This document shows, in pieces, positions 1 through 64,000 of a stretch of DNA of 64,000 bases (the stretch's first letter is position 1; the number at the start of each line of letters is the position of its first letter). A model generated the notes under the pieces. It was not told where the DNA came from. It saw only the letters and a list, made by a program, of their open reading frames with translations, and made no database searches. Source of the DNA: Promethearchaeia archaeon (GTDB lineage Archaea > Asgardarchaeota > Lokiarchaeia > Sigyniarchaeales > SOKP01); contig JAHQWL010000096.1 in NCBI GenBank assembly GCA_029856155.1, positions 17,140-81,139 of the forward strand, given 5' to 3'. Both the position numbers and the translations under genes were made by a program.

Positions 1-177
1 AAATCAATTCTGGCATTGTTTTCTAAAACACTAAATCAAATTACATGATTGAATATTAAATTATTTGGGTTTAAAATTTGTAATTTTTTATCAAATCATT
101 TCTGAATATTAGTATCGGAAAGTACTAAAATTCTTAAAATTTTATCTAGTAAAGTAAGAATATTAGATGAATTAACA

Positions 178-1200
178 TTGTCTAGTTCTAAATTTGAATT
201 AACTCAAATTAATGGAGTATATCGAATAAAAATAGCCGTTCCTTTCCCTGTCAAATACGTATGTGTTTATTTATTTAAACTTCAGGGAAAGAATATCCTT
301 ATAGATGCCGGTTTAAATATGGGCAATTGGAAAAAAAAATTATTCTCTGCTTTCGAAGATATTAATCTTTCAATTCAAGATATTGATTATTGCTTCATTA
401 CGCATATTCACACAGATCATATGGGTTTAGTTAAAATTCTTAAACAGAAAAATCCTAGACTTAAAATCTTAATGCATGATATAACTCATGATCTATTGAA
501 ATGGGAAACTAATGATGAGCAATTACCTGAATTAGAACAAGAAGCTAGACTAACTGCAAACCAATTGATAAATTATGGACTCAGTGAAGAACAAGGAAAT
601 AGAATTGTTCAGTTTTTTACATATTGGCCGAAATTTTTAGAGTATCAAAAACCTGATATTATAGTACACGATGGAGATATACTATTTGAGAGATTAGAAA
701 TTATTTGGACTCCAGGCCATAGTTTTGGTCATATTTGTATTTTTGATAAGGAAAATAAGTATCTTTTCTCGGGGGATCACATTTTGAGTCGAATTACACC
801 TCACATAGGGAATTTCATAATTCCTACTGATATGGCAGAAAAATACAAGGATCACGATTTTAATAATATTTTAAAGCATTATTTAGCCTCATTAGATAAA
901 ATAGACATGTTAAATCCAAAAATAATTTTCCCCGGGCACCAAGAGATAATTTACAATCCCCATGAACGAATTCAACAAATTAAAGAACATCATCAAAATA
1001 GATTAACAGAGATTTCAAGATTAATCAAAGATAATCCTATGACTGCTTTTAGAATATCTCAAATCCATTTTGGAGAAGATTTAGACGAAATGAATTCTTA
1101 TATGGCACTAAGCGAAGTGTTAGGACATCTTTTTTATCTTGAGGCAGAAGATAAAGTAAAAAAAGTTGAAAGAAATGGAAAACTTTTATATTATTGCTAA
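178..1200 (+). CDS. Metallo-beta-lactamase-fold hydrolase (glyoxalase II-like) with C-terminal winged-helix-like tail
   Basis: THIHTDH, TPGHS, SGDH and PGH metal-binding motifs; TTG start. Confidence 0.85.
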   Translation: MSSSKFELTQINGVYRIKIAVPFPVKYVCVYLFKLQGKNILIDAGLNMGNWKKKLFSAFEDINLSIQDIDYCFITHIHTDHMGLVKILKQKNPRLKILMHDITHDLLKWETNDEQLPELEQEARLTANQLINYGLSEEQGNRIVQFFTYWPKFLEYQKPDIIVHDGDILFERLEIIWTPGHSFGHICIFDKENKYLFSGDHILSRITPHIGNFIIPTDMAEKYKDHDFNNILKHYLASLDKIDMLNPKIIFPGHQEIIYNPHERIQQIKEHHQNRLTEISRLIKDNPMTAFRISQIHFGEDLDEMNSYMALSEVLGHLFYLEAEDKVKKVERNGKLLYYC

Positions 1201-1214
1201 TTTTAGTGAATAAT

Positions 1215-1805
1215 ATGATAGAGTGGATTAATTTTTCAATCCTAATTATCTCAACTATACTAATGGCATTTTTCTATATTAGAAGTGTAGGTCCTGCAAA
1301 ATTAGAAAAAAAAATAGGTGAAAAAGCCTATAGGAGATGTGGAAATTATCGAATTATTGCCAGTGTTTTTGAACTAATTACTGCTGTTAATTTTATTTTA
1401 TATTTCTTTTTTCCTTTACCAATTTGTATACCTCAATATTTTTTTTGGGATTATTGGATCTCTGTTATTCTTAGTTTATTCATTCTAATTCCATGTTTAT
1501 ATATTATGCTTAAGGGAGTTAAAGATGCTGGAAGAGAGGCTCTTTTCCCAGATAAAAAACATACTCTCTATGAAGGTATATACAACAAAATTCGACATCC
1601 TCAAGCACTTGGAGAAGTGTTTATTTGGTGGGTAATTGCATTAGTGTTAAACTCTCCCTTTCTTTTTCTATATTCTATTGTATGGTTTCCAATTTTTTAT
1701 TGGTTTTGTAAAGCAGAAGAAAAAGATTTAGAAATACGATATGGAGAACCGTATATTAACTATAAAAAGCAAACAGGAATGTTCTTTCCAAAGAAAAAAA
1801 GATAA
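1215..1805 (+). CDS. Isoprenylcysteine carboxyl methyltransferase (ICMT/Ste14-like) family membrane protein
   Basis: Multiple TM segments, IRHPQ motif and EE-x-L-x3-YG-x2-Y-x2-Y C-terminal motif; start moved to ATG 1215 to avoid overlap with the upstream gene. Confidence 0.75.
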   Translation: MIEWINFSILIISTILMAFFYIRSVGPAKLEKKIGEKAYRRCGNYRIIASVFELITAVNFILYFFFPLPICIPQYFFWDYWISVILSLFILIPCLYIMLKGVKDAGREALFPDKKHTLYEGIYNKIRHPQALGEVFIWWVIALVLNSPFLFLYSIVWFPIFYWFCKAEEKDLEIRYGEPYINYKKQTGMFFPKKKR

Positions 1806-1806
1806 T

Positions 1807-3594
1807 ATGATTTCAAATAATATGAAAGAAAGTAAAAATACTTCATGGAAACCCGTAGAAGGTCAGTTAATGACTCGATGGGTAAGTAAGATAGATCCTG
1901 AAAACCCACTTCCTAAGTATCCAAGACCGCAACTTAGACGGAAAGAATGGTTAAATTTGAATGGACTGTGGGATTATGCTATTCGCCCAAAAGAGCAAAA
2001 TTATATTGATAGCTTTGAAGGGAAGATCCTTGTTCCCTATCCTATAGAGTCCGCGTTATCTGGAGTAAAAAGAAAATTAGACCCTAAGCAAAAATTGTGG
2101 TATCATCAAACATTTACCATACCTGATTTATGGAATCAAAAGAAAATACTCTTACATTTTGGTGCTGTTGATTGGGAAACTACTATTTGGATTAATAAAA
2201 AGTTAGTAGGCATTCATAAAGGAGGATATACACCTTTTAATTTTGAAATTTCAGATTATCTGAATACCTCAAAAGTAAATGAAATAATTATATCTGTTTG
2301 GGATCCTACAGATAAAGGTTATCAAGAACGGGGTAAACAATCTTTAAATCCAAAAATAATATCCTATACTGCGGTGTCAGGTATTTGGCAGACAGTTTGG
2401 CTTGAGCCAGTCTCAGATACCTTTATTGAAAATTTGAAAATGGTTCCAAATATCGATAAGGAGAGTTTAAAACTTTTAGTGGAAGTCAAAGATCTACAAC
2501 CGAATGATGTAATACTTATAAGAATTTTTGAGAAGAATAGTCAAATTATAGCTGATCATGAAATCGTAGAAAAGGAAGTTGAGATTTATATTAAATCCCC
2601 TAAACTTTGGAGTCCAGAATCTCCTTATCTATATGATATAATAGTCGAGATAAAAAGAAATGATATAATATTAGATAAAGTAGAAAGTTATTTCGGGATG
2701 AGAAAAATTTCACTTAGTGAAGATAGTAATGGTATTAAACGTTTAGAATTAAATAATAAAGAGTTTTTCCAATATGGAACTCTCGATCAAGGATATTGGC
2801 CTGATGGACTATATACAGCACCAACTGATGAGGCACTTCGATATGATATTAAGATTACTAAAGAACTTGGTTTTAATTTTATTCGAAAACATGTTAAGGT
2901 AGAACCTGCTCGGTGGTACTATTATTGTGATACAATAGAAATTTTAGTTTGGCAAGATATGCCCAATGGAGGATTTACTAAAATTACAGGGATCCCAAAT
3001 AATGTAAATGAATATAAAGAAACAAGGAAAGATCCTGATAAAAAAAACTATTTGAATGAGTTAGATTCAATGATAAAATCATTAATCAATTCACCTTCAA
3101 TTGTTACATGGGTTCCATTTAATGAAGGATGGGGTCAGTTTGATACAAATGGCGTTTGTGAGAAAATAAAAAAACTTGATCCCTCTCGTTTAGTAGATGC
3201 TGCAAGTGGATGGTATGATGTAGGGGTTGGAGATATATGTGATCGACATAGCTATCCAAATCCTATAATGCCACTAAAAGATAAAATTAATTCTCGTGCT
3301 GCTGTAGTTGGTGAATTTGGGGGTTTAGGTTTAGAAATTATAGATCATATGTGGAAGTTTCAAAATAAATTTGTTTACCGAAATTTCCAAGATAAAGATG
3401 AATTAATTGAAAAATATGAAAAGTTAATCTCAAAGCTTAAAAGATTAATTCTAAAGGGATTGAGTGCTGCAATTTATACTCAAATCACTGATGTTGAACA
3501 GGAGATTAATGGTTTACTTACTTATGATCGTGAAATAATAAAGATGGATAAAAAGAAGATATGTGAATTAAACTTGAGTTTATACAAAATTTAG
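1807..3594 (+). CDS. Glycoside hydrolase family 2 (beta-galactosidase/glucuronidase-like)
   Basis: YPRPQ, LNGLW, LHFGAVDW, SGIWQTVWLE, acid/base motif WVPFNEGWGQ, nucleophile motif GEFGG; likely start ATG 1807 or 1822. Confidence 0.9.
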   Translation: MISNNMKESKNTSWKPVEGQLMTRWVSKIDPENPLPKYPRPQLRRKEWLNLNGLWDYAIRPKEQNYIDSFEGKILVPYPIESALSGVKRKLDPKQKLWYHQTFTIPDLWNQKKILLHFGAVDWETTIWINKKLVGIHKGGYTPFNFEISDYLNTSKVNEIIISVWDPTDKGYQERGKQSLNPKIISYTAVSGIWQTVWLEPVSDTFIENLKMVPNIDKESLKLLVEVKDLQPNDVILIRIFEKNSQIIADHEIVEKEVEIYIKSPKLWSPESPYLYDIIVEIKRNDIILDKVESYFGMRKISLSEDSNGIKRLELNNKEFFQYGTLDQGYWPDGLYTAPTDEALRYDIKITKELGFNFIRKHVKVEPARWYYYCDTIEILVWQDMPNGGFTKITGIPNNVNEYKETRKDPDKKNYLNELDSMIKSLINSPSIVTWVPFNEGWGQFDTNGVCEKIKKLDPSRLVDAASGWYDVGVGDICDRHSYPNPIMPLKDKINSRAAVVGEFGGLGLEIIDHMWKFQNKFVYRNFQDKDELIEKYEKLISKLKRLILKGLSAAIYTQITDVEQEINGLLTYDREIIKMDKKKICELNLSLYKI

Positions 3595-3867
3595 TAATTT
3601 TTAAAAAAGGGAGGACGTAAATATCTAAATAACTTAAATTCCAATTGGAAATTTTTTATAATTATTTCCTTAAATATAGTGCCAAAGGGCATCCTTTTTT
3701 ATGAATTACTCTCTATATAACAGCTTTTGATGTTTTAAGAACTATTAATTAGAGAATTGGATGATTATGAACTGTATTTGTTTTTTTAAAAAAAAAACAA
3801 TAATATAGCAAGTAATCTTTTAATTCCCAATTTATTTTAACTTAATTGATAATAATAAAACAATAAA

Positions 3868-4434
3868 ATGTCAGCTATTATTGAAAACTTAAGAGAAGCA
3901 ATTAACGGAGAAAGCAATGCGAAACGAAAATATGAAATTTATGCTGAAAGAGCAAGAGAAGAAAATCTTCCGGAGATTGCTCATTTATTTAAGGCTATAT
4001 CAACTGCAGAAGCAATTCATATTAAAAATCATATTAGAGCACTTGAAGTGATAACTAATTCAAAGGTTAATGTAGAAGATTTCGTTGAGATTAATGAAGT
4101 TGTATTAGAGAATAATTCAAAAGATACTAAGTTAAATCTAATTGATGCTATAAATGGCGAAACTTATGAAACGAAACATATGTACAAAAATTTTATAAAG
4201 AGTTCAAAAAAAGAGGGAAATGAAGTAGCAGAGTTATCTTTTTCATTAGCAAGAAAAGCAGAAAAAGTTCATGCAAAAATATTCAGTGATTACTTAAAAA
4301 AACTAGAAAAACATGAAATTATAGATACACAAAAAATTTTTGTATGTCAGATTTGTGGAAATGTAGAATTCGGCATTCCTCCATCAGTATGTCCTATATG
4401 CGATCATACTGAGAAATTCTTTAAAGAAATTTAA
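3868..4434 (+). CDS. rbr: Rubrerythrin
   Basis: GES..A, EAIH, GETYE and EKVH diiron motifs plus C-terminal rubredoxin CQICG...CPIC. Confidence 0.92.
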   Translation: MSAIIENLREAINGESNAKRKYEIYAERAREENLPEIAHLFKAISTAEAIHIKNHIRALEVITNSKVNVEDFVEINEVVLENNSKDTKLNLIDAINGETYETKHMYKNFIKSSKKEGNEVAELSFSLARKAEKVHAKIFSDYLKKLEKHEIIDTQKIFVCQICGNVEFGIPPSVCPICDHTEKFFKEI

Positions 4435-4449
4435 GAAGTATTTTTCTTT

Positions 4450-5160
4450 TTAAACGGTAGTAATTAATTGTTCAAGCATAGTACCAATACCATATGATGC
4501 GATAAACGCGACAATCCCAATTATTATCATTTCTAATCCACTTTTTAGTGTACTTTCCCCTGTGATTTTAGTTTTTAAAGCACCAGCAATAAATAACATT
4601 GAGAAAGAGACTACTGAAGATATTATTAATGAAATAAAGCCTATATCAAAAAAGTAGGCAAATAGAGTTAAAAACGATCCAGAAACAAATGATAGAAATG
4701 TAAATATAGCTCCTAATATAGGATTTTCTGGTTCCTCTAATCCTAACTCACTCTTTGTTAGAAAATCAAGCCAAACTTGTTTATTTGAAGTAATAGTGTG
4801 GACACACGAATTCAGCGTGTCGCCATCAAGTCCCATTTTTTCGAAAATCTCCCTAACCTCTTCTTTTTCTTCCTCGGGAAAAAGTTCAATTTCTGCTCTT
4901 TCCTTTTTTAATTCATTTTTGATATAATTATATTCAGATTTACTCGAAATATATTCTCCAAGTCCCATACTAATTGCCCCTGAAACCATAGCAGCAAATC
5001 CTGTCAATATAACTATAGAGTTACTACCTGTGGATGCGATTGTAGCTGCTGCAACTCCAACTAATAGTGTAAAAGTTGAAATCAATCCATCATTTAATCC
5101 TAAGAGTATACTACGGATCTTTCCTCCGCCAACAATATGCTCCTCTTGCCTAGAACTCAA
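4450..5160 (-). CDS. VIT1/CCC1 family iron/manganese transporter
   Basis: LGLNDGL, SGAISMGLGEYIS and EELG-like (SELGL) motifs; GGTGA Shine-Dalgarno (SD)-like site before TTG start. Confidence 0.9.
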   Translation of the reverse strand: MSSRQEEHIVGGGKIRSILLGLNDGLISTFTLLVGVAAATIASTGSNSIVILTGFAAMVSGAISMGLGEYISSKSEYNYIKNELKKERAEIELFPEEEKEEVREIFEKMGLDGDTLNSCVHTITSNKQVWLDFLTKSELGLEEPENPILGAIFTFLSFVSGSFLTLFAYFFDIGFISLIISSVVSFSMLFIAGALKTKITGESTLKSGLEMIIIGIVAFIASYGIGTMLEQLITTV

Positions 5161-5302
5161 TTTAAATCACCAAAAGTATTATATTTTTAATCTCATTTCA
5201 AGATCCTGAAATGAAAATATAGTAGTAATTATAATAAGATATAAAAAAAATTGATATTTGAAAAGAATTACTTAAATTATATAAATTTGAAAATAAATTA
5301 GA

Positions 5303-6370
5303 ATGACTTTTATGACGGAAAGAATTACGAATAAAGATATTAAACAGCAAAAAAGTAAATTATTTGCCAAATTAGCAATCGCGGCAAAGCAAGCAAAAGA
5401 CAGTGGAGGGAAACCATTTGTTTTCCATTTTCTTACGACATTACGATGTAACTGTAACTGTGACTCTTGTTTTTGGAAAGATAATTCAGTTAAAAATGAA
5501 TTGACCTTAGAAGAAATTAAGCGTATATATTTGGAAGCTAAGAAAGAAGGTTTTTTTATCTCTATTCTTTGGGGAGGTGAACCTACCCTTCGTAAAGACA
5601 TTACCGATATTATAAAATTTGCTAAACATGAAGCCAAATTTGCGTTTATAGGAATGGTCACGAATGGATTTCTCATACCAAAACGTATCTCTGAATTTGG
5701 GGATGATATTGACCTTATTCTTCTGTCTCTAGATTCTCCTGTACGAGAAGAACATGATAAAATTAGGTCATTGCCTGGATTATACGATAATATAATGAAA
5801 TCGGTTGAAATAATTAAAAGGGATTATCCTCTCATTTCTTTACAATTTAGTTTTTCTATTAGTAAATTTAATATTCATCGTGTTGATGAAATGATTGCTC
5901 TCGGTGATAAACTAGAGATTCCCATAGCATTTAATGTAATAAATACCATACGCCACTATTCATATGGTGATATGGATGAAAAAGGAGATCTTTCTGCAAC
6001 GGACCAGGAAATAAGCGATGCTTTTTCAAGAATTTTAGAAGCAAAAAGGAATAACTCTCATATATTAAACTCAGAAATGTACTTGAAACATTTCATCGGA
6101 GGAAAGAAAACTTATCGATGCCATGCAAGGAAAGTCTTCATGTTTGTTAATTCTAATGGTGATATCGAAGATTGTCTTCGATTAGATAGACCAATCGCAA
6201 ATTTACGAGAAACTTCTGTTAAAGAAGTCATGAATTTAACACGATTTCAACAATATTTAAAAGAAGCAGAAAACTGCGACAGTTGTAATTCTCCTACTAT
6301 GATAGATACTAGTTATGCTTGGGAAGATTGGAGCTTAATAACAAAATCAGGTGGAATTTCCTTTGGATAA
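5303..6370 (+). CDS. Radical SAM protein with C-terminal Twitch/SPASM-like cysteines
   Basis: CNCNCDSC (CxxxCxxC), GGEP, TNG, SLDS; C-terminal C...GDIEDC...CDSC. Confidence 0.88.
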   Translation: MTFMTERITNKDIKQQKSKLFAKLAIAAKQAKDSGGKPFVFHFLTTLRCNCNCDSCFWKDNSVKNELTLEEIKRIYLEAKKEGFFISILWGGEPTLRKDITDIIKFAKHEAKFAFIGMVTNGFLIPKRISEFGDDIDLILLSLDSPVREEHDKIRSLPGLYDNIMKSVEIIKRDYPLISLQFSFSISKFNIHRVDEMIALGDKLEIPIAFNVINTIRHYSYGDMDEKGDLSATDQEISDAFSRILEAKRNNSHILNSEMYLKHFIGGKKTYRCHARKVFMFVNSNGDIEDCLRLDRPIANLRETSVKEVMNLTRFQQYLKEAENCDSCNSPTMIDTSYAWEDWSLITKSGGISFG

Positions 6371-6459
6371 TAGTGTAAGCAGATTGAATAAAATAATAAG
6401 AAATAAATAAAATAGACAAAATATAATATTAGAATAAAGAATCAACTCTGGTTTTTAAA

Positions 6460-7551
6460 TTGAGTAGTATAGGTTTAGAAGAAATCAAGAAATTGCTAAA
6501 AGAATATCCTTTAATAAAGGATCGTGATATTATATCCAAAATTATAAATGGAGAGAAACTTTCTGAGTTTGAATTGACGCGAGCTTTTCAAATGTCACTT
6601 CCTCTATTCACTTTAATGGTATTGAACAAAAGATTTGAAAAGAATAAACAAATTATTGAGGATAAGTGGTCAAGTACTAAATTTAACAAATTAGATGGTA
6701 TGGGCACAGTTAAAAATTTGGAGATTATTCCTCTTATTGATTATCATGCTGAAAATAATCTCTTCACTGAAAATGGAGTTTCTTATTATATTAAAGCTGA
6801 TGATATTGGTATTTTATATGATACAGGTTTAAATCCTAATAGAAAGCATCCATCTCCCCTTCTAAAGAATATGGAGGCTTTAGGTATCACTATAGATGAC
6901 TTTAAATATATTTTCATTTCACACTTGCATGGTGATCATGTGGGAGGTTTAAAATGGGCTCAGAAAAATACATTTTCACTGTCAGAAACCCAACTTAACC
7001 TAAGTCATGTGAAAGCGTTTACTCCTGTTCCCATGACTCATCCTACTGCCACATTAAGCCAAGTAAAAGGTCCAGAGGTTATAGCAGATGGCATAGCTTC
7101 TATCGGTCCTATACATAATCCTTTGTTTTTTTTTAGAGATATTTACGAACAGGCCATGGCTATCAATGTTGAAGGAAAAGGGATTGTAATTATTGTCGGT
7201 TGTGGACATCAAGGAATTAAAAAGATAATAGATCGTGTTGAAGCGTTGTTTGATACTCGGATTTATGGAGTTATAGGAGGACTACATTTACCTATCCCAG
7301 AATTTCCCGGTAATGAAGATAATTGGTCAGGATTGCCTATACATAAATTTATCATGACAAAAAGACCACCATGGGAACCATGGGATAAAAAAGATCGAGA
7401 TTTCGCTTTAGATTACCTAAAGGCTAGAAATCCTAAGTTAGTGGCACTTTCACCTCATGATAGCAGCATAGAGAGCATTAATATTTTTAAAGAGACGTTT
7501 AAAGAGGCTTATTTTGATTTAAAAGTTGGTAAAGTTATCAAATTACCATAA
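6460..7551 (+). CDS. MBL-fold metallo-hydrolase (dihydropteroate-synthase-like/MJ0301-like MBL subfamily)
   Basis: ENGVSY, YDTG, SHLHGDHVGG, EQAM, GCGH and GGLH motifs. Confidence 0.75.
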   Translation: MSSIGLEEIKKLLKEYPLIKDRDIISKIINGEKLSEFELTRAFQMSLPLFTLMVLNKRFEKNKQIIEDKWSSTKFNKLDGMGTVKNLEIIPLIDYHAENNLFTENGVSYYIKADDIGILYDTGLNPNRKHPSPLLKNMEALGITIDDFKYIFISHLHGDHVGGLKWAQKNTFSLSETQLNLSHVKAFTPVPMTHPTATLSQVKGPEVIADGIASIGPIHNPLFFFRDIYEQAMAINVEGKGIVIIVGCGHQGIKKIIDRVEALFDTRIYGVIGGLHLPIPEFPGNEDNWSGLPIHKFIMTKRPPWEPWDKKDRDFALDYLKARNPKLVALSPHDSSIESINIFKETFKEAYFDLKVGKVIKLP

Positions 7552-7576
7552 TAAAAAAAATAAAAAGAAATTAAAT

Positions 7577-8509
7577 TTAAGCTTGAATTACTTCCATCAA
7601 TTTAGGAAATATTCGGGGATAATGAACAGCCATACAATGTACGCCAGCTAATAAGCCCTTTTTCTTTAGTTCGGAAATAAAGGGCTTGAAAAACTCATAG
7701 TTTGCTTGATCATACAATCTTTTCTGTTCCTTTTTATCATCCTTAAATTCTGTTTTAATATTTTTCCATTTAGCCAAAATATCTTTAGGAACATCAACTC
7801 CAGGAACAAATGTATCAAAACCCTTGGCAATACCATAGCTCTTCATTGGAAAAATTCCAAGTAAAACTGGAACGTTATACCTTTTGATCTCACTTAAAAA
7901 TTCAATGGTTCGATCCAAATCATATACAACTTGAGTCTGTATAAATTCACATCCAGCCTCGGCTTTCCTTCCAATTTTTAAAATTTCAGCCTCCATAGGA
8001 TCGGAATTTGGATTTGCAGCCGCACCAACATGAAAAGTTGGAGCATGTTCAATTTCATGGCCATTTATGGAACCTTTATCAACCATCTCTCGTATTAATT
8101 TAACTAAAGTTGCAGAATCAAGATCAAATACAGGTTTAGATTCTGGCATATCTCCAAGGGCAGGATGATCACCAGTAAGAGATAACACATTTCTCAAACC
8201 CAATGCATGAGCTCCCATAATCATTCCAGCTATGCCTAATTTATTCACATCTCTTACTGTAAGTTGCCAAATCACTTCCAATCCAGCTTCTTTTTGGATA
8301 ATATGAGAAGCAGCCATACTATTAATTGTTACTATCCCTAAAGGACTATCAGTGACATTGGCAGCAACTACGTAGGGAGCCATTTCTTTGGCTTCTTGAA
8401 TAGTATGGGAGAGATCACACGTTTTTTCGGGCTCTAACTCACCAGTTAGTATAAAATCCCCATTTGTTAACTTTTCACCTAATTTAGAATAAACTTTTTT
8501 TTCTGCCAT
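7577..8509 (-). CDS. metF: Methylenetetrahydrofolate reductase MetF (copy 1)
   Basis: TGELEP, ANVTDSP, QLTVRD, LTGDHP, DLDS, AAANP, FIQTQ. Confidence 0.9.
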   Translation of the reverse strand: MAEKKVYSKLGEKLTNGDFILTGELEPEKTCDLSHTIQEAKEMAPYVVAANVTDSPLGIVTINSMAASHIIQKEAGLEVIWQLTVRDVNKLGIAGMIMGAHALGLRNVLSLTGDHPALGDMPESKPVFDLDSATLVKLIREMVDKGSINGHEIEHAPTFHVGAAANPNSDPMEAEILKIGRKAEAGCEFIQTQVVYDLDRTIEFLSEIKRYNVPVLLGIFPMKSYGIAKGFDTFVPGVDVPKDILAKWKNIKTEFKDDKKEQKRLYDQANYEFFKPFISELKKKGLLAGVHCMAVHYPRIFPKLMEVIQA

Positions 8510-8516
8510 TTTAACT

Positions 8517-9188
8517 CTACCTCCATACTACTTCTCGTTGATGACCAGATTCGCTCCAATCCACTGGATCTCTCAATTTGGAGAATAAATCTAATCTCCC
8601 TATTTCTTTCAATCGATTATAAATTAAAACCCAGCCACAATCTTTCTCGTAATTGCCAACTTCACATTTACCATTAACCATTCCACCGCATGGCCCATTC
8701 ATAAGCGATTTAGCACATGTGGTTATGGGACAAATACCTCCTGTTTCATTTAATAGACAATCACCACACCCTCGACATCGCATATAAAATCTGCCAATTC
8801 TCTCCGTCATCCCCATAAATTCTGTATTATTTGTAACAAACACTCTCTTTTCTGGATATTTTTTAGATAGCACCTGAATTATTGATTGAACCCCAAGTCC
8901 GCAACTTAAAGTGACAATAGAATCAGCTTCTTGAACATCAGCATCATTTTTACGTACAACTTTAGCCATTTCCCTATTATCACAGACATCATCTACAACC
9001 ATGCCATTAACTATTTCATATCCTTCTTTCTCTAAGATTTCTTTCCATTCCTCTAAACCTTTTTCACCACCTGTTTGACATAATGCTGAACAAACCCCAC
9101 AACTTACAAGAAACAATTTTTTAGCATTATTATCTTTCAGAACATTAAGGACTTCCTCTACCGGCTTTTTAGTAGTTATAACAACCAT
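8517..9188 (-). CDS. metV: MTHFR small Fe-S subunit MetV (copy 1)
   Basis: CGVCSALCQTGG, CGLGVQ, CRGCGDC...GICPITTCAKSLMNGPCGG...KCEV...CGW; directly upstream of metF; ATG 9188 preferred over GTG 9197. Confidence 0.88.
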   Translation of the reverse strand: MVVITTKKPVEEVLNVLKDNNAKKLFLVSCGVCSALCQTGGEKGLEEWKEILEKEGYEIVNGMVVDDVCDNREMAKVVRKNDADVQEADSIVTLSCGLGVQSIIQVLSKKYPEKRVFVTNNTEFMGMTERIGRFYMRCRGCGDCLLNETGGICPITTCAKSLMNGPCGGMVNGKCEVGNYEKDCGWVLIYNRLKEIGRLDLFSKLRDPVDWSESGHQREVVWR

Positions 9189-9413
9189 TTTTTTCACAAA
9201 TTTTTTTTTTTTTAAAAGGTATTTTTTAATCTTAAGTAGTGAAATTAATCAAGATATTTATTATTTTGAGTTATGAAATGTAACGTTTCGAAAAGAAAAA
9301 TATTAAAAATAAAAATTTATATGATAAAAAAGAAACTATTATACCTAAAAGAGTTAAATTTTAGACCCCTTTCACGTTCACAGTCCAATTAATAAAGAGT
9401 ATAATCAAAGGTC

Positions 9414-10388
9414 ATGATATTCAATTCTTTACCACCAGAAGGATATCCCGAAGGATATCACTTAGGACCATCTCTAGTTCTTTGGTTAATATTAATAGCC
9501 CTACAAATGTTCTATGGCACATTTTTACTACTTCAAGCATACAAATCACATTTGATCAATGAAAAAGAAATTTATAGGGGAACTGGCTTTCTTTGTGTTG
9601 GAGGAGGATTCCTTTTTTTATTAATGCAGATTGGAGTTTTTATGCCTGAGGATTATTTCTTATACTATTTTGGCGGATGCATTGTTTTATTAGCTTTAGA
9701 CACATTTTATTTCTATTATTGGGAAAAAAATTTAGTCAATTTGAAGAAAATACCCACATTAATCATTTTAATTAATTTTTCAATATACATTATCACTTTT
9801 CTTATAATATTATTGTTTAGGGTCTCGCCAATTGTATTTATTTCTTTAATAGAGATGTTAACTATATTTTCAGGTTTATTAGCTAATTGTTTCATAATTA
9901 TTTTTGTATTCTTATTTACGAGAAGGGTAAAAGGAACACTTAGAAAAAAAGGTATATTGTTAATCATTGGAAGTAGTAGCTTTTTCTTAGGTCAATTTAT
10001 CGACCATCCACCAGGGATGTTCTTATTTCCCAGCTTATTTATTCTTTTAAGCCCACTGGTTTTTATGATTAGTTTTAGCTTTATTTTTTTTGGTATCAAA
10101 GGGATCGCAGATAACGTGTCTTCGTACTATAACCAAGTACACATTTGCCTTGTTCACCGTGGAAAAATAACGGCGGAAAGATCCATCTATTATTGCCCTA
10201 AATGTTCCACGATTTACTGTCAAGATTGTTACGAGCAAGTTGTCAGGCATGATGGCTGCTGGAATTGCGGAGAACGTGGAAAGGACATGTCAAAAGTTAA
10301 ATCAGAGGAACGATTAAAAGACGAAGAAATAATAGTGAAAGATGGAAGCAAAGAAACCCCTAAAAAGATTAATAATCACAAATTATAA
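9414..10388 (+). CDS. Seven-TM membrane protein with C-terminal 8-ligand RING-like Zn finger
   Basis: Seven hydrophobic stretches followed by CLVH-x12-CPKC-x4-CQDC-x9-CWNC. Confidence 0.75.
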   Translation: MIFNSLPPEGYPEGYHLGPSLVLWLILIALQMFYGTFLLLQAYKSHLINEKEIYRGTGFLCVGGGFLFLLMQIGVFMPEDYFLYYFGGCIVLLALDTFYFYYWEKNLVNLKKIPTLIILINFSIYIITFLIILLFRVSPIVFISLIEMLTIFSGLLANCFIIIFVFLFTRRVKGTLRKKGILLIIGSSSFFLGQFIDHPPGMFLFPSLFILLSPLVFMISFSFIFFGIKGIADNVSSYYNQVHICLVHRGKITAERSIYYCPKCSTIYCQDCYEQVVRHDGCWNCGERGKDMSKVKSEERLKDEEIIVKDGSKETPKKINNHKL

Positions 10389-10420
10389 TGCATAAAGCTT
10401 AAAAAAATAAAATATTGAAT

Positions 10421-10879
10421 TCATAATGGAAAGACTTCACTTGGAAATGAATAATAGTCTTGGCCATTCTTTTGAACTAACTGAATTTGCTGATCTGCAA
10501 TCAATTCTGATAGAATCAATTCATATTTTTTCTTTATATACCTTTTAAAAGAAGAGGGATTTATTTTTTCATTTACATTCTTTAGTAGCGCATTAGCAGT
10601 ATACGAATTCTTAGCATTTGTCTTTAAAAAATTAAAGATCTCTTTCTTAGAAGTTGTGTAATAATCTTCGGTTTTTTTCTTGAAAGAAATTTTTCCTTTA
10701 ATAAAGAGATAAACTAACAAAGAAATCACAAATGTCAAAATGTATGATAAAATTTGATATAATAAATCATTATAAATTATCCCTATCATGATAAAAATGA
10801 AGTCTATTATACTAAGAGTAATAGAAAATAATGCAAACCCTAAATCCCACTCAGTATATTCTCTTCTAATTCGAGTCAA
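10421..10879 (-). CDS. Hypothetical 2-TM protein with soluble C-terminal (possible winged-helix) domain
   Basis: Two N-terminal hydrophobic helices; GGTGAG immediately before TTG. Confidence 0.6.
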   Translation of the reverse strand: MTRIRREYTEWDLGFALFSITLSIIDFIFIMIGIIYNDLLYQILSYILTFVISLLVYLFIKGKISFKKKTEDYYTTSKKEIFNFLKTNAKNSYTANALLKNVNEKINPSSFKRYIKKKYELILSELIADQQIQLVQKNGQDYYSFPSEVFPL

Positions 10880-11207
10880 CTCACCGGAAATTTATCATCA
10901 CCTTTAATGATTAGAAATGTTAAATAATTTGAATTTATTGTTATAATCTTTCCTTTCATGGTAAAAGTAAAATTTTGAGTATATAAATATTTACATGGAA
11001 TAAAGAAATTACTCAGATAATCGGGAGACTTTGAAAAATTATACGCAATCTCTAAGGAATAAAAATAATAGGAATCTAGAAGAATTTTTGTATGTTTGAA
11101 ATATTTAATGACTTTTATGTCGAAATGTCCATATTGTAATAATGAATATTAATAGGGAAAATTAAGAATCTAATTCATAAAATAAGCTGAAATAAAATTT
11201 GAAAAAT

Positions 11208-11252
11208 TTATAAAGGAAACACTTTCTCGGCTTCTTTCTCATCAAATTTTAA
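11208..11252 (-). repeat. Isolated 3'-end fragment of the 12349-12618 gene family (LKFDEKEAEKVFPL*)
   Basis: 41/45 nt identical to 12349-12393, same orientation. Confidence 0.9.
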
Positions 11253-11268
11253 TCTCAACTAAAGCTTC

Positions 11269-12186
11269 TTACATTATTTCTCTGTTAAAGATCTCAAGTG
11301 AATCCTGTAGGTCAGGACTTTCTACTACTATAACCATTTTTTTAACACCCAAATTTTCAACTTTCTGTATTTTTTCTTTAATATCCTCAGAAGTACCCAT
11401 AAATAGGTATTTCATGTGGGATTCTAAGATTTCTCTTTCTCTTCTTAGACTTTCAAGACTTTCCTGACTGTCTACTATTGTAACATTAGAGAAAAGAGAG
11501 ATCTCGAACTCCGAAGGATCACGGTTGTACTTCTTTAGTTTTTCTTTAATTGTAGAAATACTATCTCTCAATACTTCTTGTTGTTGTACATCTAAATAGG
11601 GTAAGTTTATTCCATCTGCTTCTCTACAAGCAATATCAATCATTCTCTTTCCATTTGTTCCTATTACGATCTGCGGGTACGGTTTCTGAATGGATTTAGG
11701 AAAATTCCTATGTCTTTCCAGTTTCCAAAAATTACCCACAAAGTTAGTTTCATCTTCAGTAAATATCTTCTTATAGATGGTCAGTGATTCCTCTATCTCA
11801 TCAACTCTTCTCTTTGGTGTGTGAAATGGGTAACCATACGCCATATATTCTTCAGCATACCATCCTGCCCCTAACCATAATAAAACTCGCCCATTAGAAA
11901 TATGATCTAAAGTCAGTATAACTTTAGCTAAATAAGCTGGATTACGAAAGGAGTTACACAACACAATATGACCTAATTTGATTTTGTTAGTTTGCGTTGC
12001 TAAAGCTGCTAATAGTGTATTAGCCTCTAGAAAGGTTTCTTTTTTTTCTTGAGTGTCATCAAAACCTAATAAATGATCAGTAACATGAACAGATTCAAAC
12101 TCTAATCCTTCAAGTCTCACCGTTAGATCCCTAATTTCAGGATAGGTACGATATGAAGGATTTCTTACACAATACCCAAATCTCAT
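11269..12186 (-). CDS. LLM-class (luciferase-like) flavin/F420-dependent oxidoreductase
   Basis: TDHL, LAALA..T..IKLG, FRNPAYLAK...TLDHISNGR..LGAGW..EEY.AYG. Confidence 0.9.
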   Translation of the reverse strand: MRFGYCVRNPSYRTYPEIRDLTVRLEGLEFESVHVTDHLLGFDDTQEKKETFLEANTLLAALATQTNKIKLGHIVLCNSFRNPAYLAKVILTLDHISNGRVLLWLGAGWYAEEYMAYGYPFHTPKRRVDEIEESLTIYKKIFTEDETNFVGNFWKLERHRNFPKSIQKPYPQIVIGTNGKRMIDIACREADGINLPYLDVQQQEVLRDSISTIKEKLKKYNRDPSEFEISLFSNVTIVDSQESLESLRREREILESHMKYLFMGTSEDIKEKIQKVENLGVKKMVIVVESPDLQDSLEIFNREIM

Positions 12187-12348
12187 AGGCTTAAAAAAAA
12201 CCTAAAAATATTAAATCTTATTATTTTCGTCAAAACACGCAAATATAAACCCATTAGGCTGAAGTATTATATTTCAAATGATCTGTGAGATCATACAGTG
12301 AAAAATTATAGAGAATGCAAAAAACACTAAAAATAAAAGTTAGAAAGA

Positions 12349-12618
12349 TTATAAAGGAAAAACTTGCTCGGCTTCTTTCTCGTCAAATTCTAACTCGCGC
12401 AATCGGATACGGATCTCACGGGGAGTAAAAGAAGTTTTTAACACTTCCAACACGTTATCATGTAAGGCTTTCAAATTATCCATCGCTGCTTGATAATAGA
12501 AATTTTTCTCATTAAAGTTTATAGCAACAATGTCGTTTAAGCCAGCGAGCGCCTCCCGAACATTCCTATAATAAGCCATTACATCATCCAATTTTTCTTC
12601 TTTTTCTATATGTCCCAT
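12349..12618 (-). CDS. Small helical hypothetical protein ('gene A' of a multicopy divergent pair)
   Basis: 89 aa ORF with GAGGGA SD-like site; paralog at 17031-17222 is 48/55 aa identical over the C-terminal part, with many synonymous differences. Confidence 0.85.
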   Translation of the reverse strand: MGHIEKEEKLDDVMAYYRNVREALAGLNDIVAINFNEKNFYYQAAMDNLKALHDNVLEVLKTSFTPREIRIRLRELEFDEKEAEQVFPL

Positions 12619-12659
12619 TTTATTCCCTCAATCATTTACGTGTTTTACAATTATTGATA

Positions 12660-13160
12660 ATAAATTTCGATATATAAAGGTGTCGCTTTTCGATCATAAC
12701 GTTGCGATGATACGATCAACCTTTTACATCAAACCGATCAGAATTTATGAATACAATCACAAATTTTAAGGATATGAAAAAAATATTTTGCATTATAATG
12801 CTGGTTTTTGGTTACGAAAAGTGTCGATTGTGATTGATTTAATCAATAAAACAAAAGTGAATGTCGGATGTTGATCATTTTTTTGTCGTTGAATGACTGA
12901 AAGGTTACTTTGTTCAATATATTTTGCTTTTTCCAGTCAATTACATTCCGAAATTGTTTCTTACATTCTAAATAAAAAATATGAAAAATTCATTACAACC
13001 CAAAAAGATCCCACAAGAGAATATGATCATTTTTTCGTCATTTTGTACATTTTAAAAATACAGAATGTTTTGTTTTGACAGATTCCGTACTTTTCATTGA
13101 GAATTATGACTGAAAACATTTAAATATGAGAGTGATAGTATAGTGATCAGTCAAAAAATA
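12660..13160. promoter_or_regulatory. Divergent promoter region with periodic and inverted motifs
   Basis: TATA-like boxes at 12671-12678 (minus) and 13119-13126 (plus); CGATCA at 12691/12713/12735; TGACTG...CAGTCA boxes at 12894-12939 and 13107-13153; TGATCATTTTTT at 12872 and 13024. Confidence 0.55.
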
Positions 13161-13210
13161 TTAAAAATAAAAATAAATAAATCAAAAATGTTAGGATGTG
13201 ATAACGAAAA

Positions 13211-13552
13211 ATGGAACCATTATCAAAAATAGAAGAAAAAGTTTCTAGGCTAACAGATATCCAAAGGACTGATATTTATGAATATGCGAAAAGGGTGAGT
13301 AAGGAGACTCTGGAAGAAATATGTCCCGCGCTATTACGGTTGGCATTAGATTCTGAGCGGGGGATGCTCAAAAACCAGTTAGGTAATGTAATTTTTCATC
13401 TTCAGAAAAATGAAAGAATTAATACAGTAATTGGGCTTCAGAAGTTGCTTGATGCAGGTTTGATAGTTAATCCTGATGAGATGTTCAAGATTCTTGAGAG
13501 TTCTGAAGCGGATGCTCAGGAATTAGCCAAAAAAATTAAAGGGGTTTTGTAA
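13211..13552 (+). CDS. Small helical hypothetical protein ('gene B' of the divergent pair)
   Basis: 113 aa ORF with GGATGTGA SD-like site and downstream T-run; decayed paralog at 16976-17032. Confidence 0.85.
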   Translation: MEPLSKIEEKVSRLTDIQRTDIYEYAKRVSKETLEEICPALLRLALDSERGMLKNQLGNVIFHLQKNERINTVIGLQKLLDAGLIVNPDEMFKILESSEADAQELAKKIKGVL

Positions 13553-13556
13553 ATTC

Positions 13557-13565
13557 TTTTTTTTT
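13557..13565 (+). terminator. Archaeal oligo(T) terminator-like run
   Basis: T9 run a few nt after the 13552 stop. Confidence 0.4.
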
Positions 13566-13702
13566 CAAGACCTTTAATAGATTATTTTTAATCTAGTTTT
13601 TATTATAGGTAAGAGGATAAATATTATTATTGAAAAATCTTACTTTAACATAAGACCTAAATTTGGATTTTTTTTGTCAAATTCTTTTAGCTTTTATTAA
13701 AG

Positions 13703-14983
13703 ATGTCAGATTTCCTAAAAAAATTAGCAGATTTAAACACAAGAGATGCAAGATTAAATAATATTATTGATGAGTGTAATAAGAAGCTTAAAGTAAATCC
13801 TAACTCAATTGAGTTATTAATTCAATTAGCAGAAGCTTATAATTTAACTGGCCAATATAAAAAAGCTGTACTATTATGTAAAGAAATTCTAAAATTAAAA
13901 CGAGATTATAAACCTGCCTTGAATAACCTGTTCTTTGCATATGATCGGCTCGAGAGTTTTGATCAAGCATTAAAGATTTTTAAAAGATATTTAGAAGAAT
14001 TCAATTTAGAAAAAAAAGAAGAATTACAGAGACTTTCTTTCTCTATTTATCTCAAAAATTATTTTAAAGATAATAAAGATGAACCATTTTTAGAAATTCA
14101 CCTACCCCCCCATTACCCTTCAAAAGTAATAGATATAAATTTCAGTACTTCATTTCATTTCTCTAAAATTGGATGGTCCTCGCACAATTCTGATATTCTT
14201 AGAATTACATTAGAAAAGTATCCTCAAGATATTGAATTATGGAATTCTCTAGGATTTAGTTATTTTTCTATGGAAAAATATGATGATGCTAAAAATGCAT
14301 TTGATAAAGCTTTAGAGATTGATGACAAAAATATCATGACTCATTACCTTCTAGGTTCTTTTTATTTGAAAAATAAAGAACCTGAAAAAGCGAAAATAGA
14401 GTTTATTTCTGTTATTATCCATTTACCTGTATCATGGAATAGAGGTATTTCATTGATAGAAGAATCTTCTCAAAATCTTACTTTAAACATACAAGCATTG
14501 AATAAATTAGGAGAAGCTTATATTAAATGTGGAGAATATGAAGAAGCAATTAAAGATTTATTAAAAGCTTTAACTTTGACTAAACTATCATTTCCTTCAA
14601 TAACAACTCTTTTTGTAAGATCTTCAAAGAGTTTTGTCTTGTCATATATATATAAGAATTTAGGTATTGCTTATTATTCTTTAGATGATATTAAAAAGGC
14701 TCTAAAGATGTTTAAGAGAGCATTAAAACATGATCCTGAAAATGTTGAGATTTTAGAATGTTTAGGAGAGATATATTTTGACATGAAAAAGTATAAAAAT
14801 GCATCTGAAGTTTTTCAACATGTTGCAGGAATCAAACCAGAAGATCCTCGGGGTTGGCATATGCTATCTAAATCATATTATAACAGTAGTAGGACTGAAA
14901 ATGCTAAAGAAGCAAATTTAAAATGTTTAGGACTTGATCCTAACTATAAACCAGCATTAGAATTACGTAAGGAACTAATTTGA
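13703..14983 (+). CDS. Tetratricopeptide-repeat protein
   Basis: Multiple TPR consensus repeats (e.g. WNSLGFSYFSMEKYDDAKNAFDKALEID, NLGIAYYSLDDIKKALKMFKRALKHDP). Confidence 0.9.
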   Translation: MSDFLKKLADLNTRDARLNNIIDECNKKLKVNPNSIELLIQLAEAYNLTGQYKKAVLLCKEILKLKRDYKPALNNLFFAYDRLESFDQALKIFKRYLEEFNLEKKEELQRLSFSIYLKNYFKDNKDEPFLEIHLPPHYPSKVIDINFSTSFHFSKIGWSSHNSDILRITLEKYPQDIELWNSLGFSYFSMEKYDDAKNAFDKALEIDDKNIMTHYLLGSFYLKNKEPEKAKIEFISVIIHLPVSWNRGISLIEESSQNLTLNIQALNKLGEAYIKCGEYEEAIKDLLKALTLTKLSFPSITTLFVRSSKSFVLSYIYKNLGIAYYSLDDIKKALKMFKRALKHDPENVEILECLGEIYFDMKKYKNASEVFQHVAGIKPEDPRGWHMLSKSYYNSSRTENAKEANLKCLGLDPNYKPALELRKELI

Positions 14984-15050
14984 GTTTAGTCTGAATTCTT
15001 AAAGAAAGATACAAATGAAATTTAGAAGTAAGAATAATAAAAGTTGTATT

Positions 15051-16145
15051 TTAGTTCGCGTTGAGTTTAATAATTTCTTCTTTTGATAAAAGATATCCAT
15101 GGTTTGATTTCCATACTAAAATGTAATTGAATAAGAAGCTGAGAATGTAAGGTAACTTGGTAAATGGTCCAAATTTGATAAATTCCTTTGAATTATATGA
15201 TTTACAGATTTTAATAAAATCATAATTCTCTAATATATTTCTATGACTTGCAAGGGGACCTTTGCTAGATATAAAATTGAATGTAGTTTTTTTATTGAGT
15301 GCAATTTTACATAAAGTTTTTTGCTTTTTAAGCAGAAATTCATTTTCATTGAAAACTAATTGATTATTTTTATAAGATGTTCTTTTTACCATACTAAAAA
15401 TTTGAACAACTACAACAATAGCATAGGCTACACCACAAGAATAAATTACTAATGGAACTACTAAATTATTAACGAAAAGAGATATTATATAATTTAATAG
15501 ATAACAGAAAATAGGAATTAAAATTAACACAACCGAGTATATTACCTTTAACTTTTTTAATTGTTTTAATTTTACAACCGAAATTTCATACATTTGGGGA
15601 AATTGGAAATTAGTTTCATTACATATTTGTTTCAACCTTTCTTCAACCTTTCCATAGTAAAAATATATGGATTCGATAATATTTTGAAGTGTATGCATAT
15701 TAGGGACATTTTTTATTGAAATTTTTTTGGGAATTAAATCATTAGTCACGAATTCAATTGTTCCAGAATCAAAATTTTTATCAAAAAACCTTTTACGAAA
15801 AACAATACCCCTAAAAGAATTTAAAGGGTAGGAATGTACATTTTTTAAAGGTAAAGGAGATTTATCATAATGATACACATAGAGATTTATATTTGTTAAA
15901 AGAAAGTAACATATTTTTTTTTCATCTTTAATATTGAAACGAATTAGAGTTGGATTAATTACTATAAGTGATACACTTATCGCAAGAATACTTATAAGTA
16001 AATCATCTAAAGCATATATAAGTAAGACTGAAAAAAAAACATCTAAACCTCCCACCATTAAAGATATAGAAAAAATCATTGCTTTTTTATTCACAATTTT
16101 TGGAGATTTATATAAAATAATTTCATCCTCATCGATTCTTTGCAA
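15051..16145 (-). CDS. Membrane protein with two (2TM + PH-like) repeats
   Basis: Two TM hairpins, each followed by a beta-rich domain; FLLTN and GTIEF motifs typical of bacterial PH domains. Confidence 0.55.
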   Translation of the reverse strand: MQRIDEDEIILYKSPKIVNKKAMIFSISLMVGGLDVFFSVLLIYALDDLLISILAISVSLIVINPTLIRFNIKDEKKICYFLLTNINLYVYHYDKSPLPLKNVHSYPLNSFRGIVFRKRFFDKNFDSGTIEFVTNDLIPKKISIKNVPNMHTLQNIIESIYFYYGKVEERLKQICNETNFQFPQMYEISVVKLKQLKKLKVIYSVVLILIPIFCYLLNYIISLFVNNLVVPLVIYSCGVAYAIVVVVQIFSMVKRTSYKNNQLVFNENEFLLKKQKTLCKIALNKKTTFNFISSKGPLASHRNILENYDFIKICKSYNSKEFIKFGPFTKLPYILSFLFNYILVWKSNHGYLLSKEEIIKLNAN

Positions 16146-16238
16146 TAGAATATCAGGGATAATGATTTCTCACCAAATTCTTTTGTTAAAAACTTAGAAT
16201 TTTTTTAAAGTCTTTTTTGTTTATTATATTTAAATTTT

Positions 16239-16856
16239 TTATATATCTTGATTCTCAATAGACTTCCCACATTTACTGCAAAAGCTCGCATTAAGGGAAA
16301 TTTTTTTTCCACAAAAGGGACATATACTTTTGGGAGCGACTTCTGAAAGAGGAACAACATTTTGAGTTCTGCCTCTCCTTCCAGCTTCTGAATATGACAG
16401 AAAAGAACCCATTCCTATCGCTAGAGTTCCTCCCATAATCGGGCCAATAGCACCAAATCCTGGATTTAGAGAACTCCAAATGCCATATGGGAAGTTTCCA
16501 TTATAAGTATAAAAATCTAATGATATTAATGACACTATTGTTCCACCTAAAATAAAACCACCGCACCATATCCATAAATTCCCTATATTTTTATTTTCGA
16601 AGTACTTACGGTGGTATAAGTACCCAGTTAGTATTAATATCATTGAAAATGCCAATACCACTATGGTTATGCTTATTCCAGTAATAAGAATTACTTTATC
16701 ATTAATAAATTCAATTTGATTACTAGAACTTCTTTGAAAAACTAATCCCCACATCCAAATGCTAAAATATGTATAAAGAGTAGCAATTGGAGTTAATATT
16801 CCAACTAGGGCTAGTATTCCGCTAAAAAAGGGAAATAACCACCAATATTTTTTCAT
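16239..16856 (-). CDS. Four-TM membrane protein with C-terminal zinc ribbon
   Basis: Four hydrophobic segments; CPFCG-x8-CSKCG. Confidence 0.8.
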   Translation of the reverse strand: MKKYWWLFPFFSGILALVGILTPIATLYTYFSIWMWGLVFQRSSSNQIEFINDKVILITGISITIVVLAFSMILILTGYLYHRKYFENKNIGNLWIWCGGFILGGTIVSLISLDFYTYNGNFPYGIWSSLNPGFGAIGPIMGGTLAIGMGSFLSYSEAGRRGRTQNVVPLSEVAPKSICPFCGKKISLNASFCSKCGKSIENQDI

Positions 16857-16975
16857 TTTAACAACACTCTAATTATGATTACTGGATTTTTATAATTCAA
16901 AATAATTCAATTAATGTTTTTAATATAAAATTTTCTGTGATATATATATAAATTCTACTATATAAAGAAAAAATT

Positions 16976-17032
16976 GTCACTAGGGAGACTTAGAGGAAGC
17001 ATATTAGTACGGTGATTGGGCTTCAAAAACTT
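16976..17032 (+). pseudogene. Internally deleted remnant of a gene B paralog
   Basis: Encodes VTRET(L)EE (1-nt indel; cf. VSKETLEE) joined to ISTVIGLQKL (cf. INTVIGLQKL at 13418-13447; 9/10 aa, mostly third-position changes). Confidence 0.75.
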
Positions 17033-17222
17033 GTCTGAAATTTTAAACATGTATTTTAACGAGAAGGACTTCTATCATCAAGCAGCGAGGGATAATTTGA
17101 AAGCTTTACATGATAATGTGTTAGAAGTGCTAAAAGCTTCTTTTACTCCTCGGGAGATTCGGATGCGATTGCGGGAGTTAGAGTTTGACGAGAAGGAAGC
17201 CGAGAAAGTGTTTCTTTTATAA
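17031..17222 (+). pseudogene. 5'-truncated paralog of gene A (covers most of predicted ORF 17016-17222)
   Basis: 48/55 aa identical to the C-terminus of 12349-12618; N-terminus replaced by the gene B remnant; opposite orientation to the intact copy. Confidence 0.85.
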
Positions 17223-17502
17223 ATTGATTGCATTTTATCTTTAGCATATTTTTTGAACTTACTCTTTTTATAGCTTAATTTTAATTATTTATCTCAAGAG
17301 TGGATTATCCTGTCCCGAACTTAGGTTGCCATAATTACAATCAGTATACCCGGCAAAATTTAGGATCCAGTTCAACTCAGTGGCTCAATAATAGATTGTT
17401 TGATTTAGGTTGTGTACACCGGCTTTTTTCTTTCCTCCAAGTTTAATAACTTAAATATTATCGAAAATTACACTAGTTAAATCCAAATGTATATAGTAAA
17501 AG

Positions 17503-17742
17503 ATGTTTATGAAGGAAGAAGAAATCATTGAGGAATTAAAAAAATTAGGAGAAAAAGTTGGTAGTAATATAAGAATTAATCAAGATATTCGTACTATTCT
17601 TATGGTTATAATGATATCCCTTGTGCTTTTCATGGTTTTGTTGTTAATAAGTTTTCCTGACCCTTTCATTGCCTCTTTTATACTCATAGTTCCTTTGTTT
17701 GTAGGAATATATGAAATATTGAGAAGAAGGGGTTGGATCTAA
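17503..17742 (+). CDS. Small 2-TM hypothetical protein
   Basis: Charged N-terminal helix, two TM segments, basic C-terminus. Confidence 0.65.
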   Translation: MFMKEEEIIEELKKLGEKVGSNIRINQDIRTILMVIMISLVLFMVLLLISFPDPFIASFILIVPLFVGIYEILRRRGWI

Positions 17743-18046
17743 ATGAAAAAGACTTGGTGTCTTATTTATTGTCAATCAATACCTATTCATTTTTCCTAAT
17801 TTTATTTAATTATCCACAAGTGGGACATTCTGGATTTAAATCAGCCATAGTAATTCTAAATGGAATGATTTAGCAGGAATTAATAGATTTAAAGCAATTT
17901 CTTTAAATATCAATATTAATTACTTGTAAAATTAATTAATTATGCTTTATTTGAATTTGAAAAAGTGTTTTAGATGAATAATGAAATGTTAAATAAAGCT
18001 AAAAAAGGGCATCTTGAGGCAATATATTTCCGAAATTTTCTATTAA

Positions 18047-18496
18047 TTATAGATAAGGCAAAAATTTCTCTAGAGTTATTTTCGCTCCTATTTTTGACGG
18101 GATTTCAACTGCTTTCTTTACTTCATCATAAGAGTAACCCTTGTTGTATAAATTTTCTATTGCGGGAGAGAATACCTTTTTATAGTATTTATCACCAATT
18201 TTATCAATAATTTTATCAAATTCTTTAGTAGTTATCCATTTCTCCTGCTTTCTATGAGTTATTGATAAACCTTTTTCCTTTCCCTTTTGTTCTAATTTAT
18301 ATTTCTGAGTTTCTTTTCCTAAGCGTGTTTGATATCCAACGATAGCAATTACAATACCATGGATCTTTGCCTCTTCTTCATTATGTCCAGCTTTGAGCCA
18401 GTCAATACGATGATATTCAGAGATTATATCCCATTTACCTATTTTAATTAACTTTATCTCTTCTAATTCTTTTGAGTTAAAAGCTTTCGATACCAT
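18047..18496 (-). CDS. Hypothetical protein
   Basis: 149 aa ATG-started ORF with normal coding composition; no motif recognised. Confidence 0.7.
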   Translation of the reverse strand: MVSKAFNSKELEEIKLIKIGKWDIISEYHRIDWLKAGHNEEEAKIHGIVIAIVGYQTRLGKETQKYKLEQKGKEKGLSITHRKQEKWITTKEFDKIIDKIGDKYYKKVFSPAIENLYNKGYSYDEVKKAVEIPSKIGAKITLEKFLPYL

Positions 18497-18696
18497 TTAG
18501 TTTAATTATTATTTTTATTATGTATTTTTTAAAAATAAATAAGTAAATCACGATTTTATTTCTTTCAGTTATTTATTAGAATAAAATAGTGCTTACGCGA
18601 TTAAATTGAATACTTAAAATTAAAATTCAAATATAATATCTAAGACTTAGGGTATTGTTTAAGTTTTGGAAAAATGAAATTTAGAAAGATTCCTAA

Positions 18697-19836
18697 TTAA
18701 TGCCATACAAGTGGTCTATATTCCTTTAAAGGTAATTGTATGGTGCTTTGCGTACGTTGCGATTCATATGAAGCTAAAACAATTTCCAAACCAGCTTTAC
18801 CATCATATATAGTTGGGATCCATTCTTGAGGAAAACCAACATCCTCATTCGAGCGTCCTAAAATATTGTTTATAAAACTTCGTATCTCTCGAGCATAGCT
18901 AAGATTCCAACGATCCTTTGGAAATGTAGTTTCAACTTCCGAAATTTTACTAGTCTTATTTCTCCTAAAATGTTTTTTTAATGTCATTGGTTTTAAGGAG
19001 TACTCATGTGGAACATCAAAAAAATAAGTTCCCTTAGTTCCATGAATTCTACCTAATTCTTCCCCATAGACACTGCCAAAATAAGCTTCGGAACGCTCAA
19101 ATATCGCTGTAATATCGCTTTTCTTAAATGATAATAAAACTGTAGAATGGTCTTCATAGGCTCTAGTCTTATGTACCCGCCTTATTTGAGCACTAACACT
19201 CTTTATTTCTCCAAACCACCATCTTAGTAAATCAAAATAGTGAGGTCCATGATCTATGAGATCTCCGCCTCCACACTTTTCATCTGTCAACCTCCATAAT
19301 CCAACTTCTTGTATTAGATCGTTTCTTGGATTCAATCCAAGATCCGGCATAGAATGATACCAATAAATTGAAGCTTGGATTATATCGCCAATTTCCTTTT
19401 TAAATATTTTTTCTTTTATAAATTGGAATCCTAAATCAAATCTTTTTTGAGTTGCCGTTTGGAAAATTACGTTATTTTTCTCGACAGCTTTAATCATTTT
19501 ATTAACTTCTACTAAATTTAAACCAATAGGTTTTTCACATAAAATGTGTTTTCCATTCCTAGCAGCCCGGATAACTTGTTCAGCATGAGCCCAATGAGGA
19601 GAACATATGCTTACAGCTTCGATATTCGGGTCATCTAATAGATCTTCTGGTTTTTTATATGCTTTTGGAACATTATAAAGCTTCTGAGCTTGTTTAAGAT
19701 GAGATTCGAGGGGATCAGAAACCGCTTCTATCTCTGTGAGTGAAGATTTATGATATATTGGTAAATGTCCAATGTTGGCTACAGTCCCACATCCTAATAC
19801 TCCAATTTTTAACTTATTATTAGGCACTTTAATCAC
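18697..19836 (-). CDS. Gfo/Idh/MocA family oxidoreductase
   Basis: IGVLGCG Rossmann motif, HILCEKP, GGGDLIDHGPH. Confidence 0.92.
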   Translation of the reverse strand: MIKVPNNKLKIGVLGCGTVANIGHLPIYHKSSLTEIEAVSDPLESHLKQAQKLYNVPKAYKKPEDLLDDPNIEAVSICSPHWAHAEQVIRAARNGKHILCEKPIGLNLVEVNKMIKAVEKNNVIFQTATQKRFDLGFQFIKEKIFKKEIGDIIQASIYWYHSMPDLGLNPRNDLIQEVGLWRLTDEKCGGGDLIDHGPHYFDLLRWWFGEIKSVSAQIRRVHKTRAYEDHSTVLLSFKKSDITAIFERSEAYFGSVYGEELGRIHGTKGTYFFDVPHEYSLKPMTLKKHFRRNKTSKISEVETTFPKDRWNLSYAREIRSFINNILGRSNEDVGFPQEWIPTIYDGKAGLEIVLASYESQRTQSTIQLPLKEYRPLVWH

Positions 19837-20015
19837 GCTTAAATTTATAATTATTATAGGATGAATTAGGCATGAATTTCTTTAAAAATTTTAACATTTA
19901 GAGAATTCATTTTAGATCTCAACCTTTTTTTAATGATTAGGTACTTTTTAAACCTTATAAAGAGAGTTAAATTAATATTTAACAGAATAAAAATTGAATA
20001 TTAAACCGCTTAAAT

Positions 20016-21176
20016 TTAGACAATAAGATGAGCATCGTGCTCTTTTAAAGAATCTGTAAGAACCAAACATAGTTTCTCTAAAATTTTTACATCAATTTTG
20101 TCAATTGTATCATTAGGTGTATGCATATAAGCATATGATTCCACACCACCAATTCCAAATCCTTGAAGACCCCTATCTCCTAAAAAACCTCCATCGGAAT
20201 GCGTACCTAGAACCCTTTCTTTAGGGTAATGATTAATGGGAAGATTTCTTTTGTTATTCAAAAGTTTATGATCAATATCTTTAGCATGATCTCCTTCATT
20301 TTCTCCAGGCCATAATAAAACATACTTAGCTATGGATTCAAAATTAAATATTAGCGATTTGCTGGGATCAAAATTTACCAAATTATTATAAAAATGTCTA
20401 ATACCCATTGTTCCGCATTCCTCAGCTCCAGTAAAAAGAAACCATATATGATAGTTTTGTAATCTGTTTTCAGGAATGCAATAATAGTTTACCAGTTCTA
20501 AGTTGCATGCTATGCCAGAAGCATTATCAATTGCACCATTAGAACTGTTGTCCGTAGTGTTAAGAAGCATCAATATCGAGGAAAAAATATTAATTATTAA
20601 AGGAAATAGCCCGATAATATAAAATATTAGTTCAAATCCAATAATTATCAAATTTTTAAGAATTACAATGAATGTTAGAATAATTGATGAAGCGATCCAA
20701 AACTTAATTATTCTTATTCGGAATCCGACCTTGAATCTTTGTCCTTTAGAATCCACATGACTCACGAACAATGCAATTCTGCCAATATTTTTTATTTCAT
20801 TTGAAAAAGGTTTAATTTTTACTAGTAGATTTTGTGATTTGAATTTTGGTATGATTTGAATATTCTCTGGTTTTCTTGTAAAAATAATCGAAGTAATCAC
20901 AATTCCAAATAATGTAAGGATTATTATCGTAGAGTAAATCATAGATGTGTTCAAATAAAGGAGTAATAATATTAGCGAAACGGATAAAAATGTGATTTTA
21001 GGATATATTCTCGAATAAAACGAACTGAAAGTAAAACCTTGGACTTCAAATTGCAAATTAAGGTTTTCAATTTCTTCTATTATTTTATTAAATGCTTCAA
21101 ATTCAAATTTAGTTCCAGATAATCGAGGAAAAGCAAATTTTTTAAGATTTTTTTTAATTCGGGCTTCTTCAATCAT
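20016..21176 (-). CDS. M28 family membrane metallopeptidase
   Basis: SHVDS, GAIDNASG, TGAEECG, HSD and HTPNDT motifs; TM insertions. Confidence 0.88.
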   Translation of the reverse strand: MIEEARIKKNLKKFAFPRLSGTKFEFEAFNKIIEEIENLNLQFEVQGFTFSSFYSRIYPKITFLSVSLILLLLYLNTSMIYSTIIILTLFGIVITSIIFTRKPENIQIIPKFKSQNLLVKIKPFSNEIKNIGRIALFVSHVDSKGQRFKVGFRIRIIKFWIASSIILTFIVILKNLIIIGFELIFYIIGLFPLIINIFSSILMLLNTTDNSSNGAIDNASGIACNLELVNYYCIPENRLQNYHIWFLFTGAEECGTMGIRHFYNNLVNFDPSKSLIFNFESIAKYVLLWPGENEGDHAKDIDHKLLNNKRNLPINHYPKERVLGTHSDGGFLGDRGLQGFGIGGVESYAYMHTPNDTIDKIDVKILEKLCLVLTDSLKEHDAHLIV

Positions 21177-21419
21177 TTTAATCTTTTTCTATGGCTTCCA
21201 GCTTGTATTTTATTTAGAATATTTAAGTCCTAAATAACAGATGATATATACTCTACCCTTGATTGTTAATATTTAAATTATATTAGTTTATCTTTGATCC
21301 GTAAGATCATTTATATAAAAATGTGGGCTCTAATTAATAACTGGACTCCATTTTATTAATTAATAATAATTTATATGCCTTATTTAAAGAAGATATAAGA
21401 CAAATAAGGAGTTTTTAAA

Positions 21420-21884
21420 ATGAAAAAATTAGAATTAATGGATCTTATCAATACAGACCTTCCTAAAAATGAAATTTATCAAAGAATTATGGATTTTGTT
21501 AACCAATATCAAATTAAGATAAAAGAAATGAATAGCAAGGTAATAACGGGAATGTATGGCTCTAGGCTAAAAGCTCATACAAGAGGTATTCGTGCTGAGC
21601 CTTCAATTTTACCCGTTAAAATTTCAATTAAGTTGCATGATAGAGGGAACAGCACAGAATTACATGTTCTTTTGAAAAAAGGTTATATTGGAATAACTCC
21701 CCTAGGTATGGATAAGAAATATCTGATGATGCTTGCACGGTTAATGAATAATTTAAAATTGCAATTTTATCGAGAAATGTATCCAAAAGAAGAAATAAGT
21801 AAATGTAATAATTGTGGTACGGTTATTATTTACGAGAACCAAAGATTTTGTGAATTTTGTGGTATTGAATTAATTGATAATTAA
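21420..21884 (+). CDS. Hypothetical protein with C-terminal zinc ribbon
   Basis: CNNCG-x9-CEFCG. Confidence 0.75.
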   Translation: MKKLELMDLINTDLPKNEIYQRIMDFVNQYQIKIKEMNSKVITGMYGSRLKAHTRGIRAEPSILPVKISIKLHDRGNSTELHVLLKKGYIGITPLGMDKKYLMMLARLMNNLKLQFYREMYPKEEISKCNNCGTVIIYENQRFCEFCGIELIDN

Positions 21885-21990
21885 TATCGTATTAGTTGTT
21901 TTCTTTTTCTTTAAAGATGTATAAATGATTTATTAAACATTACAACGATTTCTAAAAAAAATTGGCTTTTAAAAATGTAATTTTAGAATT

Positions 21991-22590
21991 ATGTTCATGA
22001 TTATTGATCACTGTGACAAGACAATCAGTATAAAAATCGTGTATTTTGGGCCTGCTTATTCAGGTAAGACTACTTCTATTAAAGCTTTATTCTCTCACTT
22101 TGGTAAGGATGAAGCATTACAAAGTATCGAAAGTACAGTAAAAAGAACCTTATTTTTCGATTATGGAACAGTTACATTTCAAAATGAAGAATGGAAGTTG
22201 AAACTCCATATTTATACTACAACTGGCCAGGATTTCTATTTGATTACCAGACCGATCACCTTAAGAGCAGTTGATGGAATCATTCTCGTGTTAGATTCTC
22301 AAGAAGAAGTATATGAACGTAATCTTATTTCTTGGAATGAACTTATGTCATATTTTAGAGATAGTATTGATGATATTCCAATAATAATTGCATTTAACAA
22401 ACAAGATCTACCAGAGAAATTCAGTCCTGGAGATTTCTTAAAGGAAATTGATTTTCACAAATTTAAGAATATGGAATCAAAATATACTATTGCGGTTAGT
22501 GGAGAGGGAATACTTGATTGTTTTGAAGATGTACTGAGATTGATACTAAGGAAATTTTGTAAACATAGATTAGTTTCAGCTATAAATTGA
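21991..22590 (+). CDS. MglA-like small GTPase
   Basis: KIVYFGPAYSGKTT (G1), RTLFFD (MglA G2 with catalytic Arg), YTTTGQ (G3), NKQD (G4). Confidence 0.88.
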   Translation: MFMIIDHCDKTISIKIVYFGPAYSGKTTSIKALFSHFGKDEALQSIESTVKRTLFFDYGTVTFQNEEWKLKLHIYTTTGQDFYLITRPITLRAVDGIILVLDSQEEVYERNLISWNELMSYFRDSIDDIPIIIAFNKQDLPEKFSPGDFLKEIDFHKFKNMESKYTIAVSGEGILDCFEDVLRLILRKFCKHRLVSAIN

Positions 22591-22593
22591 CAC

Positions 22594-23514
22594 TTAATTT
22601 TCTGATCCAGAAGCTCGGTTAATGAAGTTTTTTATCCATTCAAATTTTGTAGGATTATGTTTCTTGGTTTCTTTAAGTAGTTTTTGAGCTTTTTCATTTT
22701 CAGGTTGAATTTCTAACAAGTAATTACAAAAATCTAATGTCATTTCATAGAACTCAAGCTCATAAGATATCAATGCCAACTCAAGTAAAGCTTTAATATC
22801 GGATGGATTTTCTAATACAACAGTATTAAGATTTTTATTAAGTTCCATATACCCTTTAATAAATTTCAACACTTTTTCTGCCGGTTCTATAAGATCTTCA
22901 TGCCCTTCACACGATATATCGATTTTTAACTCAAGTAATTTTTGCATTGATTTGAGATAAGCGTCTAAATTCCCTCCTTGAAAATTAATAGCTATTCCCG
23001 GCAGATCTCCACCAAAAAGAATCTTTTTACCACTTGTTTCTAAAAGATATGCTACAGATCCGGGAGTGTGTCCAGGAATGTGAATACATTTAAACTCATA
23101 ATTCCCAAATTTCAAAATCTCGTTATCATTTTTTATAATTCTATTAATTTTAATAGGTTCATATTTATAATCTGCATACATTTGAGCAATATTAGGATCT
23201 CTTATCTTTAGCTCATTATCTTCAGCATCTAGCTCGTGCGCATAAAATTTGATATCCTTGTTAAATTCTTTAAGTTTATTACAGACACCGTAATGGTCTA
23301 TATGCCCGTGTGTTATAAGACAGTGCTTAATATCTTTTAGATCAAATCCATCTTCTTCTATAACCCGCAGTAATTCAATGTCCATTCCTGCATCAATCAA
23401 GATTAAACCTTCATCACTTTTGGTGTCGACCATGTAAACACAGCACCCTGAACCATTAGGATCATATGGATTAACTATATAAACATTATCTAAAATATTT
23501 CTCATTTCTATCAC
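22594..23514 (-). CDS. MBL-fold hydrolase with C-terminal TPR
   Basis: THGHIDH, PGHTPG, GGD, EGH; C-terminal TPR-like helix pair. Confidence 0.85.
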   Translation of the reverse strand: MIEMRNILDNVYIVNPYDPNGSGCCVYMVDTKSDEGLILIDAGMDIELLRVIEEDGFDLKDIKHCLITHGHIDHYGVCNKLKEFNKDIKFYAHELDAEDNELKIRDPNIAQMYADYKYEPIKINRIIKNDNEILKFGNYEFKCIHIPGHTPGSVAYLLETSGKKILFGGDLPGIAINFQGGNLDAYLKSMQKLLELKIDISCEGHEDLIEPAEKVLKFIKGYMELNKNLNTVVLENPSDIKALLELALISYELEFYEMTLDFCNYLLEIQPENEKAQKLLKETKKHNPTKFEWIKNFINRASGSEN

Positions 23515-23705
23515 GAATAATATTGGAATATAAAGTGAATTTAAATATTTACTATTTTTAAAAATGTTTTGCTTAATGTAATTGTCATGTAGAAATATTT
23601 ATGCTATTATATTTACAATTTCTAACATTTAAGTAGAATAAATCTTTCTTCGTTTTAATTTCAAACTACTAAAAATGATAGAAGTTTATTATAATAGTGG
23701 TTTTC

Positions 23706-23858
23706 GTGAAGTTTATTGAAGAACCTTGTGAGTGATCTAGAACTTGCCTTATAAAATGCCCTTATATAGAAATCTCAGCAGAAAAAGCTATACGTAAAGA
23801 TAAAGTTATAGTTAAAAACGGGAAAATTCAACAAATACAATTTATCATTAGGGAGTAG
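23706..23858 (+). pseudogene. Decayed N-terminus of a 4Fe-4S (ferredoxin-motif) oxidoreductase
   Basis: GTG-KFIEEP-C-E-*-S-R-T-C-L-I-K-CPY: a CxxCxxCxxxCP motif with a Cys->Ser change and an in-frame TGA at 23733. Confidence 0.55.
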
Positions 23859-23924
23859 GTTTTTATAAAAAATGTATTGTTTAACCAATTATTTATATTT
23901 ATATTTAAAATTAAGTGATTAATT

Positions 23925-24515
23925 ATGAGTTTAAAATTAGAAGATGTTAAAAAAGAAGATAGAGGAATTCTTGCTCCATGTGGTATTGTCTGTTTAGGAT
24001 GTGATACTTATACTGGAGAAGGGTTAGAAGCGGCAAAAAAACTTAAAAGTATTTGGGAAGGAGGAAATATGGTAGATACTAGTATGGCAATTGGATTAAA
24101 TCCTGAAGAAATAAACGTTACCTTAGAGACAATAAATAAATTCATTAAAGTCAGTGATAAAGGAAAGTGTCCTGGATGTTATATCGGAGGGTTTGCATCA
24201 CAATTTTGTGGTATTGCGAAATGTGTTAAAGCCAAAGGGTACTGGACATGTGCTGAATGTGATGATTATGATCCCTCAGCAGAACCTCCTTGTCCAAATG
24301 AAGATCCTAATCCCGTACCAATGGCAAATAAAGCTCAAATGACTAATATGATTTGTATGAGATATAGTAGAGATACATGTAATAATTTGAAAAGATGTCG
24401 TGATATTGGTTATGATGCCTTTATTAAGGAAGCTAGAAAAAAGGTTGAAAATGGTTGGAGAACTTGGCAAGTCATCAGTGATGAGATGGTTTTTACAAAA
24501 GCATTCAAAAAATAG
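23925..24515 (+). CDS. DUF3795-like Cys-rich protein
   Basis: APCGIVCLGC...CPGC...CGIAKCV..KG...CAEC..PC. Confidence 0.8.
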   Translation: MSLKLEDVKKEDRGILAPCGIVCLGCDTYTGEGLEAAKKLKSIWEGGNMVDTSMAIGLNPEEINVTLETINKFIKVSDKGKCPGCYIGGFASQFCGIAKCVKAKGYWTCAECDDYDPSAEPPCPNEDPNPVPMANKAQMTNMICMRYSRDTCNNLKRCRDIGYDAFIKEARKKVENGWRTWQVISDEMVFTKAFKK

Positions 24516-24986
24516 TTATAAAACTCGAACTTCCGATTGTTGTTGAAGGGTTTTTATTGGTCTTAAAACTACGCATACTCTCTCAACACTTTTTACATCT
24601 GCACGGGCACGAAATGATTCTATTAACGCATCTAGCTCAGTTATTTCAGGTACATTGACTTTTATTAAAACACCACATTCTCCCGCGAGAAAATAAACCT
24701 CCTCACATTGAGGTAGAATTTGGGCTTCTCTTAATAATTCTTTTGTCTCAGCTAAGCTCTTTGGAATAAGTGTGAGGAATACTATAATGCATCTCTCATC
24801 TTCGCGACAAATCTTTATAGTAAACTTTTCAATTACCCCTTCTTCTTGCAGTTTGATAACTCGTTTTCTTACAGTCGATTCAGATAATTGTATTTTTTCA
24901 TCTGCTGCTATTTCGTGATATGGTCTTCTAGAATCCGCAAGAAGCATTTCAAGGATTCTTTTATCCTTATCATCTAAATTTTTCAT
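24516..24986 (-). CDS. Lrp/AsnC family transcriptional regulator
   Basis: LDDKDKRIL..L..DSR...EIA...LSESTVRKRV..L..EGVI HTH plus C-terminal RAM domain. Confidence 0.92.
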   Translation of the reverse strand: MKNLDDKDKRILEMLLADSRRPYHEIAADEKIQLSESTVRKRVIKLQEEGVIEKFTIKICREDERCIIVFLTLIPKSLAETKELLREAQILPQCEEVYFLAGECGVLIKVNVPEITELDALIESFRARADVKSVERVCVVLRPIKTLQQQSEVRVL

Positions 24987-25082
24987 TTTTATTCATTCTT
25001 ATATTTTTTTTTTACTAAATTCAAAAAAAATTATATTCTAAATTTAAAGAAAATTATAATTTTCTATTAAGTATTGTTGATA

Positions 25083-26015
25083 TCAAAAATCTTTGAGAAG
25101 TGGTCCAAATAACCTTTCGTAGTGGACTGCCATGCAATGAATACCTGCGGCTTTAGTAGTTTTCTTGATTTCTTTAATAAATGGTTCGTAAAATTCTAGA
25201 TTAATTTTATCGATCGCAGCATATTTTTCTTGTTTATCTTTTATTTTTTTAGTTGCCTTTAGAGCATTTAAAAAATCTTTGGGAACAGAAACACCAGGAA
25301 TATATTCATTAAAATACCACGCAATCCCATAGTTTTTTATTGGAAACAACCCAAGTAAAATTGGAGTATTATATTTTTCTAATTCCTTTAGAAACTCCTT
25401 AGCATCATCAATATCAAATGAAGTTTGGGTTTGAATGAAATCTGCTCCTATTTCTACCTTTCTCCCAACTTTTAAAATTTCTGGCTCTCTTGGATTTGAA
25501 TTTGGATTTGCAGCACAACCAACGTTTATTTGCGGTTTTCCTCCTACTATCTCATTTCCTTCTAAATCAGTTCCTTCATCAACCATTTTTGAAACGAGAT
25601 CTATCAATTGAGTAGAATCTAGATCATATACAGGTCTAGCATTTTGGTGATCTCCAAGGGCAGAATGATCACCTGTTAATGCAAGTAGATTTTTAAGACC
25701 GAGAATTGCACCACCTAAAATATCACCAAATAGAGCAATTCTATTTCTATCTCGAACAGTCATCTGCCAGATAGCTTCTAATCCGACTTTTTCTTGAACT
25801 AGATAGCAAGGAACCATGGAACATGTATAAGCATCTCCTTGAGGACCATCTGTAACATTAGCGGCAACGATTTTTCCAGTATTTTTCATTGCTTCTGCAG
25901 ACTTCAGAACATGTGTTAAATCAAAATCTTTTTCAGGTTCTAATTCGCCAGTGAATACAAATTTTCCTTCTTTAATATTCTTTACTAAATTACTATAAGC
26001 GGGTCTTTTTGGCAT
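25083..26015 (-). CDS. metF: Methylenetetrahydrofolate reductase MetF (copy 2, in hdr cluster)
   Basis: TGELEP, ANVTDGP, QMTVRDRN, LTGDH, DLDS, AANP, FIQTQ; start reset to ATG 26015 just after the metV stop. Confidence 0.9.
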   Translation of the reverse strand: MPKRPAYSNLVKNIKEGKFVFTGELEPEKDFDLTHVLKSAEAMKNTGKIVAANVTDGPQGDAYTCSMVPCYLVQEKVGLEAIWQMTVRDRNRIALFGDILGGAILGLKNLLALTGDHSALGDHQNARPVYDLDSTQLIDLVSKMVDEGTDLEGNEIVGGKPQINVGCAANPNSNPREPEILKVGRKVEIGADFIQTQTSFDIDDAKEFLKELEKYNTPILLGLFPIKNYGIAWYFNEYIPGVSVPKDFLNALKATKKIKDKQEKYAAIDKINLEFYEPFIKEIKKTTKAAGIHCMAVHYERLFGPLLKDF

Positions 26016-26016
26016 T

Positions 26017-26715
26017 TTATACTTTCTCCTCCTTTTTCGGTTCTTCCACATTTGAACTTGGTTCATAAATATGTAAAAATCGTGGACTCGACCATATGCG
26101 GTAATTACGTGGTGGTCTATATGTTGTAAATAGATCTAATCTGTTAAATTTCTTCAGACGTTCCCACATTTTCACCCAAGCACAATCATATATATATCCT
26201 CCAACTTCACATTTACCATCGACTTGTCCTCCACAAGGACCGTTACTCAGGTTTTTAGCACACCCCGCCATCGGACAAATACCTCCTGTAACTCCAAGTA
26301 AACAATCCCCACATGTTTCGCAATATTCAGCAAAATAATTTTCTCCATTATTCTCTACACCTCCAAACATACTATTTTGTGCTGGAAAAGTGAGAATTGT
26401 AGGAATGATTCTATTTAACATTCCTACGCCTAAACCACATGCTAATGAAACAATTGCATCATACTCTTCAATAAACGGTCTTAATGTTGTAGCAGCAATT
26501 CTGTCATCACATTGTCTTAAAACTGTGATGGCTTTCCATTTTAAATCTTTTCCATTACTCCTTGCTTTTAATTCTAACATTTGTGCTAATACTTTTGCTT
26601 CATTAATTGAACGTGGAGGTTGACAACATCCATCACAACCAGCCACTAGAATTTTTGAATATGGTTTTATCATTTCATATATTTCTTCAATATCTTTTTG
26701 TTTAGTTATAATCAT
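26017..26715 (-). CDS. metV: MTHFR small Fe-S subunit MetV (copy 2)
   Basis: MIITKQK, GCDGC, RQCD, ACGLG, CETCGDC..GICP..CAKNLSNGPCGG..KCEV..CAW. Confidence 0.88.
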   Translation of the reverse strand: MIITKQKDIEEIYEMIKPYSKILVAGCDGCCQPPRSINEAKVLAQMLELKARSNGKDLKWKAITVLRQCDDRIAATTLRPFIEEYDAIVSLACGLGVGMLNRIIPTILTFPAQNSMFGGVENNGENYFAEYCETCGDCLLGVTGGICPMAGCAKNLSNGPCGGQVDGKCEVGGYIYDCAWVKMWERLKKFNRLDLFTTYRPPRNYRIWSSPRFLHIYEPSSNVEEPKKEEKV

Positions 26716-26753
26716 TTTAAAAAACTCTTAATTTTATTAATTTGATAATTAAA

Positions 26754-29700
26754 TCATTTTGTTATAAGAATTTCTTCTTTTTTATAGTCATTTTCAATAG
26801 GACCTAACTTTTTTAATTTTTCGGTCAACCCTGTAATGGTTTCAGCAAATAATTTCCCTTCACTCGCAGAGATCCATTTTCGCATGAACCTTTCTGGATT
26901 GATTCCAAGAGATTCTAATATTTTTTCAATTTCATTAGTTCTTCTTAAAGCATCTTGATTTCCCGCGATGTAGTGGCAATCGCCGAGATGGCATCCACCA
27001 ACAAAAACACCATCAGCACCTTCTAAAAATGCTTGCAATATGAAGCTCTTTGGAATACCACCAGAACACATAACCCTTATTGTCCTTATATTTGGAGGAT
27101 ATTGATACCGACTTACTCCAGCTAAATCAGCACCGGCATAACTACACCAGTTACAGAGAAAAGCAACAATTCTTGGTCGTCCATCTGAAAGTGAAGTTTT
27201 TGCAGCTTCAGTTATCATTGGTTCAATTTGAATACGTCCGAAGTGACTCATTGTTATAGCTTCTGCGGGACATTCAGCAGCACAATCTCCACAACCTTTG
27301 CAAAGTAAAGGATTAACTTCAGAGATCATTAAACCTTCTTCATATTTTACACCAATTGCACCATAATTACAAACTTCAGCACATCTATTACAACCAATAC
27401 ATAAAGCAGGATCAACCTTAGAAATGATACCTTCAGTTATTAAGATATCTTTAGATAAAATTGTGGTGGCTCTAGAGGCGGCAGACATTGCTTGTGCTAT
27501 ACTTTCACTTATTGTTGCAGTTCCACGAGCAGTACCACATAAAAAGATACCATCAGTAGCGAAATCTGATGGTCGGAGCTTTACGTGAGCCTCTAAGAAA
27601 AAATTATCATCATTGATAGGAACCTTCAACATTTTTGCTATATTTTCGTTTATTTCGCCATCAGCAACTATACCGGCGCTTAGAGCGACTAAATCCGCAT
27701 TTATCTTGATATTTCCAATATCCGGTTTATCTATATAAATAGCTAATTTACCATTTTCTAGCTTTATTTCTGGAGGTTTATCATCTTTAAACCTAAGAAA
27801 AATTACTCCTTTTTCTCTTGCTAAATTATAATATTTTTCTTTAAAACCATAAGTTCTTATATCTCTATATAGAACAGTGATATTAAGATTTGGATTAATT
27901 TCTTTTGCTTTTAATGCATTTTTAATGGCTTCACTACAGCATATTCTACTACAATAAGGATGCTCTTCATTCCTTGATCCAACACACTGGATCATTACGA
28001 CTGATTTTAGATCATTAATTTTTTCTTCTTCAGTAAAGAGAATTTTCTCAAGTTCTGATTGTAATATAACTCTATTATCATTATCAAAAAGAAATTCATT
28101 ATTTTTAGGTTGATATTCCTGAGCTCCCGTAGCAACTATAATAATACCGTGCTGGAATTCTTTCTTTTGTTTCTCTTTACCATAAGTAATTTTGGTTGTA
28201 AAATTACAAACATATCCTCCTATTGAACTAATTTTAGCATTTAGAAATACATTAATGAGCTTATGATCGTTAACTTTCTTAATTAAATCTTCAAGAAATT
28301 CTTGAACGTCATAATTTTCTATAGTTTGATAAATATTATTAGAAAAACCCCCTAATTTTTCACTTTTCTCTACGAGGAACACTTCAAATCCTTGATTTGC
28401 AAGGTTTAAAGCTGCTGACATCCCAGAAACACCTCCTCCAATTACCATTCCCTTGTGAATTACTTCTACTTGTTGTTCTTGAAGAGGGACTAATTTTCGA
28501 GCTTTTGCAACAGCCATTCTCACTAAATCCTTTGCTTTTTCTGTTGCTTTCTCTGGTTCATGCATATGTACCCATGAACATTGATCACGTATATTTGCTA
28601 AATCGAAGAGATATTTATTCAAACCTGCCTCTCTAATGGTTTCTTGAAATAATGGTTCATGAGTTCTTGGTGTACATGAAGCAACTATTACTCTATTTAA
28701 ATTATACTCTTTGATTTTTTCTTTAATATTAGTTTGAGTATCAGCAGAGCATGTATATAAATTTCTTTCTGCGTAAATTACATCATGTAATTGATTTGCA
28801 TATTCGACAACTTCAGGAACATCTACAACTCCTCCAATATTAATGCCACAATGACATATAAAGACACCGATGCGAGGTGGTTCTCCACTTGTATCAATTT
28901 CTTTTGGTAATTCTTTTTCAGTGATTAATGTGTTCCTAACATCAGATAAAAGAATATTCACTGCACCTGCGGCAGCACTCGCCTCCACAACTGTTTCTGG
29001 AATATCTTTAGGTTCTGAAATCATACCACATACATAAATTCCTTCTCTGGATGTCTCTACGGGGGAGAATGGTTTTGTCTTACAGAAATCATAATCATTC
29101 AATTCAATATTTAATTTTTTTGCTAACTCTTTTGTGCTATGATTTGGTAAAGCTCCTACTGCTAAAACAACTAAATTAAAAACCTCACTAACTACTTTTC
29201 CATCTTCATTTTCAAAATGAAGTAATAGATCTTTTGTTTCAGGTATTTCCTTAGTATCCGAAATTCTACTTCTAATATATCTTATACCATATTCATTTTG
29301 AGCACGTTCAATATATTTATCGAAATCTTTTCCAACAGCTCTCACATCCATTGAAAAAATCGTGGGTTCAATAATTTCCATATGTTCTTTCGCAATTACA
29401 GCTTCTTTAGCGGTATACATACAACAAACTGAAGAACAATATTCTGCACCATGTTTTTTATCCCTAGACCCTACACATTGTAGGAATGCTACTTTTTTTG
29501 GAATTATTCCGTCTGACGGTCTGAGGATAAGCCCCGAATGAGGACCACTTGCGCTTAAAATCCGTTCAAATTCAATACTAGTGACTACATTCAAATATTT
29601 ACTGTATCCATATTGTTGGGTAAGACTAGGGTCATATTCATCAAACCCAAGTGCTAAAACAATAGCTCCAACATTCAGAGTAGTAAATTTATCTTCAAGA

Positions 29701-30215
29701 GTGTAATCTATTGCTTTAGCTTTACAAACTCCTTTACAAAAACCACATCCTATACATATTTCTTGGTCTATCGAAAAAACCAATGGAACTGCTTGTGGAA
29801 ATTTTACAGATATTGCTGCTCTATTTGATAATCCTTCATTAAAGAAATCGATTGCCTCTACAGGACATTCTTGTGCGCACACCCCACAACCAGTACACTT
29901 CTCTTGATCTAATAACAACGTATTTTGTCGCAGATCTACAGAAAAATTTCCGGGATTTCCTTCAATTTTTTCTAAAGTGGTATTAATTAAAAGTGTAATA
30001 TTTTCATGACGCCCCGCAGCAACTAATTTAGGAGCGAGGATACATATAGAACAATCATTCGTAGGAAAAGTTTTATCTAATTGAGACATAACACCTCCTA
30101 TACTCATTGAAGATTCAATTAAATAAACTTTAAAGCCTGAGTCTGCCAAATCCATTGAAGCTTGGATACCTGCTATTCCTCCTCCTATTACTAGAACTGC
30201 ACCAATTTTTTCCAT
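26754..30215 (-). CDS. hdrA: Heterodisulfide reductase subunit A-like protein: two FAD modules fused to C-terminal MvhD
   Basis: [16 protein letters not shown], ferredoxin insert, [22 protein letters not shown], second GGGVSG module, ferredoxin, then [25 protein letters not shown]. Confidence 0.93.
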
Positions 30216-30217
30216 CT

Positions 30218-30988
30218 TTAAACCTCTTTAATTGATATAAAAGTGGGAATTTCCTCATTTATTTGATCAACATCAACTAAACCTCGAGCTCGAAGAGTTA
30301 CAATATGTCGTAATACTTTGTGAGATTCAACACCAATTTCCTTTGCAATATCAGGGACAGATTTACCTTCTTTCTTAATTTTTTCTAAAATTTTATGACG
30401 AATAATTTCATTTTCAATAGCATTATCAAGTATTTCCTCAAATTCTTCTATTGGTATTATTTCTCCATATACATTTCCATCTGTGGTTAATTCTCGTTGC
30501 CTAGCAACTAAAGCTCTTAACCTTGAATCACATAGGGCAAATTTAACAGCATTTAGATTATCAATTATTTCTTTCTTTACATTATTATTTTTAACTGGAG
30601 ATGGTCCCAATTTACGGATATGATCAGTAAAATCACTAACTATTTGAGCAAATCTATTTCCTTCTGCTGCAGAAACCCAATCAAGTCGAACTCGATCAGA
30701 GAAATCTATCATTGATAATGTTTTACTTAACATTTTCATTTTTATTTCTGCTTCATAATTACCGCTTATATAATGACAATCTCCCAAATGGCATCCTAAA
30801 ACAAGTACTCCATCAATCCCATTCATAAATGCTTCAGCTATAAATACGGGATCAACTCTTCCAGAACACATAACTCGAATAACTCTGACATTTGTTGGGT
30901 ATTGGATTCGACTAACACCTGCTAAGTCTGCTCCAGCATAAGAGCACCAATTACATAAAAAACCTAAAATTTTTGGTTCAAATACCAT
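30218..30988 (-). CDS. mvhD: MvhD/FlpD [2Fe-2S] subunit with C-terminal winged-helix extension
   Basis: [33 protein letters not shown]; tail [29 protein letters not shown]. Confidence 0.92.
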
Positions 30989-32656
30989 TTATTCTCCACC
31001 TCCATAGGTTACAATTTCTGCAATAATTTGATCACTAGTAAAATGGTGTATGGTTATTGCATTTTGCGGGCAACTAGCTCCACATAGTCCACACCCCTTA
31101 CAAACAACTTTATTAACTACTACAGTATCTGTTTCCTCATCTTTAGATATTGCACTATAGGGACAAATTTTAATACACGCTTCACATCCCACACATAAAT
31201 CTGTATTTACTTCGGCTGTAGAACCTTCTACTTCTAACATTTCTTTAGAAAGTATTGTACTTGCCCTAGAAGCTGCCGCATTTGATTGTGATATAGATTC
31301 TGAAATATCTGCTGGCCAATGAGCAGAACCACATACGAATATACCGTCTGTAGCAAAATCAACAGGTCTTAATTTCACATGAGCTTCTAAAAAGAAGTGA
31401 TTCTCTCCTAATGGTACTTTTAACATTTTAGCTAACTGCTCTGAATCTTCATTTGCAACAAGTGGCATTGATAATACAACAAGATCATAGGGAAATCCAA
31501 TAACTTGATTCATAAATTCATTATAGACCTCAATACAATCTTTTTTAATTGTTGGAGGTTTTTCTGGTAAATATTTTATAAATAATATTCCCATTTCTCT
31601 TGCTCTTCTATAATATTCCTCATAGGTGACACCTTGAGTTTGAATATCTCTAAAAATTATATTAACATTAGCATTTGGATTGTGTTCCTTGATTAAGATT
31701 GCATTTTTAAGAGCAGTCATACAGCATATATTAGAACAATATTTTCGTTCTTCATTTCTACAACCAACACATTGAATCATAGTAGTATTATTGGTGCTGA
31801 TTTTATTCTCTTTTAATATTCCTTCTAATTCTAATTGACTTATTATAGTCTTTCCATTATAATTATAATATCCTTCTGGTGATAAAGCTTTTGCCCCCGT
31901 AGCTACAATAATAGCTCCTGCTTCAATTTCGATTGTTTTTTTATTTTGGAGAATAATTACTTTAAAATTCCCTACATATCCTTCAATTTTTTCTATTACA
32001 GCAGACTTATATACATCAATCTTTTTATGACTCTCTACTAAATTTCTTGTTTCTAATATATTTGAAGCATCTTCATTAGTAGGATATACTTTATTTAGAT
32101 GCCTAATTAAACCTCCTAGTTCAGCATCCCTCTCTATTAAACTTACTTTAAAATTTTGGTTTGCTAAATTTAATGCAGCATTCATTCCTGCGATCCCTCC
32201 TCCTATTACTATAGCAAAAGGAATTACACTAACTTGCGTTTTTTCTAATGATTCTAATAGGGCAGCCTTATAGACACCCATTCTAATGAGATCTTTAGCC
32301 TTTTCAGTTCCTTTTTCTGGTTCTTTCATATGAACCCAGGAATCTTGATCTCGAATGTTTACCATTTCAAATAAATAGGGATTCAAACCTGCTTCTTGAC
32401 AAGTTGATCTAAATAAGGGTTCATGAGTTCGAGGAGAACACGATGCTACAATAACACGATTTAAATTATATTCCTTTATATTTTTTCTTATCTCACTTAA
32501 TCCAACCTCTGAACATGTATAAAGATTTGCATCACTATATACTACGTTAGGTAAAGTTTTGGTATATTCTGTTAACTCAGAAATATCTAAAACACCACCT
32601 ATATTAGTACCACAATGACAAATAAAAACTCCAATTCTAATATCATCATCCGTCAT
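30989..32656 (-). CDS. hdrA: HdrA-like subunit, second module (split form)
   Basis: [49 protein letters not shown]-terminal 2x[4Fe-4S]. Confidence 0.9.
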   Translation of the reverse strand: MTDDDIRIGVFICHCGTNIGGVLDISELTEYTKTLPNVVYSDANLYTCSEVGLSEIRKNIKEYNLNRVIVASCSPRTHEPLFRSTCQEAGLNPYLFEMVNIRDQDSWVHMKEPEKGTEKAKDLIRMGVYKAALLESLEKTQVSVIPFAIVIGGGIAGMNAALNLANQNFKVSLIERDAELGGLIRHLNKVYPTNEDASNILETRNLVESHKKIDVYKSAVIEKIEGYVGNFKVIILQNKKTIEIEAGAIIVATGAKALSPEGYYNYNGKTIISQLELEGILKENKISTNNTTMIQCVGCRNEERKYCSNICCMTALKNAILIKEHNPNANVNIIFRDIQTQGVTYEEYYRRAREMGILFIKYLPEKPPTIKKDCIEVYNEFMNQVIGFPYDLVVLSMPLVANEDSEQLAKMLKVPLGENHFFLEAHVKLRPVDFATDGIFVCGSAHWPADISESISQSNAAASRASTILSKEMLEVEGSTAEVNTDLCVGCEACIKICPYSAISKDEETDTVVVNKVVCKGCGLCGASCPQNAITIHHFTSDQIIAEIVTYGGGE

Positions 32657-32660
32657 TTTT

Positions 32661-33959
32661 TTACCCCCTCATCACCATTTCAGCAGCTTTAGCTGCAGCT
32701 CCACTGGCATCAATTACTGAATTTGGAATATCCATTGGTTCCCTACAAGTACCACAGAGAAATATACCTTCTTTAGAGGATTTTTGGGGTTGATAACTCT
32801 CTGCTTTGAAAAAATTAAAATCATTTATTTTAATTCCAAGGATTTTAGCTAATTCTCCAGCATCTTTTTTAGGTATCATAGTAGAAGCTAAAATTACTAA
32901 GTCAAATTTAAGTTGTTTCACTTGCGAAGTATTAATATCTTCATATATAATTAGAGGATTTCTTTGATCATCTTCTAATATCTTCGCTACCTTTCCTTTA
33001 ATGTATTTAATAGCGTATTCATCACATCCCCTTTGAATATATTCTCGAAAACCTTTACCAGCAGCTCTAAGATCAATATAAAATATTGAAGTATCTATTT
33101 CATTATCATGCTCATAAGCTATCATTGCTTCTTTAGTGGTATACATACAGCAACAAGATGAACAATATGGATTGTTTTTTATATCCCTTGAACCTACACA
33201 ATTAATAAAAGCCAGTTTTTTAGGCTCATTTTTATCTGATGGTCTCGTCAAATGTCCTCCCAAAGGTCCAGAAGCACTAATTAATCTTTCAAATTCTAGA
33301 GCGGTAACAACATTGGGATATCGACCATATCCTAAAGAATCAAGAGTTTTTGGATTAAATATATCATAACCTGTCGCTACAATGACTGATCCCACATTTA
33401 ATTCCATTTCTTCATCCTTTTGATCGAAATCGATTGCTTCTCTTTCACAAACTTTTTCACAAATCCTGCAAGCGTTCTTTGTGAAAAATAAACAGTTTTC
33501 TTTATCTATAGTCATTATTGAGGGAACACCTTGAACATAATCAATATAGATTGCTCTACGTTTTCTTAATTTCATATCAAATTCATCATCTACCCTCATT
33601 GGACATTTTTCTATACATTGTCCACAATTAATACATTCTTCTGCTTTTACATATCTTGCTTTCTTGAAGATTTTCACAATGAAATTCCCTGGTTGACCTG
33701 ATAAATTTTTTACTTCTGAAAGTGTATGTAAAGTAATATTTGGATGTCGAAAACATTCTGCGAGTTTTGGAGCTAAAATACAGATAGAACAGTCATTAGT
33801 AGGAAACGTTTTATCAAGTTGTGCCATTCGTCCTCCGATACAGGCATTTTTCTCAACCAATTCGACGTTTATACCTCTTTCAGCTAAATCTAAAGATGCT
33901 TGAATTCCTGCGATTCCCCCTCCAATAACCATAACTGTTTTTAAATTTTTACCCAACAT
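32661..33959 (-). CDS. hdrA: HdrA-like subunit, first module (split form)
   Basis: [16 protein letters not shown], ferredoxin insert, LEFER, CVGSR..YCSSCCC. Confidence 0.9.
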   Translation of the reverse strand: MLGKNLKTVMVIGGGIAGIQASLDLAERGINVELVEKNACIGGRMAQLDKTFPTNDCSICILAPKLAECFRHPNITLHTLSEVKNLSGQPGNFIVKIFKKARYVKAEECINCGQCIEKCPMRVDDEFDMKLRKRRAIYIDYVQGVPSIMTIDKENCLFFTKNACRICEKVCEREAIDFDQKDEEMELNVGSVIVATGYDIFNPKTLDSLGYGRYPNVVTALEFERLISASGPLGGHLTRPSDKNEPKKLAFINCVGSRDIKNNPYCSSCCCMYTTKEAMIAYEHDNEIDTSIFYIDLRAAGKGFREYIQRGCDEYAIKYIKGKVAKILEDDQRNPLIIYEDINTSQVKQLKFDLVILASTMIPKKDAGELAKILGIKINDFNFFKAESYQPQKSSKEGIFLCGTCREPMDIPNSVIDASGAAAKAAEMVMRG

Positions 33960-33976
33960 AATTCCTCTCCTTTATA

Positions 33977-34846
33977 TTAAGCAATTTTTTGTAAAATATC
34001 ATTAACTTTAATCCTATGGAAGTTGAAACCTAATTTATCCATATCCATTCCTAGAGCTAAAGCAATTAGCTCGGTTATGTAAAAAACTGGAAAATTATAG
34101 TTTGTATTTTTAATTTTATTTATTTCTCTCTGGTTGAAATCAAATTGTTGATAACAAGCGGGGCAAACACATGCAATACAATCTGTTCCTGCTTCTTTCA
34201 TACTTTTAAGCTTACTCTCCAACATACTTAGGGAAATATCCTTATCAGATTTTTCTACGGGATTCCCACAACAATCATTCTTCAAACTGTATTCAACTGG
34301 ATTTGCTCCAGTTGCTTCAATTAATTCATCTAATGTTTTAGGATTTAGTGGATCATCCCAATTTATTATTTCAGATGGACGTAAATAATGGCATCCCGGG
34401 TGACCCGCAACTCTTAGATCTTTTAATGGTTTCTTGACCTTTTCCTTAATTTTTTCAATATTTTCATATAACACTTCAGCAAAATGTTTTATATCAATAT
34501 TTCCTTTATAAGCTTTTCCAATTACCTTTAATTTCAAATTAATTTCTTTTTTCTTCTCGTTATCATTATCTAAAATGTGTTTAACTGTTTTAAGAGATTC
34601 TGTACATCCAGAACATAGACTTAATATATTCTTTTTACTTTCTTCGAAAAGACATATATTTCTTGCTCCTAAAGTTAAGAATGTTTCATGATCCAATTGA
34701 GCCGCACCAGTAGGATCTGGGCAACATGAACATTTAGCTTGATCTCCAACTTTCAAACCAATTTTTTCGAATGTACTTCGCGCAGATGCTTCTAAAAATG
34801 GTAGTCTTCCAGGAATTACACAGCCTAAAAAGTAACTATAAGACAT
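33977..34846 (-). CDS. hdrB: Heterodisulfide reductase subunit B
   Basis: YFLGC, CCP, CSGC, HPGCH, CCG and CPAC: two CCG domains. Confidence 0.93.
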   Translation of the reverse strand: MSYSYFLGCVIPGRLPFLEASARSTFEKIGLKVGDQAKCSCCPDPTGAAQLDHETFLTLGARNICLFEESKKNILSLCSGCTESLKTVKHILDNDNEKKKEINLKLKVIGKAYKGNIDIKHFAEVLYENIEKIKEKVKKPLKDLRVAGHPGCHYLRPSEIINWDDPLNPKTLDELIEATGANPVEYSLKNDCCGNPVEKSDKDISLSMLESKLKSMKEAGTDCIACVCPACYQQFDFNQREINKIKNTNYNFPVFYITELIALALGMDMDKLGFNFHRIKVNDILQKIA

Positions 34847-34847
34847 T

Positions 34848-35354
34848 TTATTTATTTACCTCAAACAGTTTTATTTTTTTTTCAAAATCAGTAGCATCTA
34901 ACAATTTTTTTAATTCTTTAATATTAGCAGTTTCTACATTCGGAAGTCCCAATTGATCTCTTCTACGAATGATTGGTTGTGTTAGGGGAATTGCTAATCC
35001 ATGTTGTATTACACTTATTGCTTGCATTTTATAAGTCTCAGGGTAAGGTTCTCCTAATAACACAATCTTATTTTTAATTTTCTCAAAAATTTCCGTCAAA
35101 AAAACGTTTTGGGGGCATTCTTCTACACACATCTGGCATGTACAACATAACCATACATTAGGTTTTTGATCTTTTAATAACAAATCTTTTAGCCCTAATA
35201 GTGATTGTTCGATAATTTTTCGAGGATTATATTCACCATTAGTGATTAAAGCAACAGGACATGTGCTGGAACAAGTTCCACATTGATAACAATAATTTAG
35301 TGAGAAAGCTCCTTTAATCAGTTCATTTCGAAATTCAAAATCAACCATTTGCAT
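34848..35354 (-). CDS. hdrC: Heterodisulfide reductase subunit C
   Basis: CYQCGTCSSTCP and WLCCTCQMCVEECP. Confidence 0.92.
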   Translation of the reverse strand: MQMVDFEFRNELIKGAFSLNYCYQCGTCSSTCPVALITNGEYNPRKIIEQSLLGLKDLLLKDQKPNVWLCCTCQMCVEECPQNVFLTEIFEKIKNKIVLLGEPYPETYKMQAISVIQHGLAIPLTQPIIRRRDQLGLPNVETANIKELKKLLDATDFEKKIKLFEVNK

Positions 35355-35862
35355 AATCTTTAACCTATATAGTAATTAGTATGATATATTTTAGAATCTA
35401 ATTATCTATTTTATAAATATTGATATTTTTAATAATATATTTATTATATTTTTAAGGATTACAATAGTTTTTTCCAATATAATAATTAAGATCGATCTTA
35501 GTATTTAAAGATTTTTTACCATTTCGGAAATATATAACTTTTTTTAAAGTTTCCAACATTTTCATTTATGATTTTGAAAAATAAGTAAGAAAAAAGTATT
35601 AATTTAAAAGCTTTTTAACTTTTTAAATTATCACATTTGAATATTAATTCAAAATATGATTAAAAACGCAATTTTTTACAAGAAAAATTCTTAATATAAA
35701 AATAATGAAATCGGGAAGTATAATTTAAATTCCTATATTTTTATAGTAAAAAATATACGATTTAAGTCATTTTCATATGTTTTTATTAATAAAAATTATA
35801 ATATTTGTAAGTATTATAAAAATATTAATTAATTTTTAGATAGAAAGAAAAGGTAAATTAGT

Positions 35863-36993
35863 ATGTCTGAAGAACCTACAGCTAAAATGAGTGATATCAT
35901 GCCTAAATCTTTCGAAGACCTCATTAAAGATGTCCATGAAAAAGATATCTGTGGAGAATGTGGAGGTTGTGTAAGTTTTTGTACCGCAGCAGATATAGGA
36001 GCTATTGAAATGACTGAAAATGGGTCACCTCATTATTCTAATGAAGAAAATTGTTTACATTGTGGAATATGCTATTTAATATGTCCTGAAACTTTTGAAT
36101 TGAGAAATGAATTAAACAATAAATACGATTTTAAACCTCCAATTGGAAGTTGGCTTAAAATTGTATCAGCTCAAGCGAAAGATCCAAATATTCGGGAAAT
36201 AGCTACTGATGGGGGAGTTGTAACAGCTATCTTAATTGCACTTTTAGATAATAATTTAATAAATGGAGCACTTATATCAAAAAGAATTAGTTCTTTTAAG
36301 AGAATACCTTTTTTTGCTAAAACGAAGGAAGAAATTCTTGAAGCTGCAGGTACTTATTATGATTTAAAAGGCCCTGTACCGGAATTAGGGAAATATAATA
36401 CTTTTGTTTCCACTATTTCTGAATTAAAAAAAATTACTGATTCCGATTATATGAAAATTGCTGTGGTCGGAGTACCCTGTCAGATTCACTCCATTAGAAA
36501 AATGCAAGAACTCAATATAATTCCTGCTCATATTGTTAAATATACGTTAGGATTATTTTGTTATGAGAATTTTAAATTTAATGATGTTGCCAGAGCGAAA
36601 ATTGAAGAAAGATTCAAATTTTCTTTTGAGGATATTGAGAAGATGAATATAAAAGACAATTTAATAATTTATTTAAGAAATAAAGATAGTCCCCTAAAGG
36701 TAGAATTTTCTGACCTTAGAGATATTATGAGACATGCTTGTAGAGTATGTAAAAATTTTTCAAACTATTTTGCTGATATTTCTTTTGGAGGTTTAGGTTC
36801 TCAAACAGGTTATACAACGGTTATGGTTAGAACTAAAACAGGAGAAAAGATCTACAATCTCGCTCAAAATAAAGGTTATATTATTGAACCAACTGAATTA
36901 AATACGTCTGTAGAAAAATCAAAATTATTAGCGCAAATCATTAGTTTTAGTAAAAGAAAGATAAGAAGAGCTGAAGATTTTGAAGTAATATAA
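35863..36993 (+). CDS. F420-reducing hydrogenase beta/FpoF-type (FrhB family) F420-interacting Fe-S flavoprotein
   Basis: N-terminal 2x[4Fe-4S] (CGECGGCVSFC, CLHCGICYLICP), DGGVVTA, AAGT.Y, VGVPCQ, GLFC, C..C..F...ADIS.G. Confidence 0.9.
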   Translation: MSEEPTAKMSDIMPKSFEDLIKDVHEKDICGECGGCVSFCTAADIGAIEMTENGSPHYSNEENCLHCGICYLICPETFELRNELNNKYDFKPPIGSWLKIVSAQAKDPNIREIATDGGVVTAILIALLDNNLINGALISKRISSFKRIPFFAKTKEEILEAAGTYYDLKGPVPELGKYNTFVSTISELKKITDSDYMKIAVVGVPCQIHSIRKMQELNIIPAHIVKYTLGLFCYENFKFNDVARAKIEERFKFSFEDIEKMNIKDNLIIYLRNKDSPLKVEFSDLRDIMRHACRVCKNFSNYFADISFGGLGSQTGYTTVMVRTKTGEKIYNLAQNKGYIIEPTELNTSVEKSKLLAQIISFSKRKIRRAEDFEVI

Positions 36994-37308
36994 GCAATTT
37001 GATAGAATTAAGAGCTCATTTTATAATTATAAGTAAAAATATTCCAAATATTATTGGAAAGAAAATTGGAAAAAACTTATTTAAAATTTAAAGTATTGGG
37101 GAAAAATTGGTTTATTTAATTAGAAATTATTTTTCTTAGGGGGTTTATACGAAAACTTGAAATGAATAATAAGATATTAATAATTAAACCACAAATTAAC
37201 TATTTAATAAATAATAAAATATATTATCCAAATATACTATCCTTTTAAATATATGAATAAGGAAAGTAAATTCAAGTTTCAATTGCATCATTAAAAAATT
37301 GGTGAGTC

Positions 37309-37992
37309 TTGGTGAAGATACTAGTAAGTGGTCCGTTGCAATCTGGAAAATCAAGTTACATAAAAGCATTAGATCCAAATGCTTTGAATGTAGAAGCAAA
37401 AGGAAAGGATGAGAAATTTTATACAGTCGGGATGGATCTTGGAAGCGTAAAGTTAAATGGATTTGATTGTTACTTATTTGGTACTCCCGGTCTTTTAAGA
37501 TTTTCAATAATGAGAAGTATTGTCACCACAGGTTCTGATGGGATAATTTTTATTTTTGATGCTGCTGCTCCAGAAAAAGATGATAGTGCAATTGTAATAT
37601 TAAATTCTGTACGTAAGTTATTACCTCCTAACACTCCAATAACATTTGTGGCAAATAAGCAGGATATTGAAGGCGCACGACCACCAGAAGTGATCCGAAC
37701 TCAAAATTATTTACCTGAAGATAGTAAAATCTTTCCTACAAGTACAAAAACAGGAATGAACATAAGAGAATCAGTTACTTATTTAGTAAATCATATTTAT
37801 GAAGAATATTCATCATTACTTCAAACACTTCGGGCATATGAGAATGATATTGAAGGGTTAGCACAAGAATTAAAAAAAGATAAGATTCAAATGCGAGATT
37901 TATTAAATAATTTAGAGATTAAACGATTTATTGAAGTGGATAGAATTAAAAAGGAATTTAAAGTAAGAAGTGGGTTAAAATATTTAGTTTAA
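37309..37992 (+). CDS. Small GTPase (ATP_bind_1/conservon-MglA-related) with C-terminal winged-helix-like domain
   Basis: GPLQSGKS, TVGMDLG, FGTPG, NKQD; start may be GTG 37312. Confidence 0.82.
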   Translation: MVKILVSGPLQSGKSSYIKALDPNALNVEAKGKDEKFYTVGMDLGSVKLNGFDCYLFGTPGLLRFSIMRSIVTTGSDGIIFIFDAAAPEKDDSAIVILNSVRKLLPPNTPITFVANKQDIEGARPPEVIRTQNYLPEDSKIFPTSTKTGMNIRESVTYLVNHIYEEYSSLLQTLRAYENDIEGLAQELKKDKIQMRDLLNNLEIKRFIEVDRIKKEFKVRSGLKYLV

Positions 37993-38009
37993 ATATTTTT
38001 TAAGTAAGT

Positions 38010-39887
38010 CTATTTTTTTAATGATAGAGGAGAAATTTCTTCCGTATTATATTCTTTTAACAAATTTCTTATATTTTTCCTCAGGCTTTTAAGTAAATTC
38101 CAGAAAAATTTAGGTACATCCTTTTCTTTTTTATACATTGTTTCTATACGATCTAATTTACCGAGAAGCTTATTAGGTCTAATAGAAAATTGTTTAATAT
38201 AATCTTCTTCTGTATATTCCTTCTGAAGATATTGTTTAAAGAGTACTTTTAAATCTAAGTATATGGGGATATAACCAATAGGTGTCTCTATTGCCTCATA
38301 ATCATTATGAACACGACCTTCTGCCCAAATAACCCAACACAACTTATCTAAAATACCGTTTAAATATTTTCCTTCTTTATTTTTAAGAAAATAATTAGTC
38401 GCAAACACTTTAGGGCAATGATCTAATTGATTTCCAAATTTTTGGTGGTTTCTTAAATATTTCCCTAAACTTAAGACTAAGAAATCAAGATTAGCCATAG
38501 GATTGGCTTGTCTAACACCTTCTGCTCCAAGGGTTGCTGAAGTAGTTTCTGATTCAATAGAAGCCCCTAAAAAAACTCCATGTTCCCAGTCAAGACTTTC
38601 AATTACGGGGGGCATTGTATCACTATCACGGCCTCCATAAAGTATGCCATGTACGGGTACTCCATCTGGATTATGGAGATTAGGATCCGCATTATTCAAT
38701 TCTTCGATACGGATCGTGTATCGAGCATTTGGATGAGCGAGAGGTATTTCTCTCCCATCAATATCTTTCTTTCCTTTATTCCAATTACCGGAAAAATTAA
38801 ATCCTTCGTCTGGGATTTTTCTTCCATCTCCAATCCAATAAGGCTTTCCATCTTTAACAAACACATTAGAAAAAATAGTTTCTCTAGGAGTTGTTAAAGC
38901 GTCAAATATCACAGGATCATCTTTAGCATTTACATCTTTGATAATTCCAAAGATACCTCTCTCAATGTTAACCGAATGAGCATATCCATCTTCCCAAACT
39001 CGAAGATAGGCTATATCATCTCCGACTATAGTTTGTCCTGGTAACATTGCGGTGCTAGTTTTGCCACAAGCAGAAGGAAATGCACCACAGAAATATGAAG
39101 TTCTACTTTTTCCTTTAGGATGAACTCCCATTATAAAGTAATGCTCTGTTAGCCAATTTTCATTATTAGCTTTATATATTGCTAAACGCAAAGCGAGTTT
39201 TTTTAATCCAAGTGAATTTCCTGCATATTGATTATTAACTGAAAGCACACGTCCTTCTTTCAAATCTATATAAATCCTCCTTTTATCGAGATTTTTAGTA
39301 ACTGGTGGATTACCAGTTAATTCTCCCGAAGAATGAATGAAATAGAAGAATTCATCGGATCCGTTTAATACTTTGAATTCCTCGTAGCCTGCTCTATAAA
39401 GAAGATCTTCTGAATGAGCAACATAAAACGAATCTGTTAATTGAAGTGCAAGTATTGAAAATTTCGAATTTTTTGGCCCTAAGCAGAAAAACCGTATTAC
39501 ACATTCATGACCTTCCATGCAACCATTCATTATTTCCATAATTTCCATTAATCCTTTTTCTCTTTCCATGGTATTTATCCAAGGAAATAAATCTTTTTGT
39601 CCTTTAGGCACTAGCACTTGAGTATTCTCTTTGTCTCTAGCTTGATCATGATTAATCATCGTAAAAAACCCATCGTAATGTATTGTATGGCCTTCCAGAT
39701 TTAATCTTGCTTCTTCACCAAGTTTGACAGCCCTATCTCTGACATAGTCAATATCTTCTTTTGAATCTGTTATAACTGTAACCTTAGAGGGTTTACATAT
39801 TGTAACAAACTCAGCTACAACTTTTATAACGTGAGAGTTATTGAGAGCTTTTAATTTATCAAGGTTATTTTTATCGATAACTTCCAT
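38010..39887 (-). CDS. pckG: Phosphoenolpyruvate carboxykinase (GTP)
   Basis: YAGNSLGLKK, WLTEH, AFPSACGKTS, VGDDIA, HPNARY. Confidence 0.95.
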   Translation of the reverse strand: MEVIDKNNLDKLKALNNSHVIKVVAEFVTICKPSKVTVITDSKEDIDYVRDRAVKLGEEARLNLEGHTIHYDGFFTMINHDQARDKENTQVLVPKGQKDLFPWINTMEREKGLMEIMEIMNGCMEGHECVIRFFCLGPKNSKFSILALQLTDSFYVAHSEDLLYRAGYEEFKVLNGSDEFFYFIHSSGELTGNPPVTKNLDKRRIYIDLKEGRVLSVNNQYAGNSLGLKKLALRLAIYKANNENWLTEHYFIMGVHPKGKSRTSYFCGAFPSACGKTSTAMLPGQTIVGDDIAYLRVWEDGYAHSVNIERGIFGIIKDVNAKDDPVIFDALTTPRETIFSNVFVKDGKPYWIGDGRKIPDEGFNFSGNWNKGKKDIDGREIPLAHPNARYTIRIEELNNADPNLHNPDGVPVHGILYGGRDSDTMPPVIESLDWEHGVFLGASIESETTSATLGAEGVRQANPMANLDFLVLSLGKYLRNHQKFGNQLDHCPKVFATNYFLKNKEGKYLNGILDKLCWVIWAEGRVHNDYEAIETPIGYIPIYLDLKVLFKQYLQKEYTEEDYIKQFSIRPNKLLGKLDRIETMYKKEKDVPKFFWNLLKSLRKNIRNLLKEYNTEEISPLSLKK

Positions 39888-40109
39888 TTTAATTTTTTTA
39901 TCTATTTTTATTATAAAATCAATTAATAATGATTATAGATGTGTTATAGGAAAAGTTCTGAGTTTTTTTAATTTTACTTTTTTTATATTTTCAGTTTTCC
40001 AAGCAGATATTTATAGTTTGAGAAGATTAAATCTTTAAAACTTTGAAAAACTTGAATAGAATTTATTAAAATATAAAAAAAAAGAAATAAAGTAGAATTG
40101 TATTAATTA

Positions 40110-41699
40110 TTATAATCCTTCAGGTCTACTCCCTTTGGCACTTATGATTCTGTCTACTCTTAAGATAAGATTCGCTAGCTCACTACCAGATTTTATAATA
40201 TGATTTATTAATTCGGCGGGTTCAACAATTCCCCTTTTATAATTATCTCCAATAGTATTTGTTATAGTATCGATTCCTACCCACTTATCATCATCAGTTT
40301 TATGTGCTGCTCTTAATTCAGTTAACTTTTCAATTTCTGCTAATCCGGCATTTTTGATTAAGGTTTTCGGGATTTCTTCTAGTGCTAAGGCAAACGCATT
40401 CACAGCTAGTTGTTCTTTTCCGCTAATTTCGTTCGCATAAGTTCTTATTCTTTTAGCAAGTTCGATATATATTGCACCTCCCCCTGCTACTACAGTCTTA
40501 GTATCTATTATTTTAGCTATAACTGACAATACATCGTTTAACGAGACTTCGGCGGTACTAAGAATCTTATCTAGACCCCCTTTTATCAAAATAGACACAG
40601 ATTTAGGATTTTTACATCCTGTAAATAAGGTATATTCGTCATCTCCAAGTTTTTCAAAATGGATTCTTTCTGCAAATCCTAAATCATCTTCTGAAAGTGA
40701 GGTTAAATCATCAACAAGTTTTGCACCAACAGCCTTTAATATTGATTTATAATCACTTTCACCGACGCTTTTTATAGCAGCAATCCCTTCTTTTGCTAAA
40801 TAAGCACCAAATTTGTCAGAGATATCACTGCTGTTTACAACCATATTTACTCCTAAATCTTTAAAGATTTTTAAATAATCTAATAGAATTTTATCTTCTT
40901 GGTCAAGAAATTTTTGAATATCAGAAGGGCTAGAAATACGAACTTGAGCATCAAATTCAGTCTTTTTTACATCTAATTTTCTTCTAATAACAGCAATTCT
41001 AGCATCTTTTATAGACACAGGCATCATAGCATTTACTTTTTCTTTTTGAGTGTATACTCCGTTAATTAATTCGGTATCTTTTAGAGATTTTCCCGGTGCT
41101 TTAACGATTTTAACGTTGCTTACCTTTGCAAAATTATTGCCTTTCTCATCTGCTATCTGTTTTATTGCCTTTAAGGCTAAATCTGCAAAAAAATCCTTCA
41201 ATGGAGCAATATCCTTAGAATTCATAGCTGTTTTTGCAGCATTTTTAAGAACTTCATCATCGTCACTTGAAATTTTTATTGATATTTCTTTAATAATTGA
41301 AAGTGCTTTATCGGCGGCTAACTTATATCCATGAGTAATAGGTCTCGGATGAATACCTTGCTCAACCAATTCTAAGGCGTTGTTTAGTAAAGCAGCAGAA
41401 AAAATTACAGCAGAAGTAGTGCCATCACCAATATCTTCATCAATCGATTTTGCTACATTAACCATCATGTTTGCAGCTATATTTTCGATGTCTAAATTTT
41501 TAAGAATCTCTGCTCCGTCATTAGTAATTGTAACATCGCCAAGAGAATCAACAAGCATTTTTGACATTCCTTTAGGGCCTAGAGTGGATCGTACGGTTTC
41601 TGCGATCGCAACCATTGCTGTAATATTCTGTTTTCGAGCTTCTTTCTCACGTACTTCCTCTGTTCCTTCCTTAAGTATTATAATTGGTACATTTGACAT
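40110..41699 (-). CDS. ths: Thermosome (group II chaperonin) subunit
   Basis: STLGPKGMSKM, TNDGA, GDGTTS, VAGGGA, GIVEP. Confidence 0.95.
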   Translation of the reverse strand: MSNVPIIILKEGTEEVREKEARKQNITAMVAIAETVRSTLGPKGMSKMLVDSLGDVTITNDGAEILKNLDIENIAANMMVNVAKSIDEDIGDGTTSAVIFSAALLNNALELVEQGIHPRPITHGYKLAADKALSIIKEISIKISSDDDEVLKNAAKTAMNSKDIAPLKDFFADLALKAIKQIADEKGNNFAKVSNVKIVKAPGKSLKDTELINGVYTQKEKVNAMMPVSIKDARIAVIRRKLDVKKTEFDAQVRISSPSDIQKFLDQEDKILLDYLKIFKDLGVNMVVNSSDISDKFGAYLAKEGIAAIKSVGESDYKSILKAVGAKLVDDLTSLSEDDLGFAERIHFEKLGDDEYTLFTGCKNPKSVSILIKGGLDKILSTAEVSLNDVLSVIAKIIDTKTVVAGGGAIYIELAKRIRTYANEISGKEQLAVNAFALALEEIPKTLIKNAGLAEIEKLTELRAAHKTDDDKWVGIDTITNTIGDNYKRGIVEPAELINHIIKSGSELANLILRVDRIISAKGSRPEGL

Positions 41700-41919
41700 T
41701 TTAATTACACTTTTTTTTATGAAATTTGAATTATTATTTATAAAGATCTCTATGTCATAAAAATTTTATCAAATTTATATGACAACTAATTTTATTTGAT
41801 TTTAAATTAACTCCAGATGACATTAAAGGTTAATATTAGCCGATCTTGCTTTTATATTAGAAGAATTGTTCTTATATGCTTTTGGAGTCTCTATAGTTCG
41901 CATATCTGAGATTTGCTTA

Positions 41920-42378
41920 TCAGATTTCGATGAAACTCGTATTTTTGTATTCTTTTAAAATCATATTTGAATTTGTACGGGTAACATAATTTTTTTTGTT
42001 TAATTCTCTAATGAAATTATGAACATCTTCAGATTCTTTAAATCTACAAATCAAGGCTGCTGATTGTTCCCCAGTCGTGTGAAAAACATTACAAACTTCA
42101 GGTTTTTTAGCAATATCCTTTAATATCTCCTCAGTAAATTTTCCGTCTACGTTGATTCTTATCAAAAAGGTTAATTTATAACCGAGTTTTTCGTTATTGA
42201 GTCTGAGTGTATACCCTTCTATTACTCCACTCTTTTTTAATTTAGTAATTCGATTATGTATAGTTCCAATTGAGATTCCTAATTTATCTTGAATTTCCCT
42301 ATAAGAAGTTCTAGCATTTTCTTGAAGTATACGGATGATTTGTTTGTCAATTTCATCTAGAACTTTCTCTTTCTTCAT
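41920..42378 (-). CDS. Lrp/AsnC family transcriptional regulator
   Basis: LDEIDKQII..LQENAR.SY.EI...LGIS.GTIHNRI..L...GVI; start reset to ATG 42378. Confidence 0.92.
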   Translation of the reverse strand: MKKEKVLDEIDKQIIRILQENARTSYREIQDKLGISIGTIHNRITKLKKSGVIEGYTLRLNNEKLGYKLTFLIRINVDGKFTEEILKDIAKKPEVCNVFHTTGEQSAALICRFKESEDVHNFIRELNKKNYVTRTNSNMILKEYKNTSFIEI

Positions 42379-42620
42379 TAAAAACCAATCCAAATAAAAT
42401 TATGCGATTTATTAAGATCAATATATTTTATTATGAGAAATATATAAAATTTTATAAAAATTTAAATTAAAATCTAATTTTCATTGAAAATTTTTTAAAA
42501 AACTCTGAATAATTATTTTTTGGATTATAGAATTTTTATATATTATGTTGATTTGTAATCAATATTTATTATGCTAGATGTATTTGTATTATTATTAAAC
42601 ATTGACAGTAGTAGAAAAAT

Positions 42621-43721
42621 ATGACTGAGGATTTCAAAATAGACCCTTGGGGGGCATCTACTCTTGAGGAAGAAGATTATGCTAGATTAATTAAAGAATT
42701 TGGGATTGAGGAAATATCTGAATCCCTTAGACAGAAAATGATTAATAACCGTTTTATTCGTAGAAAAATTATTTTTGGACATCGTGATTTAGGTCTTATT
42801 TATAAAGCTATAGATAAAAATCAGCCCTGGGCAGTAATGAGTGGCATTAAACCTTCTGGACCGTTTCACTTAGGTACATCGACAACAGCATTAGAGATCG
42901 TGGAATTTCAGAAAATGGGAGGAATGGCTTATTATGGAATAGCAGATATTGAAAGTTGGGAAGATAATGGAATACCTTGGGAAGAAGCAGAAGAGACAGC
43001 TGTAGATAATATTGCTGACATATTAGCTCTTGGTTTGGATCCATCTCCAGAAAAAGCATATATTTGGAGACAATCAAAAGAGCCAAAAGTAAAGGATATT
43101 TGTTTCAAAGTTAGTAGGCTTGTCACCCAGAATATGCTAAACGCGATTTATGGTGAGCGTACATTTGGACTTTATATGGCTTCATTAATACAAGTAGGAG
43201 ATATCATACTCCCACAAGTTATAGAAGGCCCTCAACCAACAATAGTGCCTGTAGGGATAGATCAGGATCCTCATTTACGTCTTACTAGAGATCTAACACG
43301 CAGAAACTATAAGAAGTTCTTTTTACCAGGAGCAACCTATCATTATTTATTAGCGGGAATTGATGGCTCAGAAAAGATGGCTAAGAGAAATCCCAATAGT
43401 TATTTTACATTCAATGAATCTCTTGAATCAATTGAAAAAAAAGTTAAAGGGTCTCTTACTGGTGGTAGAAGAAATTTGAAAGAGCAGAGGAAATTAGGTG
43501 GTGAACCTCAAAAATGCATGGTTTATAAAATGTTAATGTATCATTTTGAAGAAGACGATGAAAAATTAGCTAAAGACTTTGAAATGTGTGTTAAGGGCGA
43601 GTTAATGTGTGGAGATCATAAACAAGAATGTGTTGAGAAAGTTTTAAATTTCATAAGAAACCATAGAAAGAAAAAAGAAAAACTAATAGATACGGCTCGA
43701 AGCCTTCTAAAAATTGATTAA
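42621..43721 (+). CDS. trpS: Tryptophanyl-tRNA synthetase (archaeal type)
   Basis: IDPWG, GHRD, GIKPSGPFHLG, PVGIDQDPH, KMSKS-like KMAKR, TGGR. Confidence 0.93.
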   Translation: MTEDFKIDPWGASTLEEEDYARLIKEFGIEEISESLRQKMINNRFIRRKIIFGHRDLGLIYKAIDKNQPWAVMSGIKPSGPFHLGTSTTALEIVEFQKMGGMAYYGIADIESWEDNGIPWEEAEETAVDNIADILALGLDPSPEKAYIWRQSKEPKVKDICFKVSRLVTQNMLNAIYGERTFGLYMASLIQVGDIILPQVIEGPQPTIVPVGIDQDPHLRLTRDLTRRNYKKFFLPGATYHYLLAGIDGSEKMAKRNPNSYFTFNESLESIEKKVKGSLTGGRRNLKEQRKLGGEPQKCMVYKMLMYHFEEDDEKLAKDFEMCVKGELMCGDHKQECVEKVLNFIRNHRKKKEKLIDTARSLLKID

Positions 43722-43747
43722 AGTTATTTTCCTTGTTTTCATTGGCT

Positions 43748-44674
43748 TTAGATTAATTGTGCTAAAATCTTAATTACATCCTCAAGAAAATCAGGGAATC
43801 GCTCAAAAAAATTTTCTTTTTCTTGTTCTTTAAGTACTGCAGACACAAAAAACATGTCATTATTTATTTTCTTTCTTAATAAATATGAAAAGAGCGGACC
43901 TTCAGTCGATGTAAAATCAAAATTTCCTTCATATTTTTCCTCATCCATCCGTTTAAGTAAGAAGAGATGTTCTTTGATAGATTCTAGCAACTCAACATAT
44001 ACTTCAGGGTTGATATCGCTATAATATTCAGAAATGATAATACCACTTCGATCAAATATAATTAAAGCTTGACATTTAAAAATATCTAAATAGTATTCTA
44101 ATAATTCTGAAAGTTGAAAAAACTTTTTATCAAATACAGAAAGCCCATATGAAACTAACTGGACGATAGAAATTATATCATAAATAGATGATTGCTGAAA
44201 TAATATATTGAAATAAGGATATTCATTTAATATTTTTTCTCTTAATTTTTCAATATTTCCAAGGATTTTTTCATCAGCTTTTAACTCAGGATCGTATTTA
44301 TGAAATGTTATTATTATCGGAACATTCATTTCACTCTTTTCAAAGAAGCTTAAAATTGAATTTAAGTATTCAAGGGATTGATCAAATCTATCCGGATCCT
44401 GAATATCTATTACATAGATTAGTAAATCAGTAGAATCAAAGTAAACATCTTGATAATTGATATAAATCTCTCGATATGTTTCTTGACCTCCCATATCCCA
44501 GAATACCGTATTACTTCTTAAGAAATTCATCTTATGATACTCTATTCTAATGGTGGGTTTAAGTTGTACGATATCCTTCTCAAAATCATACTTTTTATCA
44601 AGTGCAGTTAAGATTGAGGTTTTACCGGCATTATCAAGCCCACTTACTACAATTTTTAAAAATAAACCTTCCAA
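43748..44674 (-). CDS. Rag/Gtr-like small GTPase with C-terminal roadblock/longin-like domain
   Basis: GLDNAGKTS, PT, WDMGGQ, Rag-type G4 HKYD, SSIYD; C-terminal IIFDRSGIIISEY. Confidence 0.82.
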   Translation of the reverse strand: MEGLFLKIVVSGLDNAGKTSILTALDKKYDFEKDIVQLKPTIRIEYHKMNFLRSNTVFWDMGGQETYREIYINYQDVYFDSTDLLIYVIDIQDPDRFDQSLEYLNSILSFFEKSEMNVPIIITFHKYDPELKADEKILGNIEKLREKILNEYPYFNILFQQSSIYDIISIVQLVSYGLSVFDKKFFQLSELLEYYLDIFKCQALIIFDRSGIIISEYYSDINPEVYVELLESIKEHLFLLKRMDEEKYEGNFDFTSTEGPLFSYLLRKKINNDMFFVSAVLKEQEKENFFERFPDFLEDVIKILAQLI

Positions 44675-44991
44675 ATATTTTCAGCTCATATTCGTTAAAG
44701 CAATTTATCGAAGTTAATAAAATAATAGAGTCATTTAAATTTAAATTTCTGCGAATGAGAAAAAGAGTGTTTCAATTTTAATCTTTGAATTATTAACTAT
44801 ATTGTTTGCTATAATATCGAGATCGTATCTAAATATTATTCCTATGCTTATAATTTCAATTTCTTGGGAGCATTTCTTAAAAGAATAGTGATTTCAGAGA
44901 AGTTTAGATGACATATAAATGATATTTATATTTTTTAAAGTAAATAATCTGATTTTACTCAATGAATTAAGTCATAAAAGAGATGATGTGA

Positions 44992-45222
44992 TTGATAGAA
45001 GAACACAATAAATTTTTGGAAAATTTAGAATATCAGATCAGTTTAAAAGAAAATACTTATAAAACAATGAAAAAAATCCCTGTTTTTACTGAAAAAGTAA
45101 AGGAATTAGATAACTCGGTTATGGATCTTACAGAAAAATTCCAGAAAATTCGAATACGTGACAAATACCAATTAATAATATCAGAATTGGATAATTTAAT
45201 AAAAAACTCAAAACCTAAATAA
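44992..45222 (+). CDS. Small coiled-coil hypothetical protein
   Basis: 76 aa helical ORF, GATGTG SD-like site upstream. Confidence 0.45.
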   Translation: MIEEHNKFLENLEYQISLKENTYKTMKKIPVFTEKVKELDNSVMDLTEKFQKIRIRDKYQLIISELDNLIKNSKPK

Positions 45223-45261
45223 ATATAATTTTATTTATTTTTTTAAATTCTATAAAAATAC

Positions 45262-45684
45262 TTAGTCGCCCACAATCATACAATATATTTTTCTTGATCT
45301 CGCTTTTTCATCGCATTCGATGAATATTATCTGTTGCCACGCTCCTAATATTAATTTTTGATTTTTAAATGGAAATACCTGAGAAGTTTTTATTAGGAAA
45401 CTTCTTAAATGTCCTGCTCCATTATAATCATGCCATGTTTCGTGATGGTTATAGTGTTCATCATATGGAATTAGCTTTTCTAAGAGATTTTTGATATCAT
45501 TTTTTACCAGACCTGGTTCATACTCTACAGTAGAAATAGCTCCTGTGGATCCTGCTACATGAACATTTACAATTCCGTTATTGATATTACTATTGTTAAT
45601 ACAATGTTGAACTTGCTCCGTAATATTAATTACGTCATAATATGCTTTTGTCTTTAAATCAAACGTTTTTAAAATTGCAGTCAT
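45262..45684 (-). CDS. YjbQ/UPF0047 family protein
   Basis: GSTGA..TVEYEPG, NGAGHLRS, LGAWQQI.F.E.D. Confidence 0.9.
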   Translation of the reverse strand: MTAILKTFDLKTKAYYDVINITEQVQHCINNSNINNGIVNVHVAGSTGAISTVEYEPGLVKNDIKNLLEKLIPYDEHYNHHETWHDYNGAGHLRSFLIKTSQVFPFKNQKLILGAWQQIIFIECDEKARSRKIYCMIVGD

Positions 45685-45687
45685 TTT

Positions 45688-46731
45688 TCATTTCTTTAAT
45701 CTTTCACATCTATTCAAATTTTTAATTTGCTTTAACACTGATTTAGGTAAATTTTTTTCATTTCCTTCTTTTAAAGCAAGTATTTTAGTTATGATGAGAA
45801 GTTCACTTTGTTCAAACCCATCAATATTTGTCCAACCCTCTGATCCTCCCGCTTCAATACAAATAAAAAAAGGAGCCTTTTTGAATTTTAAACATTTATT
45901 ATCCCGGCATTTTTCACATATTTTAGGATAATAATATACATTACCATTTTTAAGAAAAATTGAAAAGTTGCCCAATTCCTTATTTTTAACTCGAATCCAA
46001 TTATCAGACTCAAATTGAACTTTCAAATTTAAGCTTAAAATATATTTTATCAATTGTTCTGTATTTATCGCTCGAATAACATTTGTATTACGTGTTTCAG
46101 GTTCATAATAGTCATTACATTCATCAGTGATGTCAGAATGATTGAAAAGGAGATTTAAAGGAATAAAGTCTATGATATAAACATTTTCCATTTCTTTATA
46201 TTTATTTCTCTTTAAAAATATTGAACAAATTTGATCCAGAATGTCTAATGGCTCAGATATTTCATTAATATACACATTATTTGATTTTATAATTGAATCA
46301 AAATCTCTATTTTTTAAATGGCTGTTAATAATATCTTCTCTAGTAAAGTGTTCAAGGATTATGCAAAAAATTATAGTAATTGATGGTATTCGTGTTTGGA
46401 TTTCATTAAAATAGTACAAAATTTGATCCACTTTTCTCTCAGAAATGAAAATTATTATAGCTTCTGCCCCATTATAAAAAATAGTTCGCAAATAAGCCCT
46501 CTGTTGTCTACAATCAATATTCCATAAAAGAAATTCAAATTTTTCATATTGTTTAAATGAAAAATCAATTTTGCTAATATTTACGCCAATATTTTGTTTA
46601 TTTTCTATAGGTAAGGAATTTGAACTCAATTTTTTTTGAAACTCATCCTTATAATTTTCAGTCCCTCCTAAGATACAAATCTTCTTTTTTATTAGGGGAT
46701 TTCTTAAGAGTGGAGTTTCTAAAGAGTTCAT
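45688..46731 (-). CDS. Degenerate Rab/Ras-like (pseudo)GTPase with Cys-containing C-terminal domain
   Basis: KICILG(G1 eroded), NIGVN, FLLWNIDCRQ (G3 eroded), RTIFYNGAEAIII; CEKC..C..C in the tail. Confidence 0.65.
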   Translation of the reverse strand: MNSLETPLLRNPLIKKKICILGGTENYKDEFQKKLSSNSLPIENKQNIGVNISKIDFSFKQYEKFEFLLWNIDCRQQRAYLRTIFYNGAEAIIIFISERKVDQILYYFNEIQTRIPSITIIFCIILEHFTREDIINSHLKNRDFDSIIKSNNVYINEISEPLDILDQICSIFLKRNKYKEMENVYIIDFIPLNLLFNHSDITDECNDYYEPETRNTNVIRAINTEQLIKYILSLNLKVQFESDNWIRVKNKELGNFSIFLKNGNVYYYPKICEKCRDNKCLKFKKAPFFICIEAGGSEGWTNIDGFEQSELLIITKILALKEGNEKNLPKSVLKQIKNLNRCERLKK

Positions 46732-46846
46732 TTTACTATCGACTAAATAATAATGAATTTAGGCTAAATCTATTAAATAATAAATTTATTTATGAATTTT
46801 AATTTATCTATCTAGTTTTCAACTATTCAAACTTTTTGAATCAATT

Positions 46847-47269
46847 ATGAGTAAGAGATTAGAAGATTTTCTTAAAAAGATACACGATCCAAAATCAAAA
46901 ATTCCCGATTATGCTACAATTATAATAAAACCAGGGAAAAAGCTCTTAGACTTTAAAATTAAAAAAGAAGAAGCCAATATCTTAAAAGTTATTGCCCATG
47001 AAGAGAAAAAAACGGGATGGTTTTTACATTCTGTGCATATTCCTCTTAAAAATTTAGGTTTATCTTATGAGTCCAAAGATAAAGAAATATTAGAATATCT
47101 ATCTGATCCAAATAGAATCACAAGCAGTAGACAAACTAAAGAATATATAGAAGATATTTTAAGAAAATATTTAGATATTTTACCAGAAAAGAAGAGGCAT
47201 TTTTTTAGAACTGAAAGATTTAAGAAAAAGAAAGAATTTAGAACTGGCGCTCAAATGAAGGGCTTTTAA
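46847..47269 (+). CDS. Basic hypothetical protein
   Basis: 140 aa Lys/Arg-rich ORF. Confidence 0.7.
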   Translation: MSKRLEDFLKKIHDPKSKIPDYATIIIKPGKKLLDFKIKKEEANILKVIAHEEKKTGWFLHSVHIPLKNLGLSYESKDKEILEYLSDPNRITSSRQTKEYIEDILRKYLDILPEKKRHFFRTERFKKKKEFRTGAQMKGF

Positions 47270-47602
47270 CTATTTTATTTTAGAACCAGGCGGAACTGGT
47301 TTTCGTTCATCAATTTTTAATAGAAAGGGTTCATTCTTGAAATCAGCAGCGAGTAGCATTCCCTGACTTTGAATGCCCATAATATTTCGAGGTTTCAAAT
47401 TTGTCAAAATTACTATTTTTTCATTAATTAACTCCTCTCTTGAGTAAAATGGAGCAATCCCTGTTACAATTTGTTTTAGATCTTTCTCTCCACAATCTAC
47501 CATTAATTTATAGAGATTTTTTGATTTGGGTACTTTTGTACAATTTTTAACTAAACCTACTCTAATATCGAGTTTTGAGAAATCTTCATAGTTAATTTCC
47601 AT
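47270..47602 (-). CDS. tRNA-binding OB-fold protein (Trbp111/MetRS C-terminal/CsaA-like)
   Basis: EDFSKLDIRVG, NLKPR.IMGIQSQGMLLAA. Confidence 0.92.
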   Translation of the reverse strand: MEINYEDFSKLDIRVGLVKNCTKVPKSKNLYKLMVDCGEKDLKQIVTGIAPFYSREELINEKIVILTNLKPRNIMGIQSQGMLLAADFKNEPFLLKIDERKPVPPGSKIK

Positions 47603-47609
47603 AAAACCT

Positions 47610-48476
47610 TCATCCTCTTAACGGCATTCCATTTAGATTTATATATTCATTAGTCTTCATTTTTTTCTCTCGATAAGGATTTTTAATATTATTTATTTTT
47701 CGCCCAAAGGTTAAATATCCAGTGTGACCCACCATTCTCACTTCTGGACGTGTAGCATTTTCTTTTACTTGGATTTTTCTTTTTATTAATTCATATGTAT
47801 TTATCTCAACAAAATCATTCCTGTTCATCATTGAAACTGTTTTTTTGACTTGCTCAATAGTTGGGGAAAAAGATACTAAAGTGCCGCTAAATCTTAAATA
47901 ATTCTTGACTCTTTCAATAGCATCCCAAGGAGTAGCTAGATCTAAAACAATAGCATCAACATTCTTGTGGTTAAAATCTTCCCTTATCAGATCTCCATAT
48001 TTAATTGTTACTATTTCTTTTAAGTTAGCTTTAAGGATATTTACCTTTGCTCTTTTAAGTGATTTTTCACTAATGTCATATGAGTAAATGTGCCCATTTG
48101 GCTGAACATAATTACCTAGAATGCATGTGAGAGCTCCAGAACCGCATCCTGCTTCAATAACCGTACTTCCCGGTCCGATTCCTGAATATAGTAAAATCAT
48201 TCCAGCATCTTCAGGGTAAATAATTTGAGTTTTCCGAGCCATATGAAGAATATAATCAGAGGGTAAGGGTTTTAATACAAAAAATTTATAGCCTTGAGTT
48301 TCAAGAGGTTTTGAAAAGACTACAGACCCAAAAATCTTTCCAATTATATCATCAAACTCAATAATTCCTTTATGTGAGTGGAATTTTTCACCATGTTTCA
48401 CTTGAATAAGCCATCGTCGTTTTTCGTCAAGAATTAAAAAGACTAAATCGTTTTCTTTAATAATTTCGAAGCCCAT
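47610..48476 (-). CDS. trmI: tRNA (adenine57/58-N1)-methyltransferase
   Basis: RKTQIIYPED, EAGCGSG, LDL..PW, FSPTIEQV, TRP...VGHTGYL. Confidence 0.93.
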   Translation of the reverse strand: MGFEIIKENDLVFLILDEKRRWLIQVKHGEKFHSHKGIIEFDDIIGKIFGSVVFSKPLETQGYKFFVLKPLPSDYILHMARKTQIIYPEDAGMILLYSGIGPGSTVIEAGCGSGALTCILGNYVQPNGHIYSYDISEKSLKRAKVNILKANLKEIVTIKYGDLIREDFNHKNVDAIVLDLATPWDAIERVKNYLRFSGTLVSFSPTIEQVKKTVSMMNRNDFVEINTYELIKRKIQVKENATRPEVRMVGHTGYLTFGRKINNIKNPYREKKMKTNEYINLNGMPLRG

Positions 48477-48648
48477 TTTAAATGCAATCTCTTTTTATTT
48501 CTAAAGTATCTATATCTTTAATTGGTTATAAGAAGGCTTTCTTTCATTATTAATCTATTTACAAAAAATATATAAAAAATCTACAACTCTCAAATATATT
48601 AAACTTATTAAAAATCTTTTTTATAAATACTCTTTAATGAATTAATTT

Positions 48649-49566
48649 ATGAGTAGAGAGAGACCCCATAACGCTCAAACATCTCGAACTTCTTTTAGAG
48701 ACCTTCAGTCCCAAATAGAGAATTTACGGCAAAAAAGAGATGAATTAAATCAAAAAACAAAACAATTTATAAATGATCTCCAAGATATTGAGATAGAAAT
48801 CGCAAATTCTCTAAAAATCGCTAAGGATCAATACAAAAAGAAAAGAGATTACTGGAATGACAAGGTAAAACAATTAAAAGAAAAAAAAATTGAATATAAG
48901 ACACTATTAGATACTTTAATAGAAGATAAAAACACTATACAAAAACCTGAAACAAAAAATAAAGATAATAAACAAATTCTTTCAATGAAACAAATTGAAC
49001 GAAAAATTGATAATTTAGAGAGAAGAATTGAAACGGAAAAACTTGATATTACTGAAGAAAATACCATAATTGATAAAATAAGAGAATTAGCAGAAATGAA
49101 ACAAGAATTTTTATCTGAGCAGAAAAACAGTGAAATTTTTAAAATTGAAAGGAAAATTGAAATTGTAAAGATCAATTTAAATAAGATCTATGAACAATTA
49201 AATAAATGGTCGGATAAATCTCAAGAAAATCATGCTAAAATGCTAAAAGAGTTTCAAAACGTCGATAAACTAAAGGAAGATAAGAAAAAACTCGAAGAAG
49301 AATTAATTGAAAACAAAAAAACAGCTGATCTGTATCATGAACAATACTTAAAAGTAATGAATCAAAGAAAGAAATCATACAAAGGGAAGAAACCTTATAG
49401 ACATAACCAAAAACCAGCTCCAAAGTTCAACCAATTTTCAAAAAAAAATGAAATGATTGAAAAGATAAAACAGGATAAATTAGCTACAGCACTAGAAAAG
49501 CAAAAAGCAGGGAAAAAGTTAAATTTATTTGAAGCTAGACTAATTCTTGAAAAATCTGAGGAATAA
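48649..49566 (+). CDS. Archaeal coiled-coil protein (COG1340-like)
   Basis: Long heptad repeats, KRDELN and LE..IET..L...EE motifs, C-terminal K.G.KL. Confidence 0.7.
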   Translation: MSRERPHNAQTSRTSFRDLQSQIENLRQKRDELNQKTKQFINDLQDIEIEIANSLKIAKDQYKKKRDYWNDKVKQLKEKKIEYKTLLDTLIEDKNTIQKPETKNKDNKQILSMKQIERKIDNLERRIETEKLDITEENTIIDKIRELAEMKQEFLSEQKNSEIFKIERKIEIVKINLNKIYEQLNKWSDKSQENHAKMLKEFQNVDKLKEDKKKLEEELIENKKTADLYHEQYLKVMNQRKKSYKGKKPYRHNQKPAPKFNQFSKKNEMIEKIKQDKLATALEKQKAGKKLNLFEARLILEKSEE

Positions 49567-49741
49567 AAACTTATATTAGGATAGAAAATCTTTCAATTTT
49601 ATCTACCCGAAGCAGTTTTAAGGATTAGTGATCGATTTAAAGAAATTTTATCAAAAAATTAAGAGATCTGAATAAGATTTAAAAAAATTGTAGATTTATT
49701 ACTTTCATAGTCTATACAATTAATGGAAAGGAAGATTAATT

Positions 49742-51070
49742 TTGAAGAAAAAAGTAGCTGAAATCAGAACTCTTTTACAAGAACATCACGATTGGTTCCA
49801 AAAATCAATTCCTCTCATCGCTTCTGAAAATATTACCAGTCCCGCTGTGGATGAAGCTTGTGCCTCTGATTTTTCACATCGATATGCAGAAGGCTGGAGT
49901 GGACAGAGAGTTTATGCGGGGTGCACTTATATAGATCAAATCGAAGATATTTGCATGGAACTTACAAAAGAATATTTTGATTGTTTACATGCTGATGTTC
50001 GACCAATATCTGGAGTTGTAGCAAACTTAGTTATGTATAATGCATTTACTTCAGATAATAATGGTAAGATGTGCTGTATGTCTATCGTTCGTGGTGGTCA
50101 TATTTCACATGGACCAAGATTCGCAAAAAGTGGTAGAGAAATTTATGGTACAGCTGGTACAACTAGAGGAATTAATGTAGAATATTTAGCTTTTGATAAT
50201 GATGAAATGAATTTAGATATTGATGCTTCTGCAAAAATAATCAGAGAATTTGAGCCTGAATTAGTTTTATTTGGTGGTTCAGTATTTCTATTCCCACACC
50301 CCGTTAAAGAACTTGGTGAGGTTGCAAAAGAAGTGGGAGCATATATTGGCTATGATGCTGCCCATGTTGCGGGTTTGATTGGTTCTGGGTATTTCCAAGA
50401 CCCTTTAAGAGAAGGAGCAGATGTTATGACGATGAGTACACATAAAACACTCCCAGGACCTCAACATGGTACATTAGTATCAAACAGAGAAGATTTAGTC
50501 GAAAGTTTGAGATCTTGTGCTTTTCCGGCTTTGTTATCTAATCATCATCTGCATAATGTTGCTGGATTGGGGATAGCATTAGCAGAAATGCTAGAATTTG
50601 GAAAGGAATACCATAAAAATGTTATAGAAAATGCCAAAGCTCTTGGACAAGCCTTATCTGATATTGGTTTGAAAGTATTAATGGAACATAAAGGATTTAC
50701 TGAATCTCATCAGATTGTGGTTGATATTACAGACTTTGAGAAAACTATTGGATTGGGTGGAGACATTGAGAAAATACTAGAAGAGGCTAATATTATCCTT
50801 AATCGTAATCTTTTACCATATGACATCGCTGCAGGTAGACATTACCAAAATCCAGGCGGTTTGAGAATGGGAACCTCTGAAATAACTCGGCTTGGTATGG
50901 GAAAAAATGAAATGGTTGATATTGCTGATTTTTTTAAAAAACTACTAATTGATAAAAAGGACCCTAAAAAGATAAGAAATGACGTGGCTGAATTTAGACA
51001 AGGTTTCCAAGAAATAAAGTATTGTTTTCAATCTCCAAATAAAGCATATGAATATTTGAAGTTTTTCTAA
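49742..51070 (+). CDS. glyA: Serine hydroxymethyltransferase (archaeal type)
   Basis: LIASEN, RYAEG, GGHISH, YDAAHV.GL, PLP-lysine motif STHKTLPGP, GLRMGT. Confidence 0.95.
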   Translation: MKKKVAEIRTLLQEHHDWFQKSIPLIASENITSPAVDEACASDFSHRYAEGWSGQRVYAGCTYIDQIEDICMELTKEYFDCLHADVRPISGVVANLVMYNAFTSDNNGKMCCMSIVRGGHISHGPRFAKSGREIYGTAGTTRGINVEYLAFDNDEMNLDIDASAKIIREFEPELVLFGGSVFLFPHPVKELGEVAKEVGAYIGYDAAHVAGLIGSGYFQDPLREGADVMTMSTHKTLPGPQHGTLVSNREDLVESLRSCAFPALLSNHHLHNVAGLGIALAEMLEFGKEYHKNVIENAKALGQALSDIGLKVLMEHKGFTESHQIVVDITDFEKTIGLGGDIEKILEEANIILNRNLLPYDIAAGRHYQNPGGLRMGTSEITRLGMGKNEMVDIADFFKKLLIDKKDPKKIRNDVAEFRQGFQEIKYCFQSPNKAYEYLKFF

Positions 51071-51152
51071 TAATATTTATTCTTATTTTTTTAATGGAAT
51101 AATAAAACTTATCTTATACGATTCATTTAAGACTTATTATAATTTAGAATTA

Positions 51153-51995
51153 ATGAAAGTCATGAGTCTTGAAGTTCTCGAAAAAAGTGAAAGGAAACTC
51201 ATATTTGTGGTAGATGGGATCTCTGTTGAAATGGCGAATGCTATTCGCAGAATTATAATTTCTGAGATACCAGTTATGGCTGTAGATGAGGTTATTATTT
51301 TAAAAAATGATTCACCTTTATACGATGAAATTATAGCCCATAGGCTTTCAATGATACCTTTAACTACCGATTTAGAAACATATAAACTTCCACGAGAGTG
51401 CGAATGCGAGGGATATGGGTGCCCTCTTTGTCAAGTTTCTTTAACATGTGAAGTTACTAACACAACCAATACACCCTTACAAATATATTCAGGAAATTTG
51501 AATTCAAACGATCCTAAAATTATTCCAGTTAATCCAAAGATTCCACTAGTAAAAATTGATAAAAATGATAAAGTAATAATCGAGGCGTATTCTATATTAG
51601 GAATAGCTAAAGATCATGTTAAATGGCAAGCAGTTTCAAATATTTTTTACAGATTTTATCCTGAAATAGATTTTGATAATAGTAAATGTACTAAATGCCC
51701 AGATAAATGTTTAGTGTCGAGAATGTGTCCTGAAAAATTATATGATTTCTCAAATAAAAAAACTCCTATGTTAGTAGAAGATTATTGGAAAACATGCACA
51801 TTATGCAATTCATGTCAAAATGAATGTCCAGAACAAGCTATAAAAGTAAGCTGGAAAGATAATACTTATATCTTCTCAATTGAAAGTGATGGAGTTCTTC
51901 CATTTGAGACAATTATCAAGAAAACATTTGAGATCTTCTTAGAAAAAATTGATGAATTTGTTGAAAAACTTGAGGGAGCGGAGATAGAATCATAA
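51153..51995 (+). CDS. rpoD: DNA-directed RNA polymerase subunit D (Rpo3)
   Basis: ANAIRR, N.S.LYDEIIAHRL..IPL, HVKW, ferredoxin-like insert, F.IESDG. Confidence 0.95.
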   Translation: MKVMSLEVLEKSERKLIFVVDGISVEMANAIRRIIISEIPVMAVDEVIILKNDSPLYDEIIAHRLSMIPLTTDLETYKLPRECECEGYGCPLCQVSLTCEVTNTTNTPLQIYSGNLNSNDPKIIPVNPKIPLVKIDKNDKVIIEAYSILGIAKDHVKWQAVSNIFYRFYPEIDFDNSKCTKCPDKCLVSRMCPEKLYDFSNKKTPMLVEDYWKTCTLCNSCQNECPEQAIKVSWKDNTYIFSIESDGVLPFETIIKKTFEIFLEKIDEFVEKLEGAEIES

Positions 51996-52050
51996 TTAAT
52001 CAAAAAATTATTAAAATATTATAAATTTAAGATATCAGATTAAATAAAAT

Positions 52051-52425
52051 ATGAGTAGTAGCTTTCTAATGTCTCATAAAGTAACTGGCCCAAGTAACTA
52101 TTATATCAGAAAACTCATAAGAGATTTGTGGAAATCCAAGATAAAAATATGGAAAAAAATCTCAAAAAAATTAAGTGGCCCTAGAAAAAATAGAATTAAA
52201 GCTAATTTATATCGCATTAATAAGAAGACAAATAAAGATGATGTCATCGTTATTCCTGGAAAAGTTTTAGGTTTAGGAGAATTAGAGCATACTCTTACTA
52301 TTGCATGTTTAGAATATTCAAAATCAGCGAAAAAAAAAATTGAATCTTCTGGAAGCACATTAGTATCGATTGAAGAATTATTAGAACAAAACCCTAAAGG
52401 TAGAGGGGTAAAAATATTTTATTGA
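52051..52425 (+). CDS. rpl18e: 50S ribosomal protein L18e
   Basis: NL.RI, VIPGKVLG.G, S.SA..KI...G; position after rpoD. Confidence 0.93.
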   Translation: MSSSFLMSHKVTGPSNYYIRKLIRDLWKSKIKIWKKISKKLSGPRKNRIKANLYRINKKTNKDDVIVIPGKVLGLGELEHTLTIACLEYSKSAKKKIESSGSTLVSIEELLEQNPKGRGVKIFY

Positions 52426-52459
52426 AATATCAAATAGAATATTTAGATGTGATGAAGTT

Positions 52460-52933
52460 ATGGTAATCGAATATCAATTATACAATGCTTCAAATAAAAT
52501 ACTCGGGCGTTTCTGTAGTCATATTGCTAAAAAGGCTTTATTAGGGGAATATATAGTAATTATTAATGCAAAAGATGCTATTATTAGTGGAACAAAAAGG
52601 GATATTCATGAAAAGTACTTAGCAAAACTTAATATTTCAACAGCAACCAATCCACGCAGAGGACCATTTCATGAAAGAAGACCAGATACTTTTATGAGAA
52701 GAGTTATAAAACAAATGCTACCGAGAAAGAAATTACGAGGAAAGGAGGCTCTTAAAAGAATTCATGTTTATATATCGGATATTCCAGAACGATTTAACAA
52801 TAGATATCAAAAATTAGTGCCTAATAATATTGATAATGTAGGGAAACAGAGACTTTCATATTATAACAGGTATATTACCTTAGAAGATTTATGCCAACGA
52901 ATTGGTTGGAAAAAAAATGAGATTGAGGTTTAA
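52460..52933 (+). CDS. rpl13: 50S ribosomal protein uL13
   Basis: ILGR..S.IAK, INA..A.ISG, RGPFH.RRPD, MLP. Confidence 0.93.
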   Translation: MVIEYQLYNASNKILGRFCSHIAKKALLGEYIVIINAKDAIISGTKRDIHEKYLAKLNISTATNPRRGPFHERRPDTFMRRVIKQMLPRKKLRGKEALKRIHVYISDIPERFNNRYQKLVPNNIDNVGKQRLSYYNRYITLEDLCQRIGWKKNEIEV

Positions 52934-52936
52934 TAA

Positions 52937-53347
52937 ATGTCGATGAAAGTAGTTCAGTCATCAGGAAAAAGAAAAGCTGCTATTGCTAGAGCTGTTTTAA
53001 GGCACCCTGCAAAAGGTCAAATAAAGATTAATAATATACCTTTAAATTTATATGAACCAGAAATAGCTCGATTAAGAATTCAAGAAGTCCTTGAAATAGT
53101 AAACCATCCAAAAGTTGAAAAATGCGATATTACAATTAGTGTGAAGGGTGGGGGAAAAAGTGGTCAAACTGATGCCGTACGTATGGCAATTGCTAAATCA
53201 ATATATAAATTAATTGGTACAAAAACAATTGAAAGGACTTTCAGAGAATATGATGATTCCTTATTGAGTGGAGATTCGAGAAGAACAGAGCCGAAGAAAT
53301 TCGGAGGGAAAAAAGCTAGAGCACGAAGACAAAAAAGTTTCAGATAG
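52937..53347 (+). CDS. rps9: 30S ribosomal protein uS9
   Basis: GKRK.AIARA, VKGGG..GQ..A.R.AIA, D.RR.EPKKFGG..ARAR.QKSFR. Confidence 0.96.
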   Translation: MSMKVVQSSGKRKAAIARAVLRHPAKGQIKINNIPLNLYEPEIARLRIQEVLEIVNHPKVEKCDITISVKGGGKSGQTDAVRMAIAKSIYKLIGTKTIERTFREYDDSLLSGDSRRTEPKKFGGKKARARRQKSFR

Positions 53348-53361
53348 ATTTTTAAAAAATT

Positions 53362-54678
53362 TTAAAGTATCTCAATTTGTACTCCTAATTCTTTTAAGTC
53401 TTCATAAAAGGTAGGATATGAATCTTTCACAATATTACTACTTTGAATATAAGAACTAGAATCCGCATATAAAGCTGCAATGCTGCAAGCCATTGCAATT
53501 CTGTGATCATTATTGTGATTGATCTTTGTTCCAACTAATTTATCACTATGAAAAATAGTCATCTTATCCTCTTCTTCAATAACTTTAACACCCATATTCT
53601 TTAGTTCTCGAGCCATAGCAGAGATTCTATCAGTTTCTTTTAATCGTAAATTAGAAGCATTATACAAAATTGTTTTTCCTTCTGCAAAAGCACCTATTAC
53701 AGATAAAATTGGAAATAAATCGGGGATATCAATACAGTTGATTTCAGTACCTTTTAACGGGTATTTATTTATATCTCCATTTACAATGACCCGATCTTTT
53801 TCTTCGTCAAAAATAATATTTGCTCCCATTTCCTTTAGGATCTCAAGGATTTTTTTATCTGGCTGGTAATTATTAAGGTTCAAGTTGTTCACAATCACAG
53901 ATGATGGTTTATGAGATAAAACCCCAGCTGCTAAAATAAATGCTGCCGAGGAAAAATCTCCAGGAATAGTATATGACTGTGATCTATAAGTTTGTTCATT
54001 TGTTATATAAAACTTTCCTGTTTCAAAATTAGCTTGAATATTAATTCCAAACAATTCTAATATATCTATAGTGATATCTATAAATGATTTAGAGGATAAT
54101 GCAGTAATTAATTCAATTTCAATAAAATCGTTATCTTTGCATTTTAATAAAGGACATAACATTAGCAAAGCAGTAATAAATTGCGAACTAATATCCCCGG
54201 GAATACTAATTTTATTACATAAAACTTTTTTTCGTCTGATTTTAAGTTTATCATCTTTTAATTTAAATTTTCCTCCAAGTTGTTCAAGCGCATTGAGGAG
54301 TGGAAGAATTGGTCGTTTAAGCTTAAAAAATTCTCCTTTTAAGGTTAAACCCTTCTCGATTAGTAAAGCTAAAGCGCTGAAAATTCTAATAGATGTTCCA
54401 GAATTTCTGCAGTCTATAGATTTTTTAGGAGATCTATAAGCGTCTTTATCGCGCTTAATGATATAAGTATTATCACTTTTTTTAAGAGTTCGAACACCTA
54501 ATAAGTGTAATATATTAATAGTAACTGCCACATCTCCAGACACTAAGGGATTTTTGATTATTGAAATACCATTAGCTAAACTTGCGGAAATAAATGCTCT
54601 ATGCGAATAGCTTTTGGATCCGGGCGCTGTGATTTCACCAGTTAAACCCCTTGTTATTGGGTTTATTTTAAGATTCAT
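53362..54678 (-). CDS. aroA: 3-phosphoshikimate 1-carboxyvinyltransferase (EPSP synthase)
   Basis: PGSKS.SHRA, NSGT, SSQF, GDFSSA, DLFP, LRLKETDRI, DHRIAMA. Confidence 0.94.
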   Translation of the reverse strand: MNLKINPITRGLTGEITAPGSKSYSHRAFISASLANGISIIKNPLVSGDVAVTINILHLLGVRTLKKSDNTYIIKRDKDAYRSPKKSIDCRNSGTSIRIFSALALLIEKGLTLKGEFFKLKRPILPLLNALEQLGGKFKLKDDKLKIRRKKVLCNKISIPGDISSQFITALLMLCPLLKCKDNDFIEIELITALSSKSFIDITIDILELFGINIQANFETGKFYITNEQTYRSQSYTIPGDFSSAAFILAAGVLSHKPSSVIVNNLNLNNYQPDKKILEILKEMGANIIFDEEKDRVIVNGDINKYPLKGTEINCIDIPDLFPILSVIGAFAEGKTILYNASNLRLKETDRISAMARELKNMGVKVIEEEDKMTIFHSDKLVGTKINHNNDHRIAMACSIAALYADSSSYIQSSNIVKDSYPTFYEDLKELGVQIEIL

Positions 54679-54768
54679 TAAATAATAAATAGAAATTTAT
54701 AGATATAATATTAATTAAATAATCATGTAAACCTATTTTTTAATAAAACCGTAGAAAATCTTAAAATT

Positions 54769-55875
54769 ATGGATAATACCTTTGGTACTATATTTAGAAT
54801 AACATCCTTTGGTGAAAGTCATGGAGAAATAGTGGGAATTATTTTAGATGGTGTACCAGCGGGATTGAATTTCGATTTAGATTTTATTCAAAACGAGCTT
54901 AATAGAAGAAAACCCGGTCAATCATTCGTAACTACTAATCGTCTAGAGCAGGATCGCGTTAGAGTTTTATCTGGTATTTTCAATAATAAAACCACCGGAG
55001 CACCAATTTGTCTATTAATTGAAAATAAAGACATAGATTCATCAATATATACAAAATATAAAAATTATTTAAGGCCTTCACATGTAGATTATACCGCATT
55101 AACGAAATATGGGGGATTTTCCGATTTTCGAGGATCTGGGCGATTTTCTGGAAGAATTACAGCTGGATTTGTGATGGCAGGTGCGGTAGCAAAACAAATT
55201 TTAGAAAAATATGATATTTTTATATTCGCATACACAAAAAGTATTGGAAATATAAGAGACGAAGAAAATTATCTTTTAGGTGAGATTAAAAACTTACATG
55301 AAATAAGGGAGAAATCTCTTGTAAGATCTATTAACCCAGAGAAGGCAAAGTTAATGGAAGAATTAATTGAGAAGGTTAAAAATCAAAAGGATTCTATGGG
55401 AGGAACTATAAAATGCATAGTGTTTAATTTTCCTAAAGGAAAAGGGGGCCCAATTTTTAATAGTCTCGAGTCAAGGATTAGCAAAGCAATTTTTGCAATT
55501 CCCGCGATAAAGGGGATAGAGTTTGGTGCTGGATTTAAAGCAAGTACTATGAAAGGTTCTGAACATAATGACCCATGGATTCTTAAGGATGGAAGAATCC
55601 AAACAAGTAAAAATGATGCTGGTGGAATAATCGGTGGAATCTCAACAGGAATGCCGATTGAATTTACAGTTGCAGTTAAACCAACTGCTTCGATAGGTAT
55701 TCCTCAGAAAACAGTTAATATTGAAAAAATGGAGAACGTAGAAGTAGAATTTTCTGGTCGTCATGATCCATGTATAGTGCCTAGGATTGTTTCAGTAATA
55801 GAAGCTATGACTGCGAACGTTTTACTTGATTGTTTATTAATTGAAGGATATATTCCCCGGATTATAGATTTTTAA
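54769..55875 (+). CDS. aroC: Chorismate synthase
   Basis: FGESHG, RPSH.DY, SGR.TA, GGI.GGIS.G, KPT.SI, GRHDPC. Confidence 0.96.
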   Translation: MDNTFGTIFRITSFGESHGEIVGIILDGVPAGLNFDLDFIQNELNRRKPGQSFVTTNRLEQDRVRVLSGIFNNKTTGAPICLLIENKDIDSSIYTKYKNYLRPSHVDYTALTKYGGFSDFRGSGRFSGRITAGFVMAGAVAKQILEKYDIFIFAYTKSIGNIRDEENYLLGEIKNLHEIREKSLVRSINPEKAKLMEELIEKVKNQKDSMGGTIKCIVFNFPKGKGGPIFNSLESRISKAIFAIPAIKGIEFGAGFKASTMKGSEHNDPWILKDGRIQTSKNDAGGIIGGISTGMPIEFTVAVKPTASIGIPQKTVNIEKMENVEVEFSGRHDPCIVPRIVSVIEAMTANVLLDCLLIEGYIPRIIDF

Positions 55876-55975
55876 AAGAAAAGGATAACCATTGTTAGTG
55901 TGATCCACGTGAAAATCTAAAATAAATGTTAAAAAGTATTAATAATAATTAGTGTATAATAAGAAGTGAATTAGC

Positions 55976-56221
55976 ATGAATGTATCCCTACAAGAAAAAT
56001 TTATTAATGATATAATAAAAATAATAGACAGATGGTCTTTTGAGCAATGTGCTTTTTGTGAAGATGGTATAATGGTATCAATTGAAGGAATGGTTGACTT
56101 TAAATGCAGTAAATGTGGACGCACCATGAATCCTCTTAATTATTTAGGACAAATTGCTAAAATAGTTTTTAATTTTAGAGACCAAAACCCAAATCTCAAT
56201 GTAGATAATGAGAGTGAATAA
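55976..56221 (+). CDS. Small zinc-ribbon protein
   Basis: CAFC-x14-CSKCG. Confidence 0.65.
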   Translation: MNVSLQEKFINDIIKIIDRWSFEQCAFCEDGIMVSIEGMVDFKCSKCGRTMNPLNYLGQIAKIVFNFRDQNPNLNVDNESE

Positions 56222-56318
56222 TCACTTCTTTAATTAGGAAATAATTAATTAAATTAGGTATTAAATATTATCAAATTCAATTCTTCAAATTATTAATTTG
56301 AACTAATGGGTTCTTATA

Positions 56319-57743
56319 ATGAATACGTTAGTTACGGCTGTTTTATTAGGAGCAGGAAGGAGAGGATTTCATGTCTATGGAAGTTATGCTATAAAAAATA
56401 AGGAAAAAATAAAATTTGTAGCTGTAGCAGAACCTATTAGATCAAGACGTGAAAATTTTGCAAAATTACATAATATCCCTTCTAGTAGATGTTATGAAAG
56501 CTGGGAAGATTTACTTTCTGAAAAAAAACTTGCGGATCTTATCTTTATTTGTACTCAAGACCAAATGCACACAGAACCTACTTTAATAGCATTAGACAAA
56601 GGATATCATGTTATGTTAGAAAAACCTATGGCACATAGATTAGTTGATTGCATTAAAATTGTTAAGAAAGCAGAGGAAACAGACAGAATTTTAGGAGTGA
56701 GTCATGTTTTAAGATATACTGAATTTTTTTTAACAATTTTCAACATAATTAAGAAGGGATTGCTCGGAGATATTGTTAATATTTCACAGCGAGAAAATAT
56801 TTCATGGTATCACATGGCACACAGTTATGTTCGAGGACCATGGGCTAATGTAGAAAAATCTTCACCAATGATTTTAGCGAAAGCTTGCCATGATTTAGAT
56901 TTATTGTACTGGATGGTAGGTTCTGTTCCCAAAAAGATAAGTTCTTTTGGCAACTTATTATATTTTAAATCTGAGAAAGCACCTCCAGGAGCTCCAAAAT
57001 TTTGTTTAAATGGATGTCCTGTAAAAAATACATGTAAATATTACGCTCCAAGGACATATATTGATATAATTCCAATAATTCAAATTATGCTAAAAGGAAA
57101 AAATAGAATATATAAATTTTTAGGTAAGTTAAGAAAGGATCATATCAAGCTATTAACTTTCTTCGCTAAAATAATACCCCCTTTTAAAAGATTGAGATAT
57201 TGGAGTGAATGGCCCGTTTATTATATATATTCAGGACAAGAAGAAGATTATTCAGACGAAGCGAAATTAAAAATTCTTAAAAATAGTCAATATGGTAGAT
57301 GTGTCTATTATTGTAATAATAATGTAGTTGATCACCAAGTAGTTAATATTGAGTTTGAAAATGGTGTTACAGCTAATTTTACAATGCATGGATTTAGTGA
57401 GAGAGAAGGTAGAACTCTAAGAATTGATGGAACAGAAGGAACTCTGATAGGAGAATTTCACGATTCTAATAAAACTTTAACCTTATATAATCATTTTTCA
57501 GGAGAAAAACAAACTATTTTAAAGCAAAAATTATCACTCAGCACATCTGAGCATGGTGGGGGAGACCCAAAATTAATTGATGCTTTTCTCGAATCATTAA
57601 GAAACCCTAAAATCGTTCAACCCTTAACAAATGCTAGAGAATGCCTTGAAAGTCATTTAATGGCGTTTGCTGCTAATGAATCTCGAATAAAAGGAACTGT
57701 GATTGATATGGATGACTTTCGCAAGAAATCAAACAATATTTGA
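56319..57743 (+). CDS. Gfo/Idh/MocA family oxidoreductase
   Basis: LLGAGRRG, LEKPMA, HSYVRG.W, AKACHDLD, YGRCVY.C, HGGGD. Confidence 0.92.
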   Translation: MNTLVTAVLLGAGRRGFHVYGSYAIKNKEKIKFVAVAEPIRSRRENFAKLHNIPSSRCYESWEDLLSEKKLADLIFICTQDQMHTEPTLIALDKGYHVMLEKPMAHRLVDCIKIVKKAEETDRILGVSHVLRYTEFFLTIFNIIKKGLLGDIVNISQRENISWYHMAHSYVRGPWANVEKSSPMILAKACHDLDLLYWMVGSVPKKISSFGNLLYFKSEKAPPGAPKFCLNGCPVKNTCKYYAPRTYIDIIPIIQIMLKGKNRIYKFLGKLRKDHIKLLTFFAKIIPPFKRLRYWSEWPVYYIYSGQEEDYSDEAKLKILKNSQYGRCVYYCNNNVVDHQVVNIEFENGVTANFTMHGFSEREGRTLRIDGTEGTLIGEFHDSNKTLTLYNHFSGEKQTILKQKLSLSTSEHGGGDPKLIDAFLESLRNPKIVQPLTNARECLESHLMAFAANESRIKGTVIDMDDFRKKSNNI

Positions 57744-57857
57744 ATATATTACTAAAAATAAATGATAAAAAAGTGAAAAAGAATATAGATAATTTATTAT
57801 TATTAATATCATAAAATATCTTATAATTAAAACTAAATTTTGGATAGTTAGAATAGA

Positions 57858-58085
57858 ATGGATAAAAAAATAGACACTTCTCAACAATTTATCGAATTCT
57901 ATAAAAAAAAAGGGGATTATCTAGTATCCCTTTCAGAAAATCATTTCAAGAACATCGAATATCGTAAATGCCTTGAATTATTAAATCAAGCATATGGAAT
58001 GTATATGAAGGGAAATTACATAGAACTTGCTGAAAAAACAAAACAAAGATTCTTAGAAATCAAAGGAAAATACTTTAAAAAATAA
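57858..58085 (+). CDS. Small helical (TPR/MIT-like hairpin) hypothetical protein
   Basis: 75 aa ATG ORF of amphipathic helices. Confidence 0.6.
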   Translation: MDKKIDTSQQFIEFYKKKGDYLVSLSENHFKNIEYRKCLELLNQAYGMYMKGNYIELAEKTKQRFLEIKGKYFKK

Positions 58086-58091
58086 GAAAAA

Positions 58092-58586
58092 CTAATCAAA
58101 ATCTAAAGTATTACTTAGCCTACACTCAATATCTTCAATATGAGAACCTTTCCAATATAATTTTTTACATTGAAGATTTAAACATTGATAAAATTCATCA
58201 TAATTATTGTATGTTTCTTCTAAAACAAGTTTTTTTATCGAATTCTTTTTTTCCACTCTTTGTAGCGGTGAATTACAAATTGAACATCTCGCTCGTTTAA
58301 GATTAAATTTAAAATTTAAACCAAACAATTTATTGAGTTGCTTTAAGTAGTTGTATATACCTTCTCCCTTGAGAAAAATACTGTTCTCTTTGTAATGCTT
58401 ATATAAAGCGTAATCTTTTGTAATAATAATCCTTCCATTTCTTTTAGCATAATCTATTAAACCTTCATCTGGAACTGGATCCAGTTGAAAAAAGTTGATT
58501 AAATCATTAGCATAAATTGTGTCAAAACCAAATATTCTTAGAAATCGCGTTAACTTGCCTAACATTGCATCAGTTAAAAATTTCAT
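58092..58586 (-). CDS. Mut7-C (PIN-like) RNase domain protein
   Basis: KFLTDAMLGKL.RFLR..G.DT, IITKD, RCSICN, C...CKKLYWKGSH. Confidence 0.9.
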   Translation of the reverse strand: MKFLTDAMLGKLTRFLRIFGFDTIYANDLINFFQLDPVPDEGLIDYAKRNGRIIITKDYALYKHYKENSIFLKGEGIYNYLKQLNKLFGLNFKFNLKRARCSICNSPLQRVEKKNSIKKLVLEETYNNYDEFYQCLNLQCKKLYWKGSHIEDIECRLSNTLDFD

Positions 58587-58860
58587 GTTAATGATGATAA
58601 GTTTTTATATGGAATATTAAGATAAATATATTTAATTCATCTAATAAATTTTTATGACTTATTTTTTGACGGATTATTTAATTCTGTTGAAATTTTTGAC
58701 TAATTTCTTTCATTCTTCCTTAAATTATTAGTTTAGTTTCATATTATAAATACCTTTTTTATATATATAATAGTATATTTAACGACAGCAAGATTATAAT
58801 GATCATAATCTAACATAATTATACTGAGATTTAATCAAAATAAAAGCTATATTGGTTTAA

Positions 58861-59388
58861 ATGGAAGCTAAGGAGTTAATGGAAAAAGCTGCTAGATTTC
58901 ATGGTCATATTTGTCCCGGGTTAGTGATTGGTGTTCTTGCTTCCAAATATGTTTTAGAGAACGGTTATAAATATTCTCCAAATGAAGAGTTAGTTGCTGT
59001 CATCGAGAACGATAATTGTAGCGTTGATGCACTCCAAGTGATTTTGGGTACAACATATGGGAAGGGGAATCTTGTTCATCAAGATTATGGGAAGAATAAT
59101 TATTCCTTTTATGATAGAAGGACCCAAAAAAGTATAAAATTAGCAATAAAAAACAAGGAATTTGCTAATAAAAAGTTAACAAGAGATGAAAAAATTCAGT
59201 TTTTGCTGAACTCAAAACCAGAAGATATATTTAATATTGATAAAATTCAATTTAATCCTCCAGAATTAGCTCAAATTGAGGAGTCTGTTCTATGTGAGAT
59301 ATGTGGTGAACCCACCATGAGTAGCCGACTTATGACATATAATAATTCTGATATGTGTGTTCCTTGTTATAAAAAATTGAGAGGATAG
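58861..59388 (+). CDS. FmdE/FwdE family protein with C-terminal Zn finger
   Basis: FHGHICPG, END.C.VDALQ..LG.T.GKGNL, CEICGE...CVPC. Confidence 0.9.
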   Translation: MEAKELMEKAARFHGHICPGLVIGVLASKYVLENGYKYSPNEELVAVIENDNCSVDALQVILGTTYGKGNLVHQDYGKNNYSFYDRRTQKSIKLAIKNKEFANKKLTRDEKIQFLLNSKPEDIFNIDKIQFNPPELAQIEESVLCEICGEPTMSSRLMTYNNSDMCVPCYKKLRG

Positions 59389-59486
59389 ATGAAAATAAAA
59401 TATTTTCAAGCCATATATTCCATAGTAGAATTCTCAAAAAATCTTCTAATATGTGAAGATTCTGATTGTTTTTTGGTATTTAATAC

Positions 59487-60272
59487 ATGATAATGAAGTG
59501 CATCAAGATGGGTAGTCAAACAACGATGATAATGAATGGTGCCGGTCCTTTTTTTTTTGAAGGAAATAAGGTTGGAATTCTAATGATACATGGTGGTGGT
59601 GGTGGAACGTGTGCAGATTTAAAGCCTTTAGCAGAAGATTTGCATACAAAAGGAGGGTATACTGTCAAAGTTCCCTTGCTTCCTGGATTTGGAACTACAC
59701 CTGAAGATTTAAAAAACACTCATATTAATGAATGGAAATCTGCATTGGAGGAAGAAATAAAGATTATGAGAGATAAATGTGAAAAGATTATAGTAGGAGG
59801 CCATTCAATGGGGGGTATTTTAACTTTAATACTAGCAGCAAATCATAACTTAGATGGAATTTTTACAATTAGTGCACCTGTAGGAATTCAATCATTTCTA
59901 TTTAATCTAGTTCCAATATTTAAAATTTTTGTGAAATATCACAGCGTTTCATCAGAACAATTCAGAAAAGATACAGATGGAAAATGGGTTGGTTATGATA
60001 AGATTCCTATAAATATTGCGATCAAAGTAAAATATATGTTGAAAGAGATGAAAAAATTATTACCTCGAGTGAATTGCCCAGTATTACTATTTCAAGGTCG
60101 TTTAGATTCTGATATTAAAAAAAATAGTATGGATTATATTTTTAGCAAAATTAGTGCAAAAAATAAGAAGAAAATTTGGTTAGAGCGTAATGGTCATCCA
60201 ATATTAGACAGCCCAGATCATAATGAAATCGTTTCAGAACTTTTTAATTTTATTCAAGATATTTGTCCTTAA
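59487..60272 (+). CDS. Alpha/beta-hydrolase carboxylesterase
   Basis: P.LPG.GT, nucleophile elbow GHSMGG, QG..D, H near the C-terminus; true start may be a downstream ATG. Confidence 0.88.
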   Translation: MIMKCIKMGSQTTMIMNGAGPFFFEGNKVGILMIHGGGGGTCADLKPLAEDLHTKGGYTVKVPLLPGFGTTPEDLKNTHINEWKSALEEEIKIMRDKCEKIIVGGHSMGGILTLILAANHNLDGIFTISAPVGIQSFLFNLVPIFKIFVKYHSVSSEQFRKDTDGKWVGYDKIPINIAIKVKYMLKEMKKLLPRVNCPVLLFQGRLDSDIKKNSMDYIFSKISAKNKKKIWLERNGHPILDSPDHNEIVSELFNFIQDICP

Positions 60273-60460
60273 ATTATATATTTATAAATAAATTACTAAA
60301 AATATCGAGAAGTAGACTCTAGTAATTTTAAAAAATTAAAATTATGAATGATATATACTTAATAGATAAGATTTCGGAATATTTTTTCGTTATTTTTATG
60401 AATGAACAAGAAATTCTATTAGAGAAATTGAAGGAAATTGTGATTTTATAATACTTTTAA

Positions 60461-61702
60461 ATGAAAGAGGAAGATTCTATGATTAAGAATATAAATGAAG
60501 GTCATACTTTATTAACAAAAGGTCCAGCAAGAATAACTTTATTAGAAGGAAAAATTGATGTATTTGGCAAGATATTTCTTCCAGATAAGAAGAATACACC
60601 ACCAAATTCAACAGATGAAAATGTTTTAATTGTCCCTAGTGCTCAAATTTATCCCCTATATGCGATAGATACTTCAAAATTAGAAATATATACTAGTTTT
60701 GAAGATAATCTTAAAGAAATCGAAGAAAATTCGATCTCTGAAAAGTGGATTGAAATTAAAGATTCAATAATAAAAGAAATGAACCAGAATGTTAATAAAC
60801 CTTTAAAAATAATGGTTTTAGGAACCAGTAGTGGAAAAACGACCTTTATCAAATATCTAGCAAATAATTTTCTTAAAGAAGAACTAAAAGGGGGATATCT
60901 TGATTCAGATTTAGGGCAACAAATTATATATATTCCCACAACAATTAATATTGGCACAATTGAAGATTACATCATTTCAAGTGAAAATATTAATTCCGAG
61001 AAAACAGTTTTTATTGGTGCCACTTTCCCTAAAGGAGATAATAAATTTGTTGTCTCTCTTTCCTGTAAGAATTTAATTTATGATTACGTTGCGAAATATA
61101 AAGATGTCGATTTTATATTAATTGACACCGATGGTTGGATAAAAACCGAAGCGGGGATTCTCTATAAAAATTTTTTTATTAATACTGTAGATCCAGATGT
61201 TTTAATAGTATTTCATGATGATACAATTGAAGAATTAGAAATCATAGAGAAGACCTCCTCGAGTTCAAGAAAAGATAGAAAAATATATTTAATTAAAGAG
61301 GTGAATAAATACTTCTATGAAAAAGACAAGGATGAGAGACGATTTTTACGCCAAAGTCAATTTTCTAAAAAGTTTGAAGAGTTTAGGAAAATATCAATTC
61401 CTCTAGATAATATGAAATTTATAAAAACAGAATATGATAAAGAAAAGGATCAAATTATCGAAAAAGAAATAGATATCAACGATTTAGTTAATCTCCCTTA
61501 CCATTATGTAATAATAGGTTTAATGACTGAAAAGTCAGAGTTGTTAGAAGTAGGACTTCTATTTACAGTAAATATTGAAAAAAATTATATTTTATTATTT
61601 TCAAACTTTAACTACAAAGAACAGCTCAAAATAAAGAAGATCTTTCTTGGAAGTCTTCGTTTATCAACTAAAGGAAATCATCAAGGATATTTGTATCTCT
61701 AA
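60461..61702 (+). CDS. Clp1/Grc3/Nol9-family polynucleotide 5'-kinase-like protein
   Basis: N-terminal GPARI...G.IDVFG, GTSSGKTT, DSDLGQ..I..PT, IDTDGW, ER...R lid. Confidence 0.85.
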   Translation: MKEEDSMIKNINEGHTLLTKGPARITLLEGKIDVFGKIFLPDKKNTPPNSTDENVLIVPSAQIYPLYAIDTSKLEIYTSFEDNLKEIEENSISEKWIEIKDSIIKEMNQNVNKPLKIMVLGTSSGKTTFIKYLANNFLKEELKGGYLDSDLGQQIIYIPTTINIGTIEDYIISSENINSEKTVFIGATFPKGDNKFVVSLSCKNLIYDYVAKYKDVDFILIDTDGWIKTEAGILYKNFFINTVDPDVLIVFHDDTIEELEIIEKTSSSSRKDRKIYLIKEVNKYFYEKDKDERRFLRQSQFSKKFEEFRKISIPLDNMKFIKTEYDKEKDQIIEKEIDINDLVNLPYHYVIIGLMTEKSELLEVGLLFTVNIEKNYILLFSNFNYKEQLKIKKIFLGSLRLSTKGNHQGYLYL

Positions 61703-61796
61703 TTTTAATTTAATGAATATTTAGTTAATTATTTTCAGTTTTTTTAAATTATATGAAGACTAATTTTTTTAAATTGTGATATAATTATTTTAATTT

Positions 61797-63239
61797 ATGG
61801 AGGAAGATCTTCTAACTAAGTTTCTAAAATTAATGTCCTCAAAAATAACAGATTCAGATTTAGAATTAATCAATTTAGGAAAATCTTTAGGATTAGATTT
61901 AGTATCTTTTGGCGATTTAAGGACTTCGCAAGAAGATAGCTTTACTGATGAAGTAAGGCATAGAGCTTTAGAAAGGATGAAAAAAAGCAAGGATAATATT
62001 TTGAATTGTACTAACTCATTTTATGCGGGTAGTATTGATTTCATGGTGTCAGATGAGCCTGATGGGAAAAAGTTTTTTCTTTTAGAAACCAATGGAGGAT
62101 CTCACCGAGGACTTTCAATTATTACCGAAAAACAACAAGCTCTCTTATATGATGGATATTTAGAAGCAATTTATCAAGCATTAAAAAGTAACAAGAGAAA
62201 TATCGATAAAGTGTTTATACTTATTGGAATAACTGTTAATGATGGATTGATTCATGAAAAAGTAATAATGTTAGAATATTTTAGGAAAAAACTTAAAGGT
62301 AATGGATATTCTGTAAAAATCTTTAACACAGATAATTATGACAAAAATTTTAAAGCAAAAATCGTTTTTCTAATCGCGGATTATAAGCATTTGTCCACAT
62401 CTCTTTCATTTTCCAATAATTGGATTAAATATAAGAGGGAAGAGGTAAGTGTTTTAATAGGAGATGGTATTGCAAGACGTTTTAAGAATAAAAAGTTCTC
62501 AGGTTTAATTAAAAAAGATTTTTGTAAAATAAATTCAATTTTGGTGAATCCTATATTTAAAGTTACAGACGATAAATCTTTAACATATTTAGCAAGCTTT
62601 ATGAGTAAAGATATTCTCAAAAAGTATAATCTTAGATATCTATTATTCACAAAAGCTTATAATGAGAAGGATTTAATTAAAAAGCTCAAATATCTCATAA
62701 AAGAATATAAGAAATCTTTTATTATTAAACCGAGTGGGGGTTCTGGAGGCGTTGGTGTCATTGCCGTTTCTAAGGATGAAGACCCTGATAATATTAAAAA
62801 TTTGGTAAACGAAAGTAAAAGGGAATTTTATGGAAGGTTTATGAAAAACCGTGATCCTTTTCCATACACCGTTCAAGAGATGGCAGAGTTCTCATTAATA
62901 GATTGGCGAGGAGGAAAACATACATTTGATTTACGGATTTACTTAGCTCAAAGAGAGGGTAAAGTAATCCCTATTGGAGGTTTAGCTAGAATTGCGCGAG
63001 AAGAATTTACAAATAAAAAAAAGCTAAATAAGCAAGAATTTGTAGTTAATTTATCTGGTTATGATGGCCAAATTGAAGTTGAACGTGGCATAGGTTTTTC
63101 GGACAAAAATTGTCGGCTATTAAACTTAACAAAAGATGATTTTGTAAATATGTCCTGTATAGGTTGTACATTGTTTGCTTATATCTGTAATAACTATCAT
63201 AAAATAATGAATTTTTCGAATTGGGATATGATCTTATGA
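61797..63239 (+). CDS. Circularly permuted ATP-grasp ligase
   Basis: N-terminal IDF...FFLLETN, DDKSL, IIKPSGGSGGVG, VQE, FDLRIY, ARIA, NLS.G. Confidence 0.72.
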   Translation: MEEDLLTKFLKLMSSKITDSDLELINLGKSLGLDLVSFGDLRTSQEDSFTDEVRHRALERMKKSKDNILNCTNSFYAGSIDFMVSDEPDGKKFFLLETNGGSHRGLSIITEKQQALLYDGYLEAIYQALKSNKRNIDKVFILIGITVNDGLIHEKVIMLEYFRKKLKGNGYSVKIFNTDNYDKNFKAKIVFLIADYKHLSTSLSFSNNWIKYKREEVSVLIGDGIARRFKNKKFSGLIKKDFCKINSILVNPIFKVTDDKSLTYLASFMSKDILKKYNLRYLLFTKAYNEKDLIKKLKYLIKEYKKSFIIKPSGGSGGVGVIAVSKDEDPDNIKNLVNESKREFYGRFMKNRDPFPYTVQEMAEFSLIDWRGGKHTFDLRIYLAQREGKVIPIGGLARIAREEFTNKKKLNKQEFVVNLSGYDGQIEVERGIGFSDKNCRLLNLTKDDFVNMSCIGCTLFAYICNNYHKIMNFSNWDMIL

Positions 63240-63426
63240 ATCACTTATGATTACTTGAAATTATAAGATAATACTTTAGAAGATTAGAATTGAATACCAG
63301 ACTGTTTATATAAAAACGTCTTATATAATCTTCTATATGCAAATAGAGAATAAGAATAAGACATTTTAAAATATTTGTTGTGAGTAACTTATTAAAAATT
63401 TTAGATAAGTAAATAATAATAATGAA

Positions 63427-63714
63427 TTAGTGAATTTGGTTCGATTCTTTAATTATCATTGTCCTATTACTGTTTCTAATAAGAATCCTTATACCTAGTA
63501 TAATTAATATTAATCCAGCGATAGCAATTATTACAGTTACTAATACATAATTATTCCACCAATTAAGTCAATAATCTGCTGGACTAATCGGAACATCAAA
63601 CCCAATTGGACCGGCATAGTTAAATAGAATTGACATTAAAGTATTTCCTATTAATAGATAGCTTCCAAAAATAATATTGATGATTCCTATAATCTTCTTA
63701 TTCATCTTAAACAT
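63427..63714 (-). pseudogene. Small 2-TM membrane protein interrupted by an in-frame TGA
   Basis: MFKMNKKIIGIINIIFGSYLL...PADY*LNWWNNYVLVTVIIAIAGLILIILGIR...; TGA at 63568-63570 between the two TMs, same frame on both sides. Confidence 0.6.
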
Positions 63715-64000
63715 TTTTTAATTATCTTACTTAATGAATATGATTATCAGTAGATTTATATTTTTAATGGTAGACAGCATAGTTTGTTAAGATTCCTTAG
63801 TTATTTTAATCATAAGAAAATATTAAACAGAAAGACTATAATCTTTAGCATTGTTTTGAGATTTTTATGCTTCAGCTAATTTTTCGATGGATTTTAAATT
63901 GTTCATAATATAATGGTTTTTTCTCATTCCTAACCTATGATTAGAAGCATTTTACAGCTTATCTCTAACTCTATTTCAGATTATTCAAATTATTAATAGG

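Follow-up and report, generated by a model that had tools for sequence, protein, structure and literature searches.

Probable integrase-free stacking of cassettes at the tails of two resident genes in a Lokiarchaeia-type archaeon

Two small divergent genes of a Lokiarchaeia-type (Asgard) archaeon, here called A and B, are accompanied by several partial copies of themselves within 8 kb, with other genes lying between the copies. The locus raises the question of what has moved: the gene pair itself, or DNA that settled beside it. The window, i.e., the whole stretch of DNA that was analysed, comprises 64,000 nt and belongs to a draft metagenome assembly (104 contigs, 5.7% contamination). An earlier note on the same DNA had considered A-B a repeatedly inserted non-autonomous mobile or addiction module, a reading that is contradicted by the presence of one full copy per genome, in synteny and 70–90% identical across one genus. 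A and B reside in the chromosome and are inherited vertically. They serve as landing pads at a fixed position, and blocks of unrelated accessory genes have settled right behind each of them. These arrays were probably built up by the stacking of cassettes through single crossovers at the tails of A and B, with no integrase involved.

Two resident genes and the copies of their tails

That A and B are real and divergently oriented, as the earlier note had it, is confirmed by the ORF listing of the window, in which both reading frames are open (Table 1). The A trailer of ~30 nt is T-rich and conserved. Database relatives number 117 for A and 199 for B, with identities of 55–92%. The 4.1-Mb host genome contains a single full-length A and a single full-length B, and one of each per genome was also found among relatives; B is present in 102 of the 126 genomes of the family. 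In 12 related genomes, tblastn located the pair between the same flank genes, represented here by 8517-9197 and 7577-8509 on one side and by 18047-18496 and 20016-21176 on the other. The gene pair is old: in other genera of the family it is arranged in tandem (B, then an A-like gene), and it is divergent in this part of the genus.

Protein A is predicted to form a three-helix hairpin and protein B a helical bundle with seven predicted helices. Neither matches a known family, and searches of Pfam, NCBIfam and PADLOC returned no toxin, antitoxin, defence or mobile-element family for either of them. The distribution of the genes is single-copy and syntenic, not patchy, multi-copy or mobile as is asked of toxin-antitoxin systems. 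The death-fold superfamily is a six-helix Greek-key bundle superposable on DD, DED, CARD or PYD domains. Most of the top VIA-align matches of protein B were DED, PYD, CARD or DD domains, with Z of 5.0–5.8 and rmsd of 3.0–3.4 Å over 75–87 residues, values that lie below the VIA-align caution line for helical bundles. Among atlas entries, protein B came closest to an EAD7-TIR cluster (TM 0.45), and Foldseek gave no match below E 0.9.

Table 1. Features of the A/B locus, with positions in the window.
Feature	Position	Strand	Remarks
Anchor gene A	CDS 12349-12618	minus	89 aa, intact open ORF; feature 12319-12618 including trailer
Anchor gene B	CDS 13211-13552	plus	113 aa, intact open ORF; feature 13211-13580 with T-run trailer
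Divergent control region common to A and B	12619-13210	none	
61-codon ORF in the control region	12893-13078	plus	Conserved in relatives; tblastn 41–90% in 8 loci
Degenerate terminal A-tail copy	9296-9335	minus	Stop and T-rich trailer; outer end of A-side array
Cargo, multi-pass membrane protein with C-terminal Zn-finger	9414-10388	plus	
Possible worn A-tail trace (weak)	10401-10437	minus	nhmmer, A positions 254-290, E 1.8
Cargo, 152 aa	10421-10879	minus	No family
Displaced ancestral 3′ end of A	11190-11252	minus	Last 15 codons, stop, 18 nt of trailer
Cargo, luciferase-like (LLM, F420-type) oxidoreductase	11269-12186	minus	Pfam PF00296, E 9e-42
Cargo, TPR protein	13703-14983	plus	B side; Pfam
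Cargo, membrane protein	15051-16145	minus	B side; no known family
Cargo, Zn-ribbon membrane protein	16239-16856	minus	B side; Pfam
B partial copy	16998-17034	plus	Codons about 68–80; outer end of B-side array
A′, 5′-truncated copy of A	17030-17252	plus	Codons about 26–89, stop, trailer; inverted relative to A
Small membrane ORF, 79 aa	17503-17742	plus	Between A′ and flank gene 18047-18496

The displaced end of A beside the LLM gene had been reported as a 45-nt fragment (11208-11252). The fragment is real and its true length is 63 nt; it is 86% identical to 12331-12393 over these 63 nt, and an A profile made only from relatives scores it at E 3.4e-13. The A copy near 17 kb, called A′ here, is equally real, with a blast match of 198 nt at 83% (17055-17252), a profile match of 17030-17244 to model positions 78-292 (E 9e-63), and a frame that is open for 57–68 codons. 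Comparison of A with A′ gave 35 identical, 14 synonymous and 7 non-synonymous codons (dN/dS 0.10), and A′ clusters with the full-length A of G043 (94/86), one of the related genomes that are cited below by such codes. The B remnant had been placed at 16976-17032, which stands in part: a profile built from relatives matches the B partial copy at positions 203-239 (nhmmer, E 5.5e-5; next match E 0.26), and 16976-16997 is unsupported. As a bare 26-nt match (22/26), this copy scores no better than four chance matches in the window. Its 11 codons comprise 4 identical, 5 synonymous and 2 non-synonymous ones, so that differences are mostly synonymous in both remnants, as had been claimed. The 5′ edge of the B partial copy is that of B partials in G049 and G100, and its other end is cut off at profile position 239, where another B fragment is cut in G074. 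The B and A′ pieces meet at 17030-17034 and are thus fused directly, in agreement with the earlier description, and the junction recurs on a separate contig with 100% identity over 421 nt. The single-crossover model alone does not explain the inverted A end at the far end of the B array.

Two further traces on the A side, missed in the first reading, lie farther out. The degenerate terminal copy (blastn, q260-299, 75%, E 0.009) adjoins the conserved promoter region of flank gene 8517-9197 and aligns collinearly with the corresponding block in G043, G075, and G009. The weaker trace falls at the expected end of the cassette of the 152-aa gene, a position at which G075 and G100 carry an A partial. 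The A-tail motif was found nowhere else in the 4.1-Mb host genome.

Filled and empty loci in related genomes

The position of A and B is fixed among relatives, and what follows them is variable. In G043, only about 280 nt follow A and about 170 nt follow B; in other genomes 1 to >12 kb lie behind the anchors (>12 kb in G049). Such blocks end in a same-strand, 5′-truncated copy of the tail of that anchor, and in G009 the outermost A copy passes without interruption into the conserved flank-gene promoter. Among ~35 extra A or B matches in 13 loci, all but two are 5′-truncated, 3′-complete, downstream of their parent and on its strand, the exceptions being A′, which is inverted, and, in G123, a marginal match of 37 nt that is internal. 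The tail copies stack in arrays of up to four (B side of G049; A side of G117), and homology always ends about 30–38 nt past the A stop and about 10–30 nt past the B stop. Their 5′ edges are recurrent, at about q100-118, 173-182, and 224-239 for A and at about q206-219 for B; they may just as well stem from element families with fixed att-type boundaries.

One filled-versus-empty pair can be followed at the level of alleles. G075 lacks the LLM block only, and the window exceeds G075 at this site by an insertion of 1.14 kb, made up of a new tail and the LLM gene and accompanied by a 63-nt duplication; the resulting 63-nt repeat surrounds the LLM block while A is intact, and likewise in relatives. 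The displaced copy continues collinearly, at ~95% identity, into the cassette that follows A in G075. In the alignment it keeps the G043/G075-type end, GAG AAA GTG, whereas the working A ends GAG CAA GTT. Since G075 is without the LLM block and the displaced fragment carries the ancestral allele, the difference amounts to one 1.14-kb insertion with a 63-nt duplication. The LLM block is the most recent insertion on the A side.

The cargo itself is patchily shared. The LLM gene is absent from this site in G043 as well as in G075, and orthologs of it are carried by 22 of 53 genomes, at numerous other loci. The cassette of the 152-aa gene is found directly behind A in G075, and also in G100 (tblastn 96% and 70%), and the gene for the Zn-finger membrane protein was not found in any of 13 related loci. 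Neither G043 nor G075 has any of the three B-side cargo genes (13703-16856) on its B side. In G092, too, the Zn-ribbon gene is linked with an A′ copy, and relatives lack the 79-aa ORF. Cargo genes lie on both strands. Pfam supported the LLM, TPR, and Zn-ribbon labels that had been assigned to the cargo earlier, and did not reproduce a PH-domain label.

The fragments had been thought to descend from once-functional paralogs. Instead, partial copies group with local A alleles and there is no paralog clade; dN/dS between partial and full copies is 0.0–0.15, the same as between orthologous full genes. Judged by these sequence relationships, the partial copies behave as displaced or imported ends of a single gene A. 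In three arrays, the 5′ part of the partial copy is closer to the A of its own genome (0.94–0.95) than simple import predicts, which requires gene conversion or very close donors. It is improbable that A′ and the other open partial copies are working truncated paralogs, encoding the last two A helices and kept by selection. Open frames of 51–68 codons in four genomes, the prediction of A′ as a gene by gene callers (P0111), a dN/dS of 0.06–0.18 among A′ copies, and a G049 A′ protein identical to that genome's own A over 49 compared codons despite a dS of 0.66 would fit such a role. However, the copies form no clade of their own, their upstream sequences bear no relation to one another across genomes, so that a common start or promoter is missing, stops occur in other partial copies of this type, and low dN/dS is expected if the copies belonged to a working gene until recently.

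Single crossovers and the competing explanations

Each insertion left a spare anchor tail behind fixed genes, and the two-gene module is therefore not the mover. The contrary idea takes the A-B pair for a module that inserted repeatedly, be it non-autonomous mobile, addiction or regulator, and the fragments for decayed remains of entire units; it was suggested by the small size and adjacency of the genes, by their several partial copies, and by the 17-kb piece that holds parts of both. It is highly improbable given the conserved synteny, and extra copies never include the 5′ part of A or B and, save for the inverted A′ and the marginal G123 match, lie downstream of their parent; the lack of toxin-antitoxin, defence or mobile-element family matches and the confinement of the A-tail motif to this locus also speak against it. 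The earlier note had itself named single-copy, unlinked genes with conserved flanks in relatives as the finding that would count against a module; the genes are single-copy with conserved flanks, and they are linked. Scarcely credible is the suspicion that the partial copies are assembly chimeras of co-assembled strains that differ behind A and B. Such a draft, with its contamination, invites the thought, and variable regions behind shared sequence are typical trouble spots, but the copies differ from their parent by 14–25% and would not collapse together, the B-A′ junction is identical in a second contig, and the pattern is also present in the single-contig 3.3-Mb genome G092 and in a dozen other assemblies. 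The exact A protein recurs on six further contigs, which come from at least five different samples, and the longer of these repeat the B-A-LLM order of the window.

In cassette stacking, the reading that we prefer, incoming DNA would carry its own copy of the last 15–65 codons of the anchor and its terminator. A single crossover (a Campbell-type “pop-in” of a circular molecule) within the stretch common to the incoming DNA and the resident gene would keep the anchor gene intact, now with the incoming allele as its end, place the cargo directly behind the anchor terminator, and displace the old anchor end outward as a 5′-truncated same-strand copy. Repeated rounds would pile up cassettes of one or a few genes, with the outermost tail copy remaining attached to the original downstream flank, and the tail repeats may later permit deletion, shuffling, and inversion. 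In our view, the general homologous recombination machinery of the host, not a cassette-borne integrase, would carry out these exchanges. In the order of events that we infer for 17 kb, the B-A′ junction would be a secondary illegitimate join, in which the normal outer edge of B was severed at codon 80 and became attached to a displaced end of A; we propose that this junction is a by-product and not a functional unit.

Searches for recombinases found none in the arrays: genome-wide, PF00589 and PF00239 only were searched, and the cargo scan covered 30 of 106 ORFs. No recombinase, integrase or transposase was detected among these 30 ORFs, several of which belong to no family and could hide one; the earlier statement that no transposase or integrase is visible holds for every ORF between 9.4 and 18.5 kb. 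None of the PF00589 matches in 54 genomes of the genus lies inside an A or B array. The host genome has one tyrosine recombinase (PF00589) match, on contig C81, and no serine recombinase (PF00239). Most of the 54 genomes have just one PF00589 match, with near-identical scores across the genus, which suggests that the C81 match is a housekeeping Xer-type enzyme.

Classical site-specific integration is unlikely. In that scenario, elements with a tyrosine or other integrase would use the 3′ ends of A and B as att sites, repair the gene with the end borne on their own attP, and accumulate; what is left would be decayed remnants without an integrase, or satellites mobilised by an integrase encoded elsewhere. 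Direct repeats of the target 3′ end, gene restoration, and tandem accretion are its textbook outcome, the recurrent 5′ edges of the copies fit fixed attP limits, and the cargo-side boundary is sharp, about 30–38 nt past the A stop. There are precedents in thaumarchaeal elements in the 3′ ends of protein genes (PMC6563490) and in tycheposon islands, with stacked elements and scattered partial tRNAs (bioRxiv 10.1101/2020.12.28.424599). Against it stand the results for PF00589 and serine recombinases, a viral contig collection in which no A or B tail pattern was found, and repeats whose length at one and the same anchor ranges from about 40 to 200 nt. Moreover, at least eight different anchor genes in one genome would require several integrases.

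Likeness to known systems and other anchor genes

Campbell-type insertion-duplication (“pop-in/pop-out”) is familiar chiefly from plasmids and from its use in the laboratory. Its hallmarks recur here: direct repeats of the shared homology flank the insert, the target gene survives undamaged, resident and incoming alleles are combined in one of the repeats, the exchange can do without a dedicated recombinase, and the repeats allow later excision. Unlike the usual Campbell events, those proposed here are natural and repeated, involve gene tails of 40–200 nt and presumably circular donors, and yield ordered arrays at many anchors. Integron cassettes are co-oriented and promoterless and end in imperfect-palindrome attC sites. 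The present arrays resemble them in their ordered build-up behind a fixed site, in their small cassettes of miscellaneous function, most of which hold one gene and each of which terminates in a repeat, and in the toxin-antitoxin-like cassettes (by N-terminal motifs) of the lrp sister array. Unlike integrons, they are without IntI, the sole PF00589 match being that on C81 and none lying in the arrays of 54 genomes; their cassettes are found on either strand and presumably bring promoters of their own, and their boundary repeats, unlike attC sites, appear from their sequence to be the coding 3′ end of the anchor plus its T-rich trailer.

Among 68 thaumarchaeal integrated elements, 14 sit in the 3′-distal part of protein genes, an AsnC-family regulator included; these elements are proviruses, plasmids or casposons of 5–100 kb with an integrase or casposase and short att sites (PMC6563490). 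Such elements, and accretion at tRNA genes, share with our arrays the targeting of a conserved-gene 3′ end, the supply of a new stop, direct repeats, and re-use of the site, but the inserts here are single accessory genes of 1–3 kb in which no recombinase was detected, and their repeats are longer and differ in length. Tycheposons of Prochlorococcus have tRNA genes as their targets and carry their own tyrosine recombinase gene, and integrase remnants are seen (bioRxiv 10.1101/2020.12.28.424599). Similarly to the arrays here, their islands hold a conserved position beside a conserved gene, newcomers push older inserts outward, partial target copies are scattered, and the cargo consists of adaptive accessory genes; unlike in tycheposons, no integrase remnant was found in the arrays. 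At rhs and other polymorphic-toxin loci, an incoming 3′ end also recombines with the conserved portion of the resident gene and displaces the old end, which is left downstream as an orphan fragment; it brings a different toxin tip with its immunity gene (PMC2935791). Here, in contrast, the peptide encoded by the incoming end is unchanged, all differences being synonymous, and what is delivered is a neighbouring gene unrelated to the anchor.

A and B are not the only anchors in this organism. Self-BLAST of the host genome identified at least seven other genes with the same tail-copy pattern, the fragment lying downstream in 8/8 cases, and the other anchors include an Lrp/AsnC regulator, a small GTPase, and an MFS transporter. 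The Lrp/AsnC regulator has four tail copies, between which lie pairs resembling toxin-antitoxin systems by N-terminal motifs. The earlier suggestion of a cassette-capture hotspot that drives gene turnover matches the genome comparisons.

Genes A and B as a resident pair

Genes A and B are divergent open frames 592 nt apart, and each occurs once at full length in this draft genome. Beyond both A fragments, the genome holds just one distant A paralog (28% identity), and the 26-nt core of the A tail (gene 3′ end plus trailer) occurs three times, always at the A-B locus. Many database relatives of either protein have exactly its length at 55–92% identity; the named relatives of the window's proteins come from MAGs annotated as Lokiarchaeota/'Promethearchaeota', and A and B locus tags are neighbours in named MAGs. 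In a search of 150 genomes of the class, B was present in 102 of the 126 that belong to the same family, almost always in one copy, and A-like genes in 111 of these 126. In other genera, an A-like gene (~40% identity) lies on the same strand within ~50 nt behind B, so the pairing is old, and the divergent order is a variant that only some members of this genus have. In 12 related genomes, the pair is enclosed by homologs of the same flank genes. The earlier note had proposed a mobile A-B module or a hotspot of gene turnover; single full-length copies and shared flanks argue against the module, while the hotspot has held up. A and B are resident genes rather than a moving module, and they are identified here as a conserved Lokiarchaeial gene pair without prior characterisation.

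Relatives keep a 61-codon ORF between A and B (amino acid identity 88–90% in the two closest genomes and 41–55% in others; shorter in three), which may represent either a small gene or conserved regulatory sequence. Elsewhere in the genome, behind the distant A paralog (92 aa), lies a gene that is ankyrin-repeat-like by its sequence; on both sides of this gene stands a 79-nt direct repeat, intergenic (83.5%), fairly GC-rich (…TCAACCCTTCTTCAAGGAGATATCAGGGA…) and unlike a coding tail.

Neither A nor B had a match in Pfam, NCBIfam or PADLOC, profile searches against PDB sequences gave nothing under E 0.07, and Foldseek searches of both models against PDB gave nothing under E 0.9. Both structures are predicted with confidence. 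The A model (pLDDT 87) is a three-helix hairpin, for which VIA-align returned generic helical hairpins only. The B model (pLDDT 84) is a helical bundle of seven predicted helices; an ESM Atlas feature search with B gave scores below 0.9, and its best shape match there was a bacterial EAD7-TIR cluster (TM 0.45). Over residues 15–113, comprising six of the seven helices, the best structural matches were mostly death-fold domains (DED, PYD, CARD, and DD), but these were weak (Z 5.0–5.8, rmsd 3.0–3.4 Å, 75–87 residues) and below the tool's caution line. The death-fold likeness of the predicted structure is a lead; if real, B would be a death-like adaptor fold conserved throughout a Lokiarchaeial family.

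Gene tails and cargo in the window and in relatives

The extra A copies described in the earlier note were recovered by repeat finding and blastn, and both these and the B fragment by profiles made solely from the A and B genes of ten related genomes and then searched against the window. Contigs of other samples have the same gene order. The B and A pieces come into contact at 17030–17034, and this B|A′ junction is base-for-base identical over 421 nt in a second contig. As a plain 26-nt match, the B fragment does not rise above four chance matches within the window, and it is credible because of its profile match (the following match has E 0.26). Differences from the full genes are mostly synonymous, as had been claimed: the counts of identical, synonymous and non-synonymous codons are 35, 14 and 7 between A and A′, and 4, 5 and 2 between the B remnant and B.

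Features of the A-B locus and of related loci (window positions refer to contig C97:17140-81139 of draft genome G000, 4.1 Mb in 104 contigs; other rows give genome, contig or locus)
Feature	Position	Strand	Remarks
A tail copy	window 9296-9335		degenerate
Cargo gene	window 10421-10879		152 aa
A 3′-end copy (11.2-kb fragment)	window 11190-11252		86% over 63 nt to 12331-12393; profile E 3.4e-13
LLM (luciferase-like) oxidoreductase gene	window 11269-12186		cargo
Gene A	window 12349-12618	minus	89 aa
ORF between A and B	window 12893-13078	plus	61 codons
Gene B	window 13211-13552	plus	113 aa
TPR gene	window 13703-14983		cargo
B fragment	window 16998-17034		profile positions 203-239, E 5.5e-5
A′	window 17030-17252		17055-17252 is the reverse complement of 12319-12516 (83% over 198 nt); profile match 17030-17244, positions 78-292, E 9e-63
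Distant A paralog locus (L046)	G000 C4:32787-34842		A paralog, ankyrin-repeat-like gene
Lrp/AsnC locus (L040)	G000 C100:1813-10239		gene followed by four tail copies
Lrp/AsnC gene	G000 C100:9772-10239	minus	anchor of L040
Anchor with own 3′-end copy downstream	G000 C71:16771-20647		brackets insert
Anchor with own 3′-end copy downstream	G000 C89:12971-15885		brackets insert
Anchor with own 3′-end copy downstream	G000 C5:4213-6427		brackets insert
Anchor with own 3′-end copy downstream	G000 C3:8924-10461		brackets insert
Anchor with own 3′-end copy downstream	G000 C21:25630-29466		brackets insert
B, then A-like gene	G001 C21:1185-1514, 1561-1800		tandem
B, then A-like gene	G035 C1:8273-8602, 8656-8889		tandem
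B-tail array	G049, behind B		four tails (q206-351, 209-351, 296-344, 305-349)
A-tail array	G117, behind A		three tails
A-tail array	G009, behind A		two tails
Repeated segment with short A tail	G092 L027 12421-12689, L028 7360-7628		269 nt, 97.8% identity
Intergenic repeat (L052)	G117 C86, 3090-3144, 4392-4436, 5649-5694		45 nt, three times

Among related genomes, G043 has ~280 nt from A to its flank gene and ~170 nt from B to its flank, G075 has a single additional gene behind A, and the longest inserts reach 8.6 kb (G053) and >12 kb, the latter spanning a contig break (G049). Sensitive blastn across the 13 loci returned extra A and B matches of which almost all are 5′-truncated, 3′-complete, on the same strand as the full gene and downstream of it; A′ and a marginal 37-nt match in G123 depart from this pattern. 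Every copy has the final codons and the stop codon, followed by a T-rich trailer (~30–38 nt with the motif TTTTATTTTTAGC for A; ~10–30 nt with a T7–9 run for B), past which they change abruptly to unrelated cargo.

The cargo comprises 106 ORFs, 77 of them singletons. The 30 that were scanned are ordinary accessory genes, encoding proteins of TPR and LRR type, oxidoreductases of flavin and TPP type, hydrolases, an MFS transporter, GNAT-MarR and radical SAM proteins, an M24 peptidase, and a NosD-type beta-helix protein; none of these 30 is an integrase, transposase, or virus gene. Travel of the LLM gene together with an A or B tail was considered and rejected, as its orthologs are spread over many loci, where flanking repeats were mostly undetectable. 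In PADLOC, the 152-aa cargo protein weakly and partially matched a model for oligonucleotide cyclases (E 4.6e-5); the TPR cargo matches PDC-M71B, a candidate defence model (E 3e-8), and its TPR repeats alone probably account for this match. In G092, assembled as a single contig, the two copies of a segment carrying a short A tail lie ~2.45 Mb from each other in one direction round the circle and 0.9 Mb in the opposite direction. At a G117 locus, the intergenic repeat AAGGTAAATTCAGCGTCTGATTTCAATGAAAATT separates a 368-aa gene and an ortholog of the LLM oxidoreductase. In reverse complement, this repeat has ATTGAAAT, recalling CRISPR repeat ends, but the spacing is >1 kb.

Origin of the tails and of the 17-kb chimera

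One insertion can be read directly. G075 has the order A, trailer, 152-aa gene, whereas in the window the same trailer and the 152-aa gene (~95% over 350 nt) come after the 11.2-kb fragment and not after A. In alignment, the window has an extra 1.14 kb, running from the last codons of the working A through the LLM gene and including a 63-nt duplication. The displaced fragment ends GAG AAA GTG TTT CCT TTA TAA, as does A in G043 and G075, whereas the working A ends GAG CAA GTT. This allele pattern shows that incoming DNA supplied a new gene end and that the old end was displaced outward. In G009, the outermost A copy continues directly into the flank gene's conserved promoter in alignment, as expected of the original gene end. 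The A-B locus is a clean, datable case, in which the site is near-empty in one species and filled in another and the alleles are sorted as predicted. A mosaic over the whole length of the current A was considered and rejected, with no clear signal beyond the last ~20 nt.

The partial copies have dN/dS values of 0.0–0.15 against full copies, the same range as full orthologs. In a tree of partial and full A copies over a shared 147 nt, the long partial copies are scattered and form no common group; the G049 copy groups with A of its own genome (100/98), and A′ with the full A of G043 (94/86). The copies are therefore not an old paralog but ends of A alleles that were functional until recently. 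Within some arrays, a copy is in its 5′ part much more similar to the A of the same genome (0.94–0.95) than to others (0.78–0.83), a bias the trailer lacks; this points to gene conversion or very close donors. If the insertion mechanism is general, short annotated 'paralogs', e.g., the 57-codon A′, are most likely scars.

The B piece of the 17-kb chimera begins at q~207, the usual 5′ edge of B boundary copies (G049, G100), and is cut at position 239, where an unrelated B fragment in G074 is also cut; at this cut it joins an A end beginning at position 78. G092 likewise has an A′ copy linked to the Zn-ribbon gene that lies by the chimera; there, the block is 0.9–2.5 Mb away from A and B and the A-B core is inverted relative to its usual flanks, so that inverted A copies are associated with rearrangement. 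We treat the B|A′ junction as a secondary illegitimate join. Other accounts were tried and rejected: no path with one or two inversions covered the missing rest of the B partial, whose sole match downstream of A′ was a chance A-rich stretch (17535–17564); a worn A 5′ part upstream of A′ scored no better than shuffles (681/2000); and the A′ copies of four genomes do not have a common upstream junction.

Routes of insertion and reach across the genome

Self-comparison of the genome revealed the same tail signature at further genes besides A and B, with a tail fragment downstream in 8/8 anchors. An Lrp/AsnC gene is followed by copies of its last ~20–40 codons that differ only synonymously and that separate apparent toxin-antitoxin pairs of PIN/AbrB, HEPN/MNT, and RelE type (from N-terminal motifs) and beta-helix proteins; its architecture is that found behind A and B. 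Several further anchors have one tail copy each, among them a small GTPase and an MFS transporter. Membrane proteins, an MFS transporter, and a Ras-like small GTPase are among the five anchors on C71, C89, C5, C3, and C21, and behind the Ras-like GTPase the cargo consists of a gene for an ABC-transporter ATPase plus two more ORFs.

On the favoured reading, circular DNA that bears a gene tail enters behind such anchors by single-crossover homologous recombination. Classical site-specific integration at gene tails, which has a precedent in Thaumarchaeota (PMC6563490), would account for the recurrent 5′ edges of the copies, but, though a live alternative, we consider it the less likely one given the many anchors, repeat lengths varying from ~40 to 200 nt, and just one housekeeping-type recombinase. 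Most of the 54 genomes of the genus, this one included, have one tyrosine recombinase match (PF00589), whose near-identical scores genus-wide suggest a housekeeping Xer-type enzyme; none of the 54 has such a gene in its A or B arrays, and this genome encodes no serine recombinase. The A or B tail pattern was absent from a viral contig collection, and scans with Rfam and for tRNA genes found nothing in the window, so it has no tRNA-type attachment site. The number of anchors, the repeat lengths, and the lone recombinase favour homologous recombination by single crossover over site-specific integration.

The A-B locus is a new variant form of gene-tail insertion and accretion. More tentatively, and at rather less than even odds, Lokiarchaeia may have a general, recombinase-free cassette system in which the label of each mobile accessory gene would be a copied tail of a conserved host gene, its coding kept by selection and its synonymous sites diverged, and in which ordinary homologous recombination would stack, swap, and invert cassettes behind many anchors (A, B, lrp, small GTPase, MFS) as a main route of accessory-gene gain. 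Such a system would be functionally analogous to integrons but differ from them in principle.

Lokiarchaeia are the archaeal lineage closest to eukaryotes, and to our knowledge few mobile elements have been described in them. The genomes of Asgard archaea are large and rich in genes, and they contain much material gained by horizontal transfer, for which entry routes are poorly known. The locus shows addition of a single gene that leaves the anchor gene working, with no visible integrase, and its value is mainly as a clean case of genome-wide, integrase-free gene gain in Lokiarchaeia. A general mechanism of this kind would account for the hypervariable regions that these genomes have at fixed positions, and recent acquisitions could then be found through 5′-truncated tails downstream of the parent gene.

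Follow-up and report, generated by a model that had tools for sequence, protein, structure and literature searches.

An operon in the genome of a Promethearchaeia (Lokiarchaeia) archaeon, an Asgard MAG that is 97% complete, joins hdr and mvhD genes to metV and metF and, judged from its sequence, is most likely the best candidate for the missing Mer step of the host family's carbon-fixation pathway. We single it out because the family has no canonical Mer and carries an Hdr-coupled MetVF. On balance, we lean towards reading the operon as an Hdr-type MetFV enzyme system for the methylene/methyl-H4MPT step, wired to ferredoxin, to the substrate of HdrBC and probably to F420. What is observed directly, as described below, is which genes and cofactor motifs are present, that their linkage is conserved, and that the family lacks canonical Mer.

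The eight genes lie co-oriented on the minus strand, from position 35354 down to 25083 of the window (the whole stretch of DNA analyzed, 64,000 nt), in the order hdrC-hdrB-hdrAa-hdrAb-mvhD-fused hdrA(a)-hdrA(b)-mvhD-metV-metF. The initial annotation, made from the letters and their open reading frames, had described eight co-oriented genes with gaps of about 0-40 nt, four HdrA FAD modules and two MvhD domains in an Asgard-like archaeon, and all of this held: the gaps down to metV are 1, 17, 4, 0, 2 and 38 nt, which is operon-like spacing, the motif map shows both MvhD domains and a GxGxxG motif in each of the four FAD modules, and Asgard origin is backed by Ras/Arf/Roc GTPase genes inside the window and by the names of homologues and records (Promethearchaeota, Promethearchaeia, Lokiarchaeota). 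All four FAD modules also keep the CxxxCC cluster and the lysine of CCMYxxK. The window holds no hydrogenase or Fdh gene, and NiFe hydrogenases sit on other contigs of the genome. A scan for sigma-70 promoters and intrinsic terminators, which is unsuited to archaea, gave counts at shuffle level.

Architecture of the Hdr and MetVF proteins

The first gene, hdrC (34848-35354, minus strand; 168 aa), encodes two CxxCxxCxxxCP [4Fe-4S] motifs and matches Pfam Fer4_8 (Fer4 dicluster) and TIGR03290 (98 bits), and hdrB (33977-34846, minus; 289 aa) encodes two CCG domains (PF02754 twice; TIGR03288, 302 bits). HdrB aligns with 5odc_B over its full length (E 1e-75) and retains all ten cluster-ligand cysteines of 5ODC chain B. 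The next two genes had been taken for the N- and C-terminal halves of a single split HdrA. We reject this, because matches to the HdrA2 model and BLASTP comparison with the downstream fusion identify each as a complete FAD/thioredoxin-reductase-like (TrxR) module with complementary accessory domains. The ‘a’ module (32661-33959, minus; 432 aa; HdrA2 model positions 140-563) has the FAD/TrxR core, an inserted 2x[4Fe-4S] ferredoxin domain and a TNDCSIC motif containing Cys197 (numbered from the alignment to 5odc_A), and lacks both the N-terminal domain and the ferredoxin domain at the C-terminus. The ‘b’ module (30989-32656, minus; 555 aa; model positions 1-234 and about 319-647) has an N-terminal Cys-cluster domain, a FAD/TrxR core with neither inserted ferredoxin domain nor Cys197, and a C-terminal 2x[4Fe-4S] ferredoxin domain.

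The mvhD gene that follows (30218-30988, minus; FlpD, 178 bits) encodes MvhD in residues 1-135, with invariant cysteines, and a helical, winged-helix-like tail in residues 136-256 with weak HTH_20 and cas_HTH matches at residues 198-240. This tail is conserved in orthologues and in a paralogue on contig C4. Foldseek with an AF2 model of the protein matched MvhD chains over the N-terminal half only and gave no clear match for the C-terminal domain. The fused gene (26754-30215, minus; 1153 aa; HdrA2 model, 1176 bits in three stretches; FlpD, 174 bits) repeats the three preceding genes in a single chain. Pairwise BLASTP identities are 46% for the ‘a’ module against fusion residues 2-417, 52% for the ‘b’ module against residues 448-997, and 53% for MvhD, and phmmer matches the fusion to 5odc_A and 5odc_D. 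In both HdrA sets, only the ‘a’ module has TNDCSIC and only the ‘b’ module has the N-terminal Cys domain, so that the 5ODC feature in which Cys197 completes the cluster of the partner's N-terminal domain appears here in a complementary a/b form.

MetV (26017-26715, minus; 232 aa; PF12225, 101 bits) is the Cys-rich Fe-S/Zn subunit of MetVF-type reductases, with twelve Cys columns conserved in an alignment of 23 sequences; sequence searching found no solved structural relative. The longest metF ORF (26066-25083) would overlap metV by 50 nt. The conserved start is M18 at window position 26015, 1 nt past the metV stop, a junction that is the same in orthologues, and the resulting protein (25083-26015, minus; 310 aa; homologues 310-312 aa) is a TIM barrel of the MTHFR family (PF02219, 107 bits) that carries the motifs GELEP, LTGD and QTQ and matches solved MTHFRs weakly. 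Complex prediction from alignments for MetF, MetV and the fused MvhD domain scored 0.32, and a control in which MetF was replaced scored 0.17, a result that speaks neither for nor against binding.

Conserved linkage and locus forms

The initial annotation rested its reading on the linkage between metVF and the hdr genes, and a synteny survey found this linkage in relatives. Among related loci, for which the search returned close Lokiarchaeial orthologues only, 79 of the 80 with names have Hdr genes immediately upstream of the metVF orthologues, as do all 40 that were retrieved genome by genome. A compact form reads hdrA-hdrC-hdrB-metV-metF, and about 30% of loci have the enlarged form of the window. 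The enlarged arrangement described in the initial annotation is one of several forms and a derived one, since its loci make up a clade that nests within the compact loci. MetV and MetF are orthologous between the two forms (64-93% identity), whereas the Hdr proteins are not (HdrA about 49%, HdrB about 36%, HdrC about 33%). Another Asgard family (f19) has a third order, in which metV-metF-hdrA-hdrC-hdrB precedes a pair of canonical mer genes.

This persistence bears on a reading in which MetVF would work by itself as a ferredoxin-dependent reductase, in anabolism or catabolism, and its place beside hdr would reflect shared regulation or genome organization with no electron exchange. Bacterial MetVF is active alone with reduced ferredoxin in vitro, and tight co-purification of Hdr subunits was not seen in Sporomusa ovata (PMC9430772). 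The host genome also has about 15 HdrA paralogues, so that chance adjacency is possible, and a second pair, MetV2F2, that is unlinked to Hdr genes. We nevertheless consider this explanation very improbable: the adjacency persists although the gene order takes three forms and the Hdr genes come from two sets that are not orthologous, the spacing is operon-like, and S. ovata MetVF pulls down HdrA, HdrB and MvhD (PMC9430772).

The same loci bear on a second alternative, in which two separate enzymes are merely co-transcribed. One would be an F420H2-dependent bifurcating disulfide reductase, FrhB-HdrAa/HdrAb-MvhD-HdrBC, comparable to Methanosarcina HdrA2B2C2, and the other a smaller HdrA(a-b-MvhD)-MetVF that ties ferredoxin to the C1 step without HdrBC. 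The paralogous operon on contig C4 repeats an hdrC-hdrB-frhB-hdrAa-hdrAb-mvhD(wH) block, followed by a second HdrA-MvhD with different partners (Fe-S proteins, a PyrK/NfnA-like FAD/NAD protein and FrhB), as this alternative would have it. Several enlarged loci lack hdrCB while keeping both HdrA sets, so HdrBC may not be obligatory, and one locus carries no more than a single fused HdrA, beside metV. Furthermore, the fused MvhD domain adjoining metV is 69-71% identical between enlarged and compact forms, versus 42-53% for the remainder of HdrA. Against this, the compact form, which is ancestral, and the f19 form cluster hdrC and hdrB with a single fused HdrA and metVF, suggesting that HdrBC normally belongs with MetVF, and gaps of 0-4 nt run throughout the block. 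We regard two separate enzymes as somewhat unlikely.

An Lrp/AsnC-family regulator gene (24516-24986, minus; Pfam HTH_AsnC and AsnC_trans_reg) lies 96 nt downstream of metF, beyond an oligo-T run and A/T-rich boxes, and it keeps this downstream position in essentially every locus of the compact and the enlarged form. On the other side, a 508-bp A/T-rich divergent intergenic region (35355-35862) separates hdrC from an FrhB/FpoF-like gene (35863-36993, plus strand; PF04432, PF04422; frhB model, 155 bits) with an N-terminal 2x[4Fe-4S] domain. Of the 20 two-HdrA-set loci with upstream DNA visible, 13 have this gene in divergent orientation to the cluster, and the C4 operon holds its FrhB genes internally. 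From these matches, the FrhB-like protein is a candidate F420 entry/exit module.

The C1 carrier and the missing Mer

The initial annotation had assigned the operon to the Wood-Ljungdahl methyl branch, and what the host genome encodes fits that role: Ftr, Mch, Mtd, RFAP synthase and CdhC (CODH/ACS) are present. Canonical Mer above the cut-off is found in 0 of 55 genomes of the host family, versus 64 of 251 in the phylum, and Mch is present in 50 of 51 family genomes. In families f10, f14, f19 and f20, mer is placed 0.3-6 kb from metVF, which also favors the assignment. The comparison of folD/fhs with mer/mtd/mch and of acs/cdh, which the annotation had proposed, thus returned FolD, Mtd, Mch and CdhC, and neither Fhs nor canonical Mer was found. 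FolC was likewise not found in this 97%-complete genome. Lokiarchaeota MAGs have been described as lacking typical mer (PMC8027215).

Some observations complicate a simple replacement. Many Asgard families hold both Mer and MetVF, so MetVF is not simply a Mer replacement. In addition, genus g2 of the host family combines Mch with a lack of Mer, and its sole MetVF is the unlinked MetV2F2 pair, so the protein standing in for Mer could be MetF2. Contig C88 carries three Mer-like LLM paralogues that score 135-168 bits against the Mer model, and they have been put forward as Mer candidates (PMC8027215).

These points enter a third alternative, in which the same complex works on a folate-type carrier as in Moorella, bifurcating electrons from F420H2 (via FrhB) or another donor to methylene-H4F at high potential and ferredoxin at low potential, while MetF2V2 or a Mer-like LLM protein performs the H4MPT step. 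To our knowledge, the MetF-family enzymes characterized so far use H4F; the MetF of the operon (MetF1) belongs to the MTHFR family, FolD is present and GlyA lies 14 kb from the operon, which leaves some probability to a folate-type carrier. The FrhB-like gene is at hand, and the high-potential methylene/methyl couple would make forward bifurcation thermodynamically easier. On the other hand, FolC and Fhs were not found, RFAP synthase, Ftr, Mch and Mtd indicate H4MPT as the C1 carrier, mer adjoins metVF in other Asgard families, and at E<=1e-30 no Mer-like LLM protein turns up in 16 of 54 family genomes, one of them 100% complete. Weighing these, we judge the folate explanation distinctly improbable.

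Comparison with known systems and a model of the enzyme

The system has relatives that are already known, and what we describe is a Lokiarchaeial variant of the Moorella-type Hdr-MTHFR and of the MetF-for-Mer proposal for ANME-1. In the Hdr-type MetFV-HdrABC-MvhD methylene-THF reductase of Moorella and Sporomusa (Mock 2014, per PMC9430772, PMC6085437 and PMC9012536), the same six protein types lie in one cluster with metVF last, HdrA is a pair of TrxR-like modules that divide the N-terminal domain and Cys197 between them, and a flavin-based bifurcation link has been proposed, as it is here. [quoted passage not shown] MetF1 nests with support 100/100 in a clade of Asgard and Bathyarchaeota sequences, including the Bathyarchaeota/Hecatellales representative P0129, and separately from the representatives of bacteria, Clostridioides and Brocadia among them, in trees built with FastTree (for the 125-row set) and IQ-TREE LG+G4 (60 rows) that included no Moorella, named ANME-1 or Syntrophoarchaeum sequence. 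A published MetF clade is reported to take in Asgard and Bathyarchaeota sequences (PMC9012536). By this placement, MetF1 is an Asgard-internal paralogue, import of MetF1 from bacteria along with the Hdr genes is rejected, and the Hdr-metVF linkage appears to have arisen independently of bacteria. Moreover, Moorella HdrA bears an NADH-oxidizing GltD-like insertion (PMC9430772), whereas no NAD(P)H/GltD-type domain is among the Pfam/NCBIfam matches of HdrA here and the ‘a’ modules carry the 2x[4Fe-4S] inserted domain instead. The fusion of MvhD to HdrA, the extra split HdrA-HdrA-MvhD set, the winged-helix MvhD tail, the FrhB-like neighbor and the likely H4MPT carrier also differ from Moorella. 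On sequence grounds, the parallel is functional, not orthologous.

HdrA, HdrB, HdrC and MvhD match the MvhAGD-HdrABC and FdhAB-MvhD-HdrABC complexes of methanogens (5ODC, 7BKB, 8RVU) with E values between 1e-48 and 1e-197, and every cluster-ligand motif lines up. There, HdrA is a homodimer and the substrate is CoM-S-S-CoB; here, the genes encode asymmetric a/b pairs, one as two chains and the other as a single fused chain, and MetVF occupies the place of the hydrogenase or formate dehydrogenase genes in a host that is not a methanogen. For ANME-1 and Ca. Syntrophoarchaeum, MetF-for-Mer has indeed been proposed, as the initial annotation noted for ANME-1; Syntrophoarchaeum has MetFV-HdrA-MvhD clusters, and tandem or fused heterodimeric HdrA is described in ANME (Chadwick et al. 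2022, PMC9012536). They share an archaeal H4MPT pathway with MetVF and no canonical Mer, and ANME HdrA shares the complementary logic of Cys197 and N-terminal domain. Our host belongs to another phylum without Mcr-based metabolism, its module order is a-b-MvhD while ANME HdrA3/4 is described as b-a, and it has two a/b/MvhD sets per operon and two MetF paralogues, one of them Hdr-linked. Mer itself (TIGR03555) catalyzes the proposed step but has an unrelated luciferase-like fold, uses F420H2 directly and has no Fe-S or Hdr partners.

For the favored Hdr-type MetFV system, we infer substrate, electron path, stoichiometry, direction and the choice between one complex and two. MetF, a flavin TIM barrel, and MetV, with its Fe-S centers, would interconvert the methylene- and methyl-pterin, most likely H4MPT, at the Wood-Ljungdahl step normally performed by Mer. 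By analogy with the solved Mvh-Hdr structure, electrons may pass from MetV to the [2Fe-2S] MvhD domain of the 1153-aa fusion, and from there through the C-terminal ferredoxin domain to the FAD of the ‘b’ module. One branch would then run via the TrxR-domain cluster to HdrC and HdrB, acting on a disulfide, and the other via the N-terminal-domain cluster of ‘b’, completed by the Cys197-type cysteine of ‘a’, to the inserted ferredoxin domain, ending at ferredoxin. Overall, the reaction would be 2 CH3-H4MPT + Fd(ox) + RS-SR’ <-> 2 CH2=H4MPT + Fd(red) + 2 thiols, which would be near equilibrium and thus reversible; the redox potentials behind these energetics are reportedly those of Thauer 1998. 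The split set (HdrAa/HdrAb/MvhD-winged-helix) and the divergent FrhB-like protein could add an F420 port, and the whole operon could run the Mer reaction, from F420H2 to methylene-H4MPT, via an internal ferredoxin/thiol relay or a supercomplex. The operon may encode two complexes rather than one. We put forward only tentatively that Wood-Ljungdahl-bearing Lokiarchaeia swapped Mer for an Hdr-wired MetFV and that the enlarged form is a supercomplex of two asymmetric HdrA pairs, split and fused. If so, the methylene/methyl-H4MPT step would be a bifurcation/confurcation node joining ferredoxin, F420, thiol/disulfide and C1 pools, and the supercomplex would be unlike any characterized Hdr, built around a constant MetVF-MvhD unit through exchange of the Hdr modules.

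The linkage, independent of bacteria and outlasting exchange of the entire Hdr set, amounts to a natural experiment on what HdrABC-MvhD does in Hdr-type methylene-THF reductases, and its compact, doubled and HdrBC-less versions offer a biochemical comparison. Models of Asgard energy metabolism inform the hydrogen and syntrophy hypotheses of eukaryogenesis, and they turn on the electron carriers that serve the Wood-Ljungdahl pathway. For the step lacking a typical mer, the conserved Hdr-MetVF operon provides a concrete, testable candidate, and it suggests that the methylene/methyl step is energetically coupled and not a simple F420 reaction.

The operon and its host genome

On the minus strand of the window, from 35354 to 25083, eight open reading frames (ORFs) lie head to tail with gaps of 1, 17, 4, 0, 2 and 38 nt, and the ORF map together with Pfam and NCBIfam matches confirms that the eight-gene hdr-mvhD-metVF operon proposed in the initial annotation is real. 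The products identified by Pfam and NCBIfam are HdrC, HdrB with two CCG domains, two HdrA-type proteins (432 and 555 aa), an MvhD/FlpD of 256 aa, a 1153-aa HdrA-HdrA-MvhD protein, MetV (PF12225), and MetF (PF02219). We placed the metF start at 26015, 1 nt past the metV stop, because database homologues have 310-312 aa and all orthologous loci share the conserved start M-x-K/R-R-P-A-Y/F-S; a 50-nt metV/metF overlap, ruled out by the same two observations, is an artefact of choosing the longest ORF. An Lrp/AsnC regulator gene follows 96 nt downstream of metF, and a FrhB/FpoF-like gene diverges from the operon across a 508-bp A/T-rich spacer. GlyA (serine hydroxymethyltransferase), which produces methylene-pterin, is encoded on the plus strand 14 kb from the operon (49742-51070). 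Four genes for Ras/Arf/Roc/RagA-like GTPases flank the operon (21991-22590, 37309-37992, 43748-44674, and 45688-46731); such small GTPases are typical Asgard signature proteins, and close homologues and records carry the names Promethearchaeota, Promethearchaeia or Lokiarchaeota.

The host genome (4.1 Mb, 97% complete, 5.7% contamination) encodes two copies of Ftr and an RFAP synthase, and a search of it for Fhs and FolC found neither. The initial annotation had set folD/fhs against mer/mtd/mch, alongside acs/cdh; from these, Mtd, Mch, CdhC, and one FolD are present, whereas Fhs and canonical Mer were not found. The carrier may be folate-type, a reading that has the FolD on its side and the failure to find Fhs and FolC against it.

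Conservation and descent of the locus

We compared 40 family loci collected by genome and 80 named loci, the genomes overlapping between the two sets. Hdr genes stand immediately upstream of the orthologue of MetF1, the operon's MetF, in 40/40 family loci and 79/80 named loci, the one exception being a locus without upstream DNA, and the expected Hdr-metVF linkage thus held in the relatives. A compact order with one HdrA set, hdrA(a-b-MvhD)-hdrC-hdrB-metV-metF-lrp, where 'a' and 'b' are two HdrA types described below, occurs at ~49 of the 80 named loci, and an enlarged form with two HdrA sets at ~25 (12 window-like, ~6 without hdrCB, and 4 with both sets fused); one named locus has a single fused HdrA alone. 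The two forms are found at one and the same place in the chromosome, with PEPCK on one side and lrp on the other. MetV and MetF of one form are orthologous to those of the other, and the metV-adjacent MvhD domain is 69-71% identical between the forms, whereas the compact and enlarged Hdr genes are not orthologous (identities of ~49% for HdrA, ~36% for HdrB, and ~33% for HdrC). FrhB diverges from 13 of 20 two-set loci, and the split HdrA set tends to travel with it.

In a MetF tree of 60 rows (IQ-TREE, LG+G4, with FastTree in agreement; named ANME or Moorella sequences are not among the rows), MetF1 forms a clade with support of 100/100, and the enlarged-form loci form a single clade (100/99) inside the compact-form loci, and therefore the enlarged form is derived. 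MetF1 is sister (98/96) to a clade that joins MetF2, the MetF of a second pair in the window, with the Hdr-linked MetF of an Asgard family (f19) whose gene order is metV-metF-hdrA-hdrC-hdrB-mer. All three fall within an Asgard and Bathyarchaeota clade (100/100) apart from the bacterial representatives, and therefore the Hdr linkage was not brought by a bacterial MetF, in contrast to the single archaeal case of Poudel et al. (PMC6085437). Three genera of the window's family (g1, g4, and g6) each hold both forms, and the MetF1 tree departs from the genus labels, pointing to transfer of the entire locus among family members or to a long-standing polymorphism.

Anatomy of the Hdr modules

The two adjacent HdrA-type genes had been read as the N- and C-terminal parts of one HdrA. 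Two such genes are indeed present, but they are not halves of a single protein, as each has its own FAD/thioredoxin-reductase core and their accessory domains are complementary. Module 'a' (432 aa) has the core with an inserted two-cluster ferredoxin domain and the motif TNDCSIC, whose second Cys aligns with Cys197 of chain A in the solved Mvh-Hdr structure of methanogens (5ODC), and this module has no N-terminal domain and no ferredoxin domain at its C-terminus. In module 'b' (555 aa), an N-terminal Cys domain precedes the core, which lacks both the inserted domain and Cys197, and a ferredoxin domain follows at the C-terminus. This complementary arrangement, already reported by Chadwick et al. 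(PMC9012536) for the tandem or fused HdrA of ANME and for the Moorella HdrA, implies a heterodimer that is asymmetric and has only one route to ferredoxin. The 1153-aa protein repeats a-b-MvhD in a single chain, with 46%, 52%, and 53% identity to the three separate proteins, so that the four HdrA FAD modules and two MvhD domains of the initial annotation are all accounted for; GxGxxG, the CxxxCC cluster, and the lysine of CCMYxxK are kept in all four modules, and in HdrB none of the ten cysteines that align with 5ODC chain B has been lost. The operon may encode two separate complexes.

The separate MvhD ends in a conserved tail of ~120 residues, helical and winged-helix-like (30218-30622, the C-terminal half of the gene), for which Foldseek returned no clear structural relative. 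This tail recurs in a paralogous doubled operon on another contig of the same genome (C4:35730-49585), which is ordered hdrC-hdrB-frhB-hdrAa-hdrAb-mvhD (winged-helix)-hdrA(a-b)-mvhD, in a genome with ~15 HdrA paralogues. Its Hdr genes are 56-62% identical to those of the window, and the position of metVF is taken by two Fe-S proteins, a PyrK/NfnA-like FAD/NAD-binding protein, and a second frhB; the doubled Hdr block is thus a scaffold that can be reused with different substrate modules. The C4 operon itself appears to encode an F420/NAD(P)H-linked Hdr system that has yet to be characterised.

The missing Mer and a proposed mechanism

In the genomes searched, Mer scored above the cut-off in 64 of 251 from the phylum; in the window's family, canonical Mer did so in 0/55, and Mch is found in 50/51. 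In the host genome, the Mer model matched only distant luciferase-like (LLM) paralogues (≤168 bits, where the cut-off is 348.7). Yin et al. (PMC8027215) saw the same gap and put forward a COG2141 candidate, with MetF unmentioned; three tandem Mer-like F420-type LLM paralogues on a further contig (C88:26965-30386, 135-168 bits) match their 'distant mer alternative'.

The window also encodes MetV2 (226 aa) and MetF2 (310 aa) on the minus strand (9197..7577), a pair without Hdr neighbours, and 2 kb from it an F420-type luciferase-like oxidoreductase (TIGR03560-like, 176 bits; 11269-12186, minus). MetF2 and MetF1 are about 50% identical (49.5-51%). The true Mer substitute may be MetF2, which is the sole MetF in one genus of the family (g2), or the Mer-like LLM proteins, of which 16/54 family genomes have no match at E≤1e-30. 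MetF2 is the orthologue of the mer-adjacent MetF of other Asgard families. In several other Asgard families (genomes G007, G012, G023, G025, G038, G047, and others) canonical mer lies 0.3-6 kb from metVF; in one (genome G025, locus L066) metV-metF-hdrA(a-b-MvhD)-hdrC-hdrB is directly followed by two canonical mer genes, and in another three families only a few kb separate mer from a metVF that is not Hdr-linked. Two metagenomic representatives (P0145 and P0150) are fusions of MetF with CdhD, the CODH/ACS delta subunit (845-1038 aa).

For the operon-encoded MetVF as the substitute, we propose, by analogy with 5ODC, that MetVF would take the hydrogenase's place and feed or drain the MvhD cluster. 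Bifurcation would take place at the FAD of 'b', from which one branch would lead to HdrC/HdrB while the second would cross the shared N-terminal cluster and reach the ferredoxin domain inserted in 'a'. Thauer reportedly gave in 1998 E0' values of ~-310 mV for CH2=/CH3-H4MPT, -500 for ferredoxin, -140 for heterodisulfide, and -360 for F420, with which reduction of ferredoxin and disulfide driven by methyl-H4MPT would be near equilibrium and hence reversible. If a FrhB-HdrAa/Ab-MvhD-HdrBC unit were added, it could pass electrons from F420H2 to ferredoxin and disulfide, and the sum would be the Mer reaction. The initial interpretation was largely right at the genomic level, and, to judge by its genes, the operon represents a new archaeal version of the Hdr-type MetFV reductase. 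For Lokiarchaeia, it offers a credible solution to the problem of the missing Mer.
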